Source of the DNA: an uncultured Planctomycetales bacterium
Lineage (GTDB): Bacteria; Omnitrophota; Gorgyraeia; Zapsychrales; Fredricksoniimonadaceae
Reading direction: 5' to 3'
DNA length: 60,137 nucleotides
Assembly (NCBI GenBank): GCA_964643325.1
Contig: CAZXSE010000007.1
Coordinates: 1-60,137 of the forward strand
Shown here: piece by piece, positions 1 through 60,137 of the stretch
How the letters are laid out: each line of letters opens with the position of its first letter
Position numbering within the stretch: the stretch's first letter is position 1
Notes under the pieces: model-generated
Database searches by the model: none
The model's input: only the letters and a program-made list of their open reading frames with translations
What the model was told of the DNA's origin: nothing
Translations under genes and position numbers: made by a program

Positions 1-106
<106 letters not shown>

Positions 107-210
107 TTATAATTATAAGTGCAAGAAACTGCGAATGTTCGTCGATTATAGCAAAAAACAAAGCAGGGGCAACTTATTTCTCTTCTGAAACGACCCCTCT
201 TCCAATGGCG

Positions 211-1155
211 TCATTTTGCCCCTAACATCCATTTCTCATGCAGGAACGCCTCATGTTCCATCAACAACTCCATGTAATCCAGCTCCAGCGCGATCATCTC
301 CTCATCATTCTTACGCAGCCATTCCGACAGCCACGCAAAACGCAACGCCAGGACCAGGCCCTGGAAATGCTCCCAGCTCAATACTGAAGAAATGCCCGAC
401 GCCTTCAACCTCGCGATCAATGTAACAACAAGATCTCTCTCCAGGCTTGAAGGATGCTCCATGCCCAGGCAGCCGACCATGTTCGCCGCGTCATACAACT
501 CGGGCTTCAGGCCGCAAAACTCCCAGTCGATCACGACGCGGATATCCCTCTTCCCCCAAATAATATTGAGCGGATGATAATCCCCGTGACAAAAAGCAAG
601 CGGCAGCGCATCATACGCCGGCATAAAGCCTTTCTCAAGGAACTGAACAACCTTCTCAAGCCGCGGCATCAGATCGGGCCGGCGCTGACGAACCTGCGTC
701 AACAGCGTATAAATATATTTCTTGAGTGAAAAGGGGTGTTCTGCAACAGAGGCATCTATTCCGGCAGCAGCATTGCGCAAGGTGAGCAGAAAATCCGCAA
801 CTACATCCCCGCGCCACTGCTCGTACATATACGCGCTGCGGTCAAGGGCTTCGCCCGCGTAGAACGGTGCACACTGCCAAACACCACCGCCATGTTCTTT
901 CAGATGCCGGCCGTCAGCATCCGCGCAGTACAACGGGATCCTGCCCATGCCCGCGCGGACAAGGAACTGCAACGCATCGATGATCCTTTTCTTGACGGGA
1001 TACGCGCCGGACGGGACCTTCTCAAGGACATAATACTTCCCTGCCGCATCCTCGATCACGGCACGATAAGCCGTGCGCTCAGGGCTTCCCGCAGGCACCA
1101 ACCCGGGGCATTCCCTCTGAAAAGCAATGCCCCAAAGGCCCGCAACCTCTTTCAC
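211..1155 (-). CDS. Aminoglycoside phosphotransferase / homoserine kinase type II-like (APH fold) kinase
   Basis: HGDYHPLN (Brenner-type) and VIDWE motifs. Confidence 0.8.
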   Translation of the reverse strand: MKEVAGLWGIAFQRECPGLVPAGSPERTAYRAVIEDAAGKYYVLEKVPSGAYPVKKRIIDALQFLVRAGMGRIPLYCADADGRHLKEHGGGVWQCAPFYAGEALDRSAYMYEQWRGDVVADFLLTLRNAAAGIDASVAEHPFSLKKYIYTLLTQVRQRRPDLMPRLEKVVQFLEKGFMPAYDALPLAFCHGDYHPLNIIWGKRDIRVVIDWEFCGLKPELYDAANMVGCLGMEHPSSLERDLVVTLIARLKASGISSVLSWEHFQGLVLALRFAWLSEWLRKNDEEMIALELDYMELLMEHEAFLHEKWMLGAK

Positions 1156-1661
1156 GGCGCCGGATGGACGACGATCTTGTCCCCTGTGATCTTGGCATTA
1201 GGAACAATGACCTTTTTATTATCCGTCGTGGTGATGATCGTATTAAAGATCTGGATCTCCTGGACAATCCCTACCGCGCCGCCCGCCTCGATGGTATTGC
1301 CCACACGGAACGGCTGGAACAGGATCAGCATGACACCCGACGCGAAATTCGCCAGCGACCCTTGCAGGGCGAGGCCGACGGCCAGGGATGCCGCGCCGAT
1401 GACCGCGATGAACGAACTTGTTTCAACGCCAAGCTTATTAAGAGAGGCGATCACAACGAACGCCATGATGCCGTAAAACCCTAAATGCCGCGCGAAAGAA
1501 GCCAGAGTCTTATCAACCTTGGCCTTGAGTAATCCCTGCTCGATCAATTTCGCAACAATATCAGCGACCCAGCGGCCGATGATGAAGATCAGGATGGCCG
1601 CGATCACATTCATCCCGTACTGGATCACATACCCGTAGATCTTATCCATTGTTTCCTGCAT
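1152..1661 (-). CDS. mscS: Short MscS-family mechanosensitive channel
   Basis: GAASLAVGLALQGSLANFASG TM3 motif, FRVGNTIE, IVPNAKI; only 169 aa. Confidence 0.88.
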   Translation of the reverse strand: MQETMDKIYGYVIQYGMNVIAAILIFIIGRWVADIVAKLIEQGLLKAKVDKTLASFARHLGFYGIMAFVVIASLNKLGVETSSFIAVIGAASLAVGLALQGSLANFASGVMLILFQPFRVGNTIEAGGAVGIVQEIQIFNTIITTTDNKKVIVPNAKITGDKIVVHPAP

Positions 1662-1699
1662 ATACCCCCTCCTGATTTATTCAACAGCACATCCGCCCG

Positions 1700-1945
1700 T
1701 TAACGGCCAAAATCCTTGTCCAGGCCGCACGCGGCCAGGAAATCCTGCCCCGAACATTTCAGATGCGGCGCGACCGACTTGATCGTTCGCAACGACGGCC
1801 AGCGCACGCCGCGCGTCATTTTGGAGACCTCGGACTCGTCAACGCCGCTGGCGATCGAAAGGTCCCTTGCTGTCATGCCAACCTCGAGCAATTGCGCCCG
1901 GAGCCATTTGCTGAACTTTGCCAGATCTTCCTTCTTATCGACCAT
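1700..1945 (-). CDS. XRE-family helix-turn-helix protein
   Basis: MTARDLSIASGVDESEVSKMTRGVRWPS HTH pattern; start moved to ATG 1945 behind AAGGAGG. Confidence 0.75.
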   Translation of the reverse strand: MVDKKEDLAKFSKWLRAQLLEVGMTARDLSIASGVDESEVSKMTRGVRWPSLRTIKSVAPHLKCSGQDFLAACGLDKDFGR

Positions 1946-2050
1946 CCCGGCCTCCTTGCCCATCATTCAACACACACTTAATAAAAGGTCCGCAGGCCAT
2001 ATCACAACGACCTGCGGACCTTGTTGAGAACAACTACTGTCCTTATCGCC

Positions 2051-2764
2051 TTAGAAGGACCAGTTCACGATCGGCAGGAACTCGAACGGCTCTTTATTGC
2101 CGTTATAGTTGCCCAGCCCGATCTGCAGCCCGTCGAGAGACTTCGTCACGTTGACGAACCCGAGCTGGAACCCATGCATCTCGGCCGCGTAATTCACGAA
2201 GCCACCCTGGAAACCCTTGACAGAGCCCTCGGCATAATTGACCGCGCCAAGCGCCGCGCCCGTGAACTCACCCATGGACGTATTCACAAGCCCGCTCTGC
2301 AGGCCGACAAAACGCCCCTTGGTGTGATTGATCCAACCTGACTGCCAGCCATGGAAGAACCCTTCTGTCCATGTGACAAGGCCGGATTGCAGGCCCGTGA
2401 AATCACCCTCGGTGACCGCCACAAGGCCGCCCTGCCAACCAACAAAACGCGCACCCGTGCGGCTGATCCAGCCCGACTGCCACCCGTGGAAAGAACCATC
2501 AGTCCAGTTGCCAAGGCCCCATTCAACGCCCTTAACATCACCTTTGGTGCGGTTCACGCCCAGAAAGCTCAAACTGAAACCCGTCATATCCTGGTTCACC
2601 GTATAGAACAGGTCCAACCGGATGCCCTTGATCGATTCTTCCGCCGGAACCAGCTGCACCGGTTCGAACACGGACAACTGCAGGAACTTCGCGTCCTGCG
2701 CGAACGCCGCCGATGTTGCGGCGATCACGAACAGCCCTGCCAATACAAATGCCTTCTTCAACAT
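2051..2764 (-). CDS. Secreted glycine-rich repeat (LA_2272-like, probable beta-solenoid) surface protein
   Basis: Signal peptide from ATG 2764 (MLKKAFVLAG...AFA); ~15-aa repeats G[WLF]Q[SG]G[WLF][IV]N; C-terminal LPIVNWSF. Confidence 0.75.
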   Translation of the reverse strand: MLKKAFVLAGLFVIAATSAAFAQDAKFLQLSVFEPVQLVPAEESIKGIRLDLFYTVNQDMTGFSLSFLGVNRTKGDVKGVEWGLGNWTDGSFHGWQSGWISRTGARFVGWQGGLVAVTEGDFTGLQSGLVTWTEGFFHGWQSGWINHTKGRFVGLQSGLVNTSMGEFTGAALGAVNYAEGSVKGFQGGFVNYAAEMHGFQLGFVNVTKSLDGLQIGLGNYNGNKEPFEFLPIVNWSF

Positions 2765-2828
2765 AGTTACCCCTTTCTTTGATTTAACCCTTGTTCCAAC
2801 GAACTGCATCGAACCTTTGATGAAGATA

Positions 2829-4469
2829 TTATTTTACGCCTTCACCAAATACAGTCAATGTAAATTCCAAGGGCACATGACCCATCGACCCCTGAACTTC
2901 ATGAGCAGCGCCCATCACTGCTTTTTGCGCGTCAAGGCCAAGGGCTACGATCTCATCATGGATCTTTTGGGCGCGCGCCGCGGCCAGTATGTTCATCGCT
3001 GCTTTATCCGCAGGGGCCTTTTCGATCAGCTGCTTTTTGATCTCCTCAATGACCCGAGGCGCATCGTAAGAACCATCCTTGCTCTTATACTTTTTATTCA
3101 ACGCCCAAAGATCACGGATACCGAAACTGCGCTGATAGATCTGCCCGTATATCTTCATCTCGTCGCCCGTGGCCTCGCGCCTTAACGCCTCGTATTCCCT
3201 GGCCAGAACATCCGCCTGTATCGCCTTCCAATCCATCGCAGGGTCATAACTGCCGTTGATCTCAAGTTCAAGCTTCGGGCGCTCCTTGAGCCCCTTGACC
3301 AGCAGCGCCAATTTTTCCTTCTCTGTATCCGTAAGCTCCGCGCTCCCGGGGGCGAACTTGACATACCCCAACTCATCCGTGCCGCTCTCATCGCCAAGCA
3401 TGGACCCCAGAAAAGCGAACGGTTTTGTCACAACCTTGAAGAAGAAATTACGCACCACCTGCCCGACCAGCGGCCAATAGCGGAATTCCGGCGAACTCAT
3501 GTCGCCCGTCACAGGGAGCGATATCTTGATCTGCCCGTTGGCATCCTCGAGAAGGGCCAACGCTAGGCCAAAGGGAAGCCCTAAGGCATCCTTGCTTTCA
3601 ACCTTGTCCCCGAAAGTGAAGTTCTGGATAAGGACCTTGTGGCTCGCCGTTAATTTGTTATCGGCAATGCGATAGTCCATCCGCAAGTCGAACCCCCCGT
3701 CAGCGAGCGCTCTGCCGGTATATTTACCGACATACGGCGAAAGCACGGTCAATACATAACTGCCCACCGTCACCGCCGTCTCCAATTCAAGCGGCTTGGC
3801 CAGCGGCTTCACAAGGGCCTCTACCGAAACTGCCCCCTTAGTATCAACCTTACAAGCGGCGATGATCTTTGTCGAACTTGCCGGATCGGTTGAAAATCCC
3901 GTCAGGCTGACATCAATATCGCCAATAGTCGTCGTAAAACGGGGCTCGATGGTCTCATCCGTGAATATGACCTGGCCATGCTTAAGCTCAACAAGGTCAG
4001 CCATGATCACAGGAGCAGGCCCGGCAGGCGCTGCCTGTGGCGCGGCTGCGGTGGTGGAAGGCGCGGGGATCAGTTCCAAGAGGTTGATCTTCCCGCCAGA
4101 TAAAAGCCGCGCATCGATCCTCAATCCGTCGATCAGCAAGGATTCAACACGATATATCTTCTTAAGAAGCGCCAAGAAACTGGCATCAACGGCGACCTTA
4201 TCGACGGCAATCAGAGGGGTTTTATCGGAAGCCAGGATCCGCAGGCCATTCACATCAAGGCTCAACATGAAAGGATTGACATGCACCGCCCGGACCTGCA
4301 CGGAGTGCTTGAGGACCTTCGAGCCCTGGCTTTCAATGCCCCACTTCAATGCCAAAGGAACAATGACAAAACCAATGACCAAAAGGATCCCAAGCCCCCA
4401 CGCAACGATCTTGATCGTGATGTTAAAGCGTTTATTCAACATCAGCCCGGCCTTTTCATTAACAGACAC
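2829..4469 (-). CDS. DUF748 domain protein with OmpA-like C-terminal region
   Basis: N-terminal TM; ALLEDANGQIKISLPVTGDMSSPEF motif; FAPGSAEL..., LELEINGSYD OmpA-like segment. Confidence 0.8.
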   Translation of the reverse strand: MSVNEKAGLMLNKRFNITIKIVAWGLGILLVIGFVIVPLALKWGIESQGSKVLKHSVQVRAVHVNPFMLSLDVNGLRILASDKTPLIAVDKVAVDASFLALLKKIYRVESLLIDGLRIDARLLSGGKINLLELIPAPSTTAAAPQAAPAGPAPVIMADLVELKHGQVIFTDETIEPRFTTTIGDIDVSLTGFSTDPASSTKIIAACKVDTKGAVSVEALVKPLAKPLELETAVTVGSYVLTVLSPYVGKYTGRALADGGFDLRMDYRIADNKLTASHKVLIQNFTFGDKVESKDALGLPFGLALALLEDANGQIKISLPVTGDMSSPEFRYWPLVGQVVRNFFFKVVTKPFAFLGSMLGDESGTDELGYVKFAPGSAELTDTEKEKLALLVKGLKERPKLELEINGSYDPAMDWKAIQADVLAREYEALRREATGDEMKIYGQIYQRSFGIRDLWALNKKYKSKDGSYDAPRVIEEIKKQLIEKAPADKAAMNILAAARAQKIHDEIVALGLDAQKAVMGAAHEVQGSMGHVPLEFTLTVFGEGVK

Positions 4470-4480
4470 AGGGACAGCCC

Positions 4481-4990
4481 TTATTCGGCCGTTGCCGCTG
4501 AAGTTGCTTCAGCCTGGACCGACTTCCCGCCCTTGCGCTGCGCCGCTCTCTGTTTTCTCAATGCCTCACGCTCGGCCTTCTGCTTGGCGATCCATGCAGC
4601 GTTCTCGGCCTTGTTGCTTTCCATCAACGCTTCCCATTCGGCCTTATTGGATTTCTTCAGGGCTTCCAACTCCGCCTTGCCGACCTCCTTCTCTGCATCA
4701 GAGAGGACTCCATCATTATTGGTATCACACTTCTGCTTTAAGGCCTTCGCTTCCTGATGATTTTGCGTGCGCAACTGCTTGCGCTCAGCAACATTCTCCT
4801 TACGCATTTCCTTCATCTCGGCGCGTACCTGCTCACGCGTCTCTTTCCGCTCGGCGCGGACCTGTTGCGCATTCATCCGACGCTGCTGAACGCGCGTTTT
4901 CTGCGTTGTTGCCGCATTCTCGGCAGCAAAGACCGGCGCTCCTGTCATCATAAAAATGCCCGCGATCAACATGATGCATGCTTTTTTCAT
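4481..4990 (-). CDS. Secreted charged coiled-coil protein with one EF-hand-like loop
   Basis: Signal peptide ...VFA; DTNNDGVLSDAE matches the 12-residue EF-hand loop. Confidence 0.65.
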   Translation of the reverse strand: MKKACIMLIAGIFMMTGAPVFAAENAATTQKTRVQQRRMNAQQVRAERKETREQVRAEMKEMRKENVAERKQLRTQNHQEAKALKQKCDTNNDGVLSDAEKEVGKAELEALKKSNKAEWEALMESNKAENAAWIAKQKAEREALRKQRAAQRKGGKSVQAEATSAATAE

Positions 4991-5168
4991 ACAGACCTCC
5001 CTGGATAGATGAAGACCTTATTACGAAGAATTGAATTATACCGCTTGCCGCTGCTTTTGCCCACAGTTTTCTCGGCCCGCACCCGGGATTTGACCGGAAA
5101 GAATGACTGTGTTATAAAAGATATTACCTTATCCTTCCGCACTCCTGTTTGCTACCCAACAACAGGAG

Positions 5169-6716
5169 TTGCTCATGCTTGCCAGATCATTCACCTTCGG
5201 GCTCAACGGACTGAGCGCCTACCCCATTACCATTGAAGTGGACGTTAGCCAGGGCCTGCCATCGTTGACCATCGTCGGCCTGCCGGACAATGCCATTCGT
5301 GAGAGCAAAGAGCGCGTCCGCTCCGCGATCAGGAACTCCGGCTACACATTCCCATCCGCGCGCATCATCATTAATCTCGCTCCGGCCGACACGCCCAAAG
5401 AAGGCCCCTGCTTTGACCTTCCCATCGCCCTGGGCCTTCTGGCCGCGACCGAACAACTGCCTGTAACACTCCTGGCCCGTTTCGCCTCTTTGGGAGAACT
5501 TTCACTGACCGGAGAAATAAAAACAGTTGCCGGTGTCTTACCCGCATCGATCGCTTCGGCGCAGAACACGGACGGCAACGGCGGCGGATTGATCGTACCG
5601 CGCGCCAACGCCGAAGAAGCTGCCCTCGCGCACAATGCCCGTATATTCCCTTTCACCACATTGATCGAAGCCGCCCGATTCATCCAGGAACCTGAAAAGA
5701 CCAATGCATTCCTCGCCGCTGCGCAAGGGCCGGGCCAAGATGCCGCTACCTGCGGCGAGCTTGATCTAGGCGATGTCAAAGGACAGACCATTGCCAAACG
5801 CGGACTTGAAGTGGCGTCAGCCGGCGGGCATAACGCGCTTTTGCTGGGGCCTCCGGGCAGCGGCAAGACCATGCTGGCCCGGCGCCTGCAGACCATCCTG
5901 CCACCATTGACCCGCGACGAGGCGCTCGAGATCACCAAGATCCATTCGATCGCCGGCATCAACAGCTCCGGGACCACGCTGACCTGCACCCGGCCGTTCC
6001 GCTCGCCGCATCACACGGCATCGACCGTTTCTCTCGTCGGAGGCGGCTCCGACCCAAAGCCGGGAGAGGTGACCCTCGCGCATCACGGCATCTTGTTCCT
6101 GGACGAATTACCCGAATTCAGCCGCAGCGCCCTCGAGGCCCTGCGCCAGCCACTGGAAGACCGCTTCGTTACCATTGCTCGCGCCACCAGGACCCTGCGC
6201 TTCCCCGCGAAATTCACCCTGCTGGCGGCCATGAACCCCTGCCCGTGCGGGCATCTCGGCGACAGGCAAAGAGCCTGCCGCTGTTCCAGCACGCAGATCC
6301 AGCGGTATCAGATGAAAATATCCGGGCCGCTCCTGGACCGGATCGATATCCACCTGGATGTCCCTGCGTTAAGGACCGAAGACCTGCTCGGTGCTCCATC
6401 GGGAGAATCTTCCGCGACGATCCGCGCGCGTGTCGTTGCCGCACGAGAGCGCCAGCTGGCGCGCTTCCATGCGGAGAATATTTATGCCAACGCGCAAATG
6501 TCCCACCGGCATATCAGGAAATTCTGTGCCCTGGACAAGGCCTCGCAAAAACTTCTCAAAGAAGCTGTGGATAATCTCGGACTTTCCGCGCGCGCCCACG
6601 ACAAGATCTTGCGCCTGGCGCGCACGATCGCCGACCTGGCTGAACAAGAGGACATCTCCCCCGCGCATCTGGCTGAGGCTATCGGGTACAGGACGTTGGA
6701 CAGGAATATTAAATAA
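5169..6716 (+). CDS. comM: YifB/ComM Mg-chelatase-like AAA+ ATPase
   Basis: GLPDNAIRESKERVRSAI, GPPGSGKT Walker A, LFLDELPEF, SGPLLDRID. Confidence 0.95.
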   Translation: MLMLARSFTFGLNGLSAYPITIEVDVSQGLPSLTIVGLPDNAIRESKERVRSAIRNSGYTFPSARIIINLAPADTPKEGPCFDLPIALGLLAATEQLPVTLLARFASLGELSLTGEIKTVAGVLPASIASAQNTDGNGGGLIVPRANAEEAALAHNARIFPFTTLIEAARFIQEPEKTNAFLAAAQGPGQDAATCGELDLGDVKGQTIAKRGLEVASAGGHNALLLGPPGSGKTMLARRLQTILPPLTRDEALEITKIHSIAGINSSGTTLTCTRPFRSPHHTASTVSLVGGGSDPKPGEVTLAHHGILFLDELPEFSRSALEALRQPLEDRFVTIARATRTLRFPAKFTLLAAMNPCPCGHLGDRQRACRCSSTQIQRYQMKISGPLLDRIDIHLDVPALRTEDLLGAPSGESSATIRARVVAARERQLARFHAENIYANAQMSHRHIRKFCALDKASQKLLKEAVDNLGLSARAHDKILRLARTIADLAEQEDISPAHLAEAIGYRTLDRNIK

Positions 6717-6729
6717 AGAAAGGAACATC

Positions 6730-7332
6730 ATGAAAGAAAAACAACGTTCCGTCACTATTCTTGGAACAAGGATCGAACAAAAAATATTTTTTATCCGCGG
6801 TAAGAAAATAATGATCGACAAGGATCTCGCTGAGCTTTACGAAGTCCCAACAAAACGGCTGAATGAACAAGTTAAGCGTAATTTACAGCGCTTTCCTGAT
6901 GATTTCATGTTCCAGCTTTCACGCCGGGAACTCAATGAGGTGGTCGCAAATTGCGACCACCTCAAAGGCATCAAATTCTCTCACACCTTGCCCTACGCTT
7001 TCACAGAACATGGAATTCTGATGATCTCCAGCGTCTTGAACAGCAACAAAGCCATCGCAGTCAATATCCAGATCATGCGGACATTCACAAAACTGCGGGA
7101 ACTGATGATCGCGCACAAGGACCTCAACGACCGGATCAATGCGCTAGAGGGCAAATACGACCGTCAGTTCAAGGTCGTATTCGATACGATCAGAAAGCTT
7201 CTCATGCCGCCTCCGGCGGCAAAGAAGCTCCCGATCGAATTCCATGTGCGTTCTACAGAAGAAACAACACTGCCTGACCAGAATTTACGATCCCAAGCGA
7301 GCAAGCAAAAAGGAAGGTCCCTCGAACGCTGA
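6730..7332 (+). CDS. ORF6N domain protein (copy 1)
   Basis: IRGKKIMIDKDLAELYEV...RNLQRFPDDFMFQL...PYAFTEHG; start ATG 6730 with RBS. Confidence 0.88.
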   Translation: MKEKQRSVTILGTRIEQKIFFIRGKKIMIDKDLAELYEVPTKRLNEQVKRNLQRFPDDFMFQLSRRELNEVVANCDHLKGIKFSHTLPYAFTEHGILMISSVLNSNKAIAVNIQIMRTFTKLRELMIAHKDLNDRINALEGKYDRQFKVVFDTIRKLLMPPPAAKKLPIEFHVRSTEETTLPDQNLRSQASKQKGRSLER

Positions 7333-7886
7333 ACAGAACAGTTCTATAAAAGAAAGGCTCATCATGCAACCCAAAAAATGCGTAGCCGCTATTATTACAG
7401 AAAGAATCGAACAAAAAATATTCCTGATCCGCGACAAGAAAGTTATGCTCGACAGCGACCTAGCAGAACTTTACAAGGTAGAAACAAAACAACTCAAAAG
7501 AGCCGTCAGAAGGCATTTATCCCGATTCCCTGATGACTTTATGTTCACGCTTTCATCCCGGGAATTCCGTCTTCTAAGGTGCCAAAATGGCACCTTAAAG
7601 AAAGGCGCTCACTCAAAATACCTTCCCTATGTCTTCACTGAACAGGGCGTGGCCATGCTCTCGAGCATTTTAAACAGCGAGCGCGCCATTGAAGTCAATA
7701 TCCAGATCATGCGGACATTCACAAAACTGCGGGAACTGATGATCGCGCACAAGGACCTCAACGACCGGATCAATGCGCTAGAGGGCAAATACGACCGTCA
7801 GTTCAAGGTCGTATTCGATACGATCAGAAAGTTTCTCATGCCGCCTCCGGCGACAAAGAAGCTTCCGATCGGATTCCATGTGCGTT
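7059..7886 (+). repeat. 194-bp direct repeat (7059-7252 and 7693-7886) shared by the two ORF6N genes
   Basis: First 139 bp identical; four substitutions in the remaining 55 bp; offset 634 bp. Confidence 0.92.
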
Positions 7887-7936
7887 ACAACGAGGAAGGA
7901 TCAAAACAGCGTGTAAATGAACGGCGCCACCGCTGA
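7364..7936 (+). CDS. ORF6N domain protein (copy 2)
   Basis: IRDKKVMLDSDLAELYKV...RFPDDFMF...PYVFTEQGVAMLS; start ATG 7364. Confidence 0.88.
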   Translation: MQPKKCVAAIITERIEQKIFLIRDKKVMLDSDLAELYKVETKQLKRAVRRHLSRFPDDFMFTLSSREFRLLRCQNGTLKKGAHSKYLPYVFTEQGVAMLSSILNSERAIEVNIQIMRTFTKLRELMIAHKDLNDRINALEGKYDRQFKVVFDTIRKFLMPPPATKKLPIGFHVRYNEEGSKQRVNERRHR

Positions 7937-8059
7937 GCTCTGCGCGAAAATGATGAGCACGCTCAGCAGAAGAAGGATCATGATGATCGGCGCCAGCCAG
8001 AAGCGCTTGCGGGTCTTTAAGAAATCCCATAATTCTTTCACAATGGATAATTTTGCCAT
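7901..8059 (-). CDS. DUF5989 / SxtK-like small membrane protein
   Basis: MAKLSIVKELWDFLKTRKRFWLAPII...AVAPFIYTLF; last gene of the carbamoyltransferase trio. Confidence 0.88.
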   Translation of the reverse strand: MAKLSIVKELWDFLKTRKRFWLAPIIMILLLLSVLIIFAQSSAVAPFIYTLF

Positions 8060-8066
8060 AGCACCC

Positions 8067-8465
8067 TCAAAATTGCTGTTGATAGCGTTCTTTGGGAATA
8101 TCTTCCGCCAACCGCGCATGCCAGTATGTTGCTGCCGTCTTATCCCACCGGCGCTCCAGATGATCCTTGCCGATAAGCCTGAATAAAATACCGATCGGCG
8201 CAAAAAGGAGAAAGAACACTCCCGCCAGGATCACCGTTGTAATAATGCCGCCGATGAAATGCGCGACTTTCATCCATCCGCGATAGCCAGGCTTAAGTGC
8301 GTCCGCATCCCATAGTGTCACGCCCGCGAAAACAACCGCGCAAACGAGCAATGTTACCGGCGCCCAGGAAAGGCCGTGCTTCAATAGCCCGCCGACGCCG
8401 AACACGGCCGTGATCAGCCCCAGCCCATAACCAAACACTAAAAGATCTTTTCTTATCTTGTCCAT
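8067..8465 (-). CDS. SxtJ-family membrane protein
   Basis: Start ATG 8465; FFLLFAPIGILFRLIGKDHL...YW...YQQQF pattern; gene context. Confidence 0.85.
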   Translation of the reverse strand: MDKIRKDLLVFGYGLGLITAVFGVGGLLKHGLSWAPVTLLVCAVVFAGVTLWDADALKPGYRGWMKVAHFIGGIITTVILAGVFFLLFAPIGILFRLIGKDHLERRWDKTAATYWHARLAEDIPKERYQQQF

Positions 8466-8466
8466 T

Positions 8467-10296
8467 TTAATCCAACGCCTGCGAGATCTGGTCTTTCTTA
8501 TACTTATCCCCATCCGGCTGCTTTTGCTTATCAAGCACGAACCGGTTCAGCACCAGATAGTCCATGTTGGTGCACATAAAACAGCGGTACGCATCCTCGA
8601 GCGTACACACGATCGGCTCACCGCGAATATTGAACGATGTATTGATAATGACCGGGCATCCGGTCTTTTGATGGAACGCCTCGATGACCTTAAAATAAAA
8701 AGGATTGCGCTCCTCATTCACGGTCTGCACGCGCGCGGAATAATCCACATGCGTGATGGCCGGCACCGTCGAGCGCCTTACTTTAAGTTTGGCCAATCCC
8801 GTCAAGACCGTCTGCCGCGAAGCGGGATCTATCTGATGTTCTTTCACCTGGCCAACCATGAGCATGTAGGGGCTTTCATACGGCAGGTCAACAAAGTCCC
8901 CTGCCTTATCCTCGAGCATGCTCGGCGCGAACGGGCGGAACGACTCGCGGAACTTGATGCGCACATTCATCTGTTCCTGCATTGCCATGGATCGCGCGTC
9001 CCCGATGATGCTGCGCGCGCCCAGCGCCCGCGGCCCGAATTCCATGCGCCCCTGCACGAATCCGATCACCTGTTCGCCGGCGACCAGATCGGCGATACGC
9101 GTAAAGATCTTCTCCCCGTCGCACTTTTCATAGGGAACGCCTTTGCCCCGCAAGAAAGCCTCTACTTCATCATCCCTGTATCCCGGCCCAAGATACGAAC
9201 CCTTCTGAAGATCATGCACGCCATCCACCACGCGCGGATTACCCAAATACTGATACCAAACAAAAAGTGCCGCGCCCAATGCCCCGCCCGCATCACCCGC
9301 AGCCGGCTGTATCCAGATCTTCTTGAAAATATTCGCGCGCGCGATCTTCCCGTTCCCGACGCAATTAAGCGCCACGCCGCCGGCCAGGCACAAATTCTCC
9401 TGCCCCGTCACTTCGCGTACATGGCGCGCGGTCTTGAGCATGATCTCTTCGGTAACTTCCTGGATGGACTTTGCCATGTCCATGTCAAACTGCGACAAGG
9501 CCGTTTCAGGCTTGCGCGGCCCACGCCCGAACAAGCGATGAAAGCGCGCGCTGGTCATCGTTAGCCCGACGGGATAATTGAAATATTTCATGTTCAGCCG
9601 GAATGACCCGTCTGGCTTGATATCAACAAGTTCTTTACGGATCACGTCCGCGTATTTCGCTTCGCCGTAAGGCGCGAGCCCCATCAATTTATACTCGCCG
9701 GAATTAACGCGGAACCCGCAATAATAAGTCAATGCGGAATACAACAGGCCCAGCGAATGCGGAAAACGGATCTCATGCGAAAGCTTCAGCGCATTCCCCT
9801 CCCCCGTGCCAAAACTGGTCGTTGCCCATTCCCCGACGCCATCCATGGTCAGGATCGCCGCGCTTTTAAAGGGCGAGGGAAAGAATGCTGATGCCGCGTG
9901 CGATTCGTGATGCTCTGTAAAAAGAAGTTCTCCTTCAAAGCCTTCCAGCTTCGTTAAAAGCAGGTCCTTGAGGAATATCTTTTCTTTGAGCCAGACGGGC
10001 ATGGCCTTGAGGAACGACATCAGTCCCCGCGGGGCGTAATTCAGGTAGGTCAGCAATAACCGTTCAAGCTTCAGGAACGGCTTGTCATAGAAAGCGACGA
10101 ATGCAACGTCCTTGAGGGTAATGCCCGCTTCCTGCAAACAATACTGCACGGCATGCGCCGGGAATCCCGCGTCATGCTTCTTGCGCGTAAAACGTTCTTC
10201 CTGAGCCGCGGCAATGATCTCCCCGTCGCGAATGATCGCGGCAGCGCTGTCATGATAGAACGCGGAAATACCTAGGATATGAAGGGGTTTTGTCAT
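8467..10296 (-). CDS. Carbamoyltransferase (NodU/CmcH/TobZ/SxtI family)
   Basis: ILGISAFYHDSAA, EERFTRKKHD, GEYKLMGLAPYG, EFGPRALGARS, KFRESFRPFAP, NTSFNIRGEP. Confidence 0.95.
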   Translation of the reverse strand: MTKPLHILGISAFYHDSAAAIIRDGEIIAAAQEERFTRKKHDAGFPAHAVQYCLQEAGITLKDVAFVAFYDKPFLKLERLLLTYLNYAPRGLMSFLKAMPVWLKEKIFLKDLLLTKLEGFEGELLFTEHHESHAASAFFPSPFKSAAILTMDGVGEWATTSFGTGEGNALKLSHEIRFPHSLGLLYSALTYYCGFRVNSGEYKLMGLAPYGEAKYADVIRKELVDIKPDGSFRLNMKYFNYPVGLTMTSARFHRLFGRGPRKPETALSQFDMDMAKSIQEVTEEIMLKTARHVREVTGQENLCLAGGVALNCVGNGKIARANIFKKIWIQPAAGDAGGALGAALFVWYQYLGNPRVVDGVHDLQKGSYLGPGYRDDEVEAFLRGKGVPYEKCDGEKIFTRIADLVAGEQVIGFVQGRMEFGPRALGARSIIGDARSMAMQEQMNVRIKFRESFRPFAPSMLEDKAGDFVDLPYESPYMLMVGQVKEHQIDPASRQTVLTGLAKLKVRRSTVPAITHVDYSARVQTVNEERNPFYFKVIEAFHQKTGCPVIINTSFNIRGEPIVCTLEDAYRCFMCTNMDYLVLNRFVLDKQKQPDGDKYKKDQISQALD

Positions 10297-10715
10297 CAGG
10301 CAAAAGCGATATTGATCACATCATGCCGGCCAATAATGCCGACCAGTTTGTCGCCGTCATAGACAGGGATCGTCAGCACATCATTATTGTGCATCAAGCC
10401 GATGGCTTTCGCCGTGCTGTCGGTATGCTGCATCTTCAAGAACTGACGATTAACAAAAGTCCCGACAGGCTGATCCGCGACAACACCAAGCGCCTTCATC
10501 TTTTTGGCGCCGGATGAGAGCGCCATATTCATCAGGTCCACAAGATCCGCCGTCGTAAAGACGCCCAGCAACGTAGTCGGGTCCTGCGGATCAACGACCA
10601 GGATGCCATTGATCCGGTAACGCAGCAAAAGATGCGCCACATTACGGATCGACACATCCGCCTTCACCTTGATCGGATGGTCGTTCATGATGTCTTTAAC
10701 AGGAAGTTTCAACAT
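10296..10715 (-). CDS. CBS-pair domain protein
   Basis: VKDIM...LLGVFT..DL and IPVYDGDKLVGIIGRHD. Confidence 0.88.
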   Translation of the reverse strand: MLKLPVKDIMNDHPIKVKADVSIRNVAHLLLRYRINGILVVDPQDPTTLLGVFTTADLVDLMNMALSSGAKKMKALGVVADQPVGTFVNRQFLKMQHTDSTAKAIGLMHNNDVLTIPVYDGDKLVGIIGRHDVINIAFA

Positions 10716-10778
10716 GCGCGCATTACGCCGGAATGATCCTGGCGCCCCTATATTCTTTTATATCCATCCCCGGCCCTG

Positions 10779-11132
10779 TCAATGTTTGGGCTGACGCAAA
10801 AGACAAAAATGGTACAGCTTCAGGCATGTATCCTCGGCGGCAGGACTGTCAATGACAAAACCCAATCCCGCACTGTACTCACCTTCATCATTGGCAGGCT
10901 CGGCCCATTTGACCTCGCCGGTGAGGCTGATCGATCCTTCAAAAGGGATCTCCAATACCAGGCGCACCATCTGCCCCTGCTGGAACGCGACGGGCCCGAG
11001 AAGGGAACAGCCGTGCTGGTGCATATCAACGATGCGCGTCGTTTCATAACGGGCAGGCCCGTCCACAGCGCGGCATTTGGCCGCCATGTTAACGGGAATG
11101 CGCTGCCATTCCCTCTGCTCTCTATCGTACAT
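10779..11132 (-). CDS. PilZ domain protein
   Basis: REWQR (RxxxR), DMHQHG (variant of DxSxxG), GEVKW, AGLGF. Confidence 0.8.
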   Translation of the reverse strand: MYDREQREWQRIPVNMAAKCRAVDGPARYETTRIVDMHQHGCSLLGPVAFQQGQMVRLVLEIPFEGSISLTGEVKWAEPANDEGEYSAGLGFVIDSPAAEDTCLKLYHFCLLRQPKH

Positions 11133-11260
11133 ACGCCCCCTTAAGTCATCCTGATCAGGGCACGGGCAGCAAAAAGCCTCCGTGCATAAGCCTTATTAAA
11201 GCACGGAGGCTCTTGAGAAACAAGCGTAAAGGTGCGCAAACAACGCGCGCCTGCTCTGGC

Positions 11261-12937
11261 TTATGCGCCGGCCATGATCGCAGCCACATCCGCCTCGGCA
11301 GTTGTCGTCGGCCGGATCCCGAATTTCTCTACCAGGACCTTTGTAACGTTCGGCGACAGGAACCCGGGAAGGGTCGGCCCGAGCCTGATATCCTTAACAC
11401 CCAGATACAACAAGGCCAAAAGAACTGTGACAGCCTTCTGTTCATACCAGGCGATATCATAAGACACGGGGAGCTTATTGATATCGTCGAGACCGAAGAC
11501 CTCCTTGAGTTTCATCGCGATCACGGCCAGCGAATAAGAATCATTGCACTGCCCCGCATCCAGGACGCGCGGGATCCCGCCGATATCGCCCAAAGGCAGT
11601 TTGATGTAGCGGTATTTCGCGCATCCTGCCGTGAGGATCACGGTATCTTTCGGCAACGCGCTGGCAACATCCGTGAAATACTGACGGCTTCTCATGCGGC
11701 CGTCGCAGCCAGCCATGACCACAAAACGCTTGATCGCGCCGGACTTGACCGCTGCCACAACCTTATCCGCCAGGGCCATGACCTGCGCATGCGCAAACCC
11801 GCCGGTGATCGTGCCATCCTCGATCTGCTTCGGCGGCGGGCATTTCTTCGCAAGACTGATGATCGCGGAAAAATCCTTGCGCCCGTTATCCGGACGGTCC
11901 GCGATATGGGTCGCCCCCGGATATCCGACCGCACCCGTCGTGAACAAACGGCTCAGGTAGGTTCCCTTGACCGGGATAACACAATTGGTCGTCATCAGAA
12001 TAGGGCCGTTGAAACTCTCAAAGTCCTCATTCTGATGCCACCAGGAACTGCCATAATTACCGGCGAGATGATCGTATGCCTTGAGCTTCGGATAATAATG
12101 CGCGGGCAACATCTCGCTGTGCGTGTAAACATCAACGCCGCTGCCTTTGGTCTGTTCCAAAAGATCCTCCAGGTCCCGAAGATCATGCCCGGAGATCAGG
12201 ATGCCCGGGTTGCTGCGCACGCCGCACGCAACCTTCGTCATCTGCGGCGAGCCGAAGCGCGCCGTATTGGCGCCATCCAGAAGCGCCAATGTCTTGACCG
12301 CAAACTCGCCCACCTTCATGACCAGCCCAACCAACGCTTCAACCGGCATGTTCTTCGTCGTGGCCGCAAGCGCGGTCACCATATGTTCATAGATCGCCGC
12401 ATCTTCCTTCCCGAGCTCCGCCGCATGATGCGCGTACGCGCACATACCCTTGATGCCATAGGTCACCAGCTCGCGCAAAGAACGCACATCTTCATCCGCA
12501 GTCGCCAGGACGCCGACCTCGGTCGCTTTCGCGCGGATCTTTTCGTCGGTAGTAACCTCCCATGTGGCGCATTCCGGCAAAGGCGCGGTCTCGCCGCCGC
12601 AGGAACACCCGCAGCCTGCCCCGCAGCCGCCCAGCGCCTTCACCCGCCACGCGTCGCGGACCTTCGCGGCCTCGCGGATATAACGCATGATCGCGGCCTC
12701 ATCGAAATTGGCATTGGTGATCGTCGTAAATACCGCGGTCGTAATGAACTTGCCGGTCTTTAAGTCAACGGTCATCCCGACCTTGCGGGCCTCATCGACC
12801 CAAACGGCAATGCCTTTAACGATGAACAACAGCACATCCTGCAGCTGCGCCGTCGTGTCCTGCTTCCCGCAAACGCCCTTGATCTTGCAGCCCGTCCCGG
12901 CCGCGGTTTCCTGACATTGAAAACAGAACATACCCAT
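11261..12937 (-). CDS. hcp: Hydroxylamine reductase / hybrid-cluster protein
   Basis: MFCFQCQET...[33 protein letters not shown]. Confidence 0.97.
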
Positions 12938-12966
12938 ATGGATCCCCTTTTGCGTTAATGATGTTG

Positions 12967-13620
12967 TTAAACAATATCGCCCTGCAGGCCGATCGTATAT
13001 TCCTTGATGATCACGTTCTTTCCCGATCGCCGCACGGCATCTTCAACAATGCTGACAACGCCGCCGCAGCATGGCACTTCCATGCGCACCACGGTCACAG
13101 AACGCACCGTGTTCCGACGGAAGATATCCGTCAACTTTGCCGCATAACCATCAAGATCATCGTCGAGTTTCGGACAAAAGATGACCAGCGCCTTGCCTTT
13201 CAGGAATTTGCGATGGAAATCACCGTAAGAGAACGCGGCGCAATCCGCGCTGACCACAATATCAGCATCCTGAAAATACGACGCTCCCGGGTTCAAGAGT
13301 TTTAACTGCACGGGCCATTGGCGCAATTCCGAAGCAACGGCTCCCCCTGCCGGCGCCGCGGCAGAAGATCCGGCTACTGTACGAAAATCCCTGGCCATAG
13401 TGCCCGGGCATCCGCATGCCATGGGCGCGGGGTCATCAGCCGTGATCGTGATCGCCCCTTGAGGACACTCCCCCAGGCATGCTCCAAGCCCGTCGCAAAG
13501 CGACTGCGTCAACCGGGCTTTCCCGTCAACGATCGCAATAGCGCCTTCATGGCACGACGGAACGCACCGCCCGCAGCCATTGCATTTATCTTCATCTATA
13601 TGGATGGTATTCTTGATCAT
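12967..13620 (-). CDS. 4Fe-4S dicluster protein typical of hcp loci
   Basis: [11 protein letters not shown] and [30 protein letters not shown]; start ATG 13620 coupled to the Rrf2 stop. Confidence 0.88.
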
Positions 13621-14024
13621 GCGCCCTTCCTTATCAGATCCGCCACCGTGACCGCCTTGAGCCGCGTCAGGAGCATCTGTTCCATGTCCGTGATCTCCCG
13701 GCGCAGCGGGCATGTGCTCCTGTGAGCGCACACCCGTTTCTTGAACAGGCAATCCCCGAGAGAAATATCCCCCTGAAAGACTTTCATGAGATCAGCAAGC
13801 CGGATCTTCAACGGAGCCATGGCCAGCCGAAAGCCGCCCTTATGCCCCTGCACCGAAGAAACATGCCCGGCCTGCTCCAAGACCTGCAATATCTTGCGCA
13901 TGAAAGGCCGCGGAAGCCCCAGGGCGCGATTAAGGTTTGCCGTCGAAACAAGCTCACCCTCATGTGCTGCCATATAAATGAGCGCCCGGATGGCATAATC
14001 TGTGCTCCGTGAAAGTAAATTCAT
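13617..14024 (-). CDS. Rrf2-family transcriptional regulator
   Basis: STDYAIRAL, FMRKILQVL, SVQGHKGGF, Cys cluster C-x5-C-x5-C; start ATG 14024. Confidence 0.92.
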   Translation of the reverse strand: MNLLSRSTDYAIRALIYMAAHEGELVSTANLNRALGLPRPFMRKILQVLEQAGHVSSVQGHKGGFRLAMAPLKIRLADLMKVFQGDISLGDCLFKKRVCAHRSTCPLRREITDMEQMLLTRLKAVTVADLIRKGA

Positions 14025-14029
14025 GTGAT

Positions 14030-14058
14030 AATGATACCACGCTAGTATCATTTGTCAA
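14030..14058 (-). promoter_or_regulatory. Sigma70 promoter (TTGACA-16-TATCAT, extended -10) overlapped by the palindrome AATGATAC-N7-GTATCATT
   Basis: Read directly; the palindrome spans 14030-14052 and the ATG lies 7 nt after the -10 element. Confidence 0.75.
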
Positions 14059-14093
14059 GAAAAAAATACGGGGGGCATGCCCCCGACGAGATG

Positions 14094-14465
14094 TTACGGG
14101 AATACAGCAGAACGGACGATCCTTAAAAGCTCTTTGTTGTCCCAGGGCTTCTGGATCAGATGCGCGACCCTGCGCTCTTTCACGATCCCGGCAAGCCCCT
14201 GAAGGTCCGTGCATCCCGAAAGCATGATCGCCTTGATCGGGCCATAACGCTCGTGCACCCTGGCAAGAAGCTCATCACCGGTCATCATCGGCATACGCTG
14301 GTCAACAATGAGCAGCGAAACCTGCCCGCCGCGCTGTTCAAGGGCCTGCAGGGCCGCAGGGCCATCAGGCGCCTGAATGACCTCGTAATCATCGAACGCA
14401 AGGCAGCGTTCCAGGCTGCTCAGGATGCCCGGTTCATCATCAACGCACAAGATGACGGGCTTCAT
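14094..14465 (-). CDS. Single-domain response regulator receiver
   Basis: ILCVDDE, IVDQRMP, MLSG, IQKPW; start ATG 14465. Confidence 0.88.
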   Translation of the reverse strand: MKPVILCVDDEPGILSSLERCLAFDDYEVIQAPDGPAALQALEQRGGQVSLLIVDQRMPMMTGDELLARVHERYGPIKAIMLSGCTDLQGLAGIVKERRVAHLIQKPWDNKELLRIVRSAVFP

Positions 14466-14899
14466 TGCACAAACTCCAGGCTGCCACCCCCGATCCGGCG
14501 GTAATAACACCCGAAACGGGTCTTTCCGGCGGCATCTTTCACGTGACAGGACCCCTTGCCCTTCATGGTCACGAGATACAAGAGCGAATTCTGGTCGCAA
14601 TTGACCCTGACCTCAACAATGGCCAGTTCATCGCCAGATGTCTTTCCCTTGACCCAAAGTTCGTTGCGCGACGTGCTCCAGAACGTGGCCAGGCCCGTGT
14701 CCAGCGTGTGCTTCAATGCCTGCGCGTTGGCATACGCCAGGATCAGCACTTCTTTGGTCGCAGCGTCCTGCACAACAACAGGAACGACCGGATCCGGGCT
14801 TTGCGCGATCTTGCGCAGTTTTTCAAAATCGACCAGAACATCCGTGCCATTCTCGATCGCCTGGTGCGTCAGCTCTTTCTTGCAGTCTTTACGGTCCAT
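14462..14899 (-). CDS. hisI: Phosphoribosyl-AMP cyclohydrolase
   Basis: FWSTSRNELWVKGKTSG, NCDQNSLL, GSCH, CYYR. Confidence 0.92.
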   Translation of the reverse strand: MDRKDCKKELTHQAIENGTDVLVDFEKLRKIAQSPDPVVPVVVQDAATKEVLILAYANAQALKHTLDTGLATFWSTSRNELWVKGKTSGDELAIVEVRVNCDQNSLLYLVTMKGKGSCHVKDAAGKTRFGCYYRRIGGGSLEFVQ

Positions 14900-14928
14900 A
14901 AGCCCCCGCGTATTATGCGCATCTTCTC

Positions 14929-15612
14929 TTAAAACCGGAAATTAAGGCTCGTGGCAACAGCGCTTCCCGTGCCGGCGGCCCCCTCAAGATTCACCCACAC
15001 TTTTTCGCCAAGAGGAATATCCACGCCAAGGATCATGTCCGTTCGGCGGCTCCCGCTGGGCGAAATACGTTTGCGTTCAACGCCTTGGCGATGGATATAA
15101 TCAGTAACCCCATAACGCACACCCGTATACGGCGTGCATTTCTTCAGGTCATACGAGATCAGGGCCGACCCCTGCCAATCGTCCAGGATCGCATTATGTT
15201 CAACGCCGCTGATCTCCCTGGTCTTGGGATGGATGCTGATATGTTGAAAACCTGTTACGATCTTGACCGGGCCGCCCTCATACAAACGGATGCGGAATCC
15301 GTAACCACCGCCCCAGACAGGATCCTTGTACTTGATCCGGTCGCCGCTGGCGGCCTTATGTTCGATCGTGCCCATGCTGGCCTTTAGATCCAGCGACAGC
15401 CAGTCCGTCACGCCATATGACAAAAGCACATGCTCCTGCCGGCTGCGCATATCGCCCTGATCGTTCTTCAAATGCCTGTCCATGATCTCATAATGCTGAA
15501 TGCCGGAAAAGAATTCCTTCTGCTTCGGCATCTTCGTGCCGTATGCCGGAGCCGCCGAGGCTGTGGGGCATATCAAGACAAGAACGAGCAAGGCGCACAT
15601 CATGCGATACAT
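14929..15612 (-). CDS. Predicted outer-membrane beta-barrel protein
   Basis: Signal peptide, amphipathic strands, C-terminal LNFRF. Confidence 0.6.
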   Translation of the reverse strand: MYRMMCALLVLVLICPTASAAPAYGTKMPKQKEFFSGIQHYEIMDRHLKNDQGDMRSRQEHVLLSYGVTDWLSLDLKASMGTIEHKAASGDRIKYKDPVWGGGYGFRIRLYEGGPVKIVTGFQHISIHPKTREISGVEHNAILDDWQGSALISYDLKKCTPYTGVRYGVTDYIHRQGVERKRISPSGSRRTDMILGVDIPLGEKVWVNLEGAAGTGSAVATSLNFRF

Positions 15613-15631
15613 AGCTATCCTCCATTAGTAT

Positions 15632-16594
15632 TCAAATGATCAGCCGCTGCAATGCATTGAACAAATAACCCGTCACGATAATGCCTGCGGTAGTGATGCC
15701 AAAAAAGATCAGGATCAGCTGCAGCCGCATGGCCCGGCGCAGCATCACAGCCTCAGGAAAACTGAGCGCCGCGATCGCCATCATGAACGCCAGCGCGGTC
15801 CCCAAGGGGATCCCTTTCTGAAAAAGCGCCACCGCGATCGGAACGATCGCCGCGCAGCTGCCGTACATGGGAACTCCGACGAGCGTTGCCAGCGGCACGG
15901 ACCAGAACCCGGTCGAGCGGATAAGCGCATCAACGGCCGACTGCGGCACGAAATTATGGATCACGGCGCCGAGCGCCACACCTGCCACGACCCAGATCCA
16001 GACCTTGCGCAAAATAGCCATTGCTTCGTCCCATCCATACTTCAAACGCGCCGCGAACGAGGGATGCGCATTATCCGCCGGGATCCCGGCTGCCGCGGGC
16101 GCCATGAAATCCTCAACAAGAAGGTGTTCAAGCTTCATGCGCCCCAGCACCGCCCCGCAAACAATACCGATCACCATGCCGCTGAGCGCATAGAGCACGG
16201 CGATCTTCCATCCAAAGAATCCAGCCATCAGGACCAGGACATACTCATTGACCAGCGGTGATGTGATGAGGAACGCGAACATCACGCCTAGCGGCGCTCC
16301 TGCCTTAAGGAATGCAAAGAAGATCGGGATGGAGGAACACGAACAGAACGGCGTCACCGCGCCAAAGAGCGCGGCCGCAACATAACCAAGTCCGCCGGGG
16401 ACTGTCATCCAGCGCTTGATGCGTTCGGCAGGGATAAATGTACGGATCACGCCGATAATAAAAATAAGAACGACCAGCATTCCCGTGATCTTAACCGTGT
16501 CATACAGAAAGAACGCAGCCGCCTCGCCTATGCGCGAAGAAGGATCAAAATGAAGAATATCAAATGCCAGCCAGCGCGTAAAGGTCAGCAGCAT
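15632..16594 (-). CDS. DUF318/ArsP-family permease
   Basis: TPFCSCSSIP, PLVNEY, GVPMYGSCA, LSFPEAVML. Confidence 0.9.
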   Translation of the reverse strand: MLLTFTRWLAFDILHFDPSSRIGEAAAFFLYDTVKITGMLVVLIFIIGVIRTFIPAERIKRWMTVPGGLGYVAAALFGAVTPFCSCSSIPIFFAFLKAGAPLGVMFAFLITSPLVNEYVLVLMAGFFGWKIAVLYALSGMVIGIVCGAVLGRMKLEHLLVEDFMAPAAAGIPADNAHPSFAARLKYGWDEAMAILRKVWIWVVAGVALGAVIHNFVPQSAVDALIRSTGFWSVPLATLVGVPMYGSCAAIVPIAVALFQKGIPLGTALAFMMAIAALSFPEAVMLRRAMRLQLILIFFGITTAGIIVTGYLFNALQRLII

Positions 16595-16737
16595 CCTTTA
16601 TTCTCCGGTTTCTTGGGCTCAGATGAACAGCAGCAGCAACCGCCGCTCTTAGCCTTAGCTTCCATCTTTTGATCCAGCGACTCCATCAACCGCGCGAAGA
16701 AACCTTTCTTGACGCCAGCCTTCTTGTCATCTGCCAT
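16585..16737 (-). CDS. Small Cys-rich protein, 50 aa (not in the ORF track)
   Basis: Manual translation MADDKKAGVKKGFFARLMESLDQKMEAKAKSGGCCCCSSEPKKPENKGCC; AGGAGG RBS; overlaps the permease start. Confidence 0.8.
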   Translation of the reverse strand: MADDKKAGVKKGFFARLMESLDQKMEAKAKSGGCCCCSSEPKKPENKGCC

Positions 16738-16833
16738 AACGATCCTCCTGTTCCTTATATGTCCCCGAAAAGCATCCTGCCGTAATGGAAAAAATCCCCA
16801 TTTTTTTCGTTCTATGTTAGAATTTTTGCCGTT

Positions 16834-16905
16834 GTCCCCTTAGCTTAACGGATAAAGCACAAGCCTCCGGAGCTTGGGATGAGGGTTCGATTCCCCCAGG
16901 GGACG
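16834..16905 (+). tRNA. tRNA-Arg (anticodon CCG), CCA not encoded
   Basis: Acceptor stem GTCCCCT/AGGGGAC, anticodon arm CAAGC-CTCCGGA-GCTTG, T-loop TTCGATT. Confidence 0.95.
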
Positions 16906-16952
16906 TTTTTTCAGTATTCTACACAAATCATAGCTGAAAGCAATAAGAGCCT

Positions 16953-18893
16953 CTAAACTTCGCGCTCCGCAAGCGCCTGCAATTCTTCCCAGCGCTTGTA
17001 CGCCTCCAGGATCGCAAAGCCCAGCTCCTGGGACCGGGCATTGACGCGCGCGATCTCCTGCGGTTCTTTCTTGTAAAGCTCCAGGCTTCCCAACATGGCG
17101 CATAATGCCGCCTGCTCTGCTTCCAGCTTCTCGATCTTTCTCGGCAAATTCTCCAGTTCGCGCCCGTCCTTGAATGACAACTTGGCGCCCGTGCGCGGCC
17201 TCTCAGGCTTTACGACTTTCACTTCTTGCAGTATTTCGTTCTTCAAAGGCGTTGCGGAACTCTGCGCCCCCTGCGCTCGCTGCGCGCACTGCGCTCGCTG
17301 CGCGCACTGCGTGCGCCAATCATCGTACCCGCCGGGATATTCATTCACCTCGCCGTCGCCTTCGAGGACGATCGTGGAAGTGACCACATTGTTCAGAAAT
17401 GAGCGGTCATGGCTGACCAGAATGAGCGTGCCCTCGTAAGCCACCAACAACTGCTCCAAAAGTTCCAGGGTCTCCATGTCCAGGTCGTTCGTCGGCTCGT
17501 CCATGACCAGCAAATTGGAAGCTTGCGTAAAAAGCCGCGCCAACAGCAGACGGTTGCGTTCCCCGCCGGAAAGAACATGCACCGGCGTGCGCGCCCGGTC
17601 CGGCGAAAAAAGAAAATCCTGAAGATAGCCGATAATGTGCCGCGGCTTGCCATTGACCATTACGGTCTCGCTCTGGCCGCAGACATTCTCCATCACGGTC
17701 TTGGTATCATCAAGCGCTTCACGCATCTGATCAAAATATGTCACTTGAAGTTCTGTGCCGAAACGAACCGTGCCTTTGGTGGGGGCCTGCTTGCCCAACA
17801 AAATGCGCAGCAAGGTACTTTTACCGGAACCATTGGCGCCGATCACGCCGATCTTATCCCCCCGCATGATATTCGTCGAAAAATCACGGATCAGGCACTT
17901 GTCCCCGTAAGACTGCCCCAGGCGCGATACCTTCATGACCAGATGGCCCGAAAGGCCGGCTTCCTGAAGCTTGAACTTCGCCTGCCCCTCGCGCTGGCGC
18001 CGCGCGCGCCTTTCGATGCGCATGGATTCAAGCGCCTTCACGCGCCCTTCATTGCGGCAGCGGCGCGCCTCGACCCCGCGCCTGATCCACACTTCCTCTT
18101 CCTCCAGTTTCTTGTCAAAACGCTCCTGACTCGACGCTTCCATGCGCAAAGCCATCTCCTTGCGCTCAAGGAACGTGGTGTAATCACAACTCCAGCTCAT
18201 GATCTGGCCGCGCTCCAGCTCGACGATCCTGGTCGCCACATGCTCCATGAACATCCGATCATGCGTCACAAAAAAGACCGTTCCCTGATATGCTTTCAAA
18301 AGCCCTTCAAGCCAGTCAATAGCGTCAATATCCAGATGATTCGTGGGCTCATCCAATAAAAGGACATCGGGCTTCGCGACCAGCGCCCGCGCCAGAAGAA
18401 CGGAACGTTTCTGCCCGCCGGAAAGCAGCGCAAAATCCCTGTCAGGGTCAAGTTTCATCCGGGCGATCACAGCTTCGACCTGATGGTCCAGCTCCCAGCT
18501 GTGCGTGCGATCAAGCTCGGCCTGCACCACGTCCAACTGACGCAAAAGCTCCGGCGTTGAACCGGCCTGCAGCTGATGGCTGATGTGGTGATACCGGCTC
18601 AATAATGTCGCGCGCACGCCCAAGCCCGACGATACAATATCAAAAACATCGCCTTCCATATCACGCGGCACCTCCTGAAGCAGGTGCGCGACCGTGATCC
18701 CTTTCTGCACAATGACCTGCCCCGCGTCAACACCGCACAGGCCAGCCATTACTTTCATCAATGAGCTCTTGCCTGCGCCGTTACGCCCGAGCAGCGCAAT
18801 GCGCTCCCCCGGCTCAACCTGCAAAGAAAGCTTATCGAACAATTTGGGCCCGCCAAAAGCGAGCGATATTTCTTGAAGACTGATGAAGGACAT
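16953..18893 (-). CDS. uup: ABC-F family ATPase, Uup-like
   Basis: Two ABC domains (GRNGAGKS, LSGGQK, LLLDEPTNHLD; GANGSGKS, LSGGER); C-terminal KLSFK...LPRKIEKLE coiled coil. Confidence 0.9.
   Translation of the reverse strand: MSFISLQEISLAFGGPKLFDKLSLQVEPGERIALLGRNGAGKSSLMKVMAGLCGVDAGQVIVQKGITVAHLLQEVPRDMEGDVFDIVSSGLGVRATLLSRYHHISHQLQAGSTPELLRQLDVVQAELDRTHSWELDHQVEAVIARMKLDPDRDFALLSGGQKRSVLLARALVAKPDVLLLDEPTNHLDIDAIDWLEGLLKAYQGTVFFVTHDRMFMEHVATRIVELERGQIMSWSCDYTTFLERKEMALRMEASSQERFDKKLEEEEVWIRRGVEARRCRNEGRVKALESMRIERRARRQREGQAKFKLQEAGLSGHLVMKVSRLGQSYGDKCLIRDFSTNIMRGDKIGVIGANGSGKSTLLRILLGKQAPTKGTVRFGTELQVTYFDQMREALDDTKTVMENVCGQSETVMVNGKPRHIIGYLQDFLFSPDRARTPVHVLSGGERNRLLLARLFTQASNLLVMDEPTNDLDMETLELLEQLLVAYEGTLILVSHDRSFLNNVVTSTIVLEGDGEVNEYPGGYDDWRTQCAQRAQCAQRAQGAQSSATPLKNEILQEVKVVKPERPRTGAKLSFKDGRELENLPRKIEKLEAEQAALCAMLGSLELYKKEPQEIARVNARSQELGFAILEAYKRWEELQALAEREV
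17262..17311. repeat. Short tandem repeat (9-bp unit CTGCGCnnn, exact 18-bp duplication) in the Uup linker
   Basis: ctgcgctcgctgcgcgca x2 at 17271-17306; encodes QCAQRAQCAQRAQGAQ. Confidence 0.85.
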
Positions 18894-18902
18894 GATTTCC
18901 CG

Positions 18903-19133
18903 TCAATAATTGAAGAGATCTTGCATCACGAAGGGCTTCTCTGGGAATGCACGCTGGAACGCGTGAAGGACCTTCATTTGCACATTGGCACTAACGCGAC
19001 GGCCTTTACGGGATTTCTGGACCATCTTAAAAGTCAATTGCTCGGTGGAAGCTTTTACAAGGTCGGCATTGGAAATGCCTGATGCTGTCATCAGCGCGTC
19101 GATCGGCTGCGATCCGAGGAATAATTCCGTCAT
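18903..19133 (-). CDS. Small hypothetical protein, possibly HTH-like
   Basis: Start ATG 19133 coupled to the upstream stop; QPIDALM...NADLVKASTEQLTFKMVQKSRKGRRVS. Confidence 0.7.
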   Translation of the reverse strand: MTELFLGSQPIDALMTASGISNADLVKASTEQLTFKMVQKSRKGRRVSANVQMKVLHAFQRAFPEKPFVMQDLFNY

Positions 19134-20071
19134 AACCTGGCCAGCACCGCGGTCAAACAACTCTCGGCCATGAACCCGCTGCCTTCAAAATCAACGTCCT
19201 GACCCAGGCATTGCACGTCTTTAAGGGCGCGCTTGTGTGCCGCGCCTTTGATGATATTCTGCAAATGTGAATGAAGCATTTCACTGAAATTCGTTGCCAC
19301 GAACAGGATCCCGTCGGGATTAAGCACTTTAATGGCCATCTCCATGACACGCGGCAGGTCTTTCTTGACGCTGAATATCCTGCCCTCATAACGGGCAAAG
19401 GACGGCGGGTCGAGGATGATCATATCAAAACGATTGTCTTTCTTAACAGCGCGCTCCAGATACTCAACAGCATCCGCGCGAATGAACTCGTTCTTCTCGG
19501 CAACAATGCCGTTAAGCTCATAATTCGCCCGGCCGCGCTCCAGGCTCTTGCGGCTGACATCAACATTCACCACCTGTATCGCGCCTGCCTTGCGGCAATG
19601 GACGCCGAACGAACATGTATAAGAGAAAAGATTCAGGACCTTACGTCCGGCGCTTTGGCCTGCCGCCAGATGACGGTTCGCGCGCATATCCAGAAAAAGC
19701 CCGGTATTGAGCGTGTCGTTCATGTCCACGCCAAAACGCAGCCCATGCTCCTCGACCACCGTCGAAGATGCCCCATCGATCCACACATGAAAACGCATGT
19801 TATCAGGGCTTGCCGAGGCGGACGCCGTCCTGTCTTTGGCCACAAAATACTGCGCGCCGCGGCCCTGGACAAAATGAATAAGAGTTTCCTGCTCTGCCAG
19901 CCAGTGTTCGTCGAATATCTGGGCGCAAAAATGCGCATTGTGCTGTTCGAGGACCAGGCCGTCAAGGTCGTCGCCATAGCCGTTGACCAGGCGCACGGCA
20001 TTCGTGACCGTCAAAAGCCCCGCGCGCTTTACGGATGCCGCCTCAAGCTTTGCAAGCAGGGCGGTGTCCAT
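19130..20071 (-). CDS. Class I SAM-dependent methyltransferase (RlmI/RlmK-like)
   Basis: TGLFLDMRANR, VLNLFSYT, IILDPPSF; start ATG 20071. Confidence 0.88.
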   Translation of the reverse strand: MDTALLAKLEAASVKRAGLLTVTNAVRLVNGYGDDLDGLVLEQHNAHFCAQIFDEHWLAEQETLIHFVQGRGAQYFVAKDRTASASASPDNMRFHVWIDGASSTVVEEHGLRFGVDMNDTLNTGLFLDMRANRHLAAGQSAGRKVLNLFSYTCSFGVHCRKAGAIQVVNVDVSRKSLERGRANYELNGIVAEKNEFIRADAVEYLERAVKKDNRFDMIILDPPSFARYEGRIFSVKKDLPRVMEMAIKVLNPDGILFVATNFSEMLHSHLQNIIKGAAHKRALKDVQCLGQDVDFEGSGFMAESCLTAVLARL

Positions 20072-20072
20072 A

Positions 20073-21062
20073 TCAGACGCCGATATTGGCAAAAAGTTCT
20101 TTATTATTGGGAAATTTCGAAAGGCGGCCCACAAGGTCCTGCATGGCCTCGATGGGATTAAGGTCCGCCAGATAGCGGCGGATCATCTGGACCTTCGCGT
20201 TCTCAGCCGGGTCCAGCAAAAGCTCCTGCTTGCGTGTGCCGCTTTTAGGGATGTCGATCGCCGGAAAAATGCGACGCTGGGAAATATCGCGGGACAAATA
20301 AACCTCCATGTTGCCCGTCCCCTTGAATTCTTCAAAGATAACCTGATCCATGCGACTGCCGGTATCGACCAGGATGGTCGCAAGGATCGTGAGCGACCCG
20401 CCGTTCTCGATCTTGCGCGCGGAACCAAAGATACGACGCGGCACTTCAAGCGCCCGCGCATCCACACCGCCCGAGAGCGTACGGCCGCTGTTGCGGCTTT
20501 CGGCATTATGCACGCGCGAAAGGCGCGTGAGCGAATCGATCAAGACGACCACATTCTCCCCCGCACCGGCCTCACGGACAGCCCGGGCCATCAGGTCATT
20601 GGCAATGACCACATGATGATCATAATCCTGGTCTGACGATGAGGAATGCACCTCAGCGGTCACGCTACGCTTAAAGTCAGTCACCTCTTCGGGTCGTTCA
20701 TCGACCAGAAGGCAGTATAATTTAACCTGGGGATATGCTTTAGAGATCGCCTGACAGATATGTTTCAGAAATGTTGTTTTACCTGAACCCGGAGGCGCCA
20801 CGATAAGCCCCCTCTGGCCCATGCCGATCGGACAAATAATGTCCATGGCGCGCATGGTCAACTCGGACGATCCGTCCTCAAGCCGCATGCGTGGCGTTGG
20901 ATCAATGGGAGTGCCGGCAAAGAATTTCGCCTGGGCTTCGTCCATCACGCGACGGACAGGCTGATGCCCTCCCGCGCCGCGATGATCATGAGAGCGCGAA
21001 GGACCGTGTTGCGGCCTGCGAGGGCCGCTGGAAGACTTTTTATTGTAAGGGGTATTTCGCAT
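20073..21062 (-). CDS. rho: Short Rho-like ATPase lacking the N-terminal RNA-binding domain
   Basis: PIGMGQRGLIVAPPGSGKTT, DERPEEVTD, DSLTRL, EEFKGTGNME; only 329 aa. Confidence 0.88.
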   Translation of the reverse strand: MRNTPYNKKSSSGPRRPQHGPSRSHDHRGAGGHQPVRRVMDEAQAKFFAGTPIDPTPRMRLEDGSSELTMRAMDIICPIGMGQRGLIVAPPGSGKTTFLKHICQAISKAYPQVKLYCLLVDERPEEVTDFKRSVTAEVHSSSSDQDYDHHVVIANDLMARAVREAGAGENVVVLIDSLTRLSRVHNAESRNSGRTLSGGVDARALEVPRRIFGSARKIENGGSLTILATILVDTGSRMDQVIFEEFKGTGNMEVYLSRDISQRRIFPAIDIPKSGTRKQELLLDPAENAKVQMIRRYLADLNPIEAMQDLVGRLSKFPNNKELFANIGV

Positions 21063-21084
21063 GAAACTTTTTTAGAGGATATAC

Positions 21085-21118
21085 AAAAGCCCTCCGGTCT
21101 TACGACCGGAGGGCTTTT
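21085..21118. terminator. Intrinsic terminator after csp (bidirectional-looking)
   Basis: AAAAGCCCTCCGGTC-TTAC-GACCGGAGGGCTTTT. Confidence 0.9.
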
Positions 21119-21137
21119 CTACAGAACTTTAAAGCTA

Positions 21138-21338
21138 TTACAGCTTCACAACGTTCTTGGCTTGCTCGCCTTTGGGGCCCTGGGCGATCTCGAATTCAAC
21201 AGCCTGACCATCGGTCAGAGTCCTGTGGCCTTCGCCCTGGATCTCGCTGTGATGCACGAATACATCTTTGCCAGACTCCGGTGTAATGAAACCAAAACCC
21301 TTCTTGTCATCGAACCACTTCACTTTACCTGTAACCAT
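21138..21338 (-). CDS. cspA: Cold-shock domain protein
   Basis: GKVKWF, KGFGFI (RNP1), VFVHHS (RNP2). Confidence 0.95.
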
Positions 21339-21511
21339 GAAACTTTCTCCTTGTTATAAGATTTGAGCAGATTCTGGCGGATCAATAAAAAAACCACAGG
21401 GTTGGTGTTACTTGCCCCTGCGGTCCAAGATCACTTCACCAATCTACTCGGGCATAAGTATGCACGATGCCCCTGCATTTGTCAAATGAAATCTTTGCAG
21501 GATGCAAAATA

Positions 21512-23128
21512 TCAGGAATACAGCTCCTGGCGCAGGTTATGGACGCGTTCGTCCGCCAGATACTCGTCGAAGGTCGTGCCCACCCGGTCAATGACCCCTT
21601 TGGGCGTGATCTCGATGATGCGGTTGGCCACGGTCTGCACCAGCTGATGGTCATGCGATGAAAAAAGGATCGTTCCCTTGAAACGCTGCATGCCCTCATT
21701 GAGCGCGGTGATGGACTCAAGGTCCAAATGGTTGGTCGGCTCATCGAGGATGACCACATTGGGCTTCATGAGCATCATGCGCGACAGCATGCAACGGACC
21801 TTCTCGCCTCCCGAAAGAACATTGGCGGGCTTAAGCGACTCTTCTCCCGTAAAAAGCATCTTGCCCAGGAATCCGCGAATGAAGCTTTCCGCCTTCTCAT
21901 CCGAATACTGGCGCAGCCAGTCCACAATGCTGAGCGTTGACTGGAAGAACGCGGCATTATCCCGCGGCAGGTACGCGCGCCGGGTCGATACGCCCCACTT
22001 GAATGCGCCGCCGTCCGCCGTGGCCTCCCCTGCCAGGACCTGGAACAGAACGGTCTTGACCAGGTCATTGGGCCCGACAAAAGCCACCTTCTCGCCCTTC
22101 TGGATGGTAAAGGTCAGTTTTTCGAACATCTTCTGCCCGTCCAGGGACTTGGAAAGATGGTCCACATCCAGCAGGTCATTGCCCGCCTCGCGCTCCTGCT
22201 CAAAGTGCACGAACGGATATTTGCGCGACGAAGGCTCGATCTCGTCGATGGTCAACTTCTCGAGGATCTTCTTGCGGCTCGTGGCCTGGCGCGACTTGGA
22301 AAGGTTGGAGCTGAACCTCGCGATGAAATCCTGCAGTTCCTTGCGGCGCTCCTCGACCTTCTTATTGACATCCGCGCGCTGGCGGGCTGCCAGCTGGCTG
22401 GATTCGGACCAGAAACTGTAATTGCCTGTATAGACCTTGATCTTGCCGAAATCAATGTCCGCGATGTGCGTGCACACATTATCCAGAAAGTGCCGATCGT
22501 GCGACACGACGATAGCCGTGTTCTCAAAGCCGGAAAGAAAATCTTCCAGCCACATGCACGTTTCAACGTCCAAATGGTTCGTCGGCTCGTCGAGAAGCAG
22601 GATGTCAGGATTGCCGAAAAGCGCCTGAGCCAAAAGAACACGCACCTTGTCACCGCCCTCAAGCTGCTTCATGAGCATCCCGTGCCGCGGGGTCGGGATG
22701 CCGACATCGGTCAGGAGTTTCGCAGCGTCCGCCTCGGCGCTCCAGCCGTTCATGTCCGCGAACTCGGCCTCAAGCTCCGAAACGTGCATGCCGTCCGCGT
22801 CGGAGAAATCCGGCTTGGCATAGATCGCGTCCTTCTCCTGCATGACATCAAAAAGGCGCTTGTGCCCCATGATAACGGTCTGCAGGGCCGTTATTTCGTC
22901 ATACTTGAAATGGTCCTGCTGAAGGACGGACACGCGCTTGCCCGGCGTTACCAGAACCTCTCCCGCGGTCGAATCGATCTCGCCGGAGAGGATCTTTAAG
23001 AATGTGGATTTGCCCGAGCCATTGGCGCCGATCAGGCCGTAACAATTCCCCGGCGAGAAGACAATATTAACTTCGGAGAAAAGTTTACGCTGGCCAAACT
23101 GCAAGGTGACATTATTGACGGTGATCAT
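21512..23128 (-). CDS. ABC-F family ATPase (YbiT/YkpA-like)
   Basis: GANGSGKST, LLLDEPTNHLD, LSGGEKVRCMLS. Confidence 0.92.
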   Translation of the reverse strand: MITVNNVTLQFGQRKLFSEVNIVFSPGNCYGLIGANGSGKSTFLKILSGEIDSTAGEVLVTPGKRVSVLQQDHFKYDEITALQTVIMGHKRLFDVMQEKDAIYAKPDFSDADGMHVSELEAEFADMNGWSAEADAAKLLTDVGIPTPRHGMLMKQLEGGDKVRVLLAQALFGNPDILLLDEPTNHLDVETCMWLEDFLSGFENTAIVVSHDRHFLDNVCTHIADIDFGKIKVYTGNYSFWSESSQLAARQRADVNKKVEERRKELQDFIARFSSNLSKSRQATSRKKILEKLTIDEIEPSSRKYPFVHFEQEREAGNDLLDVDHLSKSLDGQKMFEKLTFTIQKGEKVAFVGPNDLVKTVLFQVLAGEATADGGAFKWGVSTRRAYLPRDNAAFFQSTLSIVDWLRQYSDEKAESFIRGFLGKMLFTGEESLKPANVLSGGEKVRCMLSRMMLMKPNVVILDEPTNHLDLESITALNEGMQRFKGTILFSSHDHQLVQTVANRIIEITPKGVIDRVGTTFDEYLADERVHNLRQELYS

Positions 23129-24893
23129 GCGGTCCTTTAAGATTGAATTTATTCTTCAGATGTTCTTTGCCCAACAGGCGCAGGGCCTTTGCGATCCAGG
23201 GCCCGCTCGACGGGTTTTGCGACTGAACAAGCGCGCGCTGCATGGCCCGTTCATTGTCCTTCTTCGCTACATATACCGCGGCACCCGTAAAGGGATCGCG
23301 GCCCGTATGATACATGCACGCGGCAACGGTCATGGGCAGGGGCAGGAAATCCTGGACCTGCTCGGGGCGCATGCCGCGAGACAAGAGCGTCGTCGCGCAA
23401 TCCAGGGCATCATCCAACGTTGCCCCGGGATGCGCGCTGACAAAATAATTCACCAGATATTTGCGGCTGCGGGACCCTTTATTGATCTTCTCGAACTCAT
23501 CGACAAATTCTTCATATCGACGATAAGAGGGCTTGTTCATCAACTTAAGGACGCCGTCGGATGTATGTTCCGGCGCAACTTTCATCTGGCCGCTAATATG
23601 ATGCTCGACGAGTGTTTTGAAATACGCGCGCGCTTCAGGCACAAGCAAAAGATCATAACGGATACCGCTCTGAACGAACACATGCTTAACGCCCTTCACG
23701 CGACGCAGCGTATCATACAAGGAAACCATTTTTGCGCAACCTAATTCAAGCGACGGGCACTTCGACGGCACCAGACAATGCCTCTGCGGGCAAGGCCTGC
23801 CCTCATCCCACTTGTCGCAACGCGCGCCGTAAAGATTCGCGGTCGGGCCGCCCACATCATTGATGGTCCCGTGAAAATTGATATCCTGCGTGAACCCCTG
23901 CGCTTCCCGACGCACGGAATCCTCGGTGCGGCTCTGGACAATGCGCCCCTGATGCATGGCAATACCGCAAAAACTGCATTCTCCCGGGCATCCGCGCACC
24001 GCCGTGATCGACCAGCGCACGGTCTCCAGGCCCTTGACCCCCGTCTTATAAGAAGGGTGGGCCTTGCGCGTATAAGGCAATTCATAACTGCGATCCAACT
24101 CCTGGGATGTCAGCGGCAAAGGCGGCGGCAATTGCAGCACGGCCTGGTCCGCGTGGCGCTGCCACAGCATCTTCCCGTCAGCGGGTGCCATTTGCGCATA
24201 GGCCATAACAAATGCTTTATTAAAAGCCGCGAGGTCCTTGCTCACGGTCTCGAACGACGGCAGTTCCAACGCCTCGGCCGGAGCCTCTGTGGGCTTGATG
24301 CGCACGAGCGTACCGCGCACATCCCTGATCGCCGTGATCCGCTCACCCTTAGCCAAACGAGCCATCACTTCAACAATAGGCTTCTCGCCCATGCCGTAAA
24401 CGACCATATCCGCCTTGGCATCCATCAGGATGGACCGGCGCACGGCATCATCCCAGTAATCATAATGCGCTAAACGGCGCATGCTGGCCTCGACACCACC
24501 GAGAATGACCGGGATGTCCTTGAACGCCTGCCGCACGCGATTGGCATAAACAATGGACGCCCGGTCAGGCCTAGGATGCGGCGCGCTGTCGTCCTGGCGC
24601 GTGCGCTTGTTGGCCGTATAATTCACGACCATGGAGTCCACACTGCCCGCGCTGATGCAAACGGCCAGGCGCGGTCGCCCCAGGCGCGTAAAATCATCCA
24701 CCGTATGCCAGTCAGGCTGGGCAATGATGCCCACACGATAGCCCTGTTTCTCCAGCAAGCGGCCGATCAGGGCCGTACCATAAGAAGGATGGTCCACATA
24801 CGCGTCCCCGCTGATCAACAGGATATCCAGCTGATCCCAGCCGCGGGAGCGCATTTCATCCATGAACATGGGCAAAAAGTTTGTTGTTTTCAT
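23112..24893 (-). CDS. ygiQ: YgiQ/UPF0313 radical SAM protein
   Basis: SGDAYVDHPSYG, RRLAHYDYW, RGCPGECSFC, HPG, QVQDFLPLP; start ATG 24893. Confidence 0.92.
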   Translation of the reverse strand: MKTTNFLPMFMDEMRSRGWDQLDILLISGDAYVDHPSYGTALIGRLLEKQGYRVGIIAQPDWHTVDDFTRLGRPRLAVCISAGSVDSMVVNYTANKRTRQDDSAPHPRPDRASIVYANRVRQAFKDIPVILGGVEASMRRLAHYDYWDDAVRRSILMDAKADMVVYGMGEKPIVEVMARLAKGERITAIRDVRGTLVRIKPTEAPAEALELPSFETVSKDLAAFNKAFVMAYAQMAPADGKMLWQRHADQAVLQLPPPLPLTSQELDRSYELPYTRKAHPSYKTGVKGLETVRWSITAVRGCPGECSFCGIAMHQGRIVQSRTEDSVRREAQGFTQDINFHGTINDVGGPTANLYGARCDKWDEGRPCPQRHCLVPSKCPSLELGCAKMVSLYDTLRRVKGVKHVFVQSGIRYDLLLVPEARAYFKTLVEHHISGQMKVAPEHTSDGVLKLMNKPSYRRYEEFVDEFEKINKGSRSRKYLVNYFVSAHPGATLDDALDCATTLLSRGMRPEQVQDFLPLPMTVAACMYHTGRDPFTGAAVYVAKKDNERAMQRALVQSQNPSSGPWIAKALRLLGKEHLKNKFNLKGPHDHRQ

Positions 24894-25095
24894 AACCGCC
24901 AATATAAAGATATCCAGACTTCTTTTATATATAAGATCGCATCCCGGCTTAATGAACCAGCATAGAGTATCAAACATCCGGCTTTAAATCAATCTATCCT
25001 GCGGCTTGCTATTGCCCCAAATAAGCCATAAAAGAGAAATAATTTAGATATAACTACAAGTCTATATATATCAGTGACTTACATCCCAACATTTT

Positions 25096-25125
25096 TTGGC
25101 AAAGTGGTGGTGGGCGTGTTATACT
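25096..25125 (+). promoter_or_regulatory. Putative sigma70 promoter TTGGCA-18-TATACT with extended TG
   Basis: Read directly upstream of the riboswitch. Confidence 0.55.
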
Positions 25126-25159
25126 TTCTTTGGGTTTGGTGCTCTTTAAGAAATGATCG

Positions 25160-25250
25160 AATGAAGTTGGCAAACTACTTGAAAGAGTAGGACGCAAAGC
25201 CACGAGCCTAACCTCACCTTCCGGTGAGCACGGTCGTCGGGTTGCCGTAA
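25160..25250 (+). promoter_or_regulatory. Cyclic di-GMP-I (GEMM) riboswitch
   Basis: GGCAAAC-TACTT-GAAA-GAGTAG-GACGCAAAGCCACGAGCCTAA...ACGGTCGTCGGGTTGCC matches the c-di-GMP-I consensus landmarks. Confidence 0.9.
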
Positions 25251-25329
25251 CCAGGGGTTCTCCCTCTGGCTTCGTCAATACTGCGCCCTCTCTTTAGAGA
25301 TAATGAAGCTCTAACAAGGGAGGGCGAAA

Positions 25330-25578
25330 ATGTTTAAGACAATCACAGCGGTTACAGCGGCGGTCATGATCATCTCAGGAGCAGGTGCTGCCTGGGCAGA
25401 GGCAACGAGCTTCTCCATTTCGGTGACCATCCCCCCCATGATCTTCTTTGACCAGAAGGCGCTCGCGCCGGGCCAGGCGGTCCTTGATCAGCAGGGAGAT
25501 TCCCAGAAGAATATCCAACAGCAGGCTTTGGTCAGGGACAATAAGAAAGTCCTGATGACCTCTGCAGTCGTTCTGTAA
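25330..25578 (+). CDS. Small secreted protein with a pilin-type N-terminal strand (ATSFSISVTIP)
   Basis: Signal peptide ending AWA; RBS AAGGGAGG; 82 aa. Confidence 0.75.
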   Translation: MFKTITAVTAAVMIISGAGAAWAEATSFSISVTIPPMIFFDQKALAPGQAVLDQQGDSQKNIQQQALVRDNKKVLMTSAVVL

Positions 25579-25618
25579 GCCGGCATCTTCCACCCTTGGG
25601 AAGGCGTCAGGCGTCATA

Positions 25619-25659
25619 GGCCCGGATCATCGCTAATAGAGATCCGGGCTTTCTTTTTT
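25619..25659 (+). terminator. Intrinsic terminator between convergent genes
   Basis: GGCCCGGATC...GATCCGGGCT followed by TTCTTTTTT. Confidence 0.75.
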
Positions 25660-25671
25660 CAACGGGAACTA

Positions 25672-28600
25672 TTATTCGGTGGGAGTTTTCTGCTGCATCG
25701 GGATATGAAAGACATACGTGACGCCTTCCGCCAGATCGATCTCAGTCTTGAGCTTGATCATGGGAATGAGCGCCAGCGGAACTGTTGCCATATCAATGGA
25801 AATAGTATGCTTGCCCGCATCGACCTTCTTGAAGAAATACGCGCCGCGCGCGTCCGTGAACTGGCTGGTCTTGCCATCAAGGATCAGTTTCACACGGGTG
25901 ATAAAAGTATCCCCCGGATCGGGGCGCCCGGTATCATTCCTGTCCACATAAACAACGCCAAAGATGCCCGACTGCGTGGTCAACCCGAAATCAACGCGGT
26001 CCCGCAGGCCCTGACGCACCTCCACCCGCTTGGATGACGGCGTCGAGAATGTATATCCGACGGGAAGGCCGTTCACATCAGGCGCAACGACCGCGCGTTT
26101 GGCGCGCACCTTTGCATTGTACCAGCCATTGGCATCCGTAACAGCCTGCCTGTCCCCCACCTTGACCTTAATGTCCGGCATGCCTTGATCGTCGCTATCC
26201 TGCTTGCCGTTGCCGTTCTTGTCCTTGAACACAACACCTTCGATCGTACCTTGCGGGTCCCAGGACCAGGGCGAACCCCATGCGGCGCGCATGCCCATGC
26301 GCAGATCAAGCGAGTGGTACGAAGCGTCCTCGGTCCTCTGACCCCACACATCGCGCAAGCGGCTGTCAAGAAAAAGGTCGACATCCTCGACGGGGCTGTA
26401 CACGAAAGAGGCTGAGCCTTCGACGCTGTCTTCGCCGGAAAGATAGCTGTTATTGCCCCCGTACCCGGCTTCATTCTGATAGGTCAAGCCGAAGTTCCCG
26501 TGCAGCCGTTTTGTCAACTGATGGCTATAGGAAAGGCCTGTGTTAAAGACATTGGGGTTATAATCCTCGTCCGTCTCAATATCTTCAAGCCATGAATATT
26601 CATAACTTGCCGAATAATAAAGATTCCCGACGAGAGGGATGTTGAACCCGGTCAAAAGCCCGTAACGGTCATACTCGGACTGCGGCGAGAACGCGTAGCG
26701 GCTGCTCTGATAGACGTGGCCGATATAGCCCGATCCGCTGCGGCCATTCCAGACAGGCAAGGTGCGGTGAAGCCGCATATCCGCCGAGAAATAGCGGCGG
26801 GGGGAAATATCCGCCGGCGTGTGCGTATAATATGTTCCCGTGCTCAGCGAATGCTTCTCGTCGAGCTCAATATCGACCCTGGCATTCGCATCATAATTGA
26901 ACGCGTTCGGGTCATCGGGGTTCAGGCTCAACCGGTCGCGATAAACATCAAGCGAGGCGTCTGTCTGCGCCTTGCCAACAGGCACCTGCATGGCCCACAA
27001 AGCCCCGACCTCTCCCTGATTCGACGGATATCCCGTGACCGTCGTGAACTCCTTGTTGATATCCCTCAGGTTCAGGCTCATGGTGCCCCGGCCAAAACCC
27101 CACTTCGACCCGGCCAAAGCCGCCGTGGTCTTCTCATCCTTGGCGATCTCGGCGTTGAGCCTCATCTGGTCAATGACCTGCCACCCCTCGACGGAATAAA
27201 CGCGCTTGGTCAAGGCATCATCCCGATCGGGGCCGGAACCCTGGGCATAATTGAACGCATACTGCCTGTTCTTGTCCTTGGGGAACAGGGTGATCTTCGC
27301 CGCATCAATATAGAAATCCTCTTTCCCGGAGCCGCTGCCCAGGATATAACCGAACGTGCTCCGTTTCTGCCCGCGCGTCAAGGCAAGCCCGAGATTCTCG
27401 TCAAGAAGGTTCACATCCACATACCCGCCGAACAGGGCCGTTCCCGGCAAGGTCAACGGGCTCAAGCGGCGGTTAATATCAAAAAGCCTTATATTCAGGT
27501 CTTTGGTCCCCTCGACCGGAATGCCGGTAAGCCCGACGGTATAGGACGTTACCTCGGTGATCGGATGATAACCGGTCATCGTGGCAGACCCGTCCAGAAG
27601 GCCGTAAGGGGTCTCGCCCACGGTCCCGACGCTTTGCTGATAACTGGGATGATCCCTGCGCTCCAGCCCGTCGATGCTCGGGCCATAATGATAAGAGCTC
27701 CAATCATTGGAGTAGCGGAACCTGAACGGGACCGAATGGTCCACGCCGGTATCGATCCGCGGGACGCCCACATCAGCCCGCGGAACGATCACATCAATAT
27801 AAACAGTGCTGCGCGCCGGGGCGCCTGTTGACTCGTCCCAAATATGAACAAAGGTCGATCCCCAGCGCAGGGTATCCACCTGGATCTGATCGCGCGTGAT
27901 CTTCTTGATGTTCACAACCCCTTCATCAACGATCAGGAACTTGTCGATGCTCTTGCCTTCAATAATAACAGAAGACCCCATCTCGATCTTGACCACAGCC
28001 CTGCTGCCCTGGGCCGCGTTCATGATATCATTCAGCGTGATCACATCAGGCACGGCTTTCTTGGCAAATGCCACCGAAGTCTTGGGCTTTTCAGATACGG
28101 GAACCGGTGTCTGGGCAACAACTTTGGCCGGTGCAGCCTTTGCAGGCGCTATTTTTACGGCCGTCGCTTTTGCAGGTGTCGTCTTAACGTTCACAGGCTC
28201 AGGGCTCTTGGGAAGAACGGGCTCTTTGCGAACAGCGGTCTTTTCCGGAACGACCGCCGTATCCTGCCTGATCTGCACAGTCGCCACCGGAGCCCCCTGC
28301 AAGCGCTCAAGCTGCGCCCAGGATTCAAGCAATCGAGGATCCTCAGGATCGATCAGGCGGGCTGTATTCAGGCTCTGACGCGCCGTCTCAAGGTCCTTGC
28401 GGGCCAGTGCTTCTTTGCCTTTACGCAACATCTCTTCAAAATAAGGCAATGTCACCCGCTCCATGGATACTTGCGCGGGAAGAGACTTCTTTCTGTTCGC
28501 AATAAGTTCAATATACCGGGCAGGTTCTTTCGAGGAGGGGTCTATCTGCTGGGCCCATTTAAAATAACGGGCAGCATCGTCATCCTGTTGCTTTTCAAAG

Positions 28601-28722
28601 GCTTTAGTACCTTCTTTAATACAGTATTGATAGACATTCGACGCGTCCGCGCCGGCCGAAGGGCAAGCCAACGCCGCGAATACGAGAAAAAGAAAAACTC
28701 CTGTTAAGTGCTTCATGGTCAT
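25672..28722 (-). CDS. 1016-aa usher-like outer-membrane protein: TPR-like helices, pilus-formation N-terminal-like domain, beta-barrel-like core, SdrD-B-like C-terminal domains
   Basis: Signal peptide; TPR-like ARYFKWAQQIDPSS and ARLIDPED; GSTFVHIWD segment; aromatic amphipathic strands; GTIEGVVFKDKNGNGKQD and GVVYVDRNDTGRPD. Confidence 0.65.
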   Translation of the reverse strand: MTMKHLTGVFLFLVFAALACPSAGADASNVYQYCIKEGTKAFEKQQDDDAARYFKWAQQIDPSSKEPARYIELIANRKKSLPAQVSMERVTLPYFEEMLRKGKEALARKDLETARQSLNTARLIDPEDPRLLESWAQLERLQGAPVATVQIRQDTAVVPEKTAVRKEPVLPKSPEPVNVKTTPAKATAVKIAPAKAAPAKVVAQTPVPVSEKPKTSVAFAKKAVPDVITLNDIMNAAQGSRAVVKIEMGSSVIIEGKSIDKFLIVDEGVVNIKKITRDQIQVDTLRWGSTFVHIWDESTGAPARSTVYIDVIVPRADVGVPRIDTGVDHSVPFRFRYSNDWSSYHYGPSIDGLERRDHPSYQQSVGTVGETPYGLLDGSATMTGYHPITEVTSYTVGLTGIPVEGTKDLNIRLFDINRRLSPLTLPGTALFGGYVDVNLLDENLGLALTRGQKRSTFGYILGSGSGKEDFYIDAAKITLFPKDKNRQYAFNYAQGSGPDRDDALTKRVYSVEGWQVIDQMRLNAEIAKDEKTTAALAGSKWGFGRGTMSLNLRDINKEFTTVTGYPSNQGEVGALWAMQVPVGKAQTDASLDVYRDRLSLNPDDPNAFNYDANARVDIELDEKHSLSTGTYYTHTPADISPRRYFSADMRLHRTLPVWNGRSGSGYIGHVYQSSRYAFSPQSEYDRYGLLTGFNIPLVGNLYYSASYEYSWLEDIETDEDYNPNVFNTGLSYSHQLTKRLHGNFGLTYQNEAGYGGNNSYLSGEDSVEGSASFVYSPVEDVDLFLDSRLRDVWGQRTEDASYHSLDLRMGMRAAWGSPWSWDPQGTIEGVVFKDKNGNGKQDSDDQGMPDIKVKVGDRQAVTDANGWYNAKVRAKRAVVAPDVNGLPVGYTFSTPSSKRVEVRQGLRDRVDFGLTTQSGIFGVVYVDRNDTGRPDPGDTFITRVKLILDGKTSQFTDARGAYFFKKVDAGKHTISIDMATVPLALIPMIKLKTEIDLAEGVTYVFHIPMQQKTPTE

Positions 28723-28767
28723 ATTGTCTGACCGGCCAGGAAAAAGACCCGCGCCGTGCCCCTGTTC

Positions 28768-29574
28768 CTAGTCCCGAACGCCTGTTATGTCGGCACTTCC
28801 GGAGGCATTCTTCGTGATCTCTATTTCCTTAACAAGAACATCCCCTCCTTCAAGGTCCGCGTTAAGAACAAATGTGTATTTGCCCGCCCCCAGATCAGCG
28901 GGAAGAGCAAGCTCAAAAGGCGCCGCCTCCCCGGGCGGAACATATACTTTCTTGACCGATCCCCGGTCCTTGACGCTGCCACCATCATCCATGGCGTAAT
29001 AAGTAATATCTGCGATAAGAACAGCGTCCCCCTGGTTGACAAAGCTCCCGTTAACAACCGCGCCGTTCATTTTGAAATCCTGCATTGCGCACGACTTGTC
29101 CTTATTCTGCGACTCAATGAAGAACAGGACCCCGGTGCGCATGACGATATTGACGCCCGTCTGGTCCTGCAGAAGATCCCCTGTCTTCTCAAAGAAAAGG
29201 ACCCCGTAATGCCCGCCCTTGATATCCTGCGGCACATTGATCAGGTACTGGATCTTCTCCTTGGCAAAGCCGGCCAAGGTGACCTCTTGCGGCGTGATCC
29301 TGACCCATTCGGCCGCCGAACCCGGCATGATCCCCGCCGGAGAGAAATCCTTGGCCCCGTCGTAAGGAGCTGTGTACTTGAAATCCTCCCAATACAGACG
29401 GTATGTCTCCGTGTTCTTGGAGAGATTGTGCACCATGATCTCGCCGCTCACGCGCTCGCCGGGAGCGACCGAAATAACAAGCTTGCCGTGCTCGATCATG
29501 AGCTCCGCCGATGCCGGCGGCAGCGCGCAAAAGAATAAAGCGATCAGGGCAACAACGATCTTTTTGATCATCAT
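28768..29574 (-). CDS. PapD/DUF916-like periplasmic chaperone
   Basis: Signal peptide; VAPGERVSGEIMVHN, SAAEWVRITPQEVTL, INVP...GGHYGVLFFE; second Ig-like domain ending GKYTFVL. Confidence 0.65.
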   Translation of the reverse strand: MMIKKIVVALIALFFCALPPASAELMIEHGKLVISVAPGERVSGEIMVHNLSKNTETYRLYWEDFKYTAPYDGAKDFSPAGIMPGSAAEWVRITPQEVTLAGFAKEKIQYLINVPQDIKGGHYGVLFFEKTGDLLQDQTGVNIVMRTGVLFFIESQNKDKSCAMQDFKMNGAVVNGSFVNQGDAVLIADITYYAMDDGGSVKDRGSVKKVYVPPGEAAPFELALPADLGAGKYTFVLNADLEGGDVLVKEIEITKNASGSADITGVRD

Positions 29575-29598
29575 ATGTCTTCTCTTTTCCTGCTTCTG

Positions 29599-30963
29599 TT
29601 AATTCTGGTTCAGCGAGAACCTTATCGGCGCTTTATAGCTTCCGCTGGGAAGCCCTTTATAACCCTGGACCCTGTACACCACATTGAATTTCACCGGTGC
29701 GCCCTTTTTATTGGAAACGAACACCGGATACTCGCCGGTCTTGACCGAGACAAAGTCCGTGAACTGCGATGCGGCCTTCTCGCCTTCGACAACGCCGACC
29801 TTCATCGTGAAATACTCCGGAGACATTTCGTCGCCTTTGGCATTGCGCATCAGGGTGCTTACCTGTTGCGTGACCTGATAGGGCTTGTGCATGTTCGACC
29901 GGACCACGACCTGCACCTCTTTCTCCATCGGAGGCTGGTCAGGAAGCACCTGCGTGAAACTGATGCCTTCCGGCGGGAACACCAGGTCCATGCTGAACAC
30001 CGGCTGGATATGGACCTGCAGATCGACCTGGAATACGCTTTCTTTATCATTCGCCACGACGATATACTTCACCCGGCCCATGTAAACACCGGCCTCTTCA
30101 AGCTCAGCCAATTCCTTGGCCATGGAGAAATATACCGCGAAATCATCCTGCTGTTCCTGGCTGGAATAAACAAGAACGCGGTCTTTCTTCAGCGGCTGCG
30201 GATCACGCACGCGCAGCGCTTCAAGGACCTTGCCATCGGCAACAAACCGTACAACATCAGCGCCGATCTCCCTGCCGTCCTCACCCTGGGGCAGGAACTC
30301 GACCTCCTGATACACCTGGACCTGCTGGCCCATGTTCCCCGAGAATGTCACCTTGACCGCATCCTCAAGGCTCGCCGTGGCCCCGGAATCACGAACGATC
30401 ACACGCTCCGGCATATGCCCGCCGGAAACCATGACCTTCCAGTCTGCCGTGCTTTCCAGGGACACATTCACAAAGACCTGGGTCGGCGCGCCGCCGGCAA
30501 TAGGACGCAAGGTGAAAACGATCTTTCCCGAAAAGATCCCGCTCGTATTCAACAGGTCCGGCCTCACCGCATACGCGATCCGGAAAGAATCGCTCTCTCC
30601 GTTCTGGCCTGATGTATAAACAAGCTGTTCGCTGAAACTCAAGTTATCCGCATTCTGAAGATATAATGTGCCTGCCGCGTTGGAAGAGCTCAGCGACGCA
30701 CATTCAATGACCTGAAGATCAAGGCGCTCGCCTCTTTCATTCACGATCGGCTCAATGACCTGCTGAAAGACCTGATAACGATTGCCGTCATCATTGGAAA
30801 CGCGCAGGCGCAGCTCCTGATTGTTCGCAAGACCCGAGATCACGCGGCCAAGACGCAAGGAACCGCTGCCGTCCGTCGCGGTAACGGCCAGGGATGCAGC
30901 CTGAGCCGCTCCTGCACAAAGAACAAAAACTGCAACGGTCAATATCCTGAACATTTCTTTCAT
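29599..30963 (-). CDS. Secreted protein with three tandem pilin/Ig-like repeats
   Basis: Signal peptide; repeat ends SGIFSGKIVFTL, AGVYMGRVKYIV, SGSYKAPIRFSL; recurring YQV.Q motif. Confidence 0.6.
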   Translation of the reverse strand: MKEMFRILTVAVFVLCAGAAQAASLAVTATDGSGSLRLGRVISGLANNQELRLRVSNDDGNRYQVFQQVIEPIVNERGERLDLQVIECASLSSSNAAGTLYLQNADNLSFSEQLVYTSGQNGESDSFRIAYAVRPDLLNTSGIFSGKIVFTLRPIAGGAPTQVFVNVSLESTADWKVMVSGGHMPERVIVRDSGATASLEDAVKVTFSGNMGQQVQVYQEVEFLPQGEDGREIGADVVRFVADGKVLEALRVRDPQPLKKDRVLVYSSQEQQDDFAVYFSMAKELAELEEAGVYMGRVKYIVVANDKESVFQVDLQVHIQPVFSMDLVFPPEGISFTQVLPDQPPMEKEVQVVVRSNMHKPYQVTQQVSTLMRNAKGDEMSPEYFTMKVGVVEGEKAASQFTDFVSVKTGEYPVFVSNKKGAPVKFNVVYRVQGYKGLPSGSYKAPIRFSLNQN

Positions 30964-31148
30964 AGGAAAGCACGCTTTCTATACAATCAATGCCGTTAGA
31001 TATATAAAAAAATAGAACCGCTAAGTTCTATTATATCGTCCGTTTTGTCTTTGCAACAAAAGAAAGTTGTTTTTTATACTTTTAACAATACTGCCACGGT
31101 GATCCTAAATGTAGTGCCGCGCGGCGATATCAAGCCTCGCAAGAAGCC

Positions 31149-31772
31149 TTATGATACGGTCGCCGTAACGGTCAAGGTCCCGGTATACGTTCCCGCTTTA
31201 TCGGAAGATGTGAATACCTCTGTATTATCAATGCCGTCGTCCGTTTTGGTAACGATCCCCAACTGAACGCGGAACCAGACACCCGGAATGGTCGTTGATC
31301 CAACGGTAATGCCGTTCGTATCACGCAATGCCCTGGTGCCCAGGTCGGTAATCGTGGTCGTGGTCGCGTCCACATACACAAGTTTCTGCAAAGTGGCGGC
31401 CACCTTATAACCAAGGCCGTGGCCCGCTCCGTTAGGATTCGCGCCTTCCGCGTAATTGAGCTTAACGACCAGGCCTGGCAATGTCCCGCTATTCGTGACA
31501 TCAATGGCAAAGCCCTGCGACGTCTTCCAGATGCCCAAACCGAGATCATATGTCAAATTGCCAAAACCAAGCGTCGTGTCCTCCGGGGTCCACACAGTGC
31601 CCGGGTGACCGGCCGCGTCATACTGGAACGCATTCGCGTTGATCGCAATGATGGCCGTACTGGGAAGAATGGTCTTTAAGTGCCGTATGTGTTTATACGT
31701 TCCCGCCAGCGCCGGGCCGCCCGTCGCCAACAAAAAAGCCATCATCATGAATGCCGCTATGGTTCTTTTCAT
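31149..31772 (-). CDS. Pilin-like secreted subunit C
   Basis: Signal peptide; ends DKAGTYTGTLTVTATVS; close paralog of 32354-32968. Confidence 0.7.
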   Translation of the reverse strand: MKRTIAAFMMMAFLLATGGPALAGTYKHIRHLKTILPSTAIIAINANAFQYDAAGHPGTVWTPEDTTLGFGNLTYDLGLGIWKTSQGFAIDVTNSGTLPGLVVKLNYAEGANPNGAGHGLGYKVAATLQKLVYVDATTTTITDLGTRALRDTNGITVGSTTIPGVWFRVQLGIVTKTDDGIDNTEVFTSSDKAGTYTGTLTVTATVS

Positions 31773-32344
31773 TTTGTCACCACTGTTATGGTCAGTGTGC
31801 CCTGATAAGTGCCGGCATGATCCGCATTAGTGAATACCTCAGCACCGCTGACAACAGGATCCCCTGTATAGATCCCGACATACATCTTGATGTTATGATC
31901 CGATGGTCTGTCCGGGATCGTCAATCCATTAACATTCCGGATCGCCCTCGCAGGCATGATATCAACCTCGGTCGTGCCGATAATATCCTTGAACGCGATC
32001 GCTGTCTTATAACCAAGACCGTGCCCGCTATATCCAGCTGTCGTGTTAGGATTCTCTCCCTCGGTGTATTCCAATGATACATCACCGTTGAGCGTAATAT
32101 AATACCCTTTGGATGCTATCCATATCCCATACTCGGGATTGAAACTCAATGTCCCGAAGTCCCATGTCAGATCAGTGTCTTTGACAGGACCCTGGCCGAT
32201 AATGCCTTCCTCTACAACACCGCCGTTGAAAACTTCCGGAACATCGGCTGTGACGATAAAGGTCTTGGCATCACCGGCCAGAGCCTGGCCTGCCTGTGCG
32301 GCTAAGAACACCACCATGACTATGAGGTTCAGTAGCATCCTCAT
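31769..32344 (-). CDS. Pilin-like secreted subunit B
   Basis: Signal peptide, KTFIVTADVP strand, GHGLGYK motif, ends DHAGTYQGTLTITVVTK. Confidence 0.7.
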   Translation of the reverse strand: MRMLLNLIVMVVFLAAQAGQALAGDAKTFIVTADVPEVFNGGVVEEGIIGQGPVKDTDLTWDFGTLSFNPEYGIWIASKGYYITLNGDVSLEYTEGENPNTTAGYSGHGLGYKTAIAFKDIIGTTEVDIMPARAIRNVNGLTIPDRPSDHNIKMYVGIYTGDPVVSGAEVFTNADHAGTYQGTLTITVVTK

Positions 32345-32353
32345 GATGTCACC

Positions 32354-32968
32354 TTATGATACGGTCGCCGTAACGGTTAACGTACCGGTATATGTACCTG
32401 CTTTATCCGTTGATGTGAACACTTCCGTATTCGCAACACCGTCATCCGTGTTCGTCACAACACCCAGCTGGACGCGGAACCATGTTCCGGCAACCGTCGT
32501 AGATCCGACCGTGATGCCGTTGGTATCCTTCAACGCCTTGACACCCAGCGAAGTGACCGTCGTTCCGGTCGAGCTGTAAACAAGCTTCAGCAACGTAGCC
32601 GCGACCTTATAACCAAGGCCATGGCCTGCCCCGTTGGGGTTCGTGCCTTCCGCGTAATTCAGCTTGACGACCAAGCCGGCCGCGGTGCCGTTGTTCGCCG
32701 CATCGATCGCGAAACCCTGCGCTGTCTTCCAGATACCCAGACCCGGATCATACGTCAGATTACCGAAGCCAAGTGTTGTATCTTCCGCGGTCCACACAGT
32801 ACCCGGGTTACCGGCCGCGTCATACTGGAACGCATTCGCATCGATCGCAATGATAGACGCACTCGGTAACGTTGTTGAAACAACGAACGCCTTCGAATCT
32901 GCCCAGGCGCCTCCCGCCTGAACCGCCAGCACGAAGCCAGCTACTATGAAACTGATTAACTTTTTCAT
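32354..32968 (-). CDS. Pilin-like secreted subunit A (probable major subunit)
   Basis: Strong RBS CAGGAGG before ATG 32968; KAFVVSTTLP strand; ends DKAGTYTGTLTVTATVS. Confidence 0.72.
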   Translation of the reverse strand: MKKLISFIVAGFVLAVQAGGAWADSKAFVVSTTLPSASIIAIDANAFQYDAAGNPGTVWTAEDTTLGFGNLTYDPGLGIWKTAQGFAIDAANNGTAAGLVVKLNYAEGTNPNGAGHGLGYKVAATLLKLVYSSTGTTVTSLGVKALKDTNGITVGSTTVAGTWFRVQLGVVTNTDDGVANTEVFTSTDKAGTYTGTLTVTATVS

Positions 32969-33486
32969 AACTACCTCCTGTTTTATTAACATTTTTGTTT
33001 TTCCTGGTTTGTACCTTTAAAATATAGCTTCAAAGCTAAAGATCGAGCTTTGTGAATTAGGGTGGCATCGCAGCATCGAAAATACCCGAAATCTGACTGG
33101 AATGCCGTATTGGTTATGCTATGACAACAGTAGATGGCACAAACATAACACACATGTCAAGGAATGACAAGGGCTACACAACCCCATTTTGGAAGTGTGA
33201 ATCATACCATAAAGGTGGAAGTTGTTGCAAGTACTTTAATTAGGGACAAAATAGCTGCGTTTCCCCGACGCAGAATATTTTTATAATAAACACCTGCTTT
33301 CCCTAATATAGCCAAATAGCTTTCCAGGGGCGTTTTACCCTGCCCAACCTATTGCGGTTGGTCATCCCCATATGCACTACATATAGTTCATCGTTTCTGG
33401 ACGAAAAAGGCTCTCTGGAACATATAAACAGCCCCCTGCAGCTATTGAGGCCACAGAGGGCTGTCAAGACTCTTCAAAGCACGATC

Positions 33487-35103
33487 TTACGCTTTGGACG
33501 AACCGATATACTTGAAACAATGCGCAATGTGCTCTTTGCTCATCTTCTTGGTCAACAGACTGACAATAACTGCTGTCAAGGCCGATGCCGGCAATGCAAT
33601 AAGTATTGGATCAACAACCGGCCACGGCATGGGCGCAAGTGTCGGCTTCTGGAAAAGAAGTTGGCAAAGCCCGATGGCCTCGGATTCTTTCTTGTGCACG
33701 AACAGGAACAATACAACATTGAGCGTGAACCCGACCACCATGCTGGAGATCGCTCCTGCTTTTGTCATGCCCTTCCAGAACAATCCACCCGCGTAGGCCG
33801 GCAAGAACGTCCCCGCGCATAACCCGAAGAAAATGGCGGTCGCGATCGCGATCACGCCCGGCGGCAATTTATAACCCAGCGCCACAGTCACAAGCACGCC
33901 GATCAGGATGCCGATGCGTGTGAACAACACCGTGTTGATCGAATCCTTGCCCTTGAGGATGCCGCGCTCGAACACATCGCGCCCGATGGCCGTTCCCATG
34001 GTATGGAACTGCGAGCTCGACGTGGACATGGCCGCGGATAACAGTGTCAGCATGAACACATAAACGAACCACACCGGCATGCTGCTATTGATATACATCG
34101 GAATGATCTTGTCCACATTACCACCTGCCACGTCCATGGCGATCTTGCCAAAGCGCGGGTCGTTAAGAAAATACACATTCGTCAGCGCGCCGACGACAAA
34201 AGCCACGCCCGTCATCATCAGGATGAAGACCCCGCCCACCATGACCCCGCGGTTGATCTCCTTGTCGCTCTTGACCATCATGAAACGCACCACCAACTGC
34301 GGCTGGGCCAGAACGCCGATACCCACGCCCATGACGATCGTCGAGACCAGGGTCCACCACAAGCCCGAGCCCGCGGCCGGCATGGCTGTCCAACCCAAAT
34401 GCCCCATCTGCGCCAGTTTCGCCGGGACCTTATCCGCAATAGCACCCAAAGCCTGATGCGCCGCAACAACGCCGCCCATCTGCATGTAGGTCATGACCAG
34501 CAAAAAGATCATGCCCACGAACATGATAGAACCCTGCAACGCGTCCGTGTACATAACACCCTTGATCCCGCCCGCAAAAACATACGCGACGATGATGAGA
34601 ACATAAACAAGCATCGCCACATTGAAATCAAGAGTGCCCGGGAACGTTGCCTCCAAAAAGCGCGCCGCGCCGATAACAACGGCTGAAGCGTACAGCGGCA
34701 TGAACACGAATATCACAAGCCCCGCGAACCATTGAATGAACGACGACTGATAACGCTTGCCCAAAAGTTCCGGGAACGTGTGCGCCTCGAGGCTGTGCCC
34801 CATCTTGCGCGTGCGCTTGCCGAACAAGATGAAGGCAATGATGATCCCGGCAATGATGTTAAGCACGGTCAACCACAACAGCCCCATGCCGAACATGGCC
34901 GCTACGCCGCCAAAGCCGACGATGGCAGAGGTGCTGATAAAGGTCGCGCCATAGGAAAGCGCCATGATGACCGGATGCACATTACGCCCGGCGACCAGAT
35001 AATCCAGCGCGTTCTTGGTCTGGCGGTAACCGTAATATCCCAATGATGCGATCATGAACAGGTAAACAACGACGATAACGGTCAGCAAAAAGATATTGTT
35101 CAT
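33487..35103 (-). CDS. Sodium:solute symporter (SSS family)
   Basis: DYLVAGR, ALSYGATFISTSAIVGFGG, QPQLVVRFM, LLSAAMST. Confidence 0.93.
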   Translation of the reverse strand: MNNIFLLTVIVVVYLFMIASLGYYGYRQTKNALDYLVAGRNVHPVIMALSYGATFISTSAIVGFGGVAAMFGMGLLWLTVLNIIAGIIIAFILFGKRTRKMGHSLEAHTFPELLGKRYQSSFIQWFAGLVIFVFMPLYASAVVIGAARFLEATFPGTLDFNVAMLVYVLIIVAYVFAGGIKGVMYTDALQGSIMFVGMIFLLVMTYMQMGGVVAAHQALGAIADKVPAKLAQMGHLGWTAMPAAGSGLWWTLVSTIVMGVGIGVLAQPQLVVRFMMVKSDKEINRGVMVGGVFILMMTGVAFVVGALTNVYFLNDPRFGKIAMDVAGGNVDKIIPMYINSSMPVWFVYVFMLTLLSAAMSTSSSQFHTMGTAIGRDVFERGILKGKDSINTVLFTRIGILIGVLVTVALGYKLPPGVIAIATAIFFGLCAGTFLPAYAGGLFWKGMTKAGAISSMVVGFTLNVVLFLFVHKKESEAIGLCQLLFQKPTLAPMPWPVVDPILIALPASALTAVIVSLLTKKMSKEHIAHCFKYIGSSKA

Positions 35104-35270
35104 AAAGTATCCTCGACTTTCTTCTCGCCTTCGACCCAGGCCTTATCCTCATGATGGATCGGCTCATCGCCCTTGTTCCAGTTCAGGACCCCATACACAA
35201 TACAGAACGCCGCGCTCAAGATACACAGCAAATAAGCGCCCCACACCTGCGGATCAGCAATGCCGAACAT
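35100..35270 (-). CDS. SSS symporter small accessory protein, 56 aa (not in the ORF track)
   Basis: Manual translation MFGIADPQVWGAYLLCILSAAFCIVYGVLNWNKGDEPIHHEDKAWVEGEKKVEDTL; ATGA coupling to the symporter. Confidence 0.85.
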   Translation of the reverse strand: MFGIADPQVWGAYLLCILSAAFCIVYGVLNWNKGDEPIHHEDKAWVEGEKKVEDTL

Positions 35271-35361
35271 ACGCTTTCCTCCTTGATTGGCCTGATATCC
35301 AGATAATCACAAAACTCTAATATTGCGCATTTTAACCCAGACAGGAATTTCACGCAACTAT

Positions 35362-36186
35362 TTATGCAAGATCGATACCAAAAGATGCGGCGTCCGTGCG
35401 TCCCGACGGAGGAATGACGACCAGTTTGATCGTATGCGCGCTGCGCGGTTCGTAAAGGACCCTGAATGACGACCGGGAATGGAATACGGGGCTCGCAAGG
35501 ACCTGGCGCATCTTCACCAGAAGATGCCGGCGCGCATAGGCGCTGCTTCCTTCCTTGATGAGCACTGCCGCCTGCACTTCGTCCACCAGGATCTCTTCGC
35601 CGAGCCAACCCTGACGGGCCTGTGGTTCATTCTGCACAACGATCCTGATGCCCGCTGTCTGCGGCGCGTCAGACTTCTGGCTCTCAAGTTTCGTGACCAA
35701 CTGCTCGAGCGTCCGGCACACGGCCTTCCACGCCGCCGACGCGACAGCAAATGTCCCCGCATGTTTGATCCCGGGAAGAGCCGCCTTCAGGGGGAACCAC
35801 AATTTCCATGCCCGCAGGATGCTTTCCCAAACGGGCGCTAATGAAGGGTCTGCCTGAACGGCGCGGCGCATGATATTGCTCAGTTCAACACGCAGATCAT
35901 AGGGGATATCCTTAACGAACTTTGCTTCCAGCGGCGAAGAAAGGTCCTTGGGGTCATGATGCCCGACGTGAAGGACCATGCCGTCGCTGCGGACAATGAC
36001 ACCATTGGCGCTGCCCGGCACCTGCGCGGGAATGGCAAGCCCGCGCCTGATGGTGATCTCGACGGGATCAAGGCCGTGCTCCATGGCCGACGGCAGGCTC
36101 AATGAAACGGCATGATCGTTCAGGACGCGCGGCAAATGATCGACATCAAGAAAACCGAACTCGCGCATCCTGTGTTGCAGTGTCAT
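35362..36186 (-). CDS. Hypothetical protein
   Basis: Long ORF filling the gap on the operon strand; no motif recognised; start uncertain. Confidence 0.5.
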   Translation of the reverse strand: MTLQHRMREFGFLDVDHLPRVLNDHAVSLSLPSAMEHGLDPVEITIRRGLAIPAQVPGSANGVIVRSDGMVLHVGHHDPKDLSSPLEAKFVKDIPYDLRVELSNIMRRAVQADPSLAPVWESILRAWKLWFPLKAALPGIKHAGTFAVASAAWKAVCRTLEQLVTKLESQKSDAPQTAGIRIVVQNEPQARQGWLGEEILVDEVQAAVLIKEGSSAYARRHLLVKMRQVLASPVFHSRSSFRVLYEPRSAHTIKLVVIPPSGRTDAASFGIDLA

Positions 36187-36228
36187 GCCCCTCCCCCTGC
36201 CCCCTCCCACGCTTCGCGGGGAGGGGGG
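36187..36228. repeat. C-rich palindromic REP-like element, copy 1
   Basis: GCCCCTCCCCCTGCCCCCTCCCACGCTTCGCGGGGAGGGGG; differs at 2 positions from 47381-47421. Confidence 0.85.
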
Positions 36229-36288
36229 TCTATCTGTCCCCTTCCTTATTTTATGAGAAAGGAGATCTATTTATTCCATCTCTCGTTT

Positions 36289-37482
36289 CTATGATTCCAT
36301 AACCTGCGCCGCATCCGAGCGACGGGCGTGATACTGGTAATAATTCACTTCAATGGTGCCATTAAAGAGTTTTCTGACCTTATCAGGCCGGGCGCGCTTG
36401 AAGAAATCCGGGAACCTATCGTCGGCAGTGATCACATAAAGCGCCCAGCCCAACTTGTTCTTGAACATGTGGTGGATCATCACATAGATCGGCGTTAATT
36501 CCTTGAGACTGCCGAGCTTGATACCGTAAGGCGGATTCGATATCAGAACTCCGGCGGGCTCGCTGATCCACAAGTCCTTGAGGTCTTTGTGTTCAAAGAT
36601 AATATCTCCAGCAACCCCGGCTTTCTTCGCGTTGGCCTGAGAATCCTTGATGCGCTCGGGATCAATGTCATAACCGCGCATCTTCAGATCTCCGCCGGGA
36701 AGAATGGCCGCGCGGGCCGCGGCGCGGGCCTCATCCCACGCTTTTCGGCCGATCTGCGGCCATGTTTCAGAAGCAAAAGAACGGCTCAACCCCGGAGCGA
36801 TACGGCGCGCGATCATGGCTGCCTCAATGAGGATCGTGCCAGACCCGCACATCGGGTCCATTAAAAGCTGATCCTTGTCCCAGGAGCTGAGCATGACCAG
36901 GGCCGCGGCCAGGTTCTCCCTGAGCGGCACATCGCCCTGCCCCACGCGATACCCGCGCTTGTGCAGGCCGCCGCCGGAAGTGTCCATAGTGAGCCGCGCC
37001 ACATCCTTGAGCATGGCTATTTGGATGACGCGCTCCGGGCCTGTCTCGGGAAGCTCGTCAGTATGAAGCTTCTCCTTAAGGCGCTCGATGATGGCTTTCT
37101 TGACGATGGACTGGCAGGAGCGCACGCTCTGCAGGATGGACTTGACGGACTTTCCGACGACAGTGATCCTGGCGTCAGCGGGGATCCACTCTTCCCAGGG
37201 CAAAACGCGTGTCTGATCGAAGAGCTTGCCGAAATCATCCGCCGGAAAGTCAGCTACTTTAAGAAGGACCCGGTCCGCGGCCCGCAGCCATATATTCAGA
37301 CGCGGAACATCCTCCCAGGATGCCTGGACCTCGATCCTTCCGTCGGTAACAATGAACTCGTGAAAACCAAGGGCCTTGAGCTCGCCCTTGATGACGGCCT
37401 CCAGGCCGAAGGTGGATGTGACGATAAGTTTGATCCTTGCGGCCCCCGGGATCGCGGGGCGTTCCTGGGCATTGCCGATCAT
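36289..37482 (-). CDS. THUMP-domain RNA methyltransferase (RlmL/YpsC-like)
   Basis: FGLEAV, LHKRGYR, PLRENLAAA, DPMCGSGT, SNPPYG; start ATG 37482. Confidence 0.9.
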   Translation of the reverse strand: MIGNAQERPAIPGAARIKLIVTSTFGLEAVIKGELKALGFHEFIVTDGRIEVQASWEDVPRLNIWLRAADRVLLKVADFPADDFGKLFDQTRVLPWEEWIPADARITVVGKSVKSILQSVRSCQSIVKKAIIERLKEKLHTDELPETGPERVIQIAMLKDVARLTMDTSGGGLHKRGYRVGQGDVPLRENLAAALVMLSSWDKDQLLMDPMCGSGTILIEAAMIARRIAPGLSRSFASETWPQIGRKAWDEARAAARAAILPGGDLKMRGYDIDPERIKDSQANAKKAGVAGDIIFEHKDLKDLWISEPAGVLISNPPYGIKLGSLKELTPIYVMIHHMFKNKLGWALYVITADDRFPDFFKRARPDKVRKLFNGTIEVNYYQYHARRSDAAQVMES

Positions 37483-38348
37483 GGAACAAGGGCCCCGGCG
37501 GACTGAATGACCATCCCCGCGGCAATGCTGACGCCCGTCAATACCCCGAGCATCATGGCCGTATCCTGCCACGGCCTGTTCTCGCGAACAAGGAGCAGCA
37601 ATCCCAACCCGGCCCCGGCGCAAAGGCCGGAGACCAGCGAGCCGAACGTGAGCGTCCCGGCGGCAAAAAGGTCCGCCAAAAGAACTGACGCGAAACAATT
37701 AGGAATAAGCCCGACCAGGACCGCCAGCAAAGGCTGGAATATCGTGCCCTGTAAAAGGAATGCGCCGATCCTGTCCTCGCCGATGCCCGCAACAGCCAGG
37801 TTCATCATGAATGTCAGGATGAACAGGAAGGCAAAGATCTTGATGGTATGCCAGAAAGGATGCCAAAGAAGCGCCCTGGCCCATGACCTGACGCCGGAGA
37901 CATCATGCGCACAGCAGCCGCAGCGGGATTTCGACGGGATATTCCCGTTATCCGCGACCCTGCGTCGCAACAAAAGATCGAGCATGACGCCTGCGACGAT
38001 CGCGATCACGACCTTGAGCGTCAGCAATTTTGCGACCATGGGCCCCTGTTCGGGCATGGACAACAGGACCGGTATCGCCTCATCAGAAGTGGAAATGAAC
38101 ACGGCAAGGAGAGTGCCGGGAGAGATCAAGCGCCGGATATACAAGGCTGCCGCAACGACGGAAAAACCGCACTGCGGGATACATCCGAGCAAAGCTCCGG
38201 CCGCCGGAGCCATAACGCCAAAACGCGTCAGGAACACGCCCATCCCGTCGCCAAAACGGTACTCCAGGAAGGCTACCAGGACATAAACGCCCGCCAAAAG
38301 CGGAACAAGTCTCCCGGTATCAAGCAGCGCATCCATGAACTGTTCCAT
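37479..38348 (-). CDS. Putative manganese/heavy-metal transporter (DUF2899-like)
   Basis: LGCIPQCGFSVV, ISTSDEAIP, GLIPNCFAS, GLCAGAGLGL. Confidence 0.8.
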   Translation of the reverse strand: MEQFMDALLDTGRLVPLLAGVYVLVAFLEYRFGDGMGVFLTRFGVMAPAAGALLGCIPQCGFSVVAAALYIRRLISPGTLLAVFISTSDEAIPVLLSMPEQGPMVAKLLTLKVVIAIVAGVMLDLLLRRRVADNGNIPSKSRCGCCAHDVSGVRSWARALLWHPFWHTIKIFAFLFILTFMMNLAVAGIGEDRIGAFLLQGTIFQPLLAVLVGLIPNCFASVLLADLFAAGTLTFGSLVSGLCAGAGLGLLLLVRENRPWQDTAMMLGVLTGVSIAAGMVIQSAGALVP

Positions 38349-38368
38349 GACGCAGCCTCGTCAATAGT

Positions 38369-38986
38369 TCAATAATTCTTTGCCCGAAGCTCGAACACCG
38401 CGCGCGGGTGCTGGCATGACGGGCACGCGCTCGGCGCCTGCTTGCCCGTATGAACATGCCCGCACTCACGGCATACCCACACCACCGCTTCGTCACGGGC
38501 AAAGACCTTGCCGTCTTTCACATTCTCCGCCAACTGACGATAACGCTCGGAATGTTCCTGCTCGATCTTCGCGATCATGCGGAACTGATTGGCGATCTTA
38601 ATGAACCCTTCTTTTTCCGCGACCTCGGCGAATTGCGGATACAGCAGAGAAAACTCTTCATGCTCGCCTTCCGCTGCGGCTACCAGGTTCGCGTGCGTAT
38701 CGCTGACCTTCCCCGCCGGATAACCCGCCGTGATCTCAACAGCGCCGCCCTCAAGGAACGCAAAGAATATATCGGCGTGATGTTTTTCATTATGCGCGGT
38801 CTCTTCGAAAATGGCCGCGATCTGCTCAAACCCGTCCTCACGCGCGGCGCGCGCGAACATGTCATAACGGTTGCGCGCCTGGGACTCGCCCGCAAAAGCT
38901 TTCAGGAGATTCTTCTCGGTGGCTGTGCCCTTGATGGATTTTCCGCCTTTATATCCGACGAATCTCTCTCTTAATTCCTTTTTCAT
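38369..38986 (-). CDS. rbr: Rubrerythrin
   Basis: NLLKAFAGESQARNRY, EKHH, EHEE, EQEH, WVCRECG...CPSC. Confidence 0.95.
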   Translation of the reverse strand: MKKELRERFVGYKGGKSIKGTATEKNLLKAFAGESQARNRYDMFARAAREDGFEQIAAIFEETAHNEKHHADIFFAFLEGGAVEITAGYPAGKVSDTHANLVAAAEGEHEEFSLLYPQFAEVAEKEGFIKIANQFRMIAKIEQEHSERYRQLAENVKDGKVFARDEAVVWVCRECGHVHTGKQAPSACPSCQHPRAVFELRAKNY

Positions 38987-39003
38987 GACAACCTCCCGTG
39001 ATC

Positions 39004-40776
39004 TTAACTGTTAAGCCCTTTTGCCAAAGCTTCGTATTCCTTGCGGATCTCCGTCGGCAAATGCGCCCCGAACCCGGCCAGGAACTTCTCGATATCCGTC
39101 AGTTCATTCTTCCATTCAGCAGGCTTGATCTCGAAAAGTTTTGCCATCTTCTCATGCGGGATATTCAAACCCGTCATGTCCAGGTCCTTGATCTCAGGCA
39201 ACAGGCCGATGGGCGTTTCCTTGGCGCCGGCCTTGCCGTTGACGCGGGCAATGATCCATTTGAGCACGCGGATATTATCGCCGAACCCGGGCCAAATGAA
39301 CTTGCCTTCTTCATCCGTTCTGAACCAGTTGACCGAAAAGATCTTCGGCGGCTTCGTCAGCTTCTTGCCGATATTAAGCCAGTGCGCCAGATAATCGCCC
39401 ATGTTGTACCCGCAGAACGGCAGCATGGCCATCGGATCCCGCCGGAGTACGCCTTCCTGATGTGCGGCCGCCGCGGTGGTCTCGGAACCGAGCCGCGCCG
39501 CCGTAAAAACGCCATTAGCCCAGCTTTTGGATTCACACACCAGCGGGATCAGTTTCGTCCTCTTGCCGCCGACGATGATCGCGGATATCGGCACACCTCT
39601 GGGATTGTCATACTCTTTAGAAAGTGTCGGCGCGTTCTTGGCCGATACGGTAAAACGCGAATTCGCGTGCGCAGCCTTGGTCCCCTTGGACTTATCCCAC
39701 GGCACACCCTGCCAGTCGTAAAGGTTCGCCGGAACAGCGCCGTCAAGCCCCTCCCACCAGGGCTCGTTCGTATCCTTATCAAGCGCCACATTGGTGAACA
39801 GTGTGGGATAGAATTTCCCCGCCTTGAGCGTTCTCATCATGTTCGGATTGGTCTTCATCGCGGTCCCCGGCGCAACACCGAAGAACCCGGCCTCGGGGTT
39901 GATCGCCCACAAACGCCCGTCGGGCCCGGGATTAAGCCACGCGATATCATCGCCGAGCGTCCATACCTTGTAGCCCGGCAACGCGGATTCCAGCATGGCC
40001 AGATTGGTCTTGCCGCACGCCGACGGCAGGGCCACGGCCATGTACGTAATATGACCCTGAGGGTCCTCGACGCCCATGATGACCATGTGCTCAGCGAGCC
40101 AGCCTTCTTTCTGCCCCAGGCAGGAAGCGATGCGCAGCGCAACGCACTTCTTCCCTAAAAGAGCATTCCCGCCGTAACCGGAGCCGACGCTCCAGACAAA
40201 GCTCTCCTGCGGAAAATGCATGATAAAACGGCGGTTCGGATCAAGATCGCCGATGGAATGCAGGCCTTTAACAAACTTATCGCTGTTGCCGATCTTGTCT
40301 TTCACGGCCTTGCTCATATGCGTCATGATGCGGGTGCTCACCACAACATAGACGCTGTCCGTCACCTGAACGCATGCCTTGGCATACGGCGAATCAGGAT
40401 GGCCCATCATGTAGGTCATGACATACATGGTCCGGCCCTTCATGCAACCGTCCGTCAAAAGGCGCATTTTTTCCTTGGCCTCATCAGGCGCCATCCAATT
40501 GTTATTAGGCCCGGCGGTATCCTTGTCAGGATGACAGACGAACGTCAACTGTTCCGTACGCGCCACATCCGTCGGATGGCTGCGGTGCAGGTACGCGTCC
40601 GGCCAGTTCTTGTGGGACAACGGCGCAAAGACCTGGCAATTATTGATCTTCTCTTCCTTGATGCCGACCTCGATCAGGCGGCGCGACTCTTCTTCAGACC
40701 CGTCGCACCAGTAAACCCTGTCCGGCTTTGTCAGTTGAGCCACTTCTTCAACCCATTGTTCGAGCGGTGTCGCCAT
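39004..40776 (-). CDS. pckG: Phosphoenolpyruvate carboxykinase (GTP)
   Basis: GSGYGGNALLGKKC, PSACGKTNLAM, GDDIAW, NPEAGFFGVAPG, HANSRF. Confidence 0.96.
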   Translation of the reverse strand: MATPLEQWVEEVAQLTKPDRVYWCDGSEEESRRLIEVGIKEEKINNCQVFAPLSHKNWPDAYLHRSHPTDVARTEQLTFVCHPDKDTAGPNNNWMAPDEAKEKMRLLTDGCMKGRTMYVMTYMMGHPDSPYAKACVQVTDSVYVVVSTRIMTHMSKAVKDKIGNSDKFVKGLHSIGDLDPNRRFIMHFPQESFVWSVGSGYGGNALLGKKCVALRIASCLGQKEGWLAEHMVIMGVEDPQGHITYMAVALPSACGKTNLAMLESALPGYKVWTLGDDIAWLNPGPDGRLWAINPEAGFFGVAPGTAMKTNPNMMRTLKAGKFYPTLFTNVALDKDTNEPWWEGLDGAVPANLYDWQGVPWDKSKGTKAAHANSRFTVSAKNAPTLSKEYDNPRGVPISAIIVGGKRTKLIPLVCESKSWANGVFTAARLGSETTAAAAHQEGVLRRDPMAMLPFCGYNMGDYLAHWLNIGKKLTKPPKIFSVNWFRTDEEGKFIWPGFGDNIRVLKWIIARVNGKAGAKETPIGLLPEIKDLDMTGLNIPHEKMAKLFEIKPAEWKNELTDIEKFLAGFGAHLPTEIRKEYEALAKGLNS

Positions 40777-40815
40777 GGAACATCCCCTTTGTTGAGTTCA
40801 TGATCCCTGTTGTTA

Positions 40816-42246
40816 TTAAGCGTGTCCCTTTTTCCCGGGCAATATACCTTCCGGCGCCTGTCCTGTCCAGCAATACAGGCAAAGTTTTTCCTTCGGCAAT
40901 CCGATCGCGGCGATCATGTCCTCGATCGTCTGGTACCGCAGGGTCGTTACGTCCATATCCTTCTGGATCCACGCGATCATCTTTTTATATTTCGGTGAAG
41001 AGCTGTCCAGATACGCGCTGATATCCTCAATGTCTTTGCCCTCGATCTCGCGGATCGCCTTGCGGGCGATGAGCTCTCCGGTAGTTCGCGTTGACAGGCA
41101 AAAGCGGCACGGGAACAACAGCGGCGGGCACGCCGGGCGGACATGCACCTCTTTGGCGCCCGCATCCCACAACTTCTTGACCGTAAAATTCTTCAACTGC
41201 GTGCCGCGCACGATGGAATCATCGCACACCACGATCCGCTGCCCCTTGATGATATCCTTATTGGGCACCAGTTTCATGGTCGCGATCAGGTTCCGCTTGG
41301 TCTGGTCAGGCGGCGTATAGCTGCGGCCGTAACCCGGCGTGTACTTGATCAGCGGCCTGCGGTGCGGCAGTTTCGCCTCCATGCCGTAACCGATCGCGTG
41401 CGATGTCCCCGAATCCGGAACGCCCGCGACATAATCCGCCTTGATGTCCTTATCCTTGCGGGCCAGCGCCTGGCCGCAGCGTTCGCGCGTCATCTCAACA
41501 TTGATGCCTTCATAATCCGACGACGGGAACCCCGTGTAGATCCACAGGAACGAACAGACCTGCATCACATCCTTCCCGGGATCCTTGACCACCGGGCCGT
41601 CCTCGTTAATAAGAATGATCTCGCCGGGCTTAAGGAATCTCTCGACCGTGAACCCCAAATTGGGCAAAGGACTGCTTTCCGTGGCCACCGCGTAAGCGTC
41701 TTTCTTGCGGCCCAGAACGAGCGGCGTATATCCGAAGCGGTCGCGCGCGGCATAAACGCCGTCTTTGGTCAGGACCAGCACCGAGCAGGACCCTTCGATG
41801 GCCGCGAACATCTTTTGTATGCCATCGACGACATTCTTCCCGTGGCTGATCAACCGGCCCACCAGCTCGATCTGGTTCACGCCGTCGCGGCACAGTTCCG
41901 TGAAACAATCGCCCTCGCTGAACATCCGCTCAACAAGCTGCTGTTTGTTATCGATCAATCCGGCCATGACCAGGCAGAAAGGCCCGAACGCGCAATCCAC
42001 ATAGATCGGTTGTTCGTCGCTGTCGCTGATAACGCCGATGCCCTTATTGCCCTTCATCTGCCGGTAATCGTCGAAGAACTTTGATTTGAACTGACTCTGG
42101 GCAATGCTGTGGATCTGCCGGCTGAACGAATCCCCGAAGACCGCCATCCCGCCGTACTCCGTCCCCAGATGCGAATGATAATCCACTCCATAAAAAAGCG
42201 TTGATACGCAATCGCCCCGGGACACTGTTCCAAATAAACCGCTCAT
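40816..42246 (-). CDS. purF: Amidophosphoribosyltransferase-like protein with Ser instead of the catalytic N-terminal Cys
   Basis: PRPP motif VVCDDSIVRGT, VPDSG, Fe-S cysteines; N-terminus MSGLFG. Confidence 0.85.
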   Translation of the reverse strand: MSGLFGTVSRGDCVSTLFYGVDYHSHLGTEYGGMAVFGDSFSRQIHSIAQSQFKSKFFDDYRQMKGNKGIGVISDSDEQPIYVDCAFGPFCLVMAGLIDNKQQLVERMFSEGDCFTELCRDGVNQIELVGRLISHGKNVVDGIQKMFAAIEGSCSVLVLTKDGVYAARDRFGYTPLVLGRKKDAYAVATESSPLPNLGFTVERFLKPGEIILINEDGPVVKDPGKDVMQVCSFLWIYTGFPSSDYEGINVEMTRERCGQALARKDKDIKADYVAGVPDSGTSHAIGYGMEAKLPHRRPLIKYTPGYGRSYTPPDQTKRNLIATMKLVPNKDIIKGQRIVVCDDSIVRGTQLKNFTVKKLWDAGAKEVHVRPACPPLLFPCRFCLSTRTTGELIARKAIREIEGKDIEDISAYLDSSSPKYKKMIAWIQKDMDVTTLRYQTIEDMIAAIGLPKEKLCLYCWTGQAPEGILPGKKGHA

Positions 42247-42261
42247 GAGCTCTCCTGCCTG

Positions 42262-45200
42262 TTATGACAATGTTATGCTCTGATGATATTCCTGCAGCGC
42301 CTTGACCGCGCACGCGCCCTTTTTCATGGCCGCAATACCTTCGACGGTCGCCAGCGCGGCCGCCATGGAGGTCACATAAGGGACCTTCTTCTGGATCGCC
42401 AGCATGCGGATATAACTATCGTCATGCTGGCCGGCCTTCCCGACGGGCGTGTTGATGATCAGGTGCAACTCCTTGTTCTTGATCGCGTCCTCCAGGTTCG
42501 GGCGGGCCTCGTAGAGTTTCCTGCTGAGCGCGCAGGCCACTTTTTTCTCCTGCAGGAACCGGGCCGTGCCTTCGGTCGCGTGCAGCGCAAAGCCCAGTTC
42601 AGCCAGTTTTTTGGCAAGGGGCAAGAGCGCTGCCTTGTCATGGTCCGCCACGGTCAAAAGGACATTCCCCTCGAGCGGAAGCTTCGCGCCCGCCGCCTCC
42701 TGCGACTTATAGAACGCCAGGCCAAAAGTATCCGCCAGGCCCATGACCTCGCCGGTGGCGCGCATCTCAGGGCCCAGCAGCGGATCAACCTCAGGGAACA
42801 TATTGAACGGGAACACCGCTTCCTTGACGCCGAAATAACCGAATTTCCGGACCTTTGCAAGTTCCGGAAAATCGCCCAATTTCTTGCCCAGCATGAGCTC
42901 AGTGGCAATGCGCGCCAGCGACACATTCACCACTTTCGCCACGATCGGCACGGTGCGCGACGCGCGCGGGTTAGCCTCCAGGATATAGACCTTATCCTGG
43001 CAGATCGCGAACTGGATATTGATAAGCCCCACGACCCCGAGCTCGGCAGCGATCGCCGTGGTGTATGCCGTGATGGTCTTTAAATGCTCGGGTTTGATGG
43101 TTCTCGACGGAATGGAGCACGCGGAATCTCCGGAATGAACGCCCGCCAGCTCGATATGTTCCATGATCGACGCCACGAACGTATCTTTCCCGTCGCATAA
43201 AGCATCGACCTCGGTCTCGGTCGCGTTATCCAGGAACCGGTCAATGAGCATCGGATGCTCGGGGCTGACCTTGATGGCCTCGAGCGCGTAACGCTTGAGG
43301 GAAACATCATCATAAATGATCTCCATGCCGCGGCCGCCCAGCACATACGACGGACGGACCATGAGAGGATACCCGATCGAACCGGCGATCGCCTGCGCCT
43401 CTTCCCACGCGCGCGCCGTCCCGCTTTCCGGCTGAGGGATCCCCAGCTTGATCATCTTCTCGCGGAACCGTTCGCGGTCTTCCGCGAAATGGATGCTCTC
43501 CGGCGTCGTGCCAATGACCTTGACGCCGTTATCTTTCAATTCCTGCGCGATGTTGAGCGGCGTCTGGCCGCCGAATTGCACGATCACGCCCTCGGGCTTC
43601 TCCTTCTCGTAGATCGCCAGCACATCCTCGACCGTCAGCGGCTCGAAATACAATTTGTTGGACGTGTCATAATCCGTTGACACGGTCTCGGGATTGCAAT
43701 TGATCATGATCGAATCATACCCGGCGTCGCGCAGGGCAAAGGCCGCGTGCACGCAGGTGTAATCAAATTCAATGCCCTGGCCGATACGGTTGGGCCCGCC
43801 GCCAAGGATCATGATCTTCCTGTTCGCGGACACCGACACCTCGTCCTTGCCTTTGCTGTAAGTCGAATAGTAGTACGCCGCATTCTTGACCCCGCTGACC
43901 GGCACGGCCTCGAAACGGCTGTTACCGATCACTGCCTTGCGGCGCTCGCGCAGGTCCTTCTCGCTGACTTTCAAAAGCCCGGCGAGATACCTGTCGGAGA
44001 AACCCCACTCCTTGGCCTGCTTCAGCTGTGCGTCCGTCAAAGCCTGCCAGCCCTGCTTGATGATGACTTCTTCAAGATCGACCAGCTCCTTCATCTCATT
44101 GATGAACCAGCGGCCGATATGCGTCATGGCAAAAAGCTCATCCACGCTCATGCCCTGCCGCAGGGCCTCGTACATGAGGAATATCCGTTCACTCGTCGGA
44201 GAAACCAGCCGCTTCTTGATCTCATCCAGGGATAACAACTTAAAATCCTTTGCGCCGCCCAGGCCGTAACGGCTGATCTCCAGCGAACGGATGGCCTTCT
44301 GGAACGCCTCTTTAAAAGTCTTGCCGATGCTCATGACCTCGCCAACAGCCTTCATCTGCGTTCCCAGGATATCTTTGGCTTGCGGGAACTTCTCGAACGC
44401 CCAGCGCGCGAACTTGACGACCACGTAATCGCCGCTCGGGGCATATTTTTCAAGCGTTCCGGCGCGCCAGTACGGGATCTCGTCCATCGTCAACCCCGCC
44501 GCCAATTTCGTCGAAATGCGCGCGATCGGGAACCCTGTAGCTTTAGACGCCAGCGCCGACGAGCGCGATGTGCGCGGATTGATCTCGATGATGACCACGC
44601 GGCCGGTCTTGGGATCATGCGCGAACTGCACATTGGTCCCGCCGATCACGCCGATCGCGTCGGCAATGCGGTAAGAATATTCCTGTAATTTTTGCTGCAG
44701 GGCAGGCGCCACGGTCAGCATCGGCGCCACACAAAAACTGTCGCCGGTATGCACGCCCATGGGATCCACATTCTCGATGAAACACACCGTGATCTTCTGG
44801 CCTTTGGCGTCGCGCACGACCTCGAGCTCCAGCTCTTCCCAGCCCAGCACCGATTCCTCGACCAGGACCTGATGCACGATGCTGGCCGCGAGCCCGCGGG
44901 TAACGATCGTGCGAAGTTCCTCGACATTATAAGCGATCCCGCCGCCTGTCCCGCCCATCGTGTACGCCGGGCGAAGAACGACCGGATAATGGAGCTTCTC
45001 CGCGATCTTTTCCGCTTCCTCGACGGAATAGCACGGCTCTGATAACGGCAGGTCGATGCCGATCTTTTTCATGGTCTCCTTGAAAATGATACGGTCCTCG
45101 CCGCGCTCGATCGCATCCATGTTAACGCCGATGACCTGCACATTGTACTTGGCCAGGATCCCCGCCTTGTACAGCCCGGTCGAAAGATTGAGCCCCGTCT

Positions 45201-45477
45201 GCCCGCCCAGATTCGGCAACAACGCGTCCGGCCGCTCCTTGGCGATGATGCGCTCCAGGAACTCGATGGTCAGCGGTTCGATATAAGTCCTGTCCGCCAT
45301 GCCAGGATCGGTCATGATCGTCGCGGGATTGGAATTGACCAGGACGATCTCGTAACCTTCTTCCCGAAGGGCCTTGCACGCCTGGGTGCCGGAATAATCG
45401 AATTCGCACGCCTGGCCAATGATGATCGGGCCGGAACCAATGATCAGGATCTTTTTAATATCGTTGCGTCTGGGCAT
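42262..45477 (-). CDS. carB: Carbamoyl-phosphate synthase large subunit
   Basis: GSGPIIIGQACEFDYSG, NPRTSRSSALASKATG, GPNRIGQGIEFDY, MGS domain. Confidence 0.98.
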   Translation of the reverse strand: MPRRNDIKKILIIGSGPIIIGQACEFDYSGTQACKALREEGYEIVLVNSNPATIMTDPGMADRTYIEPLTIEFLERIIAKERPDALLPNLGGQTGLNLSTGLYKAGILAKYNVQVIGVNMDAIERGEDRIIFKETMKKIGIDLPLSEPCYSVEEAEKIAEKLHYPVVLRPAYTMGGTGGGIAYNVEELRTIVTRGLAASIVHQVLVEESVLGWEELELEVVRDAKGQKITVCFIENVDPMGVHTGDSFCVAPMLTVAPALQQKLQEYSYRIADAIGVIGGTNVQFAHDPKTGRVVIIEINPRTSRSSALASKATGFPIARISTKLAAGLTMDEIPYWRAGTLEKYAPSGDYVVVKFARWAFEKFPQAKDILGTQMKAVGEVMSIGKTFKEAFQKAIRSLEISRYGLGGAKDFKLLSLDEIKKRLVSPTSERIFLMYEALRQGMSVDELFAMTHIGRWFINEMKELVDLEEVIIKQGWQALTDAQLKQAKEWGFSDRYLAGLLKVSEKDLRERRKAVIGNSRFEAVPVSGVKNAAYYYSTYSKGKDEVSVSANRKIMILGGGPNRIGQGIEFDYTCVHAAFALRDAGYDSIMINCNPETVSTDYDTSNKLYFEPLTVEDVLAIYEKEKPEGVIVQFGGQTPLNIAQELKDNGVKVIGTTPESIHFAEDRERFREKMIKLGIPQPESGTARAWEEAQAIAGSIGYPLMVRPSYVLGGRGMEIIYDDVSLKRYALEAIKVSPEHPMLIDRFLDNATETEVDALCDGKDTFVASIMEHIELAGVHSGDSACSIPSRTIKPEHLKTITAYTTAIAAELGVVGLINIQFAICQDKVYILEANPRASRTVPIVAKVVNVSLARIATELMLGKKLGDFPELAKVRKFGYFGVKEAVFPFNMFPEVDPLLGPEMRATGEVMGLADTFGLAFYKSQEAAGAKLPLEGNVLLTVADHDKAALLPLAKKLAELGFALHATEGTARFLQEKKVACALSRKLYEARPNLEDAIKNKELHLIINTPVGKAGQHDDSYIRMLAIQKKVPYVTSMAAALATVEGIAAMKKGACAVKALQEYHQSITLS

Positions 45478-45501
45478 AACAGAAATTCTCCTTTGGCGGT
45501 A

Positions 45502-47022
45502 TTACGCCACATCATGCAATGTTGTTGTCGAGAAATGCGGGTCTGTTGTCAGATTGATCCCCAGCCGCCTTAACCCCGCGTCGTCGCCGGGCGTGGGGAT
45601 ATGGGTCATGTGGACCTCACAGCCTTTAAGCTCAACGATCTTCTCCAAGGCCAGTTTTGAAACAGGGTTCGTGGCCGCGCTGATGCTCAAGCTGATCATC
45701 GCCTCATCCAGGTCAAGGCTCACGGACTTGGCCTTGAGGATGTCTTTCTTGAGGCTCGCGATCGCCTTGATAATGTCCTCGGATAAGAGCGGGATCTTCG
45801 CCGGGATCTCGGCCAGGTGGCGCACGGCATTGAGAATAAGGCTCGAGGCCGCATGCATCATGGGCGTATTGTTGCCCGTGATGATCGTCCCGTCGGAGAG
45901 TTCAATGGCGGCGCCGCAATAAACACCCTCGTTACCCGCGCCCTTGGTCTGCGCCGTCTCAGCGGATTTGCGCGCGGCAGCCACGACCTTGCGGTCAAGT
46001 TCCTTGACGCCGGCCTCCTCCATCAGCAGCTCAACCCGCTGAACCGCCTCTTTATCGACCAGCCCCATGGCATACTCATACTTGTAACGGAACAATCTGC
46101 GAACGATCTCCTGCTTCGCTGCATCCTGGACGATCGCGTCGTTGGCGATGCCGAAGCCCGCGCAATTGACCCCCATGTCCGTCGGAGAATAATAAAGCGT
46201 CTTGCCGCCCGTTATCTTGTGCAGGATCCGTTTCAGGACCGGGAAGACCTCGATATCGCGGTTATAATTGATCGCCAGTTTCTTGTACTTCTCGATATGG
46301 AACGGATCGATCATGTTGTAATCTTTGATATCCGCGGTCGCCGCCTCATACGCCACATTCACCGGATGCTTGAGCGGGATGTTCCATATCGGGAATGTTT
46401 CAAACTTCGCGTAACCGGCCTTGAGGCCCTTCTTATGCTCGTGATAAAGCTGGGAAAGGCAGGTCGCAAGCTTGCCGCTGCCGGGCCCCGGACCCGTCAC
46501 AATAACGATGCGGTTCTTGGTCTCGATATACTCGTTGGCCCCGTAACCCTGGTCGCTGACGATCAGGTCCACATCCGTCGGATAACCGCGCGTGAAAGGA
46601 TGCGTGTAAACCTTCACTCCGCCGCGCTCAAGCTTCTTCTTGAAAATGACCGCGGAGGGCTGGTTCTGGAAACGCGTGATGACCACGGCGCAGATCGTGA
46701 TGCCCCAATCTTTGAGATCGTCGATCAGCTTCATGGCATCCGCGTCGTAGGTAATGCCGAAATCCGCACGGATCTTGCGGCGCTCGATATCGCCCGCGTA
46801 AATACACAGGATGATATCCGCCTCGTCCTTGAGTTTTTTGAGCAGACGCATCTTGACATTAGGGTCGAACCCCGGCAGGACGCGCGAAGCGTGCATGTCA
46901 TAGAGAAGCTTGCCGCCGAACTCCAGATAAAGCTTATTGTCGAATTTTTTGACGCGCTTGCGGATCGCGGCCGCCTGCTCTTTCAGATACTTCTCATTAT
47001 CGAAACCGATGGGATTTGCCAT
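45502..47022 (-). CDS. DUF1846 family protein
   Basis: GFDNEKYL, LYLEFGGKL, GPGSGKLATCLSQLY, YAKFETFP, NYNRD. Confidence 0.92.
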   Translation of the reverse strand: MANPIGFDNEKYLKEQAAAIRKRVKKFDNKLYLEFGGKLLYDMHASRVLPGFDPNVKMRLLKKLKDEADIILCIYAGDIERRKIRADFGITYDADAMKLIDDLKDWGITICAVVITRFQNQPSAVIFKKKLERGGVKVYTHPFTRGYPTDVDLIVSDQGYGANEYIETKNRIVIVTGPGPGSGKLATCLSQLYHEHKKGLKAGYAKFETFPIWNIPLKHPVNVAYEAATADIKDYNMIDPFHIEKYKKLAINYNRDIEVFPVLKRILHKITGGKTLYYSPTDMGVNCAGFGIANDAIVQDAAKQEIVRRLFRYKYEYAMGLVDKEAVQRVELLMEEAGVKELDRKVVAAARKSAETAQTKGAGNEGVYCGAAIELSDGTIITGNNTPMMHAASSLILNAVRHLAEIPAKIPLLSEDIIKAIASLKKDILKAKSVSLDLDEAMISLSISAATNPVSKLALEKIVELKGCEVHMTHIPTPGDDAGLRRLGINLTTDPHFSTTTLHDVA

Positions 47023-47035
47023 AAGGTCCTTTCAC

Positions 47036-47067
47036 AAAAAAAGAGACAACCTTTGGAAGGTTGCCTC
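47036..47067 (-). terminator. Intrinsic terminator within the 5' leader of DUF1846 (attenuator-like)
   Basis: Minus strand GAGGCAACCTT-CCA-AAGGTTGTCTC followed by T7, ending just before the RBS. Confidence 0.75.
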
Positions 47068-47108
47068 ATTTTAACTGGTACATTTTATCCTGTGACATAT
47101 GGAGGGGT

Positions 47109-47137
47109 ATTCTAGAACAATGTCCTGAAATTATCAA
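47109..47137 (-). promoter_or_regulatory. Putative sigma70 promoter TTGATA-17-TAGAAT for the DUF1846-carB operon
   Basis: Read directly on the minus strand. Confidence 0.6.
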
Positions 47138-47230
47138 TTTAAATCAAATTAGTATGAATTAAATAGAGTCCTTGCGTGTATACTGGACAGGCGAAATAGA
47201 AAATAGTTCTTATTAATGCAGGAGGGAATT

Positions 47231-47290
47231 ATGGGTGACAAGAATCCGAAGAACAAGATCAAGAAGGCCAAAGCAGGAAAAAAGAAGTAA
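47231..47290 (+). CDS. Small Lys-rich peptide, 19 aa (MGDKNPKNKIKKAKAGKKK)
   Basis: GGAGGG RBS, ATG 47231, TAA 47288-47290, hairpin downstream. Confidence 0.6.
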   Translation: MGDKNPKNKIKKAKAGKKK

Positions 47291-47320
47291 GAACTGCTTT
47301 AAAAGTCTTTGTTACGCAGC

Positions 47321-47364
47321 CCAGGGGCAAGCCGTTCTCATCAGGCTTGTCCCTGGTCTATTTT
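47321..47364 (+). terminator. Hairpin/terminator after the small peptide ORF
   Basis: CCAGGGGCAAGCC...GGCTTGTCCCTGG then TCTATTTT. Confidence 0.6.
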
Positions 47365-47380
47365 GCCGACCAACTCTATC

Positions 47381-47421
47381 GCCCCTCCCCCTACCCCCTC
47401 CCACGCTACGCGGGGAGGGGG
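47381..47421. repeat. C-rich palindromic REP-like element, copy 2
   Basis: GCCCCTCCCCCTACCCCCTCCCACGCTACGCGGGGAGGGGG. Confidence 0.85.
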
Positions 47422-47433
47422 CATTTGGCATCT

Positions 47434-47664
47434 TCACTTCCTGATCAGTTCTTCCACCAGCGTCAGTCGCGGCATGATGGGCAGCTTCTTCCCTGCAGGC
47501 AGAAAAAGTTCAACCTCTCCCTCTCTCTTTAACATCTCAAACGCCTCACTGACGCGATCATCCTCCAAAAGCGAAATAACCCGTCTTTTAACCTCTTTAT
47601 CCTTAAGTTTAACGACGACCTTGGCGTTCCCGTTCTGTGCGTTCAATATCAACAACGCTTTCAT
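47434..47664 (-). CDS. Hypothetical protein, 76 aa, divergent from the repressor
   Basis: AAGGAGG RBS before ATG 47664; clean ORF. Confidence 0.75.
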   Translation of the reverse strand: MKALLILNAQNGNAKVVVKLKDKEVKRRVISLLEDDRVSEAFEMLKREGEVELFLPAGKKLPIMPRLTLVEELIRK

Positions 47665-47821
47665 AAAGACCTCCTTATAATGAAGTAGTTCGGTTCACCC
47701 TGAAGACACACAATATCCCTTGGAGACCCGGAATGATCCCGGGTTCTGAACAAAGTCAGGACTTTATCCTAACAGCTTTGATCTAAAAGTCCTTACTTGG
47801 CAATATTTCTGGTACATACCA

Positions 47822-47895
47822 AATATGAACTATATTGCTTCACTTGTCAAGTCGATGGAAAATATAGTTGCATTAAAGCGCTTTAGTGTTATACT
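47822..47895. promoter_or_regulatory. Back-to-back promoters with candidate operators
   Basis: Leftward TTGACA-17-CATATT (47850-47822); rightward TTGCAT-16-TATACT with extended TG (47868-47895); inverted repeat AACTATATT/AATATAGTT; palindrome TAAAGCGCTTTA. Confidence 0.65.
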
Positions 47896-47904
47896 AATAG
47901 TGTT

Positions 47905-48597
47905 ATGTTTAATAAAACGCTGACACAATACAGGGAGCGGGCGGGCATCAACAAGACCGATCTGGCGCACAAGGTCGATGTGTCACTCTCTTATATTGTC
48001 GGCCTTGAATCGGGCCGCCAGAAGCCCCCTACCCGCCAGTTGTGCGAAAAGCTGGCCCAGGCACTTTCTTTGAATGAACAGGAGCGCAACGAGCTTATCG
48101 AACTGGCGGTCATCAACCGCCTGCGCTCCACCGACCTTGCAACGATCGCCAACAAGTTTGCCAAAGACCAGCCCGTTACAGCCACGGCTATCGCGATCGA
48201 AAAACCACGCCAGGTCCCCATCCTGCCCTGGGAAGCCGCGAACAAGAGAATAACCGAAGACGATATCCCGGCCGGGCTCGCCACCGTTACTGCGGAAACA
48301 GAGCCCAGGGACGGCCTCTTCGCGCTCCGTGTCCGCGATGCCTCCATGGCGCCGGAATTCCAGATCGATGACATTGTCATCATTGATGCCTGCTCTGCCC
48401 CGAGCCACAATGACTTTGTGCTGGCCGCTGACAGCAAAGGGCATGCGCCATTATTGCGGCAGTTCAAGGACTACGGCGCGACAACAGTGCTGCATCCTCT
48501 GGCCAATGACGCGCAGGATATTGTGATGGAACAGGAAAAGAGATATTCTATCGTCGGAAGAGTTGTGGAACGGCTTTCGCGGGGGAAAAAGTATTAA
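47905..48597 (+). CDS. XRE HTH + S24 peptidase-like (CI/LexA-type) repressor
   Basis: N-terminal HTH (INKTDLAHKVDVSLSYIVGLESG); FALRVRDASMAPEFQIDDIVII; IVGRVV. Confidence 0.88.
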   Translation: MFNKTLTQYRERAGINKTDLAHKVDVSLSYIVGLESGRQKPPTRQLCEKLAQALSLNEQERNELIELAVINRLRSTDLATIANKFAKDQPVTATAIAIEKPRQVPILPWEAANKRITEDDIPAGLATVTAETEPRDGLFALRVRDASMAPEFQIDDIVIIDACSAPSHNDFVLAADSKGHAPLLRQFKDYGATTVLHPLANDAQDIVMEQEKRYSIVGRVVERLSRGKKY

Positions 48598-48976
48598 CAC
48601 GCCGGATGAACCCAGAAAACAGGTCCTGTGCGTTGATGACGAACCGGACGTCACCTACCGGATCAAGCGCTTCGTGGAGCGCCACTACCCCATTGATGTC
48701 TGGACCGCGGGCAACGGCTACATGGCGCTGGGGATGCTTGCGCATCATTCTTTCGACGCAGTGCTTCTTGATATCAACATGCCGGGTATGGACGGCTTAA
48801 GCGTTGCCGCCGAGATCATCCGGCTTTATCCCAAAACGATCGTGGTCATCATCACGGCCAGCGCCGAGCTCGAGATCCTCTCGCGTGTCAAGGGCACGCG
48901 CTTCCTTGTCAAGCCCGTGGCTATGAACGATATCCAGACGCTCATCTACCAGCAGTTCGGCCTGATGGCCTCTTAA
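48563..48976 (+). CDS. Single-domain response regulator receiver (start uncertain)
   Basis: VLCVDDE, LLDINMPGMDG, IITA, LVKP; only in-frame start is GTG 48563 inside the repressor gene. Confidence 0.8.
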   Translation: MWNGFRGGKSINTPDEPRKQVLCVDDEPDVTYRIKRFVERHYPIDVWTAGNGYMALGMLAHHSFDAVLLDINMPGMDGLSVAAEIIRLYPKTIVVIITASAELEILSRVKGTRFLVKPVAMNDIQTLIYQQFGLMAS

Positions 48977-49848
48977 CCCTGCTTCTTGTCCTGCGCCTTC
49001 AACGGAAGAACGCCAGCCATTTCGCCGATCACATTAACAAGGTCACTCCCCGTCGGAACAACGATCTTGGCATTGCTTTTGAGCGCGGTCTCGACCATCT
49101 CCAGGCGCCTTAATATCTGGGCATTGCCCACGAAATACTGCTCAGCCGCCTCATTGACCAGGCGGATCGCCTCGGCTTCACCCTCGGCCGCAAGGATCTT
49201 AGCCTGCTTGATGCCTTCGGCCTTCTTGATCTCCGCGCGCTTGGCGCCGTCGGCCGCAGTCTCGGTCGCTGTCGCGAAATCAATGGCCGCGATCTTCTCA
49301 TTCTCGGCCTTGACGACCTTATTCATGGTCTCCTGAACATCCTTGGGCGGATCGATCTCCTTGAGCTCAGTGCGCACGATCTGGATACCCCAGCTCTCGG
49401 TCTCGCGCAACAGAACGCCGTGCAGGTCCGCGTTGATCTTACCGCGCTCGCTGTTAGCGGACTTAAGCGTCATGGTGCCGATGATGTTACGCAATGTGGT
49501 GCGCGCCAGGTTCACGATCTGGTACTGGCAGTTCTGGACATTATAGACCGCATTCTTGACGCTCTGTTCGTCGGGGCGGATCTTGAAATAGACCTGCGCG
49601 TCGACCTTGGCGTTAAGGTTGTCGTTGGTGATGATCTCCTGCGGATTGGCCTCGATCATCTGCTCCGTGATGTTGAGGATGTAAATGACCTCGATCACAG
49701 GAATGATCCAGTTAAAGCCCGGGTTCGCAAAACGGCTATAACGGCCAAAGCGTTCGATAAGGCCGCGCTCCGTCGGTCGGACGATCCGTATGCCCATGAA
49801 AAAGATACCGATAGCCCCCATCAATAGATATGTGAATATTGGCGACAT
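48973..49848 (-). CDS. SPFH/band-7 (HflC/stomatin-like) protein
   Basis: IVRPTERGLIERFG, TTLRNIIG, WGIQIVRTELKEIDPP. Confidence 0.92.
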   Translation of the reverse strand: MSPIFTYLLMGAIGIFFMGIRIVRPTERGLIERFGRYSRFANPGFNWIIPVIEVIYILNITEQMIEANPQEIITNDNLNAKVDAQVYFKIRPDEQSVKNAVYNVQNCQYQIVNLARTTLRNIIGTMTLKSANSERGKINADLHGVLLRETESWGIQIVRTELKEIDPPKDVQETMNKVVKAENEKIAAIDFATATETAADGAKRAEIKKAEGIKQAKILAAEGEAEAIRLVNEAAEQYFVGNAQILRRLEMVETALKSNAKIVVPTGSDLVNVIGEMAGVLPLKAQDKKQG

Positions 49849-49880
49849 AATGTTCTCCTTTTGTTATTGATCTATGAATC

Positions 49881-49955
49881 GTAGGGGCCGAGCTTGTCTC
49901 GGCCCGATATGCGGGCGGACATCCCCTTCGGGGACTTCGCAAAGTCCGCCCCTAC
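49881..49955. repeat. Inverted pair of GTAG-type REP-like palindromes
   Basis: GTAGGGGCCGAGCTTGTCTCGGCCC ... GGGCGGAC[insert]AAGTCCGCCCCTAC. Confidence 0.8.
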
Positions 49956-49958
49956 TTA

Positions 49959-51518
49959 TTACCATTCAACCGGAAAGTAATCCTTAAGGAACTTACCACA
50001 CCAGTGCTTGCCGGTCAATATCCCGTCGAAGAACGGATCGCAAACCCGCGCAGCCCCGTCGACAATATCCAGCGGCGGCTGAAAATCATGCTCTTCCTGC
50101 TTACGCCGGGACAGGACGAATGGGTCCTCATCCGTTACCCAGCCCGTATCGACCGCATTCATGAAAATGCCGTATTTCGCCAAGTCGCTCGCGGATGTAT
50201 GCGTAAGCATATTAAGCGCGGCTTTCGCCATGTTCGTATGCGGATGCCGGTCGGTCTTCACAAAACGGTGAAACTTGCCTTCCATGGCCGACACATTCAC
50301 GATGTGTTTTTTTCCTGTGTTCTCGCGCTTCATCATCCACGACAATTTATTGCACAACACGAACGGCGCGATCGCGTTGACCAGCTGAAGCTCGATCATC
50401 TCGGAGGTCTGTATCTCGCCAAGGCGAAGGCGCCAGCTGTTCACGTCCCGCAAGTCCACCTGCTGCAGGTCCGCGTCAAGACTGCCGCCGGGAAAAACTT
50501 TCTCGACGGACAATTGCTGGTCATGCACATACGGGATCTGCGAGAGTTCCGCGGACGATGAAAGCCCCACGCCCGGCTCCTGGCCGCCCCAGGTCACGGC
50601 CAGCCCAGCCCGCTGGACGCCAAGAGCGTCCGTATGTTTAAGCCCGAGCTCCTTCTTGCAATCCTCGAAATGGCGCAACAGATCCTGCGCGCCCTGTGGC
50701 AGGTCCTCGACATGAAGCGCCTCACTCTTCATCATGTGCGCGTAAAAACCAGGAGGCCGCCGCACAGTCTGCGCCGCATTATTGATCAGAAGATCCAGCC
50801 GGTCATACTTGTGTTCGATGAACCTGCAAAATATCTCGACGCTGGGCGTATGCCGCAGGTCCAGCCCGTAAATATGCAATCGATCGGCCCATTGAGAAAA
50901 ATCCTTCTCGCGCGCATAGCGCAGGGCGCTGTCCACCGGAAAACGCGTCGTGGCAATGACCCGCGCGCCGGCGCGCAGCATCATGAGCGCCGCCTGATAC
51001 CCGATCTTCAGGCGCGAGCCTGTTATCAATGCGGTCTGCCCGTCGAGCGGAGCTGTCTGGAAACGTTTGGCATAATTAAAGTCAGCGCATTTCGGGCACA
51101 TCGAATCATAAAAGAAATGCACTTTTGTAAATTCCGCCTTGCACACATAACAATTGCGCGGATGCACAAGCTCCTCGGCCTTGCCGGATGCCTCATGCGG
51201 GATCTGCGTGATCTTCTCGGGGGCCACGAACACTGCGGCCTCACGGGCGCTGCGAATACCTGTGGCCTTACGCAGTCCGCGCTCATGGTCGTCGACCTTC
51301 TGGCGCTTGAGATACCTGCGCTCGCGGCTTCTTTTGCGGATCTCTTCCCGCAAAGGCCGCGATATCTTCCCGGCCGCGACGAGCAGTGCGACCCGCTGGT
51401 CATTCGGCAGATGCGCCAGCTCGGTGCTGTTCTCGGAAAGCGCCACCAGGATATCCAAACAACCCTGGATATCTTCACGGGAAAATGTCGCGTCAGCGAT
51501 CCTGTCCACTTTGGTCAT
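49959..51518 (-). CDS. SDR-family oxidoreductase with N-terminal Cys-motif extension
   Basis: [35 protein letters not shown]...CPKC. Confidence 0.88.
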
Positions 51519-51541
51519 AATATTAACAATGTCGGGGAATA

Positions 51542-51889
51542 TTAAAGTTTATCGTATTTGGTATGCCGGCCCTTGCATTTGGCGACCGGATATTTAAGGG
51601 CATTCTTGGCAGTCTTTATCTTGATGGCTTTCGGCAGATCGATCTTCAGATCATGGGCCAGCTCGAACAGATACCACGCCACATCCGCGAGCTCGTCGGC
51701 GATCTCATCCTTGTGTTCCTTGCCGTAAGCCTCAACCTCTTTGGGCGACTTCCACTGAAAATGCTCCAGTACCTCAGCCGCCTCAAGCACCAACGACAAA
51801 GCCACATCCTTGTGATTATGGAACTGCTTCCAGTCGCGCTCTTTGCGGAACGCCATCATCTTCGCGGTTATCTTCTTGATCTCGCCCAT
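51542..51889 (-). CDS. MazG-like nucleotide pyrophosphohydrolase
   Basis: [28 protein letters not shown]. Confidence 0.9.
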
Positions 51890-51910
51890 AACTCGACAAA
51901 ACCTTTCTTC

Positions 51911-52696
51911 TTAATAAACCTCAGGAACAAAATGCTGACTGCTCCGCGGCGGTCGTTTATATCCCGATCTTTTTTGCCGCGGCGGCATTTTGACCGGCCC
52001 GGGCGTCAGGTCCTTATACGGGATCTGCGAGAGCAAGTGCGAAATGCAATTAAGCCGCGCCCGCTTTTTGTCGTCGGCGCTAACCACATTCCAGCGCGCT
52101 TCCTTGATATCCGTGTATTTCATCATCGCATCCTTGGCCCTGGAATAATCAACCCATTTGGTGCGCGACTGAACATCCATGGGCGAAAGTTTCCAGCGGC
52201 GGATGGGGTCCGCGTTGCGCGACTGGAACCGCTTTTCCTGCTCCTCGTCGCTGACAGAGAACCAATATTTAACAAGAATGATCCCGGAACGAATGAGCAT
52301 GCGCTCGAACTCCGGGCAGGAGAACAGGAATTCCTTATACTCTTTATCCGTGCAGAATTTCATGACATGCTCGACCCCCGCGCGGTTGTACCAGCTGCGG
52401 TCAAAAAGGACCATCTCGCCCGACGAGGGCAGTTGTGCAACATACCGCTGAAAATACCACTGGGTCTTTTCCTTCTCGGTGGGAGTGCCCAAGGCCACAA
52501 CACGGCAGATGCGCGGGTTCAGGTTCTGGGTGATGCGCTTGATGACACCGCCCTTACCAGCAGCGTCGCGGCCTTCAAAAAGGACAACGACCTTGAGGCC
52601 CTTATCCTTGACCCATTCCTGCAGTTTTACGAGCTCCAACTGCAAGCGCGTGAGTTCTTTTTCGTAGAATTTCTTTTTGAGTTTCTTGTGTTTCAT
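51911..52696 (-). CDS. ppk2: Polyphosphate kinase 2
   Basis: FEGRDAAGKGG, FDRSWYNR, RWKLSPMD, DDKKRARLN. Confidence 0.96.
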   Translation of the reverse strand: MKHKKLKKKFYEKELTRLQLELVKLQEWVKDKGLKVVVLFEGRDAAGKGGVIKRITQNLNPRICRVVALGTPTEKEKTQWYFQRYVAQLPSSGEMVLFDRSWYNRAGVEHVMKFCTDKEYKEFLFSCPEFERMLIRSGIILVKYWFSVSDEEQEKRFQSRNADPIRRWKLSPMDVQSRTKWVDYSRAKDAMMKYTDIKEARWNVVSADDKKRARLNCISHLLSQIPYKDLTPGPVKMPPRQKRSGYKRPPRSSQHFVPEVY

Positions 52697-52757
52697 AGGC
52701 CTCCTGATAAAGAGGCTTTATTCTAACATCATCCGGGATTATTGGAAATAATAAGGA

Positions 52758-52788
52758 AAAAGCCCGCATCATTCCGATGCGGGCTTTT
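52758..52788. terminator. Intrinsic terminator after the large secreted protein pair
   Basis: AAAAGCCCGCATC-ATTCC-GATGCGGGCTTTT. Confidence 0.88.
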
Positions 52789-52809
52789 GAAATTGCGATC
52801 AATGTCCGT

Positions 52810-55641
52810 TTACGCTGACTTGGGCGTCAATACCCCTTGTGCCTCGCTAAAGAGCGGCACGTTCGCCGCGGGTACGATCTGCAGGATCACGGGCACAAGC
52901 CCGTCGATCTTGATGTTATCAAGGTCCTGCTGATCCAAGGGTAACGGCACGCCACTGCCATCGCGCTTGATCTGCAGTTCCAGATTAGCGGAATTCATGT
53001 CGATACCACCAACATTATCATCCTGAGCAGCATCAGAACCGACGTTCTGCGCCATGTCATAGAAGTCTTCTACTGTTTTCACCTTACGGTCCAATTCACC
53101 TAAAATCCCTATGCTAAATTGGACTCCAATAGAAAAATCATTCATAAACTCTGAGAATTCTTTATCCTTCAATTTTAACCTGATCTCGCGGACTTTCTCA
53201 GCAAGAATCTTTGATCTTTCTAAATCACTTGCCGATTTTCCCTTGCTATCTTGTAATATATCCGCCACGATGCCTTTGATCAATTTGCTGCTCTCTCGAG
53301 CATATTTAATATACTTCTCATTTCCCACTAACATCTTCTTGGCAAAATCTTCACCGAGATAATAGACCAAATCATCTGCAGCTTTCTTAAAACCTCGCTC
53401 CTCCTTTTCGTCAAAAACTACTTTTTTAGCGATCACTCGGGTTTCACCCGAAATAGCATCAAAGATTTCGGTTCTAATCCTCTTAAGCAGGTTCCGCGCC
53501 CATAATACCTGCCAAGGCGGCCCTTTTATGCTCTTCATATTCCCGCTAACAATCGTTCGGATAAAATCACTGGGCGTCCAGTCTCCATCCTCTTTAAAGT
53601 CTCTCCATGCCATCTCTCTCATAAAGTCCGGACTATCAATCTTGCTGCAAAGCTCCACATGCAGATCCCTAAGCTTCCGAAGAAGATTCTGAAAATCTTC
53701 TGTCTGTAATTTCTTCAGATGCCCAACATTTATGCCGGACTTTCTTGAAATATCTGCTGCCAAGCCTTCTATAAATTTCTCCCAGCTGCTGGTGGTATCA
53801 ATGGCCTGTCGCGCCATCCCCTCCAATACGCCCTCTTTCGCTGATGCATATTGTTTCCAGAACATTCCGTCCATAAAGTCATTAACAGTAAGCTCACCAA
53901 AAGATTGATCTGTTAATTTTACCGTATTATCAAAATCTGCAAAATACATCAATATAGTCTCAACTTCATCTCGAACATGAACAAGATCGGTCTGAAATCT
54001 TTTCTGCCCCTGAACCGCTTCCATTACTTGAGCGAACTCTTCTGAAGAATAAGTTAAAAGATCTTTCTTGGATGCCTCAATTTTGTCGTAATAACCCTCA
54101 TTATTCAGGACCTGCGTTATTTTCTTGGCAAGATCTTTCCCTTCCTCCGACAAAGCAAGCCATAACAATTTAGCCTGTTGAAACTGAAGCTCGGTCCTTT
54201 CAATCTCCTTCTGCTGTTCTTCCGTCAATCCTGACATATTTATTCTTTTGTCCTCTGCAAACAAAAGGCTCTGCATATTACTATCAAAGTCTCCGAACAT
54301 TCCCTGCGCCATCACAGCAGTTTCCAGCAATACATTCATCGATTCTTGAACCTGTGGCTGCTCTGGACGATAATTCAACAAATAAAAACCCATCTCTCGC
54401 TTAAGACGAGGCGATATCTTGCCAAGTTTATCAGCAAGCGCTGACCCTTGGGGCATGGAGAAGATAGTATTCCTGTTCGTAACTTCTCGTCTTGAAACAG
54501 AGCTCTCTGAGTTATAGTGCTTCAAAAATGCGTTCACAAGATCCCGATCTCCCGACCCGCTCTGAGCCCTGGTAAGCCCTGCGGCGTCAGACGTCCTGAC
54601 GATCTGCGCCCGATCATATCCTTTCGTTCCCCCCGAGAAATACTTGCGGGGAATGATCTCCTGCGAATACGTATCCAAATCCTCGCGGATCATGTTAAAG
54701 ACGCCTTTCTTGAACGCCTGGACATACTGCTCATAAATGGTCTGGTTGTTCTTCGGGTCCTGATCAACACCCTTGACCTTGCCCTGATCCGCGTACAGTT
54801 TCCCGAGAATGGTCTCTTTGAGCGCCATCTTATACCAGGTGGCCAACAGCATGCCGCTGTAAACCTGACGCAGGGGCGCGAAATTCTTGCCTTCATTCAC
54901 TTCCTTCTCGATCGCCGGGATGATAACCTCGCGCATGACCTGTTTGGAGATCTTGACCGCCTCATTATCCTCGACAATGCCCGTTGCCAGCACATTGGCC
55001 TGCATGGACCGGTAATCGCTTTCCATCATGACCTTCAAATGGTTCTCCAGGACCACGACCGTATTGCCCTTTTCATAAACAACGGCCTTGTCAGGCGTGA
55101 TCCAAACCTTGTTAAAAGTATCGAGGGGGATATCGGTCGTACCAAATTTCTGATAGGCCTGCGCATAAACCCCGTCCCAAAACTTTTTACCCAGGTCCGT
55201 GTCAGGGTCGGTCAGCGATGCCGAGATCTGTTTCAAGAGATAATCCTGCGCCAGAAGGTCGCGCCCCATCTCGGTCAATCCAAAATTATCCGGCACAATA
55301 CGGTCCTGCTCATACGGAGATAAGTTCACCCACTGATCCGTATCGGGAACGGCCAATGACGCCAGAAAATACTTGATGAGCTTGGTATATTCCGCCTGCT
55401 TCTGATCATCGGTCATGGACGCATCACCGCGATGGATGATGAAATCAAACTTGAACGGCTCTGTCGGATGAATGACCATGCCTTGAAGGCTGGCAGGCGT
55501 AAATCCGGAACTTAACGCGACCGTAACGCCCGGTTCAGGCATGAGGCCCACAGCGGTCATGGCCTGGGCAAAACCCTGCGGAGGCATAGCACAGCTAAGA
55601 ACAAAGCTGACCAGAATGAAGAATGTCGTTATCTTTTTCAT
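52810..55641 (-). CDS. 943-aa modular secreted protein A (conserved N-module, AT-rich variable core, GGID C-module)
   Basis: Signal-like N-terminus; N- and C-modules align with 55892-59380. Confidence 0.88.
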   Translation of the reverse strand: MKKITTFFILVSFVLSCAMPPQGFAQAMTAVGLMPEPGVTVALSSGFTPASLQGMVIHPTEPFKFDFIIHRGDASMTDDQKQAEYTKLIKYFLASLAVPDTDQWVNLSPYEQDRIVPDNFGLTEMGRDLLAQDYLLKQISASLTDPDTDLGKKFWDGVYAQAYQKFGTTDIPLDTFNKVWITPDKAVVYEKGNTVVVLENHLKVMMESDYRSMQANVLATGIVEDNEAVKISKQVMREVIIPAIEKEVNEGKNFAPLRQVYSGMLLATWYKMALKETILGKLYADQGKVKGVDQDPKNNQTIYEQYVQAFKKGVFNMIREDLDTYSQEIIPRKYFSGGTKGYDRAQIVRTSDAAGLTRAQSGSGDRDLVNAFLKHYNSESSVSRREVTNRNTIFSMPQGSALADKLGKISPRLKREMGFYLLNYRPEQPQVQESMNVLLETAVMAQGMFGDFDSNMQSLLFAEDKRINMSGLTEEQQKEIERTELQFQQAKLLWLALSEEGKDLAKKITQVLNNEGYYDKIEASKKDLLTYSSEEFAQVMEAVQGQKRFQTDLVHVRDEVETILMYFADFDNTVKLTDQSFGELTVNDFMDGMFWKQYASAKEGVLEGMARQAIDTTSSWEKFIEGLAADISRKSGINVGHLKKLQTEDFQNLLRKLRDLHVELCSKIDSPDFMREMAWRDFKEDGDWTPSDFIRTIVSGNMKSIKGPPWQVLWARNLLKRIRTEIFDAISGETRVIAKKVVFDEKEERGFKKAADDLVYYLGEDFAKKMLVGNEKYIKYARESSKLIKGIVADILQDSKGKSASDLERSKILAEKVREIRLKLKDKEFSEFMNDFSIGVQFSIGILGELDRKVKTVEDFYDMAQNVGSDAAQDDNVGGIDMNSANLELQIKRDGSGVPLPLDQQDLDNIKIDGLVPVILQIVPAANVPLFSEAQGVLTPKSA

Positions 55642-55816
55642 ATTTGCCTTCCCTTTCAGGGCCTTCTTATTAAGGAAGTAACAGGCCCCAAGACGCCACC
55701 TATATAAATATACCCTATAAAGATCCTCAAAAGGGCTTTTTCAAGGATTTTTGAGAAAACGTTATCTTCTCGTCGGAGAGAAAGAAAGATGGTCGGGAAA
55801 AATATGGAAAAAGAAA

Positions 55817-55861
55817 GGGCCGATATCCCCATACTGGGGACTTCGTGAAATCGGTCCCTAC
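55817..55861. repeat. GTAG-type REP-like palindrome with internal hairpin insert
   Basis: GGGCCGAT-ATCCCCATACTGGGGACTTCGTGAA-ATCGGTCCCTAC; insert resembles that at 49921-49943. Confidence 0.7.
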
Positions 55862-55891
55862 GGATACCATATATATGTGTGGTATCTTTGC

Positions 55892-58800
55892 TTAAAGTAC
55901 GCGGGAAGGAACAGCGGGGCGGATGTTCAAGATAACGGGCACAAGGCCGTCAATGCGGATACTCTCAAGGTCTTGCTGGTCAGCCGGCAACACAATACCA
56001 TTGCCATCGCGCTTGATCTGCAGGTCAAGCGCGGATACGTTCAGGTCAATACCGCCCTTGACGATCTCGGCCTTGTCAGAAAGTTCCGTCATATCGTCAC
56101 CGCGCTCTTTAAAGAACGTATATGTCTGGTGATAGATCCGGTCCAAACGGAACTGTTGCTCATCCTGCCTGTCCCCGTCGGAGAGCCCCTCGAAGAGGCC
56201 GAAATCGTCAAAAAAGGCATCTCCAAGAAGTTCTTGGCGCAGGGCAATGCTCCTGGGGTCCGTGGATCCCTGCCTCATCATTTCCTTAAGGTCCCCCATA
56301 AAATCACCCACATCCTGTTTTTCGATACCGGCAATCCGGATCGCAAAACTCCGGCCAGCGAGCTTTGCCAGGTCATCCCAGGACTTCTGATACGCAGACA
56401 CCGGAAGAAGCGAGGCGCGTCCGTGAAACAATGAATCCAGGCCGTCATCTATACCCTGCCCCATTCTTAAAACTTTATGTTGCGGTATCGGCGCCGGCAT
56501 AAGAACCTTGCCGATCTCATCGCGCAGGCGGTCAATGGTCTTAAAAGTCCGTGTCTGGTTGAAGACCATCTTCAGCATACGTTCGACCAGATCATCCTTT
56601 TCCTTATCCGACGCACCGGCAATATCGGCACGCCTCTTGCTTGCAAGCACCTGATCAATACTCAAGCGCGGATGGGTCAAGACATTCATTACAAGCTCGG
56701 TGAATTTCTCAAGACTGAAGCCAAGCTCGCGCAGGCGCACAACAACAGGCTCAAGTCCCGGAATGGTCTTAAGGCTGATCCTGAGCTCGGGCCTCAGATC
56801 ATCATGCCGCAGGCGCAGGTACACGACCTGCGCGCGATGACGCGCCTGAAGAGGATGCAAGGGGCCAAGAATATCCATGCTGGTGTAGGAAGATCCCGAA
56901 ACAACGGCCTTTCCGGGTTTACCCAGATACTCCAGTGCCAGCTCCGTCAGGACCTCTTCGATCTCCTCCGGCGCCGGCAATTTCTGGAACATAAGGCGCT
57001 TTAATTCCCTGATGAACTGCTCCTCCGCCGCCATTTCCTGCGCAAGGACTTCCGCCGCCGCAGGAACAATGGCCTTGCCGACCGGCAGATCAACATTCTC
57101 GATGGCAATGATGCGGTTCAGGTATCTGTCCACCACATCCGCGATCGCCTGGCGAAGAACAGTTGCCAGCTCCTTTGGCTCATCGATCTCCGCGAGCGTC
57201 ACTTGCTCCATGAACGATTTGCGGTACTCACCCCCTGTTTCCAGAAGAATATCCCGAAAAGTGGACCTGCTCCATGGCTCCTGCCAGATAATAGCCTCGT
57301 TGTTCTTGAGCCTGAAGAATCCGGCATACGCATCCAGCGCCTGCCGATAATGCGGATCAGTCATCAAAACCGTCCAAAATTGCGGCCCCAGATACAGAGG
57401 ATCAGGCCCATCATAAAAATCAACCACTGCCCGCTCGATATGGTCAAGGACCGGCTTGATCAGCACATCAAGTTCGGCCTTGCGGAATTGACGATGACAG
57501 GCGCCCAACAGGGCCGTCTTGATCACTTCCGGCATATCGGCAAGCGTTCCTGCATCTCTTGCAAAATAACCGTTGATCAGCGCCGACCTGCGGCGGTCTT
57601 CGACAAGCTCTTCCCATAACAAAGGATCCTGCCGACGAAGCCCCCGAGGGCCGTATTCCGCGACCTTCTGGAGCGCCGCTTCATACACAGGACTCAGGCG
57701 GCGGCGATAATCCTCGCGTGCCAGGCTAGCCACCAGGGCGGTCATGACCTTGTCAAGCAAGTCTGCCCTCAATTTACGCGAAGGGTCCTTGGCATCAAGC
57801 CGTGCCAGGCGCTCATGACTGAAATTCACCGGAAAACTGAAATCCCTGCTAGTGTCCACAGGATTGAATGACTGGGCCAGGCCGACATCTTCTTCAAAAT
57901 ACCTGCCATCCTCGTCAGACTGGTACATCTGAATAAGCCGGATCAACAGGTTCCGCCATTCTTCCGACAACAACGACCAGGCCTTGCTCGCCTGCCTGTA
58001 CTCCGCAACCTCATGACTGCCGTTCAGCCGCAGAAGTTCGGCGATCGCCTGCTTGAGCTCATTGCCAGTAGGCTTGAGACGATCATTATTCAGCGCCCAG
58101 ACCTTGATGAGCGCGGTAATGCTGTCAAGCGCCTCCTGCCTCAACTCGCTGTAAGGGCGACCGCCCAGACGGACGGTCCATCCGGACTTTAATTCAAGCT
58201 GTCTGTAAAAAACCTCCCACATGTCTTTCGGAACAAGGCCTTCCCCGACGGCTGCATCCGCTGTCGTCTCAGCCGCGTCCGACACGACCCGCGTGCTCAC
58301 AATATCAGCAGTATTCATCGCGGCATCTGCCCTTGCGGCTGAATCCGCATCAGACCTGACGACAACATTTTGCGCGCTGTCACCGACCATGCCGCCCGAG
58401 AAATACTTGCGGGCAACGGTCTTTTGCGTCGGAACATCAACTTCCTCTTTGATCATGTTAAAGACGCCCTGTTTGAACGTGCTCACATACTGCTCGTAGA
58501 TCTTCTGATTGTTCGCCGGGTCCTGATCAACCCCCGCAACTTTGCCCTTGTCCGCATAAAGCTTTCCAAGGATTGACTCTTTCAAGGCCATTTTGTACCA
58601 GACAGCCAGCAGCATGCCGCTATAAACCTGGCGTAACGGCGCAAAATTCCTGCCCTCGTTCACTTCCTTCTCGATGGCCGGAATGATGACCTCGCGCATA
58701 ACATCTTGTGTCACGTCAGACTGCGGCGATGTTCCGCCGCCAACTCGCTGTGCCCGTTGATCAGCGGCTACGCGATCCGCGTCCATCATGACCTTCAAAT

Positions 58801-59380
58801 GATGCTCGATGATAACAGCCGTGTTCCCTTGCTCATGGATCACAGCGCTGTCCGGCATGATCCACACCTTGTTGAATGTGTCCGTCGGGATATCCGTTGT
58901 GCCGAACTTCTCATACGCCTGCGCGTAAACACTGTCCCAGAACTTTTTGCCAAGATCCGTGTCAGGATTGGTCAGCGATGCCGAGATCTGTTTCAGAAGA
59001 TAGTCCTGGCTCAAAAGATCACGTCCCATTTCAGTGCGGCCAAAAGTTTCCGGGATCATGCGGTCCTGTTCGTAAGGCGAAAGATTCACCCACTGCTCAT
59101 CCTCGGCAACGGCCAGCGATGTCAGGAAATACTTAATAAGCCGAATATATTCAGCCTGTTTCTGATCTTCAGTCAAAGGCGTGTTGCCACGATGGACAAT
59201 AAAATCGAACTTGAAAGGATCATTGGGGTCAACGGTCATGCCCTGGAGCATAGCAGGCGTGAATGCGGCGCTTAACCCCGGCTGAACGCTGGCCGTCATG
59301 CCCTGGGCAAGGCCTTGCGGCGGCATGACACAGCCGAGGATGAAACTGATAAGAATTAAGAATGTTGTCAACTTTCGCAC
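55892..59380 (-). CDS. ~1160-aa modular secreted protein B (paralog of A with an unrelated core)
   Basis: Start placed at GTG 59380 by alignment (MRKLTTFLIL vs MKKITTFFIL); same N- and C-modules. Confidence 0.88.
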   Translation of the reverse strand: MRKLTTFLILISFILGCVMPPQGLAQGMTASVQPGLSAAFTPAMLQGMTVDPNDPFKFDFIVHRGNTPLTEDQKQAEYIRLIKYFLTSLAVAEDEQWVNLSPYEQDRMIPETFGRTEMGRDLLSQDYLLKQISASLTNPDTDLGKKFWDSVYAQAYEKFGTTDIPTDTFNKVWIMPDSAVIHEQGNTAVIIEHHLKVMMDADRVAADQRAQRVGGGTSPQSDVTQDVMREVIIPAIEKEVNEGRNFAPLRQVYSGMLLAVWYKMALKESILGKLYADKGKVAGVDQDPANNQKIYEQYVSTFKQGVFNMIKEEVDVPTQKTVARKYFSGGMVGDSAQNVVVRSDADSAARADAAMNTADIVSTRVVSDAAETTADAAVGEGLVPKDMWEVFYRQLELKSGWTVRLGGRPYSELRQEALDSITALIKVWALNNDRLKPTGNELKQAIAELLRLNGSHEVAEYRQASKAWSLLSEEWRNLLIRLIQMYQSDEDGRYFEEDVGLAQSFNPVDTSRDFSFPVNFSHERLARLDAKDPSRKLRADLLDKVMTALVASLAREDYRRRLSPVYEAALQKVAEYGPRGLRRQDPLLWEELVEDRRRSALINGYFARDAGTLADMPEVIKTALLGACHRQFRKAELDVLIKPVLDHIERAVVDFYDGPDPLYLGPQFWTVLMTDPHYRQALDAYAGFFRLKNNEAIIWQEPWSRSTFRDILLETGGEYRKSFMEQVTLAEIDEPKELATVLRQAIADVVDRYLNRIIAIENVDLPVGKAIVPAAAEVLAQEMAAEEQFIRELKRLMFQKLPAPEEIEEVLTELALEYLGKPGKAVVSGSSYTSMDILGPLHPLQARHRAQVVYLRLRHDDLRPELRISLKTIPGLEPVVVRLRELGFSLEKFTELVMNVLTHPRLSIDQVLASKRRADIAGASDKEKDDLVERMLKMVFNQTRTFKTIDRLRDEIGKVLMPAPIPQHKVLRMGQGIDDGLDSLFHGRASLLPVSAYQKSWDDLAKLAGRSFAIRIAGIEKQDVGDFMGDLKEMMRQGSTDPRSIALRQELLGDAFFDDFGLFEGLSDGDRQDEQQFRLDRIYHQTYTFFKERGDDMTELSDKAEIVKGGIDLNVSALDLQIKRDGNGIVLPADQQDLESIRIDGLVPVILNIRPAVPSRVL

Positions 59381-59479
59381 GACAACCAACTTCTAATAAG
59401 ACTACTTTTGTTAATAATGCCCCACCTTTGACAAATATACCCTATAAAAAGCCAAAAAACACCCCCATGGACAAAAAAA

Positions 59480-59504
59480 GGGCGGACATAAAGTCCGCCC
59501 CTAC
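59480..59504. repeat. GTAG-type REP-like palindrome downstream of etfA (may also act as terminator)
   Basis: GGGCGGACATAAAGTCCGCCCCTAC, matching the arm at 49913-49955. Confidence 0.75.
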
Positions 59505-59525
59505 GATTAGATCATAAGCCAAGTT

Positions 59526-60137
59526 TTATAAAATCTCTTTGAAACGCTTGGTAAGCAGAGGAACGACCTCGAAGACATCACCCACGATGCCGTAAGTGGC
59601 GACATTGAAGATGGGCGCGGAAGGATCCCTGTTAATGGCAATAATGGTATCCGATGACTGCATCCCGACCAGATGCTGGATCTGCCCGGAAATGGCACAC
59701 GCGATATAGACCTTCGGGCACACGGTCTTACCGGTCTGCCCGACCTGATGCGAATACGGCATCCAGCCCTCGTCGATGGCCGCGCGCGATGCACCAACGG
59801 CACCATTGAGGACCTGCGCTAATTCTTCGAGCATCTTGAAATTCTCCGACCCGCCAAGCCCGCGGCCGCCGGACACAATGATATTCGCTTCCGCAAGGTT
59901 CACCGTAGATGTGATCTCGTCAACCACATTGAGGATCTTAGTTCTAGAAACGAAGAATGTATTGTCGTACTGAAGGACTTCGACCACGCCCTTGCGCTTG
60001 GGATCCGCCGCTGCCTCTTTCATGACCTTGTGGCGCACCGTGGCCAGCTGCGGGCGATGGTTCTTGGAAAGAATGGTCGCCATGATGTTGCCGCCGAACG
60101 CCGGGCGGGTCTGCATCAGATACCGCTCCTTGACATC
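59526..60137 (-). CDS. etfA: Electron transfer flavoprotein alpha subunit, 3' part (runs off the window)
   Basis: [41 protein letters not shown]. Confidence 0.95.

Follow-up and report, generated by a model that had tools for sequence, protein, structure and literature searches.

The window (the whole 60,137-nt stretch of DNA that was analysed) carries on its forward strand a short gene for a predicted secreted protein, here called the mini-protein. The gene lies behind a riboswitch and converges on a cluster of six genes, a run of secreted-protein genes that extends on the reverse strand from a 1016-aa gene to position 32992. The features of the mini-gene and its leader are as follows, with the basis for each in brackets.

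25096..25125, forward strand: sigma-70-type promoter-like site, TTGGCA-18-TATACT, with TG before the -10 (sequence scan)
25141..25147, forward strand: conserved pyrimidine leader element GCUCUUU, anti-Shine-Dalgarno-like (comparison of orthologous leaders)
25159..25249, forward strand: c-di-GMP-I riboswitch aptamer, RF01051 (75.0 bits, E=6.5e-13)
25181..25194, forward strand: predicted anti-sequestor arm GAAAGAGUAGGACG, comprising the P2 loop, 3' strand and junction (alternative pairing with the anti-Shine-Dalgarno arm)
25251..25269, forward strand: small hairpin 3' of the aptamer, CCAGGGG/CCCUCUGG (RNA folding)
25284..25294, forward strand: predicted anti-Shine-Dalgarno arm CGCCCUCUCUU (folding, leader comparison)
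25316..25326, forward strand: Shine-Dalgarno (SD) arm AAGGGAGGGCG, predicted to be sequestered by 25284-25294 (folding, leader comparison)
25330..25578, forward strand: mini-protein gene, 82-aa precursor (ORF list, 94-member family)
25330..25398, forward strand: predicted signal peptide of 23 aa, ending AGAAWA/E (AF2 helix at residues 2-19, likeness to pilin signal peptides)
25408..25434, forward strand: pilin-like N-terminal strand motif SFSISVTIP, family consensus [FLY]x[LIV]S[VA]T[ILV]P (profiles)
25504..25575, forward strand: conserved C-terminal beta-hairpin, family consensus QLVQTQTVIRNNKSISLTSIVVP, in the window NIQQQALVRDNKKVLMTSAVVL (AF2 strands 61-69 and 72-80)
25617..25661, forward strand: intrinsic terminator of the mini-gene, 12-bp stem at 25617-25652, 12-nt loop, U-run CUUUUUUCA (sequence)

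This layout had been described in the original prediction, and scans bore out each part of it: the promoter-like site, the aptamer, an 82-aa signal-peptide ORF with its own terminator, and convergence on the cluster. The sequence AAGGGAGGG lies a few nt 5' of the mini-protein ATG. By eye, and following the AxA rule, the precursor would be cleaved at AWA/EATSF to leave a mature product of 59 residues. The terminator starts 38 nt past the stop codon; on the minus strand, no U-run follows its hairpin as read from the sequence.

A word-indexed single-sequence search with the mini-protein returned only itself, and an exhaustive phmmer search yielded the first two homologs. Two large phmmer matches (P0005 and P0006) were discarded as repetitive proteins aligned to the low-complexity middle of the mini-protein. 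The family comprises 94 unannotated proteins of ~80 aa, and the mini-protein matched no Pfam or NCBIfam family. Several database entries of the family begin within the aptamer. Between orthologs, pN/pS ranged from 0.42 to 0.66. We conclude that the ORF is a real, conserved gene for a predicted secreted protein. The earlier description of this protein as essentially a signal peptide plus a donor strand did not hold, as conservation in residues 59-82 is on a par with that in the N-terminal motif (column identity averages 0.75 and 0.72, respectively, against 0.32 in the linker). An AF2 model showed a C-terminal hairpin and otherwise no fold, and comparison of the hairpin with all cluster proteins revealed no similarity.

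The genes of the facing cluster are listed below.

25672..28722, reverse strand: 1016-aa outer-membrane protein with TPR, a PF13629 pilus N-terminal domain, a probable beta-barrel and two Ig-like domains (domain search)
28768..29574, reverse strand: 268-aa secreted protein, candidate periplasmic chaperone (weak fn3-like match only)
29599..30963, reverse strand: 454-aa secreted protein, the best-conserved marker of the module (homolog searches)
31149..31772, reverse strand: pilin-like paralog C, which shares 73% identity with A but diverges in its N-terminal strand, KHIRHLKTILP (alignment)
31769..32344, reverse strand: pilin-like paralog B (ORF, N-terminal motif)
32354..32992, reverse strand: pilin-like paralog A, likely start 32968, 204 aa (alignment, AF2)

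Four of these components, namely the 454-aa protein, a pilin-like protein, the 268-aa protein and an outer-membrane protein of ~1000 aa, form a conserved module found mostly in Omnitrophota MAGs. The cluster cannot be recognised as a chaperone-usher system: no usher or PapD domains were found among the module proteins. A search for usher PF00577 gave no usher family at E<=1 in the 1016-aa protein, nor at E<=0.1 in 11 orthologs. Domain matches in this protein and its orthologs were to TPR, PF13629, SdrD_B, CarboxypepD_reg and a weak generic beta-barrel, and in a PDB profile search the only matches were to TPR proteins and, weakly, to a secretin N-domain. The protein is usher-like by architecture only. 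A PapD-like chaperone (PF00345/PF02753) was not found in the 268-aa protein, which gave weak matches to fn3_5 (E=0.004) and BasC (E=2e-4) and nothing in a PDB profile search. Neither the pilins nor the 454-aa protein matched a Pfam or NCBIfam family, and a PDB profile search with the pilin alignment gave nothing useful. We also considered the 454-aa protein as three tandem pilin-like domains, a proposal that arose from end motifs seen by eye and was rejected when hhalign gave no support (E=0.05).

The AF2 monomer model of pilin A, built from a 4-sequence alignment, is a beta-sandwich over residues 37-204 (pLDDT mostly 70-90), with residues 1-36 undocked (pLDDT <50). In a Foldseek search with this model the best PDB matches were CfaB chains (E=3e-4, probability 0.99-1.0), with a TM score of only 0.33-0.49, and lower matches included the donor-strand fibre subunits 7ueg, 8aur, 7pnb and 9hdi (E ~0.014-0.02). 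On this modelling the N-terminal strand of the pilins may act as a donor strand, and the module may assemble by donor-strand exchange.

The mini-gene was tail-to-tail with the ~1000-aa outer-membrane gene in all 16 distinct loci in which the region was visible. When loci were found through the mini-protein, 10/10 adjoined the outer-membrane gene of the module (nine distinct, since L009 and L010 have the same protein), and all six loci found through the cluster with a visible downstream region had both mini-gene and aptamer. Co-occurrence had been proposed as a check on the association, and in these 16 distinct loci mini-gene, riboswitch and module stood together every time; none of them showed a homolog apart from the fimbrial locus. 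A 60-aa gene upstream of the L001 module was considered as a mini-protein and rejected as an unrelated hydrophobic ORF with no aptamer; this contig stops before the relevant region. In the window, a 93-nt spacer separates the stop codons of the mini-gene and the outer-membrane gene. Elsewhere the distance between the two stop codons is -29 to +39 nt, and most of these loci showed no intrinsic terminator within 200 nt (3/15 have a short-stemmed candidate). The two transcripts probably overlap in those loci.

The aptamer at 25159-25249 is the only riboswitch in the window. Over the whole RF01051 model (positions 1-87 of 87) it scores 75.0 bits, where the gathering score is 35. The original prediction had named a search with this model as the check on its c-di-GMP-I assignment, which the score confirms. 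Apart from the window, all 13 orthologous loci scanned with Rfam carry the aptamer (58.8-78.6 bits), three of them as a match to the sister model RF03167; the aptamers of L016-L019 were read by eye only, outside the Rfam scan. The blocks GGCAAA, GGACGCAAAGCC and UGCCG showed no variation among 10 orthologs, and the GGCAAA, GACGCAAAGCC and UGCCG of the window agree with the consensus. We take c-di-GMP to contact G20, A47 and C92 (Vc2 numbering), which are conserved here, with G20, not A, separating c-di-GMP from cGAMP binders. The cGAMP-specific GEMM-Ib variant was ruled out because the discriminating G is invariant in the 10 orthologs. The window aptamer is thus a bona fide member of the c-di-GMP-I class and is predicted to bind this ligand.

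Taken alone, the promoter-like site is at chance level (1 found vs 1.1 expected in shuffles). Most of the orthologous leaders inspected have TTGGCA...TGTTATAYT at an equal distance upstream of the aptamer, as judged by eye and untallied. In most orthologous leaders the pyrimidine element recurs, as GCTCTTT or GTTCTTT, directly 5' of the aptamer; where the expression platform is short, its pairing with the SD extends P1. By eye, an ACC...GGU hairpin occupies the place of 25251-25269 in other long-platform loci, and a conserved UYCGUSAA follows this hairpin.

A helix sequestering the SD was predicted in 13/13 long-platform leaders, with compensatory changes and energies of -12 to -35 kcal/mol, and in many orthologs it also buries the AUG. 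Opening it would cost 15-17 kcal/mol in the window. Across ensembles without ligand the SD opening cost was 5-20 kcal/mol, and forcing the aptamer to fold never lowered this cost and often raised it. The folded aptamer shares no nucleotides with the SD-sequestering helix, and the MFE structure contains both. Equilibrium folding yields no switch, as the SD helix wins every ensemble. Because this helix is favoured at equilibrium even without ligand, a model in which c-di-GMP turns the gene off needs kinetic, co-transcriptional control. Polarity was instead deduced from truncated intermediates and from the short platforms.

When the window transcript lacks the SD arm, its MFE structure pairs 25181-25194 with 25284-25295, a duplex of -15.9 kcal/mol compared with -7.5 +/- 2.2 in shuffles. 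This pairing between the aptamer segment and the anti-SD destroys the aptamer fold. The same pairing, with 13-15 bp and mostly one bulged U, is the MFE structure in 9/10 transcripts cut before the SD arm. Duplex energies ranged from -15.5 to -20.6 kcal/mol vs -7 to -12 in shuffles, and the fraction of shuffles reaching the observed energy was <=0.007 in eight of the 10 and 0.13 in L011; the anti-SD of L012 lies outside the 32-nt tail used in this test. By eye, G/A in the aptamer covaries with C/U in the anti-SD. In the short platforms of L018 and L015 the SD pairs with the leader in an extended P1, where it forms the 3' strand of the closing helix. The short platform of L013 places the SD immediately 3' of the aptamer, and its MFE structure has no SD/leader pairing. 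Alternative pairings are thus predicted to link aptamer folding with access to the SD and AUG. On these predicted structures the riboswitch is probably an OFF switch, with c-di-GMP stopping translation of the mini-protein, and we read the long and short platform designs on orthologous genes as having the same OFF polarity.

The original prediction had also noted an N-terminal strand pattern common to the mini-protein and the pilins, and profile comparison upheld it. With hhalign, the mini-protein profile (83) matched the pilin profile (16) with a probability of 95% and E=3.7e-8 over 52 columns; the controls, the three other secreted proteins of the cluster, gave E=0.013-0.04, and the match to the 454-aa protein was insignificant (E=0.013 over 4 columns). 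Those 52 columns cover the first strand together with the signal peptide. Nothing matched the C-terminal half of the mini-protein, in agreement with the earlier statement that the pilin body is absent. When the signal peptides were removed, the two profiles still aligned over 16-19 columns (P=0.007), a short stretch. The 454-aa protein has a mature N-terminus, VSLSVNP, that by eye loosely resembles the mini-protein strand.

The strands also co-vary. At position -7 from the invariant Pro, pilin and mini-protein have F/F in 7 loci, L/L or I/L in 5 and Y/Y in 1, and no locus is discordant; in the two loci with two pilins, the mini-protein agrees with one of them. In an NJ tree of the 268-aa protein, built without bootstrapping, loci of the F and L types are intermingled. 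A permutation test of cognate vs non-cognate pairs over 12 residues gave only p=0.028. Residues identical between pilin and mini-protein mostly differ in codon (9 residues and 3 codons in L016, 5 and 0 in L014), which ruled out recent gene conversion between the two 5' ends as the cause of the co-variation. Such co-variation is equally expected if a third protein reads both strands.

We tentatively propose, with a confidence that falls somewhat short of even, that 25096-25661 is a self-contained unit in which c-di-GMP represses the gene of a small secreted accessory protein of a five-component outer-membrane fibre-assembly module, and that this protein is a strand mimic that ends, caps or competes with polymerisation. 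At low c-di-GMP, the unfolded aptamer would capture the anti-SD and the mini-protein would be translated; at high c-di-GMP, the aptamer would lock, the anti-SD would pair with the SD and translation would stop. Export and signal-peptide cleavage would release the 59-residue peptide, with a pilin-like alternating hydrophobic face on its N-terminal beta-strand. Since this strand carries the hydrophobic face of the cognate pilin, it may occupy the site that the pilin strand usually takes, either the acceptor groove of another subunit or an assembly factor that reads the strand. Because the mini-protein has no pilin body and so offers no new groove, it would end, cap or compete with polymerisation. 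The C-terminal hairpin may bind a second partner, such as the outer-membrane protein, and provide anchoring. The mini-protein would then act at low c-di-GMP as an assembly brake or terminator, and high c-di-GMP would lift the brake and allow fibre growth.

A role as a strand-mimic cap, terminator or inhibitor is plausible, and the predicted OFF polarity is what one would expect of an inhibitor or terminator taken away at high c-di-GMP. The idea of a cap, terminator or decoy gated by a second messenger had been put forward in the original prediction and survives in part: the riboswitch, the association with the module and the pilin-like, co-varying strand favour it, but the donor-strand idea leaves the C-terminal hairpin unaccounted for. 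We regard a more specific version as doubtful. It holds that Omnitrophota have a hitherto unrecognised fibre system without usher or PapD, and that a genome-encoded, free, donor-strand-only peptide gated by c-di-GMP terminates its chains or caps them competitively; the brake would be switched off at translation, and fibre length or attachment would be set post-translationally by the peptide-to-pilin ratio.

The strand might instead be a shared address label, a recognition or targeting signal for a periplasmic factor or outer-membrane channel. The mini-protein would then be a cargo or a minor structural part (an adaptor, a nucleator, a piece of the tip or base, or, through its hairpin, a plug for the outer-membrane protein or a partner of it) and no inhibitor. 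A common third docking partner would produce the N-terminal likeness and co-variation equally well, the conserved hairpin implies a second specific interaction, and the constant tail-to-tail position with the outer-membrane gene and the loose resemblance of VSLSVNP point the same way. However, the match of the mini-protein profile to the 454-aa protein is insignificant, and 59 residues with an unstructured middle would make an odd structural subunit. An OFF switch on an essential part would also close the fibre down at high c-di-GMP, which is possible but the reverse of the usual logic. We consider this explanation rather unlikely.

Alternatively, c-di-GMP might induce the mini-protein, which would then be a positive assembly factor, a primer or anchor, of the sessile state. 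Adhesins are usually promoted by c-di-GMP, c-di-GMP riboswitches of both polarities are known, and the polarity deduced here comes solely from secondary-structure modelling. We nevertheless judge an ON switch improbable, as the folded aptamer coexists with the SD-sequestering helix, the only conserved alternative partner of the anti-SD sits inside the aptamer, and in L018 and L015 the SD itself closes the helix. It is very unlikely that the peptide is secondary and that what matters is convergent transcription, gated by the riboswitch, that enters the outer-membrane gene from its 3' end and acts by antisense or transcriptional interference. The close, mostly terminator-less stops of the other loci, where overlap is probable, would suit such a role, and of all riboswitch classes that for c-di-GMP most often lies 'antisense' to annotated genes (PMC9943018). 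Against it, the window combines a strong terminator, 38 nt past the stop, with the 93-nt spacer, the platform targets the SD and AUG and not transcription, and the ORF is kept as a protein in 94 members with two conserved motifs and the pN/pS values given above. An antisense riboswitch would feed an ORF-less transcript into the opposite gene; the window has a conserved ORF with an SD and a terminator, and the other loci likewise keep the ORF.

The proposed brake has a counterpart in type 1 pili, where the ratio of the terminator FimI to the major subunit sets pilus length and FimI also helps anchoring (PMC10673952). Like FimI and PapH, the mini-protein is a minor secreted component encoded beside pilus genes, and we propose that it likewise donates a strand and has no acceptor site. 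PapH, the chain terminator and anchor subunit of P pili, donates its strand but offers no usable acceptor site, and growth stops. FimI and PapH are, however, full-size, chaperone-handled pilin domains, whereas the 59 mature residues of the mini-protein comprise a strand joined by a variable linker to a hairpin, and its gene, unlike theirs, is convergent, riboswitch-controlled and has its own promoter. Homology of the mini-protein to FimI or PapH was not detected, and its AF2 model contains a hairpin only and no complete pilin domain. It may work like a terminator, though it stands outside the FimI/PapH family. Synthetic donor-strand peptides also complement pilins in vitro by filling the subunit groove. 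These are laboratory reagents, whereas the mini-protein, which may fill a groove in the same way, is genome-encoded and regulated and has an extra C-terminal hairpin.

Among other fibres, the pilin A model, whose N-terminal strand is undocked in the monomer, best matches CfaB, the major subunit of alternate (class 5) chaperone-usher pili, followed by the donor-strand-complemented fibres TasA, archaeal bundling pili, Sulfolobus threads and CanA. The low TM scores came with no sequence-level relationship, and the module has no usher or PapD-type proteins; its outer-membrane protein carries TPR and PF13629 domains instead. In curli, the N-terminal 22 residues of CsgA target CsgG, and CsgE and CsgF are small accessory proteins. 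The likeness lies in a mature N-terminal segment serving as a channel address and in small secreted accessory proteins tuning assembly, but no sequence or fold relationship to the mini-protein was detected. We know of no curli accessory gene that is riboswitch-controlled. Clostridioides difficile has c-di-GMP riboswitches before pilA1 (class II, ON) and flgB (class I, OFF), which act on major structural operons through termination or antitermination of transcription. As there, an RNA sensing a second messenger gates an appendage gene, and the window aptamer class, RF01051, is that of flgB. By contrast, the mini-gene riboswitch serves only a tiny accessory peptide and would act on translation initiation, through an anti-sequestor and sequestor or through an SD within P1.

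These results define a five-part module (the 454-aa protein, the pilin-like subunit, the 268-aa protein, the ~1000-aa outer-membrane protein and the riboswitch-controlled mini-protein) found mostly in Omnitrophota, a phylum known almost solely from metagenomes. We did not find the module described in the literature searched, and all members with source names shown are called 'hypothetical protein'. If the mini-protein is a strand mimic, this would be, to our knowledge, the first natural pilus-type polymer regulated by a stand-alone donor-strand peptide, and an unusual use of a riboswitch, which would control assembly stoichiometry instead of a structural operon. A seemingly 'antisense' c-di-GMP riboswitch can conceal an unannotated or mis-annotated small ORF, and the mini-gene leaders offer a clean comparative case of two expression-platform designs on orthologous genes.

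Scanning the window with Rfam covariance models returned a single riboswitch, a full-length c-di-GMP-I aptamer of the RF01051 type at 25159-25249 (+) (75 bits against a gathering score of 35, E=6.5e-13), in agreement with the original prediction. The accompanying promoter, secreted 82-aa ORF, own terminator and convergence on the fimbrial cluster that it had described were each confirmed as well:

25096-25125: promoter-like site TTGGCA-18-TATACT with a TG extension, upstream of the aptamer
25330-25578 (+): mini-gene ORF of 82 aa, the sole + strand ORF downstream of the aptamer
25617-25661: mini-gene terminator, a 12-bp hairpin followed by a U-run
25672-28722 (-): 1016-aa gene, convergent with the mini-gene

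The promoter match is a single hit, which is the number expected from shuffled sequence; by eye, TTGGCA...TGTTATAYT is found again at equal distance in most orthologous leaders. The mini-gene has a strong, purine-rich ribosome-binding site, and the signal peptide of its product ends in AWA before EATSF (cleavage site by eye; the AlphaFold2 (AF2) helix spans residues 2-19). Beyond the 1016-aa gene, more genes for secreted proteins follow on the - strand, reaching 32992.

A word-indexed search with the mini-protein recovered the query alone, and an exhaustive phmmer search, run against 1.84 billion representatives, added two full-length relatives (76 and 81 aa). With a nine-sequence profile the family grew to 94 proteins of about 70-90 aa, and the source names shown were 'hypothetical protein' throughout. 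The family consensus consists of a signal peptide, an N-motif ([FLY]x[LIV]S[VA]T[ILV]P) that opens the mature protein, a variable linker and a C-terminal QLVQTQTVIRNNKSISLTSIVVP, with mean column identities of 0.72 in the N-motif, 0.32 in the linker and 0.75 in the C-terminal part. Orthologous mini-gene pairs had a pN/pS of 0.42-0.66. Judged by sequence conservation, the ORF is a real, conserved gene. In an AF2 model from an 83-sequence alignment (pLDDT 65 overall), only a beta-hairpin (61-69 and 72-80) formed, and the N-motif and linker were unstructured; on this model the mature protein is unlikely to fold by itself. Five database calls for family members (P0034, P0039, P0074, P0088 and P0099) carry 30-45 extra N-terminal residues, and at orthologous locus L014 the called gene (3496-3864) starts upstream of the aptamer and runs through it. 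The true start in these over-long calls is after the Shine-Dalgarno sequence (SD).

The pilin-like N-terminal pattern noted originally was borne out by profile comparison: hhalign aligned the mini-protein with the pilin profile over 52 columns covering the signal peptide and first strand (probability 95%, E=3.7e-8). This is not generic signal-peptide similarity, because the other three secreted proteins of the module gave E=0.013-0.04. With signal peptides removed, 16-19 columns still aligned at the mature N-terminal extremes (P=0.007), and the C-terminal half of the mini-protein had no match among the module proteins. By eye, mini-proteins and pilins (alignments A3 and A4) both keep a Gln within the signal-peptide hydrophobic core or directly behind it (...[FIL]xQ[TA]xPA...), which the other three secreted proteins lack; conservation of this kind is unusual in a signal peptide and could mean that both families stem from a pilin 5' fragment or are specially processed. 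Two pilin paralogs of the window, A (32354-32992) and C (31149-31772), are 73% identical overall, and the mature N-terminal strand of C is rewritten to GTYKHIRHLKTILP, gaining charged and His residues as well as two inserted residues, against DSKAFVVSTTLP in A. If the first strand is the polymerisation strand, pilin C may be non-donating, for example a tip or first subunit.

We compared position -7 from the invariant Pro, the first of four alternating hydrophobics, between pilins and their cognate mini-proteins. The pairs were F/F at seven loci, L/L or I/L at five and Y/Y at one, with no discordant pair among single-type loci; at two loci with both an F and an L pilin, the mini-protein agreed with one of the two. 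A neighbour-joining tree of the 268-aa protein, built without bootstrapping, had F-type and L-type loci interspersed, which by our reading requires at least three concordant changes that arose independently. A less refined permutation test, covering 12 positions, gave p=0.028. Recent gene conversion was rejected as the source of this co-variation because the residues common to both strands mostly use different codons. The pattern argues that both strands answer to one binding site, in either the pilin groove or a third protein.

Using the neighbouring 454-aa protein as query, with one genome per species, we found seven related loci, six in Omnitrophota MAGs and one in a MAG labelled Planctomycetales. 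At the loci where DNA past the outer-membrane gene is present (L002 and L004-L008), the mini-gene lies tail-to-tail with that gene and is preceded by a c-di-GMP-I aptamer. We also looked up ten family members by identity, without using the cluster as a criterion (P0007 on two contigs, P0008, P0023, P0092, P0099, P0095, P0049, P0079, P0091 and P0094). The original prediction had counted homologs independent of the fimbrial locus as a refutation; all ten adjoined an ortholog of the 1016-aa gene, and this constant association favours a functional link with the module. On sufficiently long contigs the order was ~455-aa, ~210-aa pilin-like, ~267-aa and ~1000-aa genes, then the convergent mini-gene. 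The aptamer was present at 13 of 13 loci scanned with Rfam and was visible in the sequence of L016-L019. Because the flanking genes vary from locus to locus, the five parts form one unit.

No module protein could be assigned to a described family. In the 1016-aa protein, as in each of the ten orthologs tested, there are TPRs, PF13629 ('pilus formation protein N-terminal region'; best E=4.5e-9) and two C-terminal Ig-like domains (SdrD_B, CarboxypepD_reg), and the central region of the 1016-aa protein gave weak generic beta-barrel matches only. Pilin A, modelled by AF2 from four aligned sequences (pLDDT 74, pTM 0.71), contains a beta-sandwich at 37-204; residues 1-36, the signal peptide and first strand, had pLDDT <50. 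Foldseek against the PDB ranked CfaB, which is the major subunit of the CFA/I pilus (a chaperone-usher pilus), first with four chains (E=3e-4 to 2e-3, probability 0.98-1.0, TM only 0.33-0.49), and other donor-strand-complemented fibre subunits ranked lower: 7ueg (archaeal bundling pilin), 8aur (TasA), 7pnb (Sulfolobus thread) and 9hdi (CanA). Architecture and this weak fold similarity make 'fimbrial cluster' a reasonable working label. Membership of the chaperone-usher family was not supported: no usher domain was found in the 1016-aa protein or its ten orthologs, nor a PapD domain in the 268-aa protein. By eye, three segments are apparent in the 454-aa protein (29599-30963), all terminating in G-x-[YF]-x-G-x-[IV]-x-[FY] as the pilin C-terminus does (AGTYTGTLTVTA), and its internal PVFSMDLVFPPEG resembles the N-motif; its profile comparison with the pilins was not significant (E=0.05).

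Orthologous mini-genes carry one of two expression platforms, long or short. In the long, three-element design (aptamer, anti-SD, SD), seen in the window and 12 others, the SD and in many cases the AUG are hidden within a hairpin of -12 to -35 kcal/mol, with compensatory changes between loci in the SD-burying helix. In the window, 25284-25294 pairs with 25316-25326 at an opening cost of 15-17 kcal/mol; the MFE contains this helix and the aptamer side by side, with no overlap between them, so binding of the ligand cannot open it. The anti-SD arm has a second complementary partner inside the aptamer itself, GAAAGAGUAGGACG (25181-25194), made up of the loop and 3' strand of P2 and the junction holding the ligand. 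In transcripts truncated before the SD arm, mimicking the co-transcriptional intermediate, the MFE formed a 13-15-bp aptamer/anti-SD helix in nine of ten, with one bulged U in most. Duplex energies ranged from -15.5 to -20.6 kcal/mol, compared with -7 to -12 when the tails were shuffled, and in 8/10 transcripts at most 0.7% of shuffles reached the observed energy. By eye, where the aptamer segment differs between G and A, the anti-SD arm differs correspondingly between C and U. The simplest reading of these models is a kinetic OFF switch, in which the apo aptamer captures the anti-SD arm and leaves the SD free, and the ligand-bound aptamer leaves the anti-SD arm free to sequester SD and AUG.

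In the short design (L013, 8903-9001; L015, 6503-6605; L018, about 6890-7001) the SD lies 3-6 nt past the aptamer. At L018 and L015 its partner is the conserved leader GCUCUUU, and their pairing extends the closing helix, which again predicts OFF; at L013 this pairing was absent from the MFE. Forcing the aptamer to fold never lowered the SD-opening cost and often raised it. OFF polarity is a prediction from structure modelling. L014 (3516-3625) has the post-aptamer hairpin and no obvious SD. UYCGUSAA after the post-aptamer hairpin (25270-25279 and orthologs) repeats the CGNNA following the aptamer 3' end, and may extend that hairpin or serve as an alternative closing strand. Three aptamers (L004, 16300-16391; L008, 16404-16494; L013, 8903-8993) matched RF03167 (c-di-GMP-I-GGC) best, at 62.7-66.9 bits against a gathering score of 59. 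Their binding-site blocks look identical to those of the other orthologs; the assignment seems borderline and suggests no ligand change.

Our tentative account of the full chain, to which we give somewhat less than an even chance, is a c-di-GMP-gated strand-mimic brake on fibre assembly. At low c-di-GMP the cell would make a 59-residue periplasmic or secreted peptide whose N-terminal strand mimics that of the pilin and which, having no pilin body, would end, cap or compete with polymerisation. Its conserved C-terminal hairpin would hold a second partner, possibly anchoring it at the outer-membrane protein, and at high c-di-GMP the brake would not be made. The mini-protein would function like the terminator subunits FimI and PapH, although it is not a member of their family; in the case of FimI, pilus length depends, through stochastic termination, on its ratio to the major subunit, and FimI has a part in anchoring as well (PMC10673952). 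The main alternative, somewhat less likely, is that the shared strand serves as an address which the chaperone-like or channel protein of the module would read; the mini-protein would then be a structural adaptor or one more cargo. For the window, where the mini-gene has its own terminator, the convergent transcript is unlikely to act as antisense. At other loci, where the stop codons of the two genes are separated by -29 to +39 nt and most show no terminator, antisense may occur as a side effect.

The aptamer belongs to a known class and is unremarkable within it; the mini-protein family and module are undescribed, with no models in Pfam or NCBIfam. Our literature search found nothing relevant on riboswitches, pili or c-di-GMP in Omnitrophota, or on a donor strand combined with a c-di-GMP riboswitch. 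To our knowledge, neither a stand-alone, strand-only regulator of a pilus-type polymer nor a riboswitch devoted to an accessory peptide of this kind has been described. If confirmed, capping would be a categorically new mechanism.

Gene order in the window (29599-32992) is unusual compared with L002-L019: its three pilin paralogs are all located upstream of the 454-aa gene, and the 454-aa and 268-aa genes have no pilin between them, whereas the other loci have 454-aa, pilin, 268-aa and outer-membrane genes in that order. L017 has an additional pilin upstream of the 454-aa gene, and L007 a tandem pair. The mini-gene and outer-membrane gene overlap at their 3' ends by 11-29 nt at L002 (16054-16064), L004 (15960-15985) and L007 (16591-16619), and their stop codons abut at L012-L014 (gap 0); the window is the exception in having a terminator and a spacer of 93 nt. 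At L013 and L016 many genes are in short pieces (e.g. Tex, DnaX, the 454-aa and outer-membrane genes), most likely from assembly or sequencing frameshifts and not as pseudogenes. Other RNA genes were a tRNA in the window (16834-16905) and, at L005, a fluoride riboswitch (5934-6003), a tRNA (17956-18029) and RNase P RNA (19271-19637).

Follow-up and report, generated by a model that had tools for sequence, protein, structure and literature searches.

With a probability of roughly 0.55, a locus on the minus strand of an Omnitrophota contig (25672-32968 of the window, the whole 60,137-nucleotide stretch of DNA that was analysed) encodes a surface fibre joined by donor-strand exchange and assembled by a chaperone-usher-like route. 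If so, the uncultured phylum Omnitrophota would build a fibre like the chaperone-usher pili of E. coli with an outer-membrane component that matches no known usher. In the ORF list, the locus holds six co-oriented genes for secreted proteins, in the order A, B, C, D, E, F (Table 1); read by eye, the N-terminus of each product looks like a signal sequence, basic and hydrophobic and of the AxA type. These six genes and their order had been reported in a preliminary description, and all are present on the minus strand, but a seventh conserved gene, G, was missed there. The end coordinate given in that description, 32968, is the ATG start codon of pilin A, with AGGAGG 6 nt upstream; the mechanical ORF begins at 32992. 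Its claim that the mature subunits are free of cysteines holds for A, B and C, which have none over their whole length, and is restricted to them because mature D, E and F each keep one (C88, C162 and C34, respectively). It had also found no standard PapC, FimD or PapD sequence, and indeed the fimbrial, PapD_N/C, Usher and PapC models of Pfam and NCBIfam match no member, with the one exception of an F homologue that weakly matches CooC_C (E 0.018, Pfam). The surface fibre that it proposed fits a dedicated locus of predicted secreted proteins, and its suspicion of a host-attached or predatory lineage agrees with a genome survey that proposes host-dependent or predatory lifestyles for Omnitrophota (PMC10066038).

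Table 1. Features of the locus and its surroundings, in window coordinates.
Feature	Coordinates	Strand	Length	Remarks
Gene G	25330..25578	+	82 aa (mature ~58 aa)	small secreted protein, convergent with F
Outer-membrane protein F (putative)	25672..28722	-	1016 aa	signal peptide, TPR, linker, N-domain, core, two C-terminal domains
Chaperone-like protein E	28768..29574	-	268 aa	predicted periplasmic, two Ig-like domains
Subunit D	29599..30963	-	454 aa	three tandem beta-rich repeats, ~145 aa each
AT-rich hairpin + U7	31004..31035	-		in the 185-nt C-D gap; RNA fold
Pilin C	31149..31772	-	207 aa	73-75% identity to A
Pilin B	31769..32344	-	191 aa	divergent paralogue, ~36% identity to A; pilin HMM E 4.8e-72
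Pilin A	32354..32968	-	204 aa	signal peptide; AF2 model, Foldseek, family alignments
Two sigma-70-like promoter matches	33142..33230	-		upstream of pilin A; consensus matches only

In a synteny survey, which had been suggested as a check, 24 related loci were compared, every one from an Omnitrophota MAG (some labelled 'Planctomycetales'), and about 20 of them keep the core order D-pilin-E-F. Since the same order recurs in these other genomes, the arrangement is far beyond chance. About 20 loci each carry one D, E is always co-conserved directly upstream of F, and at least 16 loci have an ORF equivalent to G directly downstream of F and on the other strand (phmmer). The flanking genes are housekeeping genes and differ from locus to locus. 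The neighbouring symporter gene ends at a strong terminator (33427-33465), and the promoter matches are located downstream of it. Genes B and C overlap by 4 nt, and gene G has the Shine-Dalgarno sequence GGGAGG and its own hairpin+T terminator (25619-25659). The hairpin between C and D is a candidate partial terminator, which would keep pilin transcripts in excess; a consensus terminator scan, which needs three G-C pairs, did not flag it. This hairpin with its U7 is absent from the earlier reading of the locus.

The modelled fold of pilin A (AF2, pLDDT 73.8, pTM 0.70; four of the five models had pLDDT <62) is similar to those of CfaB, CS17, CooA and TasA. In Foldseek against the PDB, the sole matches at E <=0.001 were four CfaB chains and CS17 (8ehs), led by CfaB 4y2l (E 3.5e-5, prob 1.0), with low TM-scores (0.33-0.44); this bears out the earlier likening of the small subunits to alternate chaperone-usher pilins. 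CooA, the TasA fibre 8aur (E 2e-3), PsaA and archaeal bundling pili matched more weakly. The conserved pilin termini also resemble the donor and final strands of CfaB in sequence, with 'TFTVSATVP' against 'NITVTASVDP' at the N-terminus and 'AGTYTGTLTV' against 'AGNYSGVVSL' at the C-terminal strand. The mature N-terminus of pilin A, DSKAFVVSTTLPSA, is a candidate donor strand, and pilin C has an atypical, charged strand there, KHIRHLKTILP. The C-termini of A, B and C read GTYTGTLTVTATVS, GTYQGTLTITVVTK and GTYTGTLTVTATVS, respectively, the terminal strand described before, and G191, Y193 and G195 are invariant in an alignment of 33 pilin family members. Similarity of the pilins to D, EcpD, CfaE or EcpA was not detectable.

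The TasA match bears on another explanation, which we consider unlikely, namely a chaperone-independent donor-strand fibre of the TasA/tafi type in a diderm. Here the pilins would self-polymerise once G supplies a donor strand, F would be an export channel only, and E, no chaperone in this case, would be an Ig-like protein with a structural or anchoring role. TasA 8aur indeed has the top query-normalised TM-score (0.37), the archaeal bundling pilus 7ueg is among the Foldseek matches, G resembles a donor-strand-only protein, and pilin B weakly matches DUF1102 (E 0.027, Pfam), a family proposed to comprise donor-strand fimbrins of archaea (PMC11821415). However, the significant Foldseek matches are chaperone-usher pilins and do not include TasA, a SipW-type signal peptidase or camelysin domain was not found in or near the loci, and in the periplasm of a diderm the pilins would have to be shielded from premature polymerisation.

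In the chaperone-usher-like route, the pilins would be bound by E. By sequence, E is a candidate EcpB-like chaperone. Among 177,635 PDB sequences its best match is EcpB (5dfk), at sub-threshold similarity in HMMER (E 0.05 with a 23-sequence profile and 0.2 with a 65-sequence profile). In hhalign, E scored 44.7 (88%) against EcpB, with 40 shuffles at <=17.7, and 35.8 (51%) against an eight-member EcpB family, with controls of 15.6 (reversed), 15.2±2.8 (column-shuffled) and 20.8±2.2 (block-shuffled). The richer profile gave no gain, but both scores are well over the shuffled controls, and the protein earlier called chaperone-like is thus closest to an alternate-pathway chaperone; hhalign found no similarity to FimC or CfaA. 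In alignment with EcpB, E keeps the invariant kink proline (P95), the equivalent of Tyr169 is the invariant Y211, and E, EcpB, EcpE and CfaA all begin domain 2 with N-x-G-N. V141-x-I143-x-M145-R146-T147-G148, with EcpB-type alternating residues and R-x-G, is a candidate donor strand. Archaic and alternative chaperones have a super-conserved Arg89, which anchors the C-terminal carboxylate of the subunit; in E, a conserved glycine takes its position. This speaks for the TasA-type explanation, against which stand the universal retention of E directly upstream of F and a fimbrial chaperone as its best PDB match. Five E homologues carry the JGI name 'P pilus assembly chaperone PapD'.

In Pfam, the E homologues match fn3_5 (17/23) and, weakly, WxLIP_PGBD, which spans the first domain in 6/23 (best 9.5e-4), and three match WxLIP_HBD; all WxLIP matches are below the gathering score of 27.3 bits. 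Of the WxL-like fold mentioned in the preliminary description, this leaves a faint echo. These matches would suit a surface complex rather than a fibre, analogous to the WxL/WxL-interacting-protein (WxLIP) clusters of Firmicutes, in which E holds monomeric beta-sandwich proteins (A-C and D) by strand insertion and F anchors or exports the complex. The C-terminal G-T-Y-x-G-T-L-T of the subunits, which we take to resemble WxL-type terminal strands, is also counted for it. WxLIP consists of two perpendicular Ig-like domains and is predicted by AF2 to insert a strand that completes the WxL sandwich (PMC10599100). This arrangement seems improbable here, as the WxLIP matches are sub-threshold, the sequence of E has no C-terminal transmembrane helix, the family alignment of the subunits has no Trp-x-Leu motifs, and Foldseek favours polymerising pilins. 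Furthermore, the conserved pilin N-terminal strand, also in G, suits a polymerising subunit, whereas a monomer held by E needs none.

The triple-repeat nature of D, noted before, is evident from hhalign (D1-D2 95%, D1-D3 96%, D2-D3 65%), and each repeat closes with a G-x-[FY]-x-G/A-x-[IV]-x-[FY]-x-[LV] strand. No relatives of D were found in Pfam and the PDB, and it is not similar to EcpD, CfaE or FimH. D is a candidate tip subunit or adhesin: with its three repeats, taken as beta-sandwiches, and no pilin-type N-terminal strand, it would be the first to enter and would make up the tip. In G, a Q-rich linker lies between a pilin-like N-terminal strand (SFSISVTIPP) and a C-terminal hairpin-like QQQALVRDNKKVLMTSAVVL, and its copy in one related locus (L011) is matched by the pilin HMM (E 8.2e-5). 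G may be a donor-strand-only nucleator or terminator.

F begins with a signal peptide (residues 1-25), a PilF/PilW-like TPR module (26-145) and an Ala/Pro-rich linker (146-227), followed by a T2SS-T3SS_pil_N domain (228-320), a beta-rich core of 505 aa (321-826) and two transthyretin-like beta-sandwich domains (827-916 and 917-1016). The family is closed (277 clusters) and matches SdrD_B (21/21), pil_N (20/21, best 9.4e-9) and CarboxypepD_reg (19/21) in Pfam. In the periplasmic part of F, specific homology is confined to the N-domains of Tad secretins (RcpA-type 8jvb in the PDB, E 0.0029); a secretin domain is absent. The core, which has no relatives in the PDB, abounds in G, S, Y and D, has no cysteines, and reads as long amphipathic strands, with three-residue turns alternating with 10-15-residue loops, up to the end D-L-R-M-G-M-R-A-A-W. 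With a pLDDT of 36.5 for the AF2 model and no signal in a covariation analysis, the barrel is putative, as is the outer-membrane localisation. Ushers consist of an NTD, a barrel with plug, CTD1 and CTD2. Judged by domain order, the layout of F parallels this, with an N-domain, a core and two beta-sandwiches after a TPR and linker extension absent from ushers. In hhalign, F scored 38.6 against an usher family, compared with 29.7 for the reversed family and 23.9±3.1 for block shuffles; the reversed family comes close to the score of F, which may therefore stem from a generic barrel-like composition. No convincing similarity was seen with an EcpC/CfaC usher profile (profile-profile probability <=14%).

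The CarboxypepD_reg-like domains of F are also found in SusC-type receptors, and there is a weak match to the VapA S-layer protein in the locus (E 0.038). These could point to nutrient uptake or other outer-membrane transport (e.g. SusC/TonB-like), with beta-sandwich binding proteins feeding a large barrel, or to an S-layer or sheath. We regard this as very unlikely: TonB-dependent receptor, plug and SusD families match no member, the CarboxypepD_reg-like domains are C-terminal in F but N-terminal in SusC, and the flanking genes are the variable housekeeping genes described above.

For the chaperone-usher-like fibre, we infer the following route, in which every step and the place of each protein are conjectural. 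Sec would export all seven products across the inner membrane, and E would capture newly exported pilins in the periplasm by inserting its strand V141/I143/M145/T147, beside the invariant R146-x-G148, into their presumed open groove. In the outer membrane, F would recruit chaperone-subunit complexes through its periplasmic TPR and secretin-N-like domains, with its core of about 500 aa as the pore and its two C-terminal beta-sandwiches acting as usher C-terminal domains. D would enter first, and A, B and C would polymerise behind it: the N-terminal strand x-F-x-V-S-A-T-V-P of each pilin would take the place of the strand of E in the subunit before it and settle beside the C-terminal G-T-Y-x-G-T-L-T-V-T strand of that subunit. 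G, with nothing more than a pilin-like strand at its N-terminus and a short hairpin at its C-terminus, may start or cap the polymer.

Among known systems, Tad/Flp shares with F the 'pilus formation protein N-terminal' domain of the secretin RcpA/CpaC and the TPR module of the pilotin TadD, but F is no secretin, and Tad ATPase, platform and Flp pilin genes are absent from the locus. WxL/WxLIP (DUF916-DUF3324) of Lactobacillales has a comparable two-Ig-domain partner for a small secreted beta-sandwich protein, but these are monoderm cell-wall complexes with a membrane-anchored WxLIP and no outer-membrane protein; the passages of PMC10599100 that were consulted do not raise polymerisation, and its text uses 'pilus' and 'chaperone' 0 times. 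TasA/TapA of Bacillus and archaeal bundling pili/tafi likewise join beta-sandwich subunits by donor-strand exchange, and TapA/TafC is a nucleator giving the first donor strand, parallel to the role proposed for G. However, they use a dedicated SipW-type peptidase and neither a chaperone nor an outer-membrane component, and the Omnitrophota locus has no camelysin/TasA match in Pfam. Class 5 fimbriae of enterotoxigenic E. coli (CFA/I cfaABCE, CS1, CS17) provide the top Foldseek matches of pilin A, similar pilin terminal strands and the weak CooC match of one F homologue, but sequence and profile searches find nothing past the terminal strand, and E, F and D are unlike CfaA, CfaC and CfaE, respectively. 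Finally, ECP (ecpA-B-C-D-E), an alternate-pathway system of E. coli, differs in its proteobacterial host, its second chaperone, the Arg89 and disulphide of EcpB that E lacks, and the lack of the TPR and secretin-N-like domains of F and of a counterpart of G; A-C, D and F have no detectable similarity to EcpA, EcpD and EcpC. Nevertheless, ECP has the same repertoire: its major pilin is small, its second subunit is large and has several domains (EcpD, 547 aa, against 454 aa for D), and a periplasmic chaperone and a large outer-membrane protein complete the set, and its EcpB, the closest match of E with a solved structure, shares with E the kink proline, the R-x-G donor-strand motif, the Tyr169 equivalent and N-x-G-N in domain 2.

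The best reading of the locus, at a probability of roughly 0.55, is that it encodes a fibre joined by donor-strand exchange and assembled along a chaperone-usher-like route. It consists of genes for three small pilin-like subunits (A, B and C), a triple-repeat protein (D), a chaperone candidate (E) and a large outer-membrane candidate (F). The six genes of the preliminary description were indeed found as head-to-tail open reading frames on one strand. Gene A starts with an ATG at 32968 with AGGAGG upstream, promoter-like hexamers also lie upstream of A, and the intergenic gaps from A-B to E-F are 9, -4, 185, 24 and 45 nt. By inspection, each of the six products carries a typical Sec signal sequence at its N-terminus. 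The mature parts had been said to lack cysteines; this is true of A, B and C, but D, E and F contain one each. Lipoprotein status of E and F was considered and rejected, because the signal-region cysteines (C16, C20) have no canonical lipobox and show no conservation in the alignments of the two families; the signal-region cysteine is also missing from most homologues of the small secreted protein G in their alignment. The flanks are of housekeeping type, with genes for ABC-F, a YgiQ-type radical SAM protein, a sodium:solute symporter, RlmL, PEPCK and CarB.

Coordinates of the genes and signals of the locus and of other features in the window
Feature	Coordinates	Strand	Product	Remarks
A, pilin-like subunit	32354-32968	-	204 aa	
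B, pilin-like subunit	31769-32344	-	191 aa	
C, pilin-like subunit	31149-31772	-	207 aa	
D, triple-repeat protein	29599-30963	-	454 aa	
E, chaperone candidate	28768-29574	-	268 aa	
F, outer-membrane candidate	25672-28722	-	1016 aa	
G, small secreted protein	25330-25578	+	82 aa	directly downstream of F, convergent; SD GGGAGG
Terminator of G	25619-25659			hairpin + T
Hairpin	31004-31035			AT-rich, + U7; between C and D
Strong terminator	33427-33465			ends the symporter gene upstream of A
tRNA-Arg (CCG)	16833-16906			sole tRNA of the window; unrelated to the locus
Large protein gene	52810-55641	-	943 aa	adjacent to the next
Large protein gene	55892-59389	-	1165 aa	

The small subunits have the terminal strand that was originally described: A, B and C all end in GTY[TQ]GTLT[VI]T, and G191, Y193 and G195 of this motif are invariant in an alignment of 33 homologues. 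The N-terminal strand of the pilins, which comes directly after the signal peptide, is likewise conserved and has hydrophobic residues at alternating positions (x-T-F-T-V-S-A-T-V-P). The same N-terminal strand motif is found in G. An equivalent of G, in the same position and orientation, was detected by phmmer in at least 16 loci, and the pilin HMM matches one of these copies (in L011, one of the related loci in other MAGs) at 8.2e-5. Mature G, of about 58 aa, is composed of the N-terminal strand ([ST]-F-x-[LIV]-S-V-T-[IL]-P-x-H-[VI]), a Q/N-rich linker and a C-terminal segment, Q-x-Q-x-h-x-R-N-N-K-x-I-x-L-T-S-I-V-V-P. Subunit C is 73-75% identical to A, with a charged mature N-terminal strand (KHIRHLKTILP vs KAFVVSTTLP) in which the first hydrophobic donor position is Arg; C may have a specialised role, for example as adaptor or terminator, and be more than a variant of the major pilin.

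In Pfam and NCBIfam, A-C match nothing except for a sub-threshold DUF1102 match of B; DUF1102 proteins have been proposed to be archaeal donor-strand fimbrins (PMC11821415). PDB sequence and profile searches with the pilins revealed no relatives, and hhalign gave no relationship of the pilins to the D repeats, E or F. The AlphaFold model of A (8 sequences) has pLDDT 73.8 and pTM 0.70, and the other four models 54-62. The structural comparison proposed in the preliminary description was informative for A, which led to CfaB and CS17, but not for F, whose model (4 sequences; pLDDT 36.5) was recognised by Foldseek in its TPR part alone. Five PDB matches of A have E <= 0.001, namely four chains of the CfaB trimer (3.5e-5 to 5.8e-5, probability 1.0, target TM 0.43) and CS17; next come CooA, the TasA fibre (2e-3), PsaA and an archaeal bundling pilus. 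All of these are subunits joined by donor-strand complementation, and the predicted model matches donor-strand-complemented CfaB, CS17, CooA and TasA at the level of fold; because the TM-scores are modest, the result is a fold-class assignment and not a proof of homology. The suggested likeness to alternative chaperone-usher pilins is strengthened by the last strand, which aligns with that of CfaB (AGTYTGTLTV vs AGNYSGVVSL). No sequence alignment of A with CfaB was obtained beyond this strand; by eye, the N-terminal strands are alike as well (TFTVSATVP vs CfaB NITVTASVDP).

The presence of TasA among these matches raises another explanation, that the locus makes a self-assembling fibre similar to TasA or tafi, with G as its nucleator. 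TasA is, however, a secondary match of A, no Peptidase_M73/TasA match was found in the locus proteins, and no gene for a SipW-type peptidase is present in the loci or recurrently beside them. In addition, an outer-membrane-type F is always present in the loci, unlike in TasA/TapA/SipW fibres, and we regard self-assembly of this kind as improbable.

For E, PapD_N and PapD_C gave no match at E<=1 in any of 23 members; JGI pipeline names for five E homologues are nevertheless 'P pilus assembly chaperone PapD'. The best PDB match of the E profile is the fimbrial chaperone EcpB (5dfk), at both alignment depths (E 0.051 and 0.2). In hhalign, E against EcpB alone scored 44.7 (88%), compared with a maximum of 17.7 in 40 shuffles. 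Against a set of eight EcpB-like chaperones, taken from plasmids and E. coli K-12, it scored 35.8 (51%), and the controls were 15.6 (reversed), 15.2+-2.8 (column-shuffled) and 20.8+-2.2 with a maximum of 28.7 (block-shuffled). The E-EcpB scores lie 6-7 SD above shuffles, and the alignment is collinear through domain 1 and into the beginning of domain 2. FimC, EcpE and CfaA gave nothing in hhalign with E.

The alignment was then mapped, with numbering checked, onto the functional chaperone residues set out in Pakharukova et al. 2015 (PMC4654587). The invariant kink proline P60 of EcpB is kept as P95 (>=90% conserved), the donor residues A111/A113/A115/I117 correspond to V141/I143/M145/T147, and R116 and Tyr169 are kept as the invariant R146 and Y211. 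The N-x-G-N at the start of domain 2, which EcpE and CfaA also have, is kept in E as V-N-Q-G-N-V. By this alignment, E has the donor strand with alternating hydrophobics and the kink proline of a chaperone. In archaic and alternative chaperones (CsuC, EcpB, CfaA), a super-conserved Arg89/Arg90 and Tyr169 hold the subunit's C-terminal carboxylate in place; E keeps only the Tyr equivalent, since Arg89 is replaced by a conserved Gly, G124. Classical chaperones use R8 for anchoring. A nearly invariant Lys of E, K31, occupies this position 8 of the mature protein, and judged from the sequence it might substitute for the missing Arg89 equivalent. E probably belongs to the PapD-like chaperone superfamily as a very distant member, with the EcpB type as its nearest relative.

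Pfam matches in the E family are to fn3_5 (17/23), WxLIP_PGBD (6/23; best 9.5e-4, in domain 1) and WxLIP_HBD (3/23). The WxLIP matches, weak as they are, speak for a non-fibrous surface complex similar to WxL/WxLIP, and the WxL likeness of the preliminary description is faintly echoed by them; all of them are under the gathering score, however, E has no C-terminal hydrophobic helix, and no WxL motif occurs in the subunit alignment, so that this explanation is given a low probability. In Firmicutes, WxL-interacting proteins have two perpendicular Ig-like domains, and AF2 predicts strand insertion into WxL proteins (PMC10599100). Such insertion is the principle of chaperone-usher chaperones, although the paper's text nowhere uses the word 'chaperone'. 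The weak matches between E and WxLIP hint at a common origin of the two.

F was scanned with Pfam in 72 members (21 + 51). Its recognisable domains are TPR, T2SS-T3SS_pil_N and two C-terminal transthyretin-like domains that match SdrD_B and CarboxypepD_reg. The pil_N domain is found in 20/21 (best 9.4e-9) and 44/51 members (best overall 6e-10), and it has a PDB match in the N-terminal part of a Tad-type secretin (8jvb, E 0.0029). Between these, the core of 505 aa (residues 321-826) has no relative in Pfam or PDB. It contains no Cys and is composed of G (10%), S (9%), D (8%) and Y (7%) among others, and in the alignment 3-residue turns alternate with 10-15-residue loops in connecting amphipathic strands that are 10-12 residues long. 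For example, its final stretch runs from the strand YYSASYEYSWL through a 12-residue loop, the strand VFNTGLSYSHQL, the turn TKR, the strand LHGNFGLTYQNE, a 15-residue loop, the strand VEGSASFVYSP, the turn VED, the strand VDLFLDSRLRDVW and a loop to the strand SLDLRMGMRAAW. Such a pattern would be expected of an outer-membrane barrel. In counts of amphipathic beta-moments, F could not be told apart from soluble beta-sandwich controls. In mean-field DCA of 116 F homologues, antiparallel-ladder sums were no higher than the parallel control, so that DCA is unusable here. No plug, TonB-dependent-receptor or S-layer family match was found, and the unlikely alternatives of a SusC/TonB-like uptake system and an S-layer were rejected.

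That F is no standard usher agrees with the first reading: Usher/PapC models match 0 of 21+51 members, one homologue matches CooC_C at 0.018, and hhalign with single FimD, EcpC and CfaC sequences remains at <=3.6%. Against a six-member EcpC/CfaC usher family, F reaches 14% and a score of 38.6, compared with 29.7 for the reversed profile and 23.9+-3.1 for block shuffles. This excess could stem from extremely remote homology or from a shared barrel-like composition. F could also be an independently evolved outer-membrane platform and no diverged usher, and the locus a new, phylum-restricted pathway of donor-strand-exchange pilus assembly, which we consider possible but doubtful. On that tentative account, F would be a fusion of a pilotin-like TPR module, a Tad-secretin N-domain and a novel barrel, and might work with an EcpB-like chaperone and with G as a mini-subunit that only donates a strand. 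If true, it would link chaperone-usher, TasA-type and WxL/WxLIP systems through a common ancestor of the type 'strand-donating Ig-protein plus incomplete beta-sandwich'.

Single-sequence searches of 5.8 billion proteins returned only 7 pilin relatives and 3 F homologues. By scanning one genome per GTDB species with the F alignment, 24 loci were obtained, all in MAGs of Candidatus Omnitrophota/Omnitrophica, 6 of which are titled 'uncultured Planctomycetales'. In these six (L010, L013, L014, L015, L018 and L020), the proteins of the D-pilin-E-F module fall inside the Omnitrophota family; the label may reflect the taxonomy of the submitters and not a true second phylum. None of the 24 loci comes from the genome of the window, the best identity of its F to theirs being 48%. 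HMM searches of all ORFs bore out the synteny that the preliminary description had proposed to survey, as the order D, 1-2 pilins, E, F is kept in about 20 loci. Three pilins lie upstream of D in the window and L012, unlike in other loci. The window itself belongs to an Omnitrophota genome, and it and L025 have the same gene order downstream of F (YgiQ 69% and ABC-F 84% identity). An exhaustive HMMER search of 1.84 billion representatives found 277 clusters (50% identity) with the F core, of which 230 score below 1e-10. The best 150 of the 277 are all strong full-length members, and therefore the F family is closed and stays apart from the very large usher family. In a profile search, the E family comprised 327 clusters at 90% identity. 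Apart from accessory domains, E and F have no curated Pfam/NCBIfam match, and none was obtained for D, G or the pilins; the families of A-G are candidates for new family models.

The related loci vary in several ways. An extra, larger pilin-like gene (249-521 aa) lies upstream of D in L024 (1771-3276), L030 (2861-4426), L021 (6099-6902) and L023 (6175-6924), and these may encode fused or decorated pilins. MAG BWOrgControl_Nextera26_MAG2 has two intact module copies (L016 and L029). MAG MFD01476.bin.2.120 has an intact copy (L026) and a second one split into many short ORFs (L028, 7631-12889), which is either pseudogenised or affected by long-read frameshift errors. A sensor-kinase-like protein (425-710 aa) adjoins the module in L008, L012, L017, L024, L025 and L029, mostly upstream and within about 5 kb on either side, and a response regulator recurs in 4 of these 6, which suggests two-component control; no such pair adjoins the locus in the window. 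In an Omnitrophota MAG contig (L001, 10001-10642), the named homologue closest to pilin A (40% identity) is encoded by a solitary gene whose neighbours are those for a response regulator and a GGDEF protein. There is no D, E or F within 10 kb upstream or 2.3 kb downstream, where the contig ends, and it may be an orphan. Elsewhere in the window, the two adjacent large proteins encoded in its lowest-GC part (0.47-0.49) have no Pfam match at 1e-5. They are 48-55% identical to an 1141-aa protein of L018 across about 375-400 aa and may be paralogous surface proteins.

Chaperone-usher pili are known almost only from Proteobacteria, and a few other phyla have archaic forms. If it is chaperone-usher-like, the locus would extend donor-strand-exchange pili into the PVC group and provide a very distant reference point for the origin of chaperones and ushers. 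Omnitrophota are uncultured, their cells are mostly ultra-small, and a host-dependent or predatory life has been proposed for them; their main genome survey names only type IV/Tad pili and giant ORFs as attachment candidates (PMC10066038). No paper joining Omnitrophota/Omnitrophica to chaperone-usher pili was found by full-text searches. The locus adds a testable candidate adhesion organelle to the biology of this phylum.

The triple-repeat subunit stood up to analysis: D has three repeats of ~145 aa, related pairwise in hhalign at 95%, 96% and 65%. Nearly all loci have a single D gene, which immediately precedes that of a pilin or of E. The repeats are beta-rich, and the last strand of each is reminiscent of the pilin C-terminus; a pilin-type N-terminal strand is absent. 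In sequence and profile searches, D has no similarity in Pfam or PDB, and hhalign with CfaE, EcpD and FimH gave <=3%. By analogy, we infer that D may be a tip subunit or adhesin; class 5 and alternate fimbriae have instead a two-domain CfaE/CooD tip or an EcpD-type polymerising adhesin, to which the three repeats of D are dissimilar. Secretin channels of T2SS, T4P and Tad share the N-terminal pil_N domain with F. Their C-terminal secretin domain is not found in F: the Secretin family is absent from the Pfam tables of the 72 members and among the PDB matches listed. Ushers consist of a periplasmic NTD, a plugged 24-strand barrel and, at the C-terminus, the two beta-sandwich domains CTD1 and CTD2. 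Following an extension of TPR and linker, F has an N-domain, the beta-rich core as a putative barrel and two beta-sandwiches in the same linear order and of similar sizes, as judged from Pfam domains and segment lengths. Because F is not a recognisable usher and E lacks the anchoring arginine, both defining features, the locus is not classed as a member of the chaperone-usher pathway. The best-supported reading is that, although not classed with the pathway by these features, it would function as a chaperone-usher pilus does.

Follow-up and report, generated by a model that had tools for sequence, protein, structure and literature searches.

Is the large protein encoded at 25672-28722 in this stretch of DNA an usher and, if so, what would it assemble? 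Chaperone-usher pili are the textbook example of an ATP-independent assembly machine, and to our knowledge they occur almost exclusively in Proteobacteria and a few other phyla. The window analyzed here (the whole stretch of 60,137 nucleotides) comes from a member of Omnitrophota, and existing annotation describes the family of this protein only as hypothetical or as 'pilus assembly protein N-terminal domain-containing protein'. No description of the family was found in the literature that we searched, which covered chaperone-usher systems of Omnitrophota/Planctomycetota, PF13629 and 26-stranded ushers. Based on the genes of the locus and on their predicted folds, it is probable that the protein, referred to below as the pore, serves as the export and assembly pore (an usher analogue) of a chaperone-dependent surface-fibre system.

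Domain architecture of the proposed pore

The ORF listing and the translation place the gene boundaries exactly at 25672-28722 on the minus strand, with a product of 1016 aa. From the N- to the C-terminus, the pore consists of a signal peptide, TPR-like helices, a disordered Pro/Ala/Lys/Val linker, a PF13629 domain, a beta-barrel and two SdrD_B domains:

25672..28722, minus strand: usher-like outer-membrane protein gene (P0001), 1016 aa (ORF listing and translation)
28642..28722, minus strand: signal peptide, approximately residues 1-27, with a probable cleavage between AGA and DAS (sequence reading)
28300..28641, minus strand: TPR-like helical region, residues 28-141 (AF2 helices; Pfam TPR)
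28051..28290, minus strand: disordered V/A/P/K-rich linker, residues 145-224 (pLDDT <50, composition)
27787..28047, minus strand: periplasmic all-beta N-domain, residues 226-312 (PF13629 family; position of the usher NTD)
26275..27723, minus strand: transmembrane beta-barrel, residues 334-816 (26 predicted strands; DSSP of the AF2 model)
25978..26253, minus strand: C-terminal beta-sandwich 1, residues 824-915 (SdrD_B, DKNGNG Ca-loop; position of the usher CTD1)
25690..25977, minus strand: C-terminal beta-sandwich 2, residues 916-1011 (SdrD_B/CarboxypepD_reg-like, DRNDTG Ca-loop; position of the usher CTD2)

A preliminary description of the DNA had proposed a composite protein running from two TPR-like helical segments through a Pro/Ala/Lys linker, a segment resembling the N-terminal domain of Tad/T2SS secretins and a long aromatic beta-strand region to two SdrD-B/Cna-like repeats with Ca-loops. 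All of these parts are indeed present, as judged from the ORF, Pfam and the AF2 model, which has a mean pLDDT of 81.9 for the whole protein and mostly above 90 within the barrel. Over 120 full-length clusters, formed at 50% identity, carry the same architecture, which is therefore far beyond chance. The family was found in 54 of the 301 sampled Omnitrophota genomes.

According to our reading of the sequence, the signal peptide begins with a K/H n-region followed by the hydrophobic core GVFLFLVFAALA. A lipoprotein reading (ALAC) was considered and dropped; the pore is probably not a lipoprotein, because the family consensus has no conserved Cys. The helices of the AF2 model (residues 27-43, 47-60, 66-80, 93-107, 111-124 and 129-141) account for the two TPR-like segments. 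Pfam TPR matches are weak in the pore itself (TPR_14, E 0.035), whereas TPR_1 or TPR_2 is significant in several homologs. This is the most variable ordered part across the family: the first TPR repeat pair aligns in 120 of the 135 family members and the second in 31 of them. The linker string TTPAKATAVKIAPAKAAPAK is found in the translation, and residues 145-224 have pLDDT <50 in the AF2 model, a composition of V15 A15 P12 K12 in 80 residues and a column conservation of 0.12 in the family alignment.

The N-domain (residues 226-312) holds seven strands in the AF2 model. PF13629 (T2SS-T3SS_pil_N) matches residues 242-307 with 20.4 bits by hmmscan, which is below the 23-bit cut-off, and with 25.4 bits, above the cut-off, in a six-frame search of the genome. 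It also matches 20 of the 24 homologs, with the best E of 5.5e-9. A G-x-T-x-h-x-IWD motif is common to this domain and the Tad-type secretin of the same genome, and the two N-domains are 27% identical over 45 residues, which points to an old module shared with the secretin rather than to a recent fusion. The source genome carries several secretin genes; the secretin domain itself (PF00263) has no match in the pore or its homologs, the true secretins of the genome being located elsewhere. The preliminary description went on to interpret the protein as a hybrid between secretin-type modules and an usher-type barrel. It is composite, with an N-domain of the Tad-secretin family, but 'hybrid' exceeds the evidence, as the secretin domain is absent. 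With the usher NTD, the N-domain gives an HHalign probability of 0.2%; it is an all-beta domain at the matching position.

No Pfam match was obtained for the barrel region, in which 26 DSSP strands lie at residues 334-816, all of them amphipathic across the family. The strands were counted from DSSP elements and amphipathicity, not from the coordinates of the model. The longest inter-strand gap is 15 residues, and no barrel loop exceeds 21 alignment columns in the 135 family members, whose barrels are 456-493 aa long. Consequently, the plug insertion is absent, and the strand count and plug search suggested together with the preliminary description thus gave about 26 strands and no plug domain. 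A global HHalign alignment sets the FimD plug opposite strands 7-9 of the pore. These strands might form a mini-plug hairpin in the lumen, leaving 24 strands in the wall, although the idea is unsupported, since they are amphipathic like the remaining strands. Mean-field DCA of the 135 sequences, intended to confirm how the strands pair and the barrel closes, was discarded because gap/indel artefacts at turns dominated its result.

Two stretches in the C-terminal part of the pore match SdrD_B (E 1.5e-11, above the cut-off), as do all 24 of the 24 homologs. The Ca-loop motifs are DKNGNG, starting from D834, and DRNDTG, starting from D927; within the family, D834, D927 and N929 are invariant. The strands of the second sandwich span residues 919-1011 in the AF2 model. 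In HHalign, residues 828-901 pair with residues 706-780 of the FimD precursor, the TDxxG[WY] motif included, and residues 915-966 pair with FimD 791-836, so both sandwiches align colinearly with the CTD1 and CTD2 of FimD. Since the SdrD_B domains are found exactly at the positions of the usher CTD1 and CTD2, the overall plan of the protein is simply that of an usher.

The gene of the proposed pore and its conserved neighbours

The pore gene lies in an operon with the following genes:

28768..29574, minus strand: chaperone-like periplasmic protein, 268 aa, two Ig-like domains (AF2 and Foldseek)
29599..30963, minus strand: triple-repeat secreted protein, 454 aa (self-HHalign; conserved in the module)
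31149..32992, minus strand: three paralogous secreted subunit genes, 207/191/212 aa (translations)

The module of triple-repeat protein, subunit, chaperone-like protein and pore keeps its order in every related locus with enough upstream flank. In particular, the gene for the 268-aa protein immediately precedes that of the pore wherever the flank is long enough, and at least one subunit homolog is found in nearly every related locus.

The 268-aa protein was modelled with pLDDT 92.4. Its fold matches in Foldseek include WxLIP (the top match, E 7e-13), CfaA (target-normalised TM 0.62), FimC, Caf1M, PapD and CsuC, and donor-strand chaperones make up most of the top 50. The sole match in a sequence search of the PDB is the fimbrial chaperone EcpB (E 0.085), and HHalign of the 268-aa family against the E. 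coli chaperones gives 6%, which is not significant. The 454-aa protein contains three internal repeats, as self-HHalign aligns its shifted copies with probabilities of 99.3% and 97.7%. The translated subunits have a signal peptide, an N-terminal strand of alternating hydrophobic residues and a C-terminal AGTYxGTLT[VI]T strand with the pattern G-x-Y-x-G-x-L-x-V, which presumably recalls subunits of the Csu/SCPU type. Neither Pfam nor NCBIfam gave a usable match for the subunits, the 454-aa protein or the 268-aa protein. Weak matches to BasC, the VapA S-layer protein and Fn3 among the operon proteins were judged to be noise. A c-di-GMP-I riboswitch adjoins the operon, in keeping with a role in adhesion or in biofilms.

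Relationship to ushers

In a Foldseek search of the PDB with the pore model, the first 14 places are taken without exception by FimD or PapC ushers, with E-values from 7.7e-19 to 1.2e-9. Alignments to whole-usher chains cover 740-948 columns, and the one to the barrel-only entry of PapC covers 563. At 0.26-0.47, the TM-scores against ushers are low, and the generic beta-sandwich domains improve the E-values. The next classes are MtrB (5.3e-9) and TonB-dependent transporters (~1e-8), with porins also matched.

Profile comparison points in the same direction. HHalign of the 135-member pore profile against the nine E. coli K-12 ushers gives a probability of 91.3% (score 68.5) and pairs pore residues 643-968 with FimD precursor 525-838, with coinciding barrel/CTD1/CTD2 boundaries; residues 643-823 align to the final strands of the FimD barrel. 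The controls stay low: 2.7% and 11.9% for reversed profiles, 2.8% for TonB-dependent transporters and 0.7% for LptD. The 135-member profile is needed for this result, as the 24-member profile yields only 8.7%. When the NTD, barrel, CTD1 and CTD2 were aligned separately, none was significant alone (the best, CTD1, reached 33%), and HHalign against individual usher sequences produced no signal. The Usher, PapC_N and PapC_C models have no match in the pore (E up to 1), in the 24 homologs (E up to 0.01) or in the whole genome, and the PapD chaperone models have none anywhere in the genome. PDB sequence searches with the single pore protein, with the 24-member profile and with the N-domain alone returned nothing relevant and no usher.

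The usher-like character first suggested from the sequence is thus supported by the fold ranking, the colinear HHalign alignment with its clean controls, and the genes for a chaperone-shaped protein and subunits upstream. As to a whole-length match to a known usher, which the preliminary description had set as a refutation of its reading, there is one at the level of fold, with the TM-scores given above, but not at the level of the sequence family, where PF00577 remains unmatched. In our view, the pore is probably a very remote usher homologue.

Alternative explanations

Of the explanations that compete with an assembly pore, the one that survives best, although we regard it as unlikely, is that of a 26-strand sheath permanently housing a partner. 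The 454-aa protein would then sit inside as a fixed surface receptor or anchor, and there would be no polymerising fibre. Indeed, 26 predicted strands and no plug are also what is seen in the partner-filled MtrB (MtrA) and LptD (LptE), MtrB is the best non-usher fold match (with the lowest rmsd, 13.1), and the pore and the 454-aa protein are strictly conserved together. However, ushers are better than MtrB by approximately ten orders of magnitude in Foldseek, and the HHalign signal is specific to them, as the LptD control indicates. Moreover, the 454-aa protein has no haem motifs, and a chaperone-shaped partner together with multiplied genes for pilin-like subunits would be unexpected for a static sheath.

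It is very improbable that the pore serves Tad or type IV pili as an accessory outer-membrane part of their machinery, to which its PF13629 domain would have recruited it. That domain is real and is also present in the Tad-type secretin of the genome, which has several secretin genes. Yet the pore protein has no secretin domain, its barrel is of the monomer type with usher-like C-terminal domains, and in the loci that we read its gene is never beside tad or pil genes but always in the four-gene module. Equally little probability can be given to the idea that the pore is a large channel for general or substrate-specific uptake, related to TonB-dependent transporters or big porins but plug-less, and functionally unlinked to its neighbours. 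Although such proteins are among the fold matches, the strict operon linkage, the absence of both a TonB box and a plug, and the low HHalign value for TonB-dependent transporters speak against this, and a pore of 26 strands left open and unoccupied would do harm. Least probable of all is a TPR-plus-barrel exopolysaccharide exporter like PgaA, BcsC or AlgK/AlgE: it would account for TPR-like helices preceding a barrel and for the riboswitch, c-di-GMP control being common in such systems, but genes for a glycosyltransferase, a synthase or polysaccharide modification are absent from the conserved module. Of the ordered regions, the TPR part is conserved least, and most members lack its second repeat pair. 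None of the top 50 fold matches of the pore is an exporter of this kind, and exporters of the PgaA/BcsC/AlgE type have 16-18 strands and no C-terminal sandwich domains.

Proposed mechanism and its implications

Taken as an assembly pore, the protein most likely belongs to a very divergent, previously undescribed chaperone-usher-type fibre system of Omnitrophota. The analyses show the order of the domains, their predicted folds, the lack of a plug insertion and the conservation of the operon; the identity of the substrates, donor-strand exchange, the topology and gating of the pore, and the role of its TPR module are inferred. The subunits of ~200 aa and the triple-repeat 454-aa protein would be exported by Sec and held in the periplasm by the two-domain 268-aa chaperone through donor-strand complementation. 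The chaperone-held cargo would be brought to the PF13629-type periplasmic N-domain of the pore and passed to the two C-terminal Ca-binding beta-sandwiches at the CTD1/CTD2 positions. Strand exchange would polymerise the cargo, which would be threaded out via the monomeric barrel without ATP. As the barrel of about 26 strands has no inserted plug, gating has to be achieved by some other means; a resident partner might perform it, or the fibre itself. On its long flexible linker, the variable TPR module may serve to anchor the pore, either to peptidoglycan or to a partner in the inner membrane.

It is tempting to go further, albeit only tentatively, and to consider the pore a true, extremely diverged usher homologue with a 26-strand barrel that lost its plug or never had one. 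Together with its chaperone it would then represent a third sequence-disjoint branch of fibre assembly by donor-strand exchange, the first two being the classical chaperone-usher pathway and the WxL/Elr system of Gram-positive bacteria. The new branch would reside in ultra-small Omnitrophota and have gating of its own, for instance through a resident partner or through control exerted by the peptide gene that lies nearby, behind the c-di-GMP riboswitch.

If the same logic operates without a plug and with a wider barrel, a secretin-type N-domain and Ca-binding C-terminal domains, the system would separate the essential features of ushers from the lineage-specific ones. It would also move the origin of the chaperone-usher pathway deeper. 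Omnitrophota are thought to be ultra-small and dependent on hosts or prey. The attachment devices reported for them in published genome surveys are only type IV pili, Tad pili and giant adhesins (PMC10066038), and the pore system, if it is what we propose, would be a candidate for an additional attachment organelle.

Comparison with known systems

The Tad secretins CpaC/RcpA share the PF13629 N-terminal domain with the pore, but they form an oligomeric secretin channel, whereas the pore is a monomer-type amphipathic barrel without the secretin domain. MtrB/PioB and LptD have the same number of strands as predicted for the pore and no built-in plug domain. However, they have no usher-like N- or C-terminal domains, and the pore shows no sequence relation to them (LptD at 0.7% in HHalign; no Pfam match). 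Their partners are the decahaem MtrA and LptE, respectively, whereas the pore has no cytochrome or LptE-like partner, its neighbours being devoid of CxxCH.

On the chaperone side, the top fold of the 268-aa protein, WxLIP, belongs to the WxL/Elr pilus system of Bacillota, with its DUF916-DUF3324 chaperone ElrE/WxLIP. This chaperone family is disjoint in sequence from PapD and constitutes a second such donor-strand case. WxLIP-type proteins have recently been reported as donor-strand-exchange chaperones (bioRxiv 10.64898/2026.10.17.759780). The WxL/Elr system is Gram-positive, with a membrane-anchored chaperone, sortase anchoring and no outer-membrane pore, and thus the pore has no counterpart there. 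Structurally, the closest periplasmic chaperone is CfaA of CFA/I. Nonetheless, the CFA/I (CfaA-C), ECP (EcpB-C) and Csu (CsuC-D) systems match the Pfam Usher and PapD models, and the system described here does not.

Compared with the FimD/PapC ushers of Proteobacteria, the Omnitrophota pore has ~26 predicted strands instead of 24. The usher plug follows strand 6 (~75-85 residues, between strands 6 and 7), whereas a plug is found nowhere in the 135 members of the pore family. The usher N-domain is PapC_N (PF13954), that of the pore PF13629. None of PF00577, PF13954 and PF13953 (PapC_C) matches the pore, and its C-terminal domains are of the SdrD_B type, with Ca-loops. It also adds an N-terminal TPR module and an 80-residue disordered linker. 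What the two have in common is the plan, namely a periplasmic N-domain, a large monomeric barrel and two C-terminal beta-sandwiches, including the TDxxG[WY]...D...LP motif of FimD CTD1. They are also alike in their genetic setting: usher genes stand beside those of a chaperone and subunits, and the pore gene lies directly downstream of a chaperone-fold gene, with small secreted subunits in the same operon.

Domain architecture of the pore protein

The gene of the pore protein (P0001) and its neighbours are arranged as follows:

25159-25249, forward strand: c-di-GMP-I riboswitch (RF01051, 75 bits), convergent with the pore gene
25330-25578, forward strand: small ORF downstream of the riboswitch, also convergent with the pore gene
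25672-28722, reverse strand: pore protein, 1016 residues (ORF listing and translation)
28768-29574, reverse strand: chaperone-like protein, 268 residues
29599-30963, reverse strand: secreted triple-repeat protein, 454 residues
31149-32992, reverse strand: three small subunits (212, 191 and 207 residues), upstream of the triple-repeat gene

The preliminary description had delimited the pore gene exactly, and all the elements that it described are present in the translation. The AlphaFold2 (AF2) model, built from a 24-sequence alignment (A1), has a mean pLDDT of 81.9, exceeding 90 for most 10-residue blocks of the barrel. The protein starts with a Sec signal peptide. The TPR-like segments noted earlier correspond to six helices in the model (residues 27-141), the Pfam TPR match being weak in the pore protein and significant in several homologs. 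Residues 145-224, predicted to be disordered and rich in V, A, P and K, contain the Pro/Ala/Lys linker string TTPAKATAVKIAPAKAAPAK. They are followed by an all-beta N-domain of seven strands (residues 226-312; DSSP of the model). For PF13629 (T2SS-T3SS_pil_N), residues 242-307 score 20.4 bits in hmmscan, under the cut-off, and 25.4 bits, over the cut-off, in a six-frame genome search; 20 of the 24 homologs match this family (best E-value 5.5e-9). At the other end of the chain, two SdrD_B stretches (E-value 1.5e-11; present in 24/24 homologs) carry the anticipated Ca-loops, DKNGNG and DRNDTG, with invariant Asp/Asn residues, and form beta-sandwiches in the model at residues 824-915 and 916-1011. 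Within the family, conservation is highest in these C-terminal domains (0.49-0.52) and lowest in the TPR region (0.22) and the linker (0.12).

The protein had been proposed to be a hybrid between secretin-type periplasmic modules and an usher-type barrel. The secretin-type label holds for the family of the N-domain. "Hybrid" is an overstatement, because in its general design the protein is an usher assembled from other domain families, with no secretin domain.

A predicted barrel without a plug

The long beta region (residues 334-816) has no Pfam match. In the AF2 model it comprises 26 strands of 9-16 residues each, a number obtained by tallying DSSP elements rather than from the geometry of the model; the barrel may include one hairpin folded into the lumen, leaving 24 strands in the wall. 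Modelled inter-strand links alternate between very short ones (2-6 residues, the predicted periplasmic turns) and longer ones (4-15 residues, the predicted outer loops), as is typical of outer-membrane barrels. Since the number of strands is even, both the N- and C-terminal domains should be periplasmic. Hydrophobic positions alternate in all 26 strands across 135 family members. Conservation in the predicted outer loops matches that in the strands (0.44 vs 0.45).

Classical ushers (PapC, 2vqi; FimD, 3rfz) have a plug domain of ~80 residues between strands 6 and 7. In the pore protein the longest inter-strand gap does not exceed 15 residues, and in all 135 family members loops are confined to at most 21 alignment columns, with barrels of 456-493 residues (480-489 in 126 of them). 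An usher-type plug is thus missing throughout the family.

Structural and sequence relationship to fimbrial ushers

The designation "usher-like" is borne out both by the fold and by the gene context. When the whole model was compared with the PDB using Foldseek, ranks 1-14 were all FimD/PapC ushers, alone or in assembly complexes (E-values from 7.7e-19 to 1.2e-9), with alignments spanning 740-948 columns for whole-usher chains and 563 for the barrel-only PapC entry 2vqi. They were followed by MtrB (5.3e-9) and then by TonB-dependent transporters (~1e-8). Target-normalised TM-scores against isolated usher barrels are modest (0.44-0.47).

In HMMER searches, the Usher, PapC_N and PapC_C models matched neither the pore protein nor its homologs nor the window's genome, and no usher was among the PDB matches of the profile search. 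In HHalign comparisons with an alignment of nine E. coli K-12 ushers, the probability was 8.7% for a 24-member profile of the pore family and 91.3% (score 68.5) for a 135-member profile derived from the exhaustive search of representatives. The latter aligns pore residues 643-968 colinearly with residues 525-838 of the FimD precursor, pairing the barrel end (~823) with FimD 705, the first sandwich with 706-780 and the second with 791-836. Allowing for a 45-residue signal peptide, the barrel, CTD1 and CTD2 boundaries that Phan et al. reportedly gave for FimD in 2011 are the same to within a few residues. A common motif reads G-V-K-V-K-V-G...T-D-x-x-G-W-Y...V-x-x-D...L-P in the pore protein and G-A-K-D-A-K-V...T-D-W-R-G-Y...V-A-L-D...L-A in FimD. 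Controls yielded 2.7% and 11.9% (reversed profiles), 2.8% (eight K-12 TonB-dependent transporters) and 0.7% (LptD), and none of the single pore domains was significant against ushers (<=33%). We regard these profile alignments as moderate evidence, not proof, of a very remote homology located mostly in the C-terminal third.

Operon partners

Homologs of the 454-residue, ~205-residue and ~267-residue proteins precede the pore gene on the same strand in every related locus with enough upstream flank. The small subunit is triplicated in the window; most of the related loci compared (L001-L030) have one subunit gene, located between the 454-residue and chaperone genes. In loci L001 and L002/L003, the pore gene is likewise flanked by small convergent or downstream genes.

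The 268-residue protein was modelled with AF2 from a 20-sequence alignment (A2) as two beta domains (pLDDT 92.4). Its best fold match is WxLIP of Enterococcus (E-value 7e-13), followed by the periplasmic fimbrial chaperones CfaA (target-normalised TM 0.62), FimC, Caf1M, PapD, SafB, CsuC, YadV and DraB. A recent preprint reports that WxLIP-type DUF916-DUF3324 proteins, anchored in the membrane, act as donor-strand chaperones for a Gram-positive pilus and are disjoint in sequence from PapD (bioRxiv 10.64898/2026.10.17.759780); thus both groups of matches are donor-strand chaperones. At the sequence level, the chaperone profile has a single PDB match, to the fimbrial chaperone EcpB (E-value 0.085, short of the significance threshold), and HHalign against E. 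coli K-12 chaperones is not significant (6%). Lys31 of the 268-residue protein is invariant and would be the eighth residue of the mature chain, the same position as the invariant Arg8 of PapD, which anchors the subunit C-terminus.

The small subunits, for which no Pfam match was found, carry signal peptides; hydrophobic residues alternate over an N-terminal stretch, and the C-terminal strand reads AGTYxGTLT[VI]T. Self-HHalign (99.3% and 97.7%) divides the 454-residue protein into three internal repeats, each ~145 residues long; where its second repeat ends, there is a weak match to the C-terminal strand found in the small subunits. In one relative (L001, 3-2678, and the 53-kb contig of P0004), a 1791-residue protein with a weak YadA_head match and a 367-residue protein with a faint Laminin_G_3 match directly precede the module and are candidates for adhesin cargo or tip components.

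Distribution

We found no paper describing the pore family; the main survey of Omnitrophota genomes discusses type IV/Tad pili and giant ORFs without mentioning ushers or fimbriae (PMC10066038). A word-indexed search returned 26 full-length relatives, all unnamed or annotated as "pilus assembly protein N-terminal domain-containing protein", and an exhaustive search gave >120 full-length clusters at 50% identity among the best 150 matches. The 26 loci recovered from species-representative genomes are nearly all labelled Omnitrophota, the rest being uncultured Planctomycetales (three) and Elulimicrobium (one). Among sampled genomes of the window's phylum, the family occurs in 54 of 301 (53 of the 247 high-quality ones), almost always as a single copy and hardly ever outside the class to which the window belongs. 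A divergent branch (L030/P0025/P0026; 24-27% identity to the window's pore protein) retains the chaperone-like gene and a weak homolog of the 454-residue protein, with no detectable small-subunit homolog.

The window's genome (1.38 Mb, ~90% complete) lacks canonical usher and PapD genes. Secretins are present, both Tad-type and others, and in one of them the PF13629 domain shares 27% identity over 45 residues with that of the pore protein. PF13629 stands together with a Secretin domain in the Tad-type secretin on contig C13 (625-residue frame; 17983-19053, forward strand; L052, L055). In all, the genome has six secretin-domain matches, a large number for its size.

Proposed function and comparison with ushers

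The most economical reading, which we consider probable, is that a chaperone-dependent fibre system uses the protein as its assembly pore in the outer membrane, in the manner of an usher; true common ancestry with ushers is somewhat less probable. The N-domain would recruit subunits and pass them to the two C-terminal domains, and the folded subunits would then be threaded out through the monomeric barrel. By analogy with MtrB/MtrA and LptD/LptE, the plug-less barrel may be sealed by a permanent occupant, either the triple-repeat protein or the fibre base. Permanent occupancy of so large a barrel is also the main rival reading, a static sheath, which we hold to be unlikely. A polysaccharide exporter, a Tad accessory component and an uptake channel are each disfavoured by what the operon encodes and by the order of the fold matches.

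The protein differs from known ushers in several respects. Pfam's definition of the usher family does not cover it, the plug is missing, the barrel probably has two additional strands, the N-domain belongs to another family, and a variable TPR module is added on a long flexible linker.

Follow-up and report, generated by a model that had tools for sequence, protein, structure and literature searches.

A compositionally distinct central core in one of two tandem Omnitrophota genes, best read as a replaced segment within a large family of proteins with conserved ends

The window analysed here, i.e., the whole stretch of 60,137 nucleotides, carries two tandem paralogous genes, A and B, which lie on the minus strand, as do their modules, the 27-nt element and the hairpin described below. 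Gene A (52810-55641; stop codon 52810-52812), delimited from the list of open reading frames and its translation, encodes a protein of 943 amino acid residues. Its signal peptide (aa 1-27, MKKITTFFILVSFVLSCAMPPQGFAQA; 55561..55641), recognized from the sequence and the family consensus, is probably cleaved after the AQA motif and is followed by a conserved N-module with native codon usage (aa 28-376; 54514..55560). This module, which shares 68% identity with that of paralog B and for which a family conservation profile was also made, contains an invariant YFSGG motif (aa 334-338; 54628-54642), a poorly conserved loop of fixed length (aa 339-364) and a conserved closing D-x-V beta-strand (aa 365-376; 54514-54549). 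The variable core (aa 377-877; 53011..54513) is AT-rich, has no detectable homolog, consists of 58.6% purines and is predicted, at low confidence, to be all-helical. The conserved C-module (aa 878-943; 52813..53010), again with native codon usage and 71% identical to its counterpart in B, follows the pattern GGID...LQIKRDG.G.PLP..Q.L..I.IDGLVPVIL.I.P and ends in a short tail. Paralog B (55892..59389), located on the upstream side of gene A, has the same N- and C-modules, with an unrelated core of 779 aa and of genome-like composition. A 27-nt element found by repeat search 65-90 nt 5' of the start codon of gene A (55706..55732) recurs 5' of paralog B (59433-59459, 85% identity) and is probably a promoter or leader element common to both. 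Gene A follows paralog B and is in turn followed, directly 3' of its stop codon, by a terminator-like hairpin (52758..52788; 14-bp stem and a run of T) and by PPK2; the neighbours of the locus comprise PPK2, SDR, Band 7, CPSase, PEPCK and ETF genes, and the only tRNA gene of the window is at 16833-16906.

The first-pass annotation had described the centre of gene A as AT-rich, with codons ending in A or T, and this was confirmed. The core (calculated over aa 376-877) has a GC content of 0.416, with GC1, GC2 and GC3 values of 0.50, 0.32 and 0.432, respectively, compared with 0.515 (GC1 0.54, GC3 0.672) for the N-module (aa 1-338), a GC3 of 0.62 for aa 339-375, and 0.571 (GC1 0.65, GC3 0.712) for the C-module (aa 878-943). 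The N-module is thus richer in GC than the core, as had been proposed, although at 51.5% rather than about 55%. The 43 other open reading frames called greedily in the window have GC3 values that average 0.672 ± 0.060 and never fall below 0.545, which places core A about four standard deviations below the mean and under every other reading frame. Amino acid composition was controlled for by calculating the expected GC3 of each segment from its own residues and from the way 23 window genes use their codons: the observed 0.432 of core A compares with an expected 0.702 (z = -14.0), and the same control gave z values of -1.3 and 0.0 for the N- and C-modules of A, respectively. Codons seldom used in the genome are frequent in core A: CGA and AGA each account for 8 of its 27 arginine codons, while the background has 13 and 17, respectively, among 634, and TTA and TCA are likewise enriched. 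The relative synonymous codon usage of core A correlates with that of its own genome at r = 0.03 and with lower-GC Omnitrophota backgrounds at r = 0.44-0.57. In paralog B the GC3 is 0.63-0.64 in N-module, core and C-module alike, in agreement with the earlier description of its core as genome-like. Since the core of B is native in composition, AT-richness is not intrinsic to cores in this organism and depends on the history of the core.

The best fit of two change points to the GC3 profile of gene A placed them at codons 364 and 888, with a log-likelihood ratio of 29.8 that none of 200 codon shuffles matched. The profile-likelihood set of the right edge (codons 876-896) takes in GGID at 878, and so supports the proposed switch of composition at this module border; the set of the left edge (codons 350-382) leaves out FSGG (338), the border named on that side, and includes instead the true end of the N-module, a stretch free of gaps that closes with the D-x-V strand at aa 365-376. 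Both composition edges thus coincide with module edges, and the refuting condition that the first-pass annotation had set did not come true. Composition is even within core A (chi-square p = 0.16), so that the core acts as a single block, and a sub-mosaic within it was not supported. The two paralogs share no long identical tracts and are 70-85% identical along the length of the N-module; a recent event of gene conversion between them was therefore rejected.

The family that includes paralogs A and B comprises at least 4,239 protein clusters (clustered at 90% identity), in which the matches to A cover the N- and C-modules only, the N-module part at 51-80% identity, and every match that bears a name comes from Omnitrophota. 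The common build consists of a signal peptide, a conserved N-module of about 350 aa, a hypervariable core and a conserved C-module of about 60 aa. Gene A fits this build in each respect: the N-module with its invariant columns, gap-free spacing, YFSGG, fixed-length loop and D-x-V strand; the C-module of 40-70 aa that begins with GGI[DN] and contains IDGLVPVIL (aa 878-943 in A); and a core which in the family ranges from 158 to 1,227 aa in unrelated sequences. In nearly all members listed the C-module occurs once per protein, 40-68 residues before the C-terminus. Members often lie in tandem arrays, with many paralogs per genome. Pfam domains were detected in only 5 of 43 members, none of them common to two members; the domains found in some cores include AvrB_AvrC, HD, GT2 and methyltransferase. 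Since no more than 38 of 120 members show a lipobox-like pattern, a lipoprotein anchor was rejected as a family feature. Searches of Pfam (E ≤ 1), NCBIfam, PHROGs, PADLOC and PDB sequences returned nothing meaningful for A or B, and in the literature searched, papers on Omnitrophota included, neither the family nor its motifs were found described. The family is thus very large and absent from the libraries and papers searched, and it appears to be a conserved two-part carrier with an interchangeable middle.

Relatives of the core itself were sought in several collections. With core A alone as the query, as the first-pass annotation had suggested, an exhaustive phmmer search of 1.84 billion representative proteins recovered nothing besides its own protein, tblastn gave no match in 50,697 phage records, 72,556 plasmids or IMG/VR, and none of 120 family members contained a homolog. 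An exact-protein lookup of A yielded no contig on record. The PPK2-A-B-ETF locus was not found in related strains: a PPK2-anchored scan gave 80 loci (72-81% identity), none with a family member, and replacement at the site of A itself is consequently unobserved. The possibility that relatives carry the same core, named earlier as the outcome that would speak against capture, found no example, since none was seen to carry core A. The core of paralog B is without a homolog as well, and no relative of it was present in JGI metagenome contigs; because this core has native GC, a lack of homologs is not a mark of foreignness. No second copy of core A, no core-like silent cassettes, and no reverse transcriptase-like reading frame or template repeat were detected in the window, and a diversity-generating retroelement (DGR) target was rejected on the grounds that the window has no such reading frame and core A no second copy. 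Elsewhere in the family, the reverse transcriptase beside member P0005 (locus L001) is a group II intron maturase.

Comparison of family members revealed complete replacement of a core between two strains about 95% identical. The loci L110 and L111 form a syntenic strain pair with neighbouring genes in common, and their DNA is 95.6% identical as far as codon 356, 17 codons beyond YFSGG. The cores give no blastn match with each other, and alignment resumes at codon 682, two codons ahead of GGID (684). Four-fold degenerate sites of the two loci agree at 0.80 for the N-module and 0.79 for the C-module, whereas the cores reach only a saturated 0.32. In two further pairs gene order is kept and core lengths differ. 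Among 115 members, homologous cores were found in just 28 of 6,555 pairs, and 10 of the 20 pairs with N-modules 85-97% identical have wholly unrelated cores; in some close pairs, cores 29-58% identical stand next to N-modules 89-97% identical. N- and C-module identities co-vary (Spearman 0.48).

The low GC3 of core A also has parallels throughout the family. Core GC3 lies below the local background in 20 of the 23 members with available DNA, those of low-GC hosts included, and the mean shift relative to background is -0.117 for cores and -0.004 for N-modules; the family sample was picked by similarity to A, with several genes per metagenome-assembled genome and crudely called background genes. 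The core shift varies continuously from +0.09 to -0.29, and the cores of B, L008, L019, L025 and L026 show no shift towards AT. In the nine other members with a strong signal, the left edge of the low-GC3 segment lies within about 36 codons of the end of YFSGG, and for all but one of the nine the right edge is no more than about 20 codons from GGID, the exception being L011, where the segment ends 110 codons early. The replacement between L110 and L111, together with AT-shifted cores as a rule, supports a cassette-replacement reading for the family.

The AT-rich core of A is real and no artefact, and it is best read as a replaced segment. We consider it fairly probable that gene A is a mosaic, whose core derives from a lower-GC Omnitrophota allele or paralog through recombination in the conserved modules. 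According to this scheme, the signal peptide, the N-module (to about aa 376) and the C-module (from aa 878) would have evolved in this genome, and the central ~500 codons would have a separate and probably shorter history in it. The core would most likely have arrived by homologous recombination anchored in both conserved modules, with a family member from an Omnitrophota lineage of lower GC, either a divergent allele or a paralog, as donor and with tandem arrays of members providing recombination substrates, and it would still be short of drifting to the codon usage of its host. We infer the direction, donor and timing of this event; with no donor or relative of core A in the collections searched, its transfer is deduced from composition alone. 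The proposal of a recent horizontal capture is thus supported as far as replacement in the family is concerned, and for A the words "recent" and "horizontal" stand as an inference, "recent" reflecting only a composition that has not yet converged on that of the host. As for the stronger statement that gene A gives direct evidence of payload exchange, the window alone provides none, and no donor was found. It may be added that crossovers anchored in modules 70-80% identical should often land inside them, which counts against the mosaic explanation, as the observed edges are at the module ends. The lack of long identical tracts between A and B, which recent gene conversion would leave, counts against it as well.

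Random exchange among lineages would produce symmetric GC3 shifts, and the one-sided bias likewise counts against the mosaic explanation; it indicates either that cores are drawn from an AT-rich pool or that some process alters them where they lie. Since an AT-shifted core is the family norm, a steady process of the latter kind stays a live rival, although we judge it unlikely. It would involve no foreign donor, but cores that change very fast under diversifying selection, that have become too divergent to recombine and whose synonymous sites are drawn towards AT by AT-biased mutation, weak codon selection and the absence of GC-biased gene conversion, while the modules continue to recombine and keep the composition of the genome. 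The family-wide, one-sided shift of cores beside nearly unshifted N-modules agrees with such divergence, as do the scarcity of core homologs, which extends to the native-GC core B, and the weakly similar cores adjacent to N-modules of 89-97% identity, which would fit extreme divergence. However, the mutation bias of a single gene should be common to its parts, yet core and flanks of A differ in GC3 by 0.25 with sharp edges, and the core of B in the same genome is unshifted. The L110/L111 pattern would furthermore demand a core-specific mutation rate at least 10-fold higher, for which no mechanism is visible (the window having neither reverse transcriptase nor template repeat), and cores differ in length and carry duplications.

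A further rival, in which selection favours AT-rich or rare codons in the core itself, for instance through slower translation during folding or export or through reduced expression, would explain why the pattern is seen again in many members and why rare codons are so strongly enriched in core A. We nonetheless regard it as very unlikely, given the unshifted cores of B and of the four other members named above, the continuous range of shifts, which suits history better than a functional requirement, and the GC1 of core A (below that of both flanks), which extends the shift beyond synonymous sites. Equally, it is hardly probable that core A is cargo from a phage, plasmid or other mobile element and not from a family member. 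The AT content of mobile DNA typically exceeds that of its hosts, and the effector-like or enzyme domains of some family cores are in keeping with such cargo; against it stand the absence of matches in the phage, plasmid and IMG/VR collections and the setting of gene A, where no integrase or transposase, adjacent tRNA gene or direct repeats bracketing the core, of the kind that identify a genomic island or mobile element, were found among neighbours that are housekeeping genes. Finally, a metagenome assembly chimera, in which repeat-like behaviour of the modules would have brought a core from another organism into the contig, is extremely improbable. The N- and C-modules are indeed repeated sequence, and some Logan contigs do link a module of A to its homolog in B (52908->56007 and 55286->59052), the short sides of these joints measuring 27 and 44 nt. 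However, separately assembled per-run contigs from four wastewater runs match with zero differences and an even depth of 3-5x over core and flanks, both junctions are crossed by such contigs, and the left junction lies in non-conserved sequence without shared k-mers. The junction of N-module and core is spanned by contigs 54143-54742 (run X1) and 54364-54695 (run X3), and that of core and C-module by contig 52921-53182 (run X1). At this depth no population variants of core A were seen in the Logan contigs, as distinct from reads.

AlphaFold2 modelling of A gave pLDDT values of 80-96 for most of aa 31-280, apart from two brief drops, and of 66-94 for aa 341-380; in the full-length model (mean pLDDT 60) the C-module strand at aa 915-924 fell in blocks of mean pLDDT 69 and 92, and a separate model of the N-module had a pTM of 0.73. 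As the C-terminal strand and the last strands of the N-module are both confidently folded in the model, it suggests that the two modules may pack together with the core looping out. Neither the full-length nor the N-module model had a PDB fold match with E below 0.06, and weak matches to ClyA/Nhe-type helical toxins were rejected (low-confidence helices, RMSD above 17 Å). With a signal peptide read from the sequence, the protein would be exported by the Sec pathway, so that the core probably meets the outside world, be it hosts, prey or phages.

Among known systems, flagellin (FliC) has conserved and structurally joined N- and C-terminal regions and a surface-exposed, hypervariable centre that is recombined between strains and compositionally atypical. 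The Omnitrophota family resembles it, as established knowledge has it, in combining conserved ends with a hypervariable centre; it differs in that A has no Flagellin_N or Flagellin_C match in Pfam (E ≤ 1) and no PDB fold match, in its Sec signal peptide, which flagellin lacks, in far more diverse cores, enzyme domains included, and in its many, often tandem, paralogs per genome. VlsE exchanges its centre through gene conversion, for which it depends on adjacent silent cassettes. The restriction of the lipobox pattern to a minority of members and the lack of silent cassettes in the window set the family apart from the Vlp, Vsp and VlsE lipoproteins. The MASP proteins of Trypanosoma cruzi likewise form a large multigene family, conserved at the N- and C-terminal ends and strikingly variable between them (PMC2691823), but MASP and VlsE, eukaryotic and spirochaetal, respectively, have no homology to the Omnitrophota family. 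Polymorphic toxin systems (Rhs, CdiA, MafB) couple a conserved trafficking part to diverse payloads through recombination (Zhang et al., 2012; PMC3482391) and are similar in being exported and multi-copy, with some enzyme-like or effector-like payloads. In those toxins, however, variation is confined to the C-terminal tip, and an immunity gene, often accompanied by orphan cassettes, comes next, whereas here the variable part is internal: a conserved C-module comes after the core of A, with a terminator and PPK2 downstream of A, gene A itself downstream of B, and no spare cassettes in the window. Segmentally variable genes, in which highly variable segments within conserved sequence were read as adaptive where the cell meets its environment (Zheng, Roberts and Kasif, 2004; PMC387263), are a descriptive class and not a family, and the concept neither predicts nor explains a codon-usage island or complete replacement.

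Omnitrophota are uncultured, mostly ultra-small and thought to be either dependent on other cells or predators of them (PMC10066038). The family, with its conserved ends and exchangeable middle, is a natural candidate for their variable interface with partner cells. Tentatively, and as a rather doubtful generalization, the family could be a phylum-wide cassette carrier of these ultra-small, host-dependent bacteria, in which a joint scaffold receives payloads swapped between strains at defined junctions, the AT-rich cores coming from a common pool that moves around the phylum. N- and C-modules may then constitute one scaffold, of a fold unseen in the PDB, that exports and displays or delivers the payload. 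If true, such a carrier would amount to a bacterial equivalent of variant-surface or polymorphic-effector systems, serving interactions with hosts, prey or phages. The family also offers a clean natural system in which to study the targeting of in-frame cassette exchange to domain borders and the AT shift of variable segments. The 3' junction of the proposed cassettes may be marked in the DNA by an invariant GGN-GGT-ATY-GAY: the second glycine codon of GGID (codon 879 of gene A; 53005..53007) is GGT in all 26 family genes examined, the sole invariant third position among 28 invariant four-fold degenerate codon columns.

The interval 53011-54520 lies wholly within a single minus-strand ORF of 943 codons (gene A, 52810-55641), directly upstream of which lies a paralog on the same strand (gene B, 55892-59389; 1,165 codons). 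The deduced proteins share 68% identity over residues 1-348 of A, up to just beyond the motif KYFSGG, and 71% identity across 48 residues near the C-terminus (GGID...LQIKRDG...IDGLVPVIL), the sequences between these N- and C-modules (the cores) being unrelated. Both genes have in common a 27-nt element (55706-55732 and 59433-59459, 85% identical) located 65-90 nt and about 45-70 nt upstream of the start codons of A and B, respectively, probably a shared promoter or leader, and a terminator-like hairpin stands immediately 3' of the gene A stop codon. The neighbours are ordinary chromosomal genes, encoding PPK2, an SDR-type protein, Band 7, a LexA-like regulator, DUF1846, carbamoyl-phosphate synthase, PEPCK and ETF-alpha. 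Besides gene A, the lowest-GC kilobase of the window is 47001-48000 (43.6% GC), mostly a gap between the DUF1846 gene and the LexA-like HTH/peptidase S24 gene (47905-48597). The window also carries a sole tRNA, tRNA-Arg (CCG), at 16833-16906 (+), and a c-di-GMP-I riboswitch aptamer at 25159-25249 (+) (Rfam RF01051, 75 bits, E = 6.5e-13).

The search with protein A as query returned at least 4,239 protein matches, all named ones being assigned to Candidatus Omnitrophota, with 31-45% coverage of the query and a single exception at 62%. The layout of this family is uniform, with [YF]F[ST]GG near residue 334 and one GGI[DN] 40-68 residues before the C-terminal end, and the core ranges from 158 to 1,227 aa in length. 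Neither module had a match in Pfam, NCBIfam, PHROGs, PADLOC or PDB sequences, and the N-module model (pTM 0.73) showed no fold match in the PDB (best E-value 0.065, TM-score 0.13). Pfam domains were detected in the cores of 5 of the 43 members scanned (AvrB_AvrC, GT2, methyltransferase, COMMD1_N and HD), none common to two members. The N-terminus resembles a Sec signal peptide, and a lipobox-like cysteine occurs in 38 of 120 members. Tandem arrays of members are frequent, A and B included. At locus L001, a group II intron reverse transcriptase/maturase gene (1086-2258; TIGR04416, 377 bits) lies ahead of the member P0005 (2576-5407), which is flanked by a 46-nt direct repeat, 98% identical (2282-2327 and 5598-5643).

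The AT-rich core of gene A and the genome-like composition of the core of B, both described in the first-pass annotation, are strongly borne out by codon analysis. GC3 of gene A is 0.672 in the N-module, 0.432 in the core (residues 376-877) and 0.712 in the C-module; gene B shows 0.63-0.64 in every part, and the mean for the 43 other ORFs selected from the window is 0.672 +/- 0.060, with a minimum not under 0.545. Amino-acid content is not the cause of this drop, because core A, with its amino acids encoded as in 23 genes of the window, would be expected to have a GC3 of 0.702 (z = -14.0), the same control giving z = -1.3 for the N-module and z = 0.0 for the C-module of A. Codons hardly used elsewhere in the genome prevail in core A: among its arginine codons, CGA and AGA account for 30% each, versus 2-3% each in the 23 reference genes.

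The low-GC3 block, which is internally homogeneous, extends over codons 364-888 in a two-change-point fit, whose log-likelihood ratio (29.8) was matched in none of 200 shuffles. The set of admissible right edges, 876-896, includes GGID at 878, and that of left edges, 350-382, rules out FSGG at 338 by 2.9 log units. Residue-by-residue identity to A ends at 338, and the family alignment runs without gaps to about residue 380; past YFSGG, it retains an acidic column at 367 (97% D or E), V/A at 369 and a hydrophobic column at 373, and residues 346-375 form a strand-helix-strand with pLDDT of 66-94 (AlphaFold2, 70-sequence family alignment). The gap-free alignment, the conserved columns and the folded segment therefore place the end of the N-module at about residue 376. 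The GC3 switch falls at this true end, which is also where the left boundary was proposed initially, shortly after FSGG. At the opposite border, all 26 of 26 family genes (A, with the two glycine codons 878-879 at 53005-53010; B; and members at loci L001-L029, L110 and L111), which come from genomes of widely differing GC content, use GGT for the second glycine of GGID. Of 28 columns in which the four-fold codon family never changes, this alone has an invariant third position, and it falls exactly on the 3' border of the cassette, the core/C-module junction. It points to a nucleotide-level constraint, for which a recombination junction mark and a role in translation are candidates.

Since the modules are repeats, a possible chimera was checked against Logan contigs, assembled per run, from four wastewater metagenomes. 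Single contigs span the left junction of core A (54143-54742 and 54364-54695), which lies in unconserved sequence with no shared k-mers, and the right junction (52921-53182); with zero differences and an even depth of 3-5x over the region, assembly chimerism was rejected. Contigs of the wastewater runs X2 and X1 also contain joints, 52908 to 56007 and 55286 to 59052, that link homologous C- or N-modules of A and B and have short sides of just 27 and 44 nt; they are probably assembly-graph crossings between the paralogs, deletion or fusion variants being possible.

The AT-shifted core is a family trait. Among 23 members with DNA, selected by similarity to A (several from one metagenome-assembled genome) and compared with crudely called neighbouring genes, core GC3 was under the local background in 20 (mean shift -0.117, Wilcoxon p = 1.3e-5) and under that of the own N-module in 22, N-modules deviating from background by -0.004 on average. 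In the nine members with a strong signal, the best low-GC3 segment starts at most about 36 codons from the end of YFSGG, and in eight of them it ends at most about 20 codons from GGID, the segment at locus L011 stopping 110 codons early. The deficit of A (-0.24) is among the largest and not unique, loci L012 and L023 being similar. At locus L013 (8001-10985) GC3 is about 0.40 throughout the family gene, modules included, where the local background is 0.69; this looks like whole-gene rather than core-only transfer; L004, L007 and L022 show milder forms of this pattern.

No related genome carrying the A locus was found; direct evidence of core replacement between strains comes from elsewhere in the family. 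The members P0014 and P0018 have 97% identical N-modules and the same gene neighbourhood, being preceded by two T2SS-F-like genes and followed by a single gene some 7,000 codons long. The DNA of the pair aligns at 95.6% identity across 7,068 nt, as far as codon 356 of the member gene; the cores, of 344 and 279 aa, show no blastn match, and the alignment resumes at codon 682, two codons ahead of GGID, with 89.6% identity. At four-fold sites, the N- and C-modules retain identities of 0.80 and 0.79, against 0.32 for such core sequence as can be aligned, which makes the cores much older than the regions flanking them; core GC3 is 0.37 and 0.28, that of the N-modules 0.58-0.61. The pairs P0004/P0009 and P0035/P0041, compared as proteins only, likewise have the same neighbours and different core lengths. 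Across 115 members, core homology was detected in 28 of 6,555 pairs, and in 10 of the 20 pairs with 85-97% identical N-modules the cores are entirely unrelated. N- and C-module identities co-vary (Spearman 0.48).

The initial reading of the gene A core as a captured cassette is partly supported: it holds for the family, and for A itself we infer it from composition and edges, and consider core replacement a reasonably probable origin of its middle. In the simplest account, the two conserved modules would constitute a resident frame, with recombination at the module edges, or close to them, replacing the middle, and that of A would come from a lower-GC source, its composition not yet having converged on that of the host. 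Codon usage of core A correlates moderately with lower-GC Omnitrophota backgrounds (0.44-0.57) and not with its own genome (r = 0.03), a pattern no more than consistent with a donor from within the phylum. The main rival, fast divergence in place under AT-biased mutation without recombination within cores, explains the one-sided, family-wide shift well. However, it does not readily account for a sharp GC3 step inside a single gene, for the unshifted core of B, or for saturated synonymous sites beside 80%-identical flanks with no targeted mutator visible, and we regard it as rather unlikely; the window contains neither a reverse transcriptase nor a template copy. The native core of B speaks for a shift that stems from the history of each core, as opposed to a fixed trait of all cores. 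Selection on codons, cargo of a mobile element and artefact retain only small shares as explanations.

Core A had no homolog in 1.84 billion representative proteins (exhaustive search), in the 120 closest family members, or in phage records, plasmids and IMG/VR. A word-index search missed even A's own protein when queried with core A, while recovering self with full-length A and with the B core, and its negatives were therefore cross-checked by the exhaustive search. The compositionally native B core matched only itself; the absence of homologs is therefore normal for family cores and provides no evidence of foreign origin for core A.

Conserved ends around a variable middle also characterize the flagellin hypervariable domain, T. 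cruzi MASP and VlsE, and in polymorphic toxins, likewise, a payload that recombines is coupled to a conserved part for trafficking. The family belongs to none of these, having no flagellin domains, no C-terminal toxin tip with an immunity gene and, unlike VlsE, no silent cassettes; DGR parts are also absent. Mosaic genes in which an AT-shifted segment can be replaced are familiar as a phenomenon. The searchable literature yielded no account of this family or of its motifs and, as far as could be found, neither the family and its scale nor its precise exchange of an internal segment in frame has been described. In the strain pair of P0014 and P0018 (L110 and L111, 4000-14247), the two T2SS-F genes are TadB/C-like and the member stands between them and the giant gene, a layout that agrees with a T2SS-like locus reported to lie upstream of giant genes in Omnitrophota (bioRxiv 10.1101/2023.11.21.568195); at this one locus, the family member may be functionally linked to the T2SS-like/giant-gene locus.
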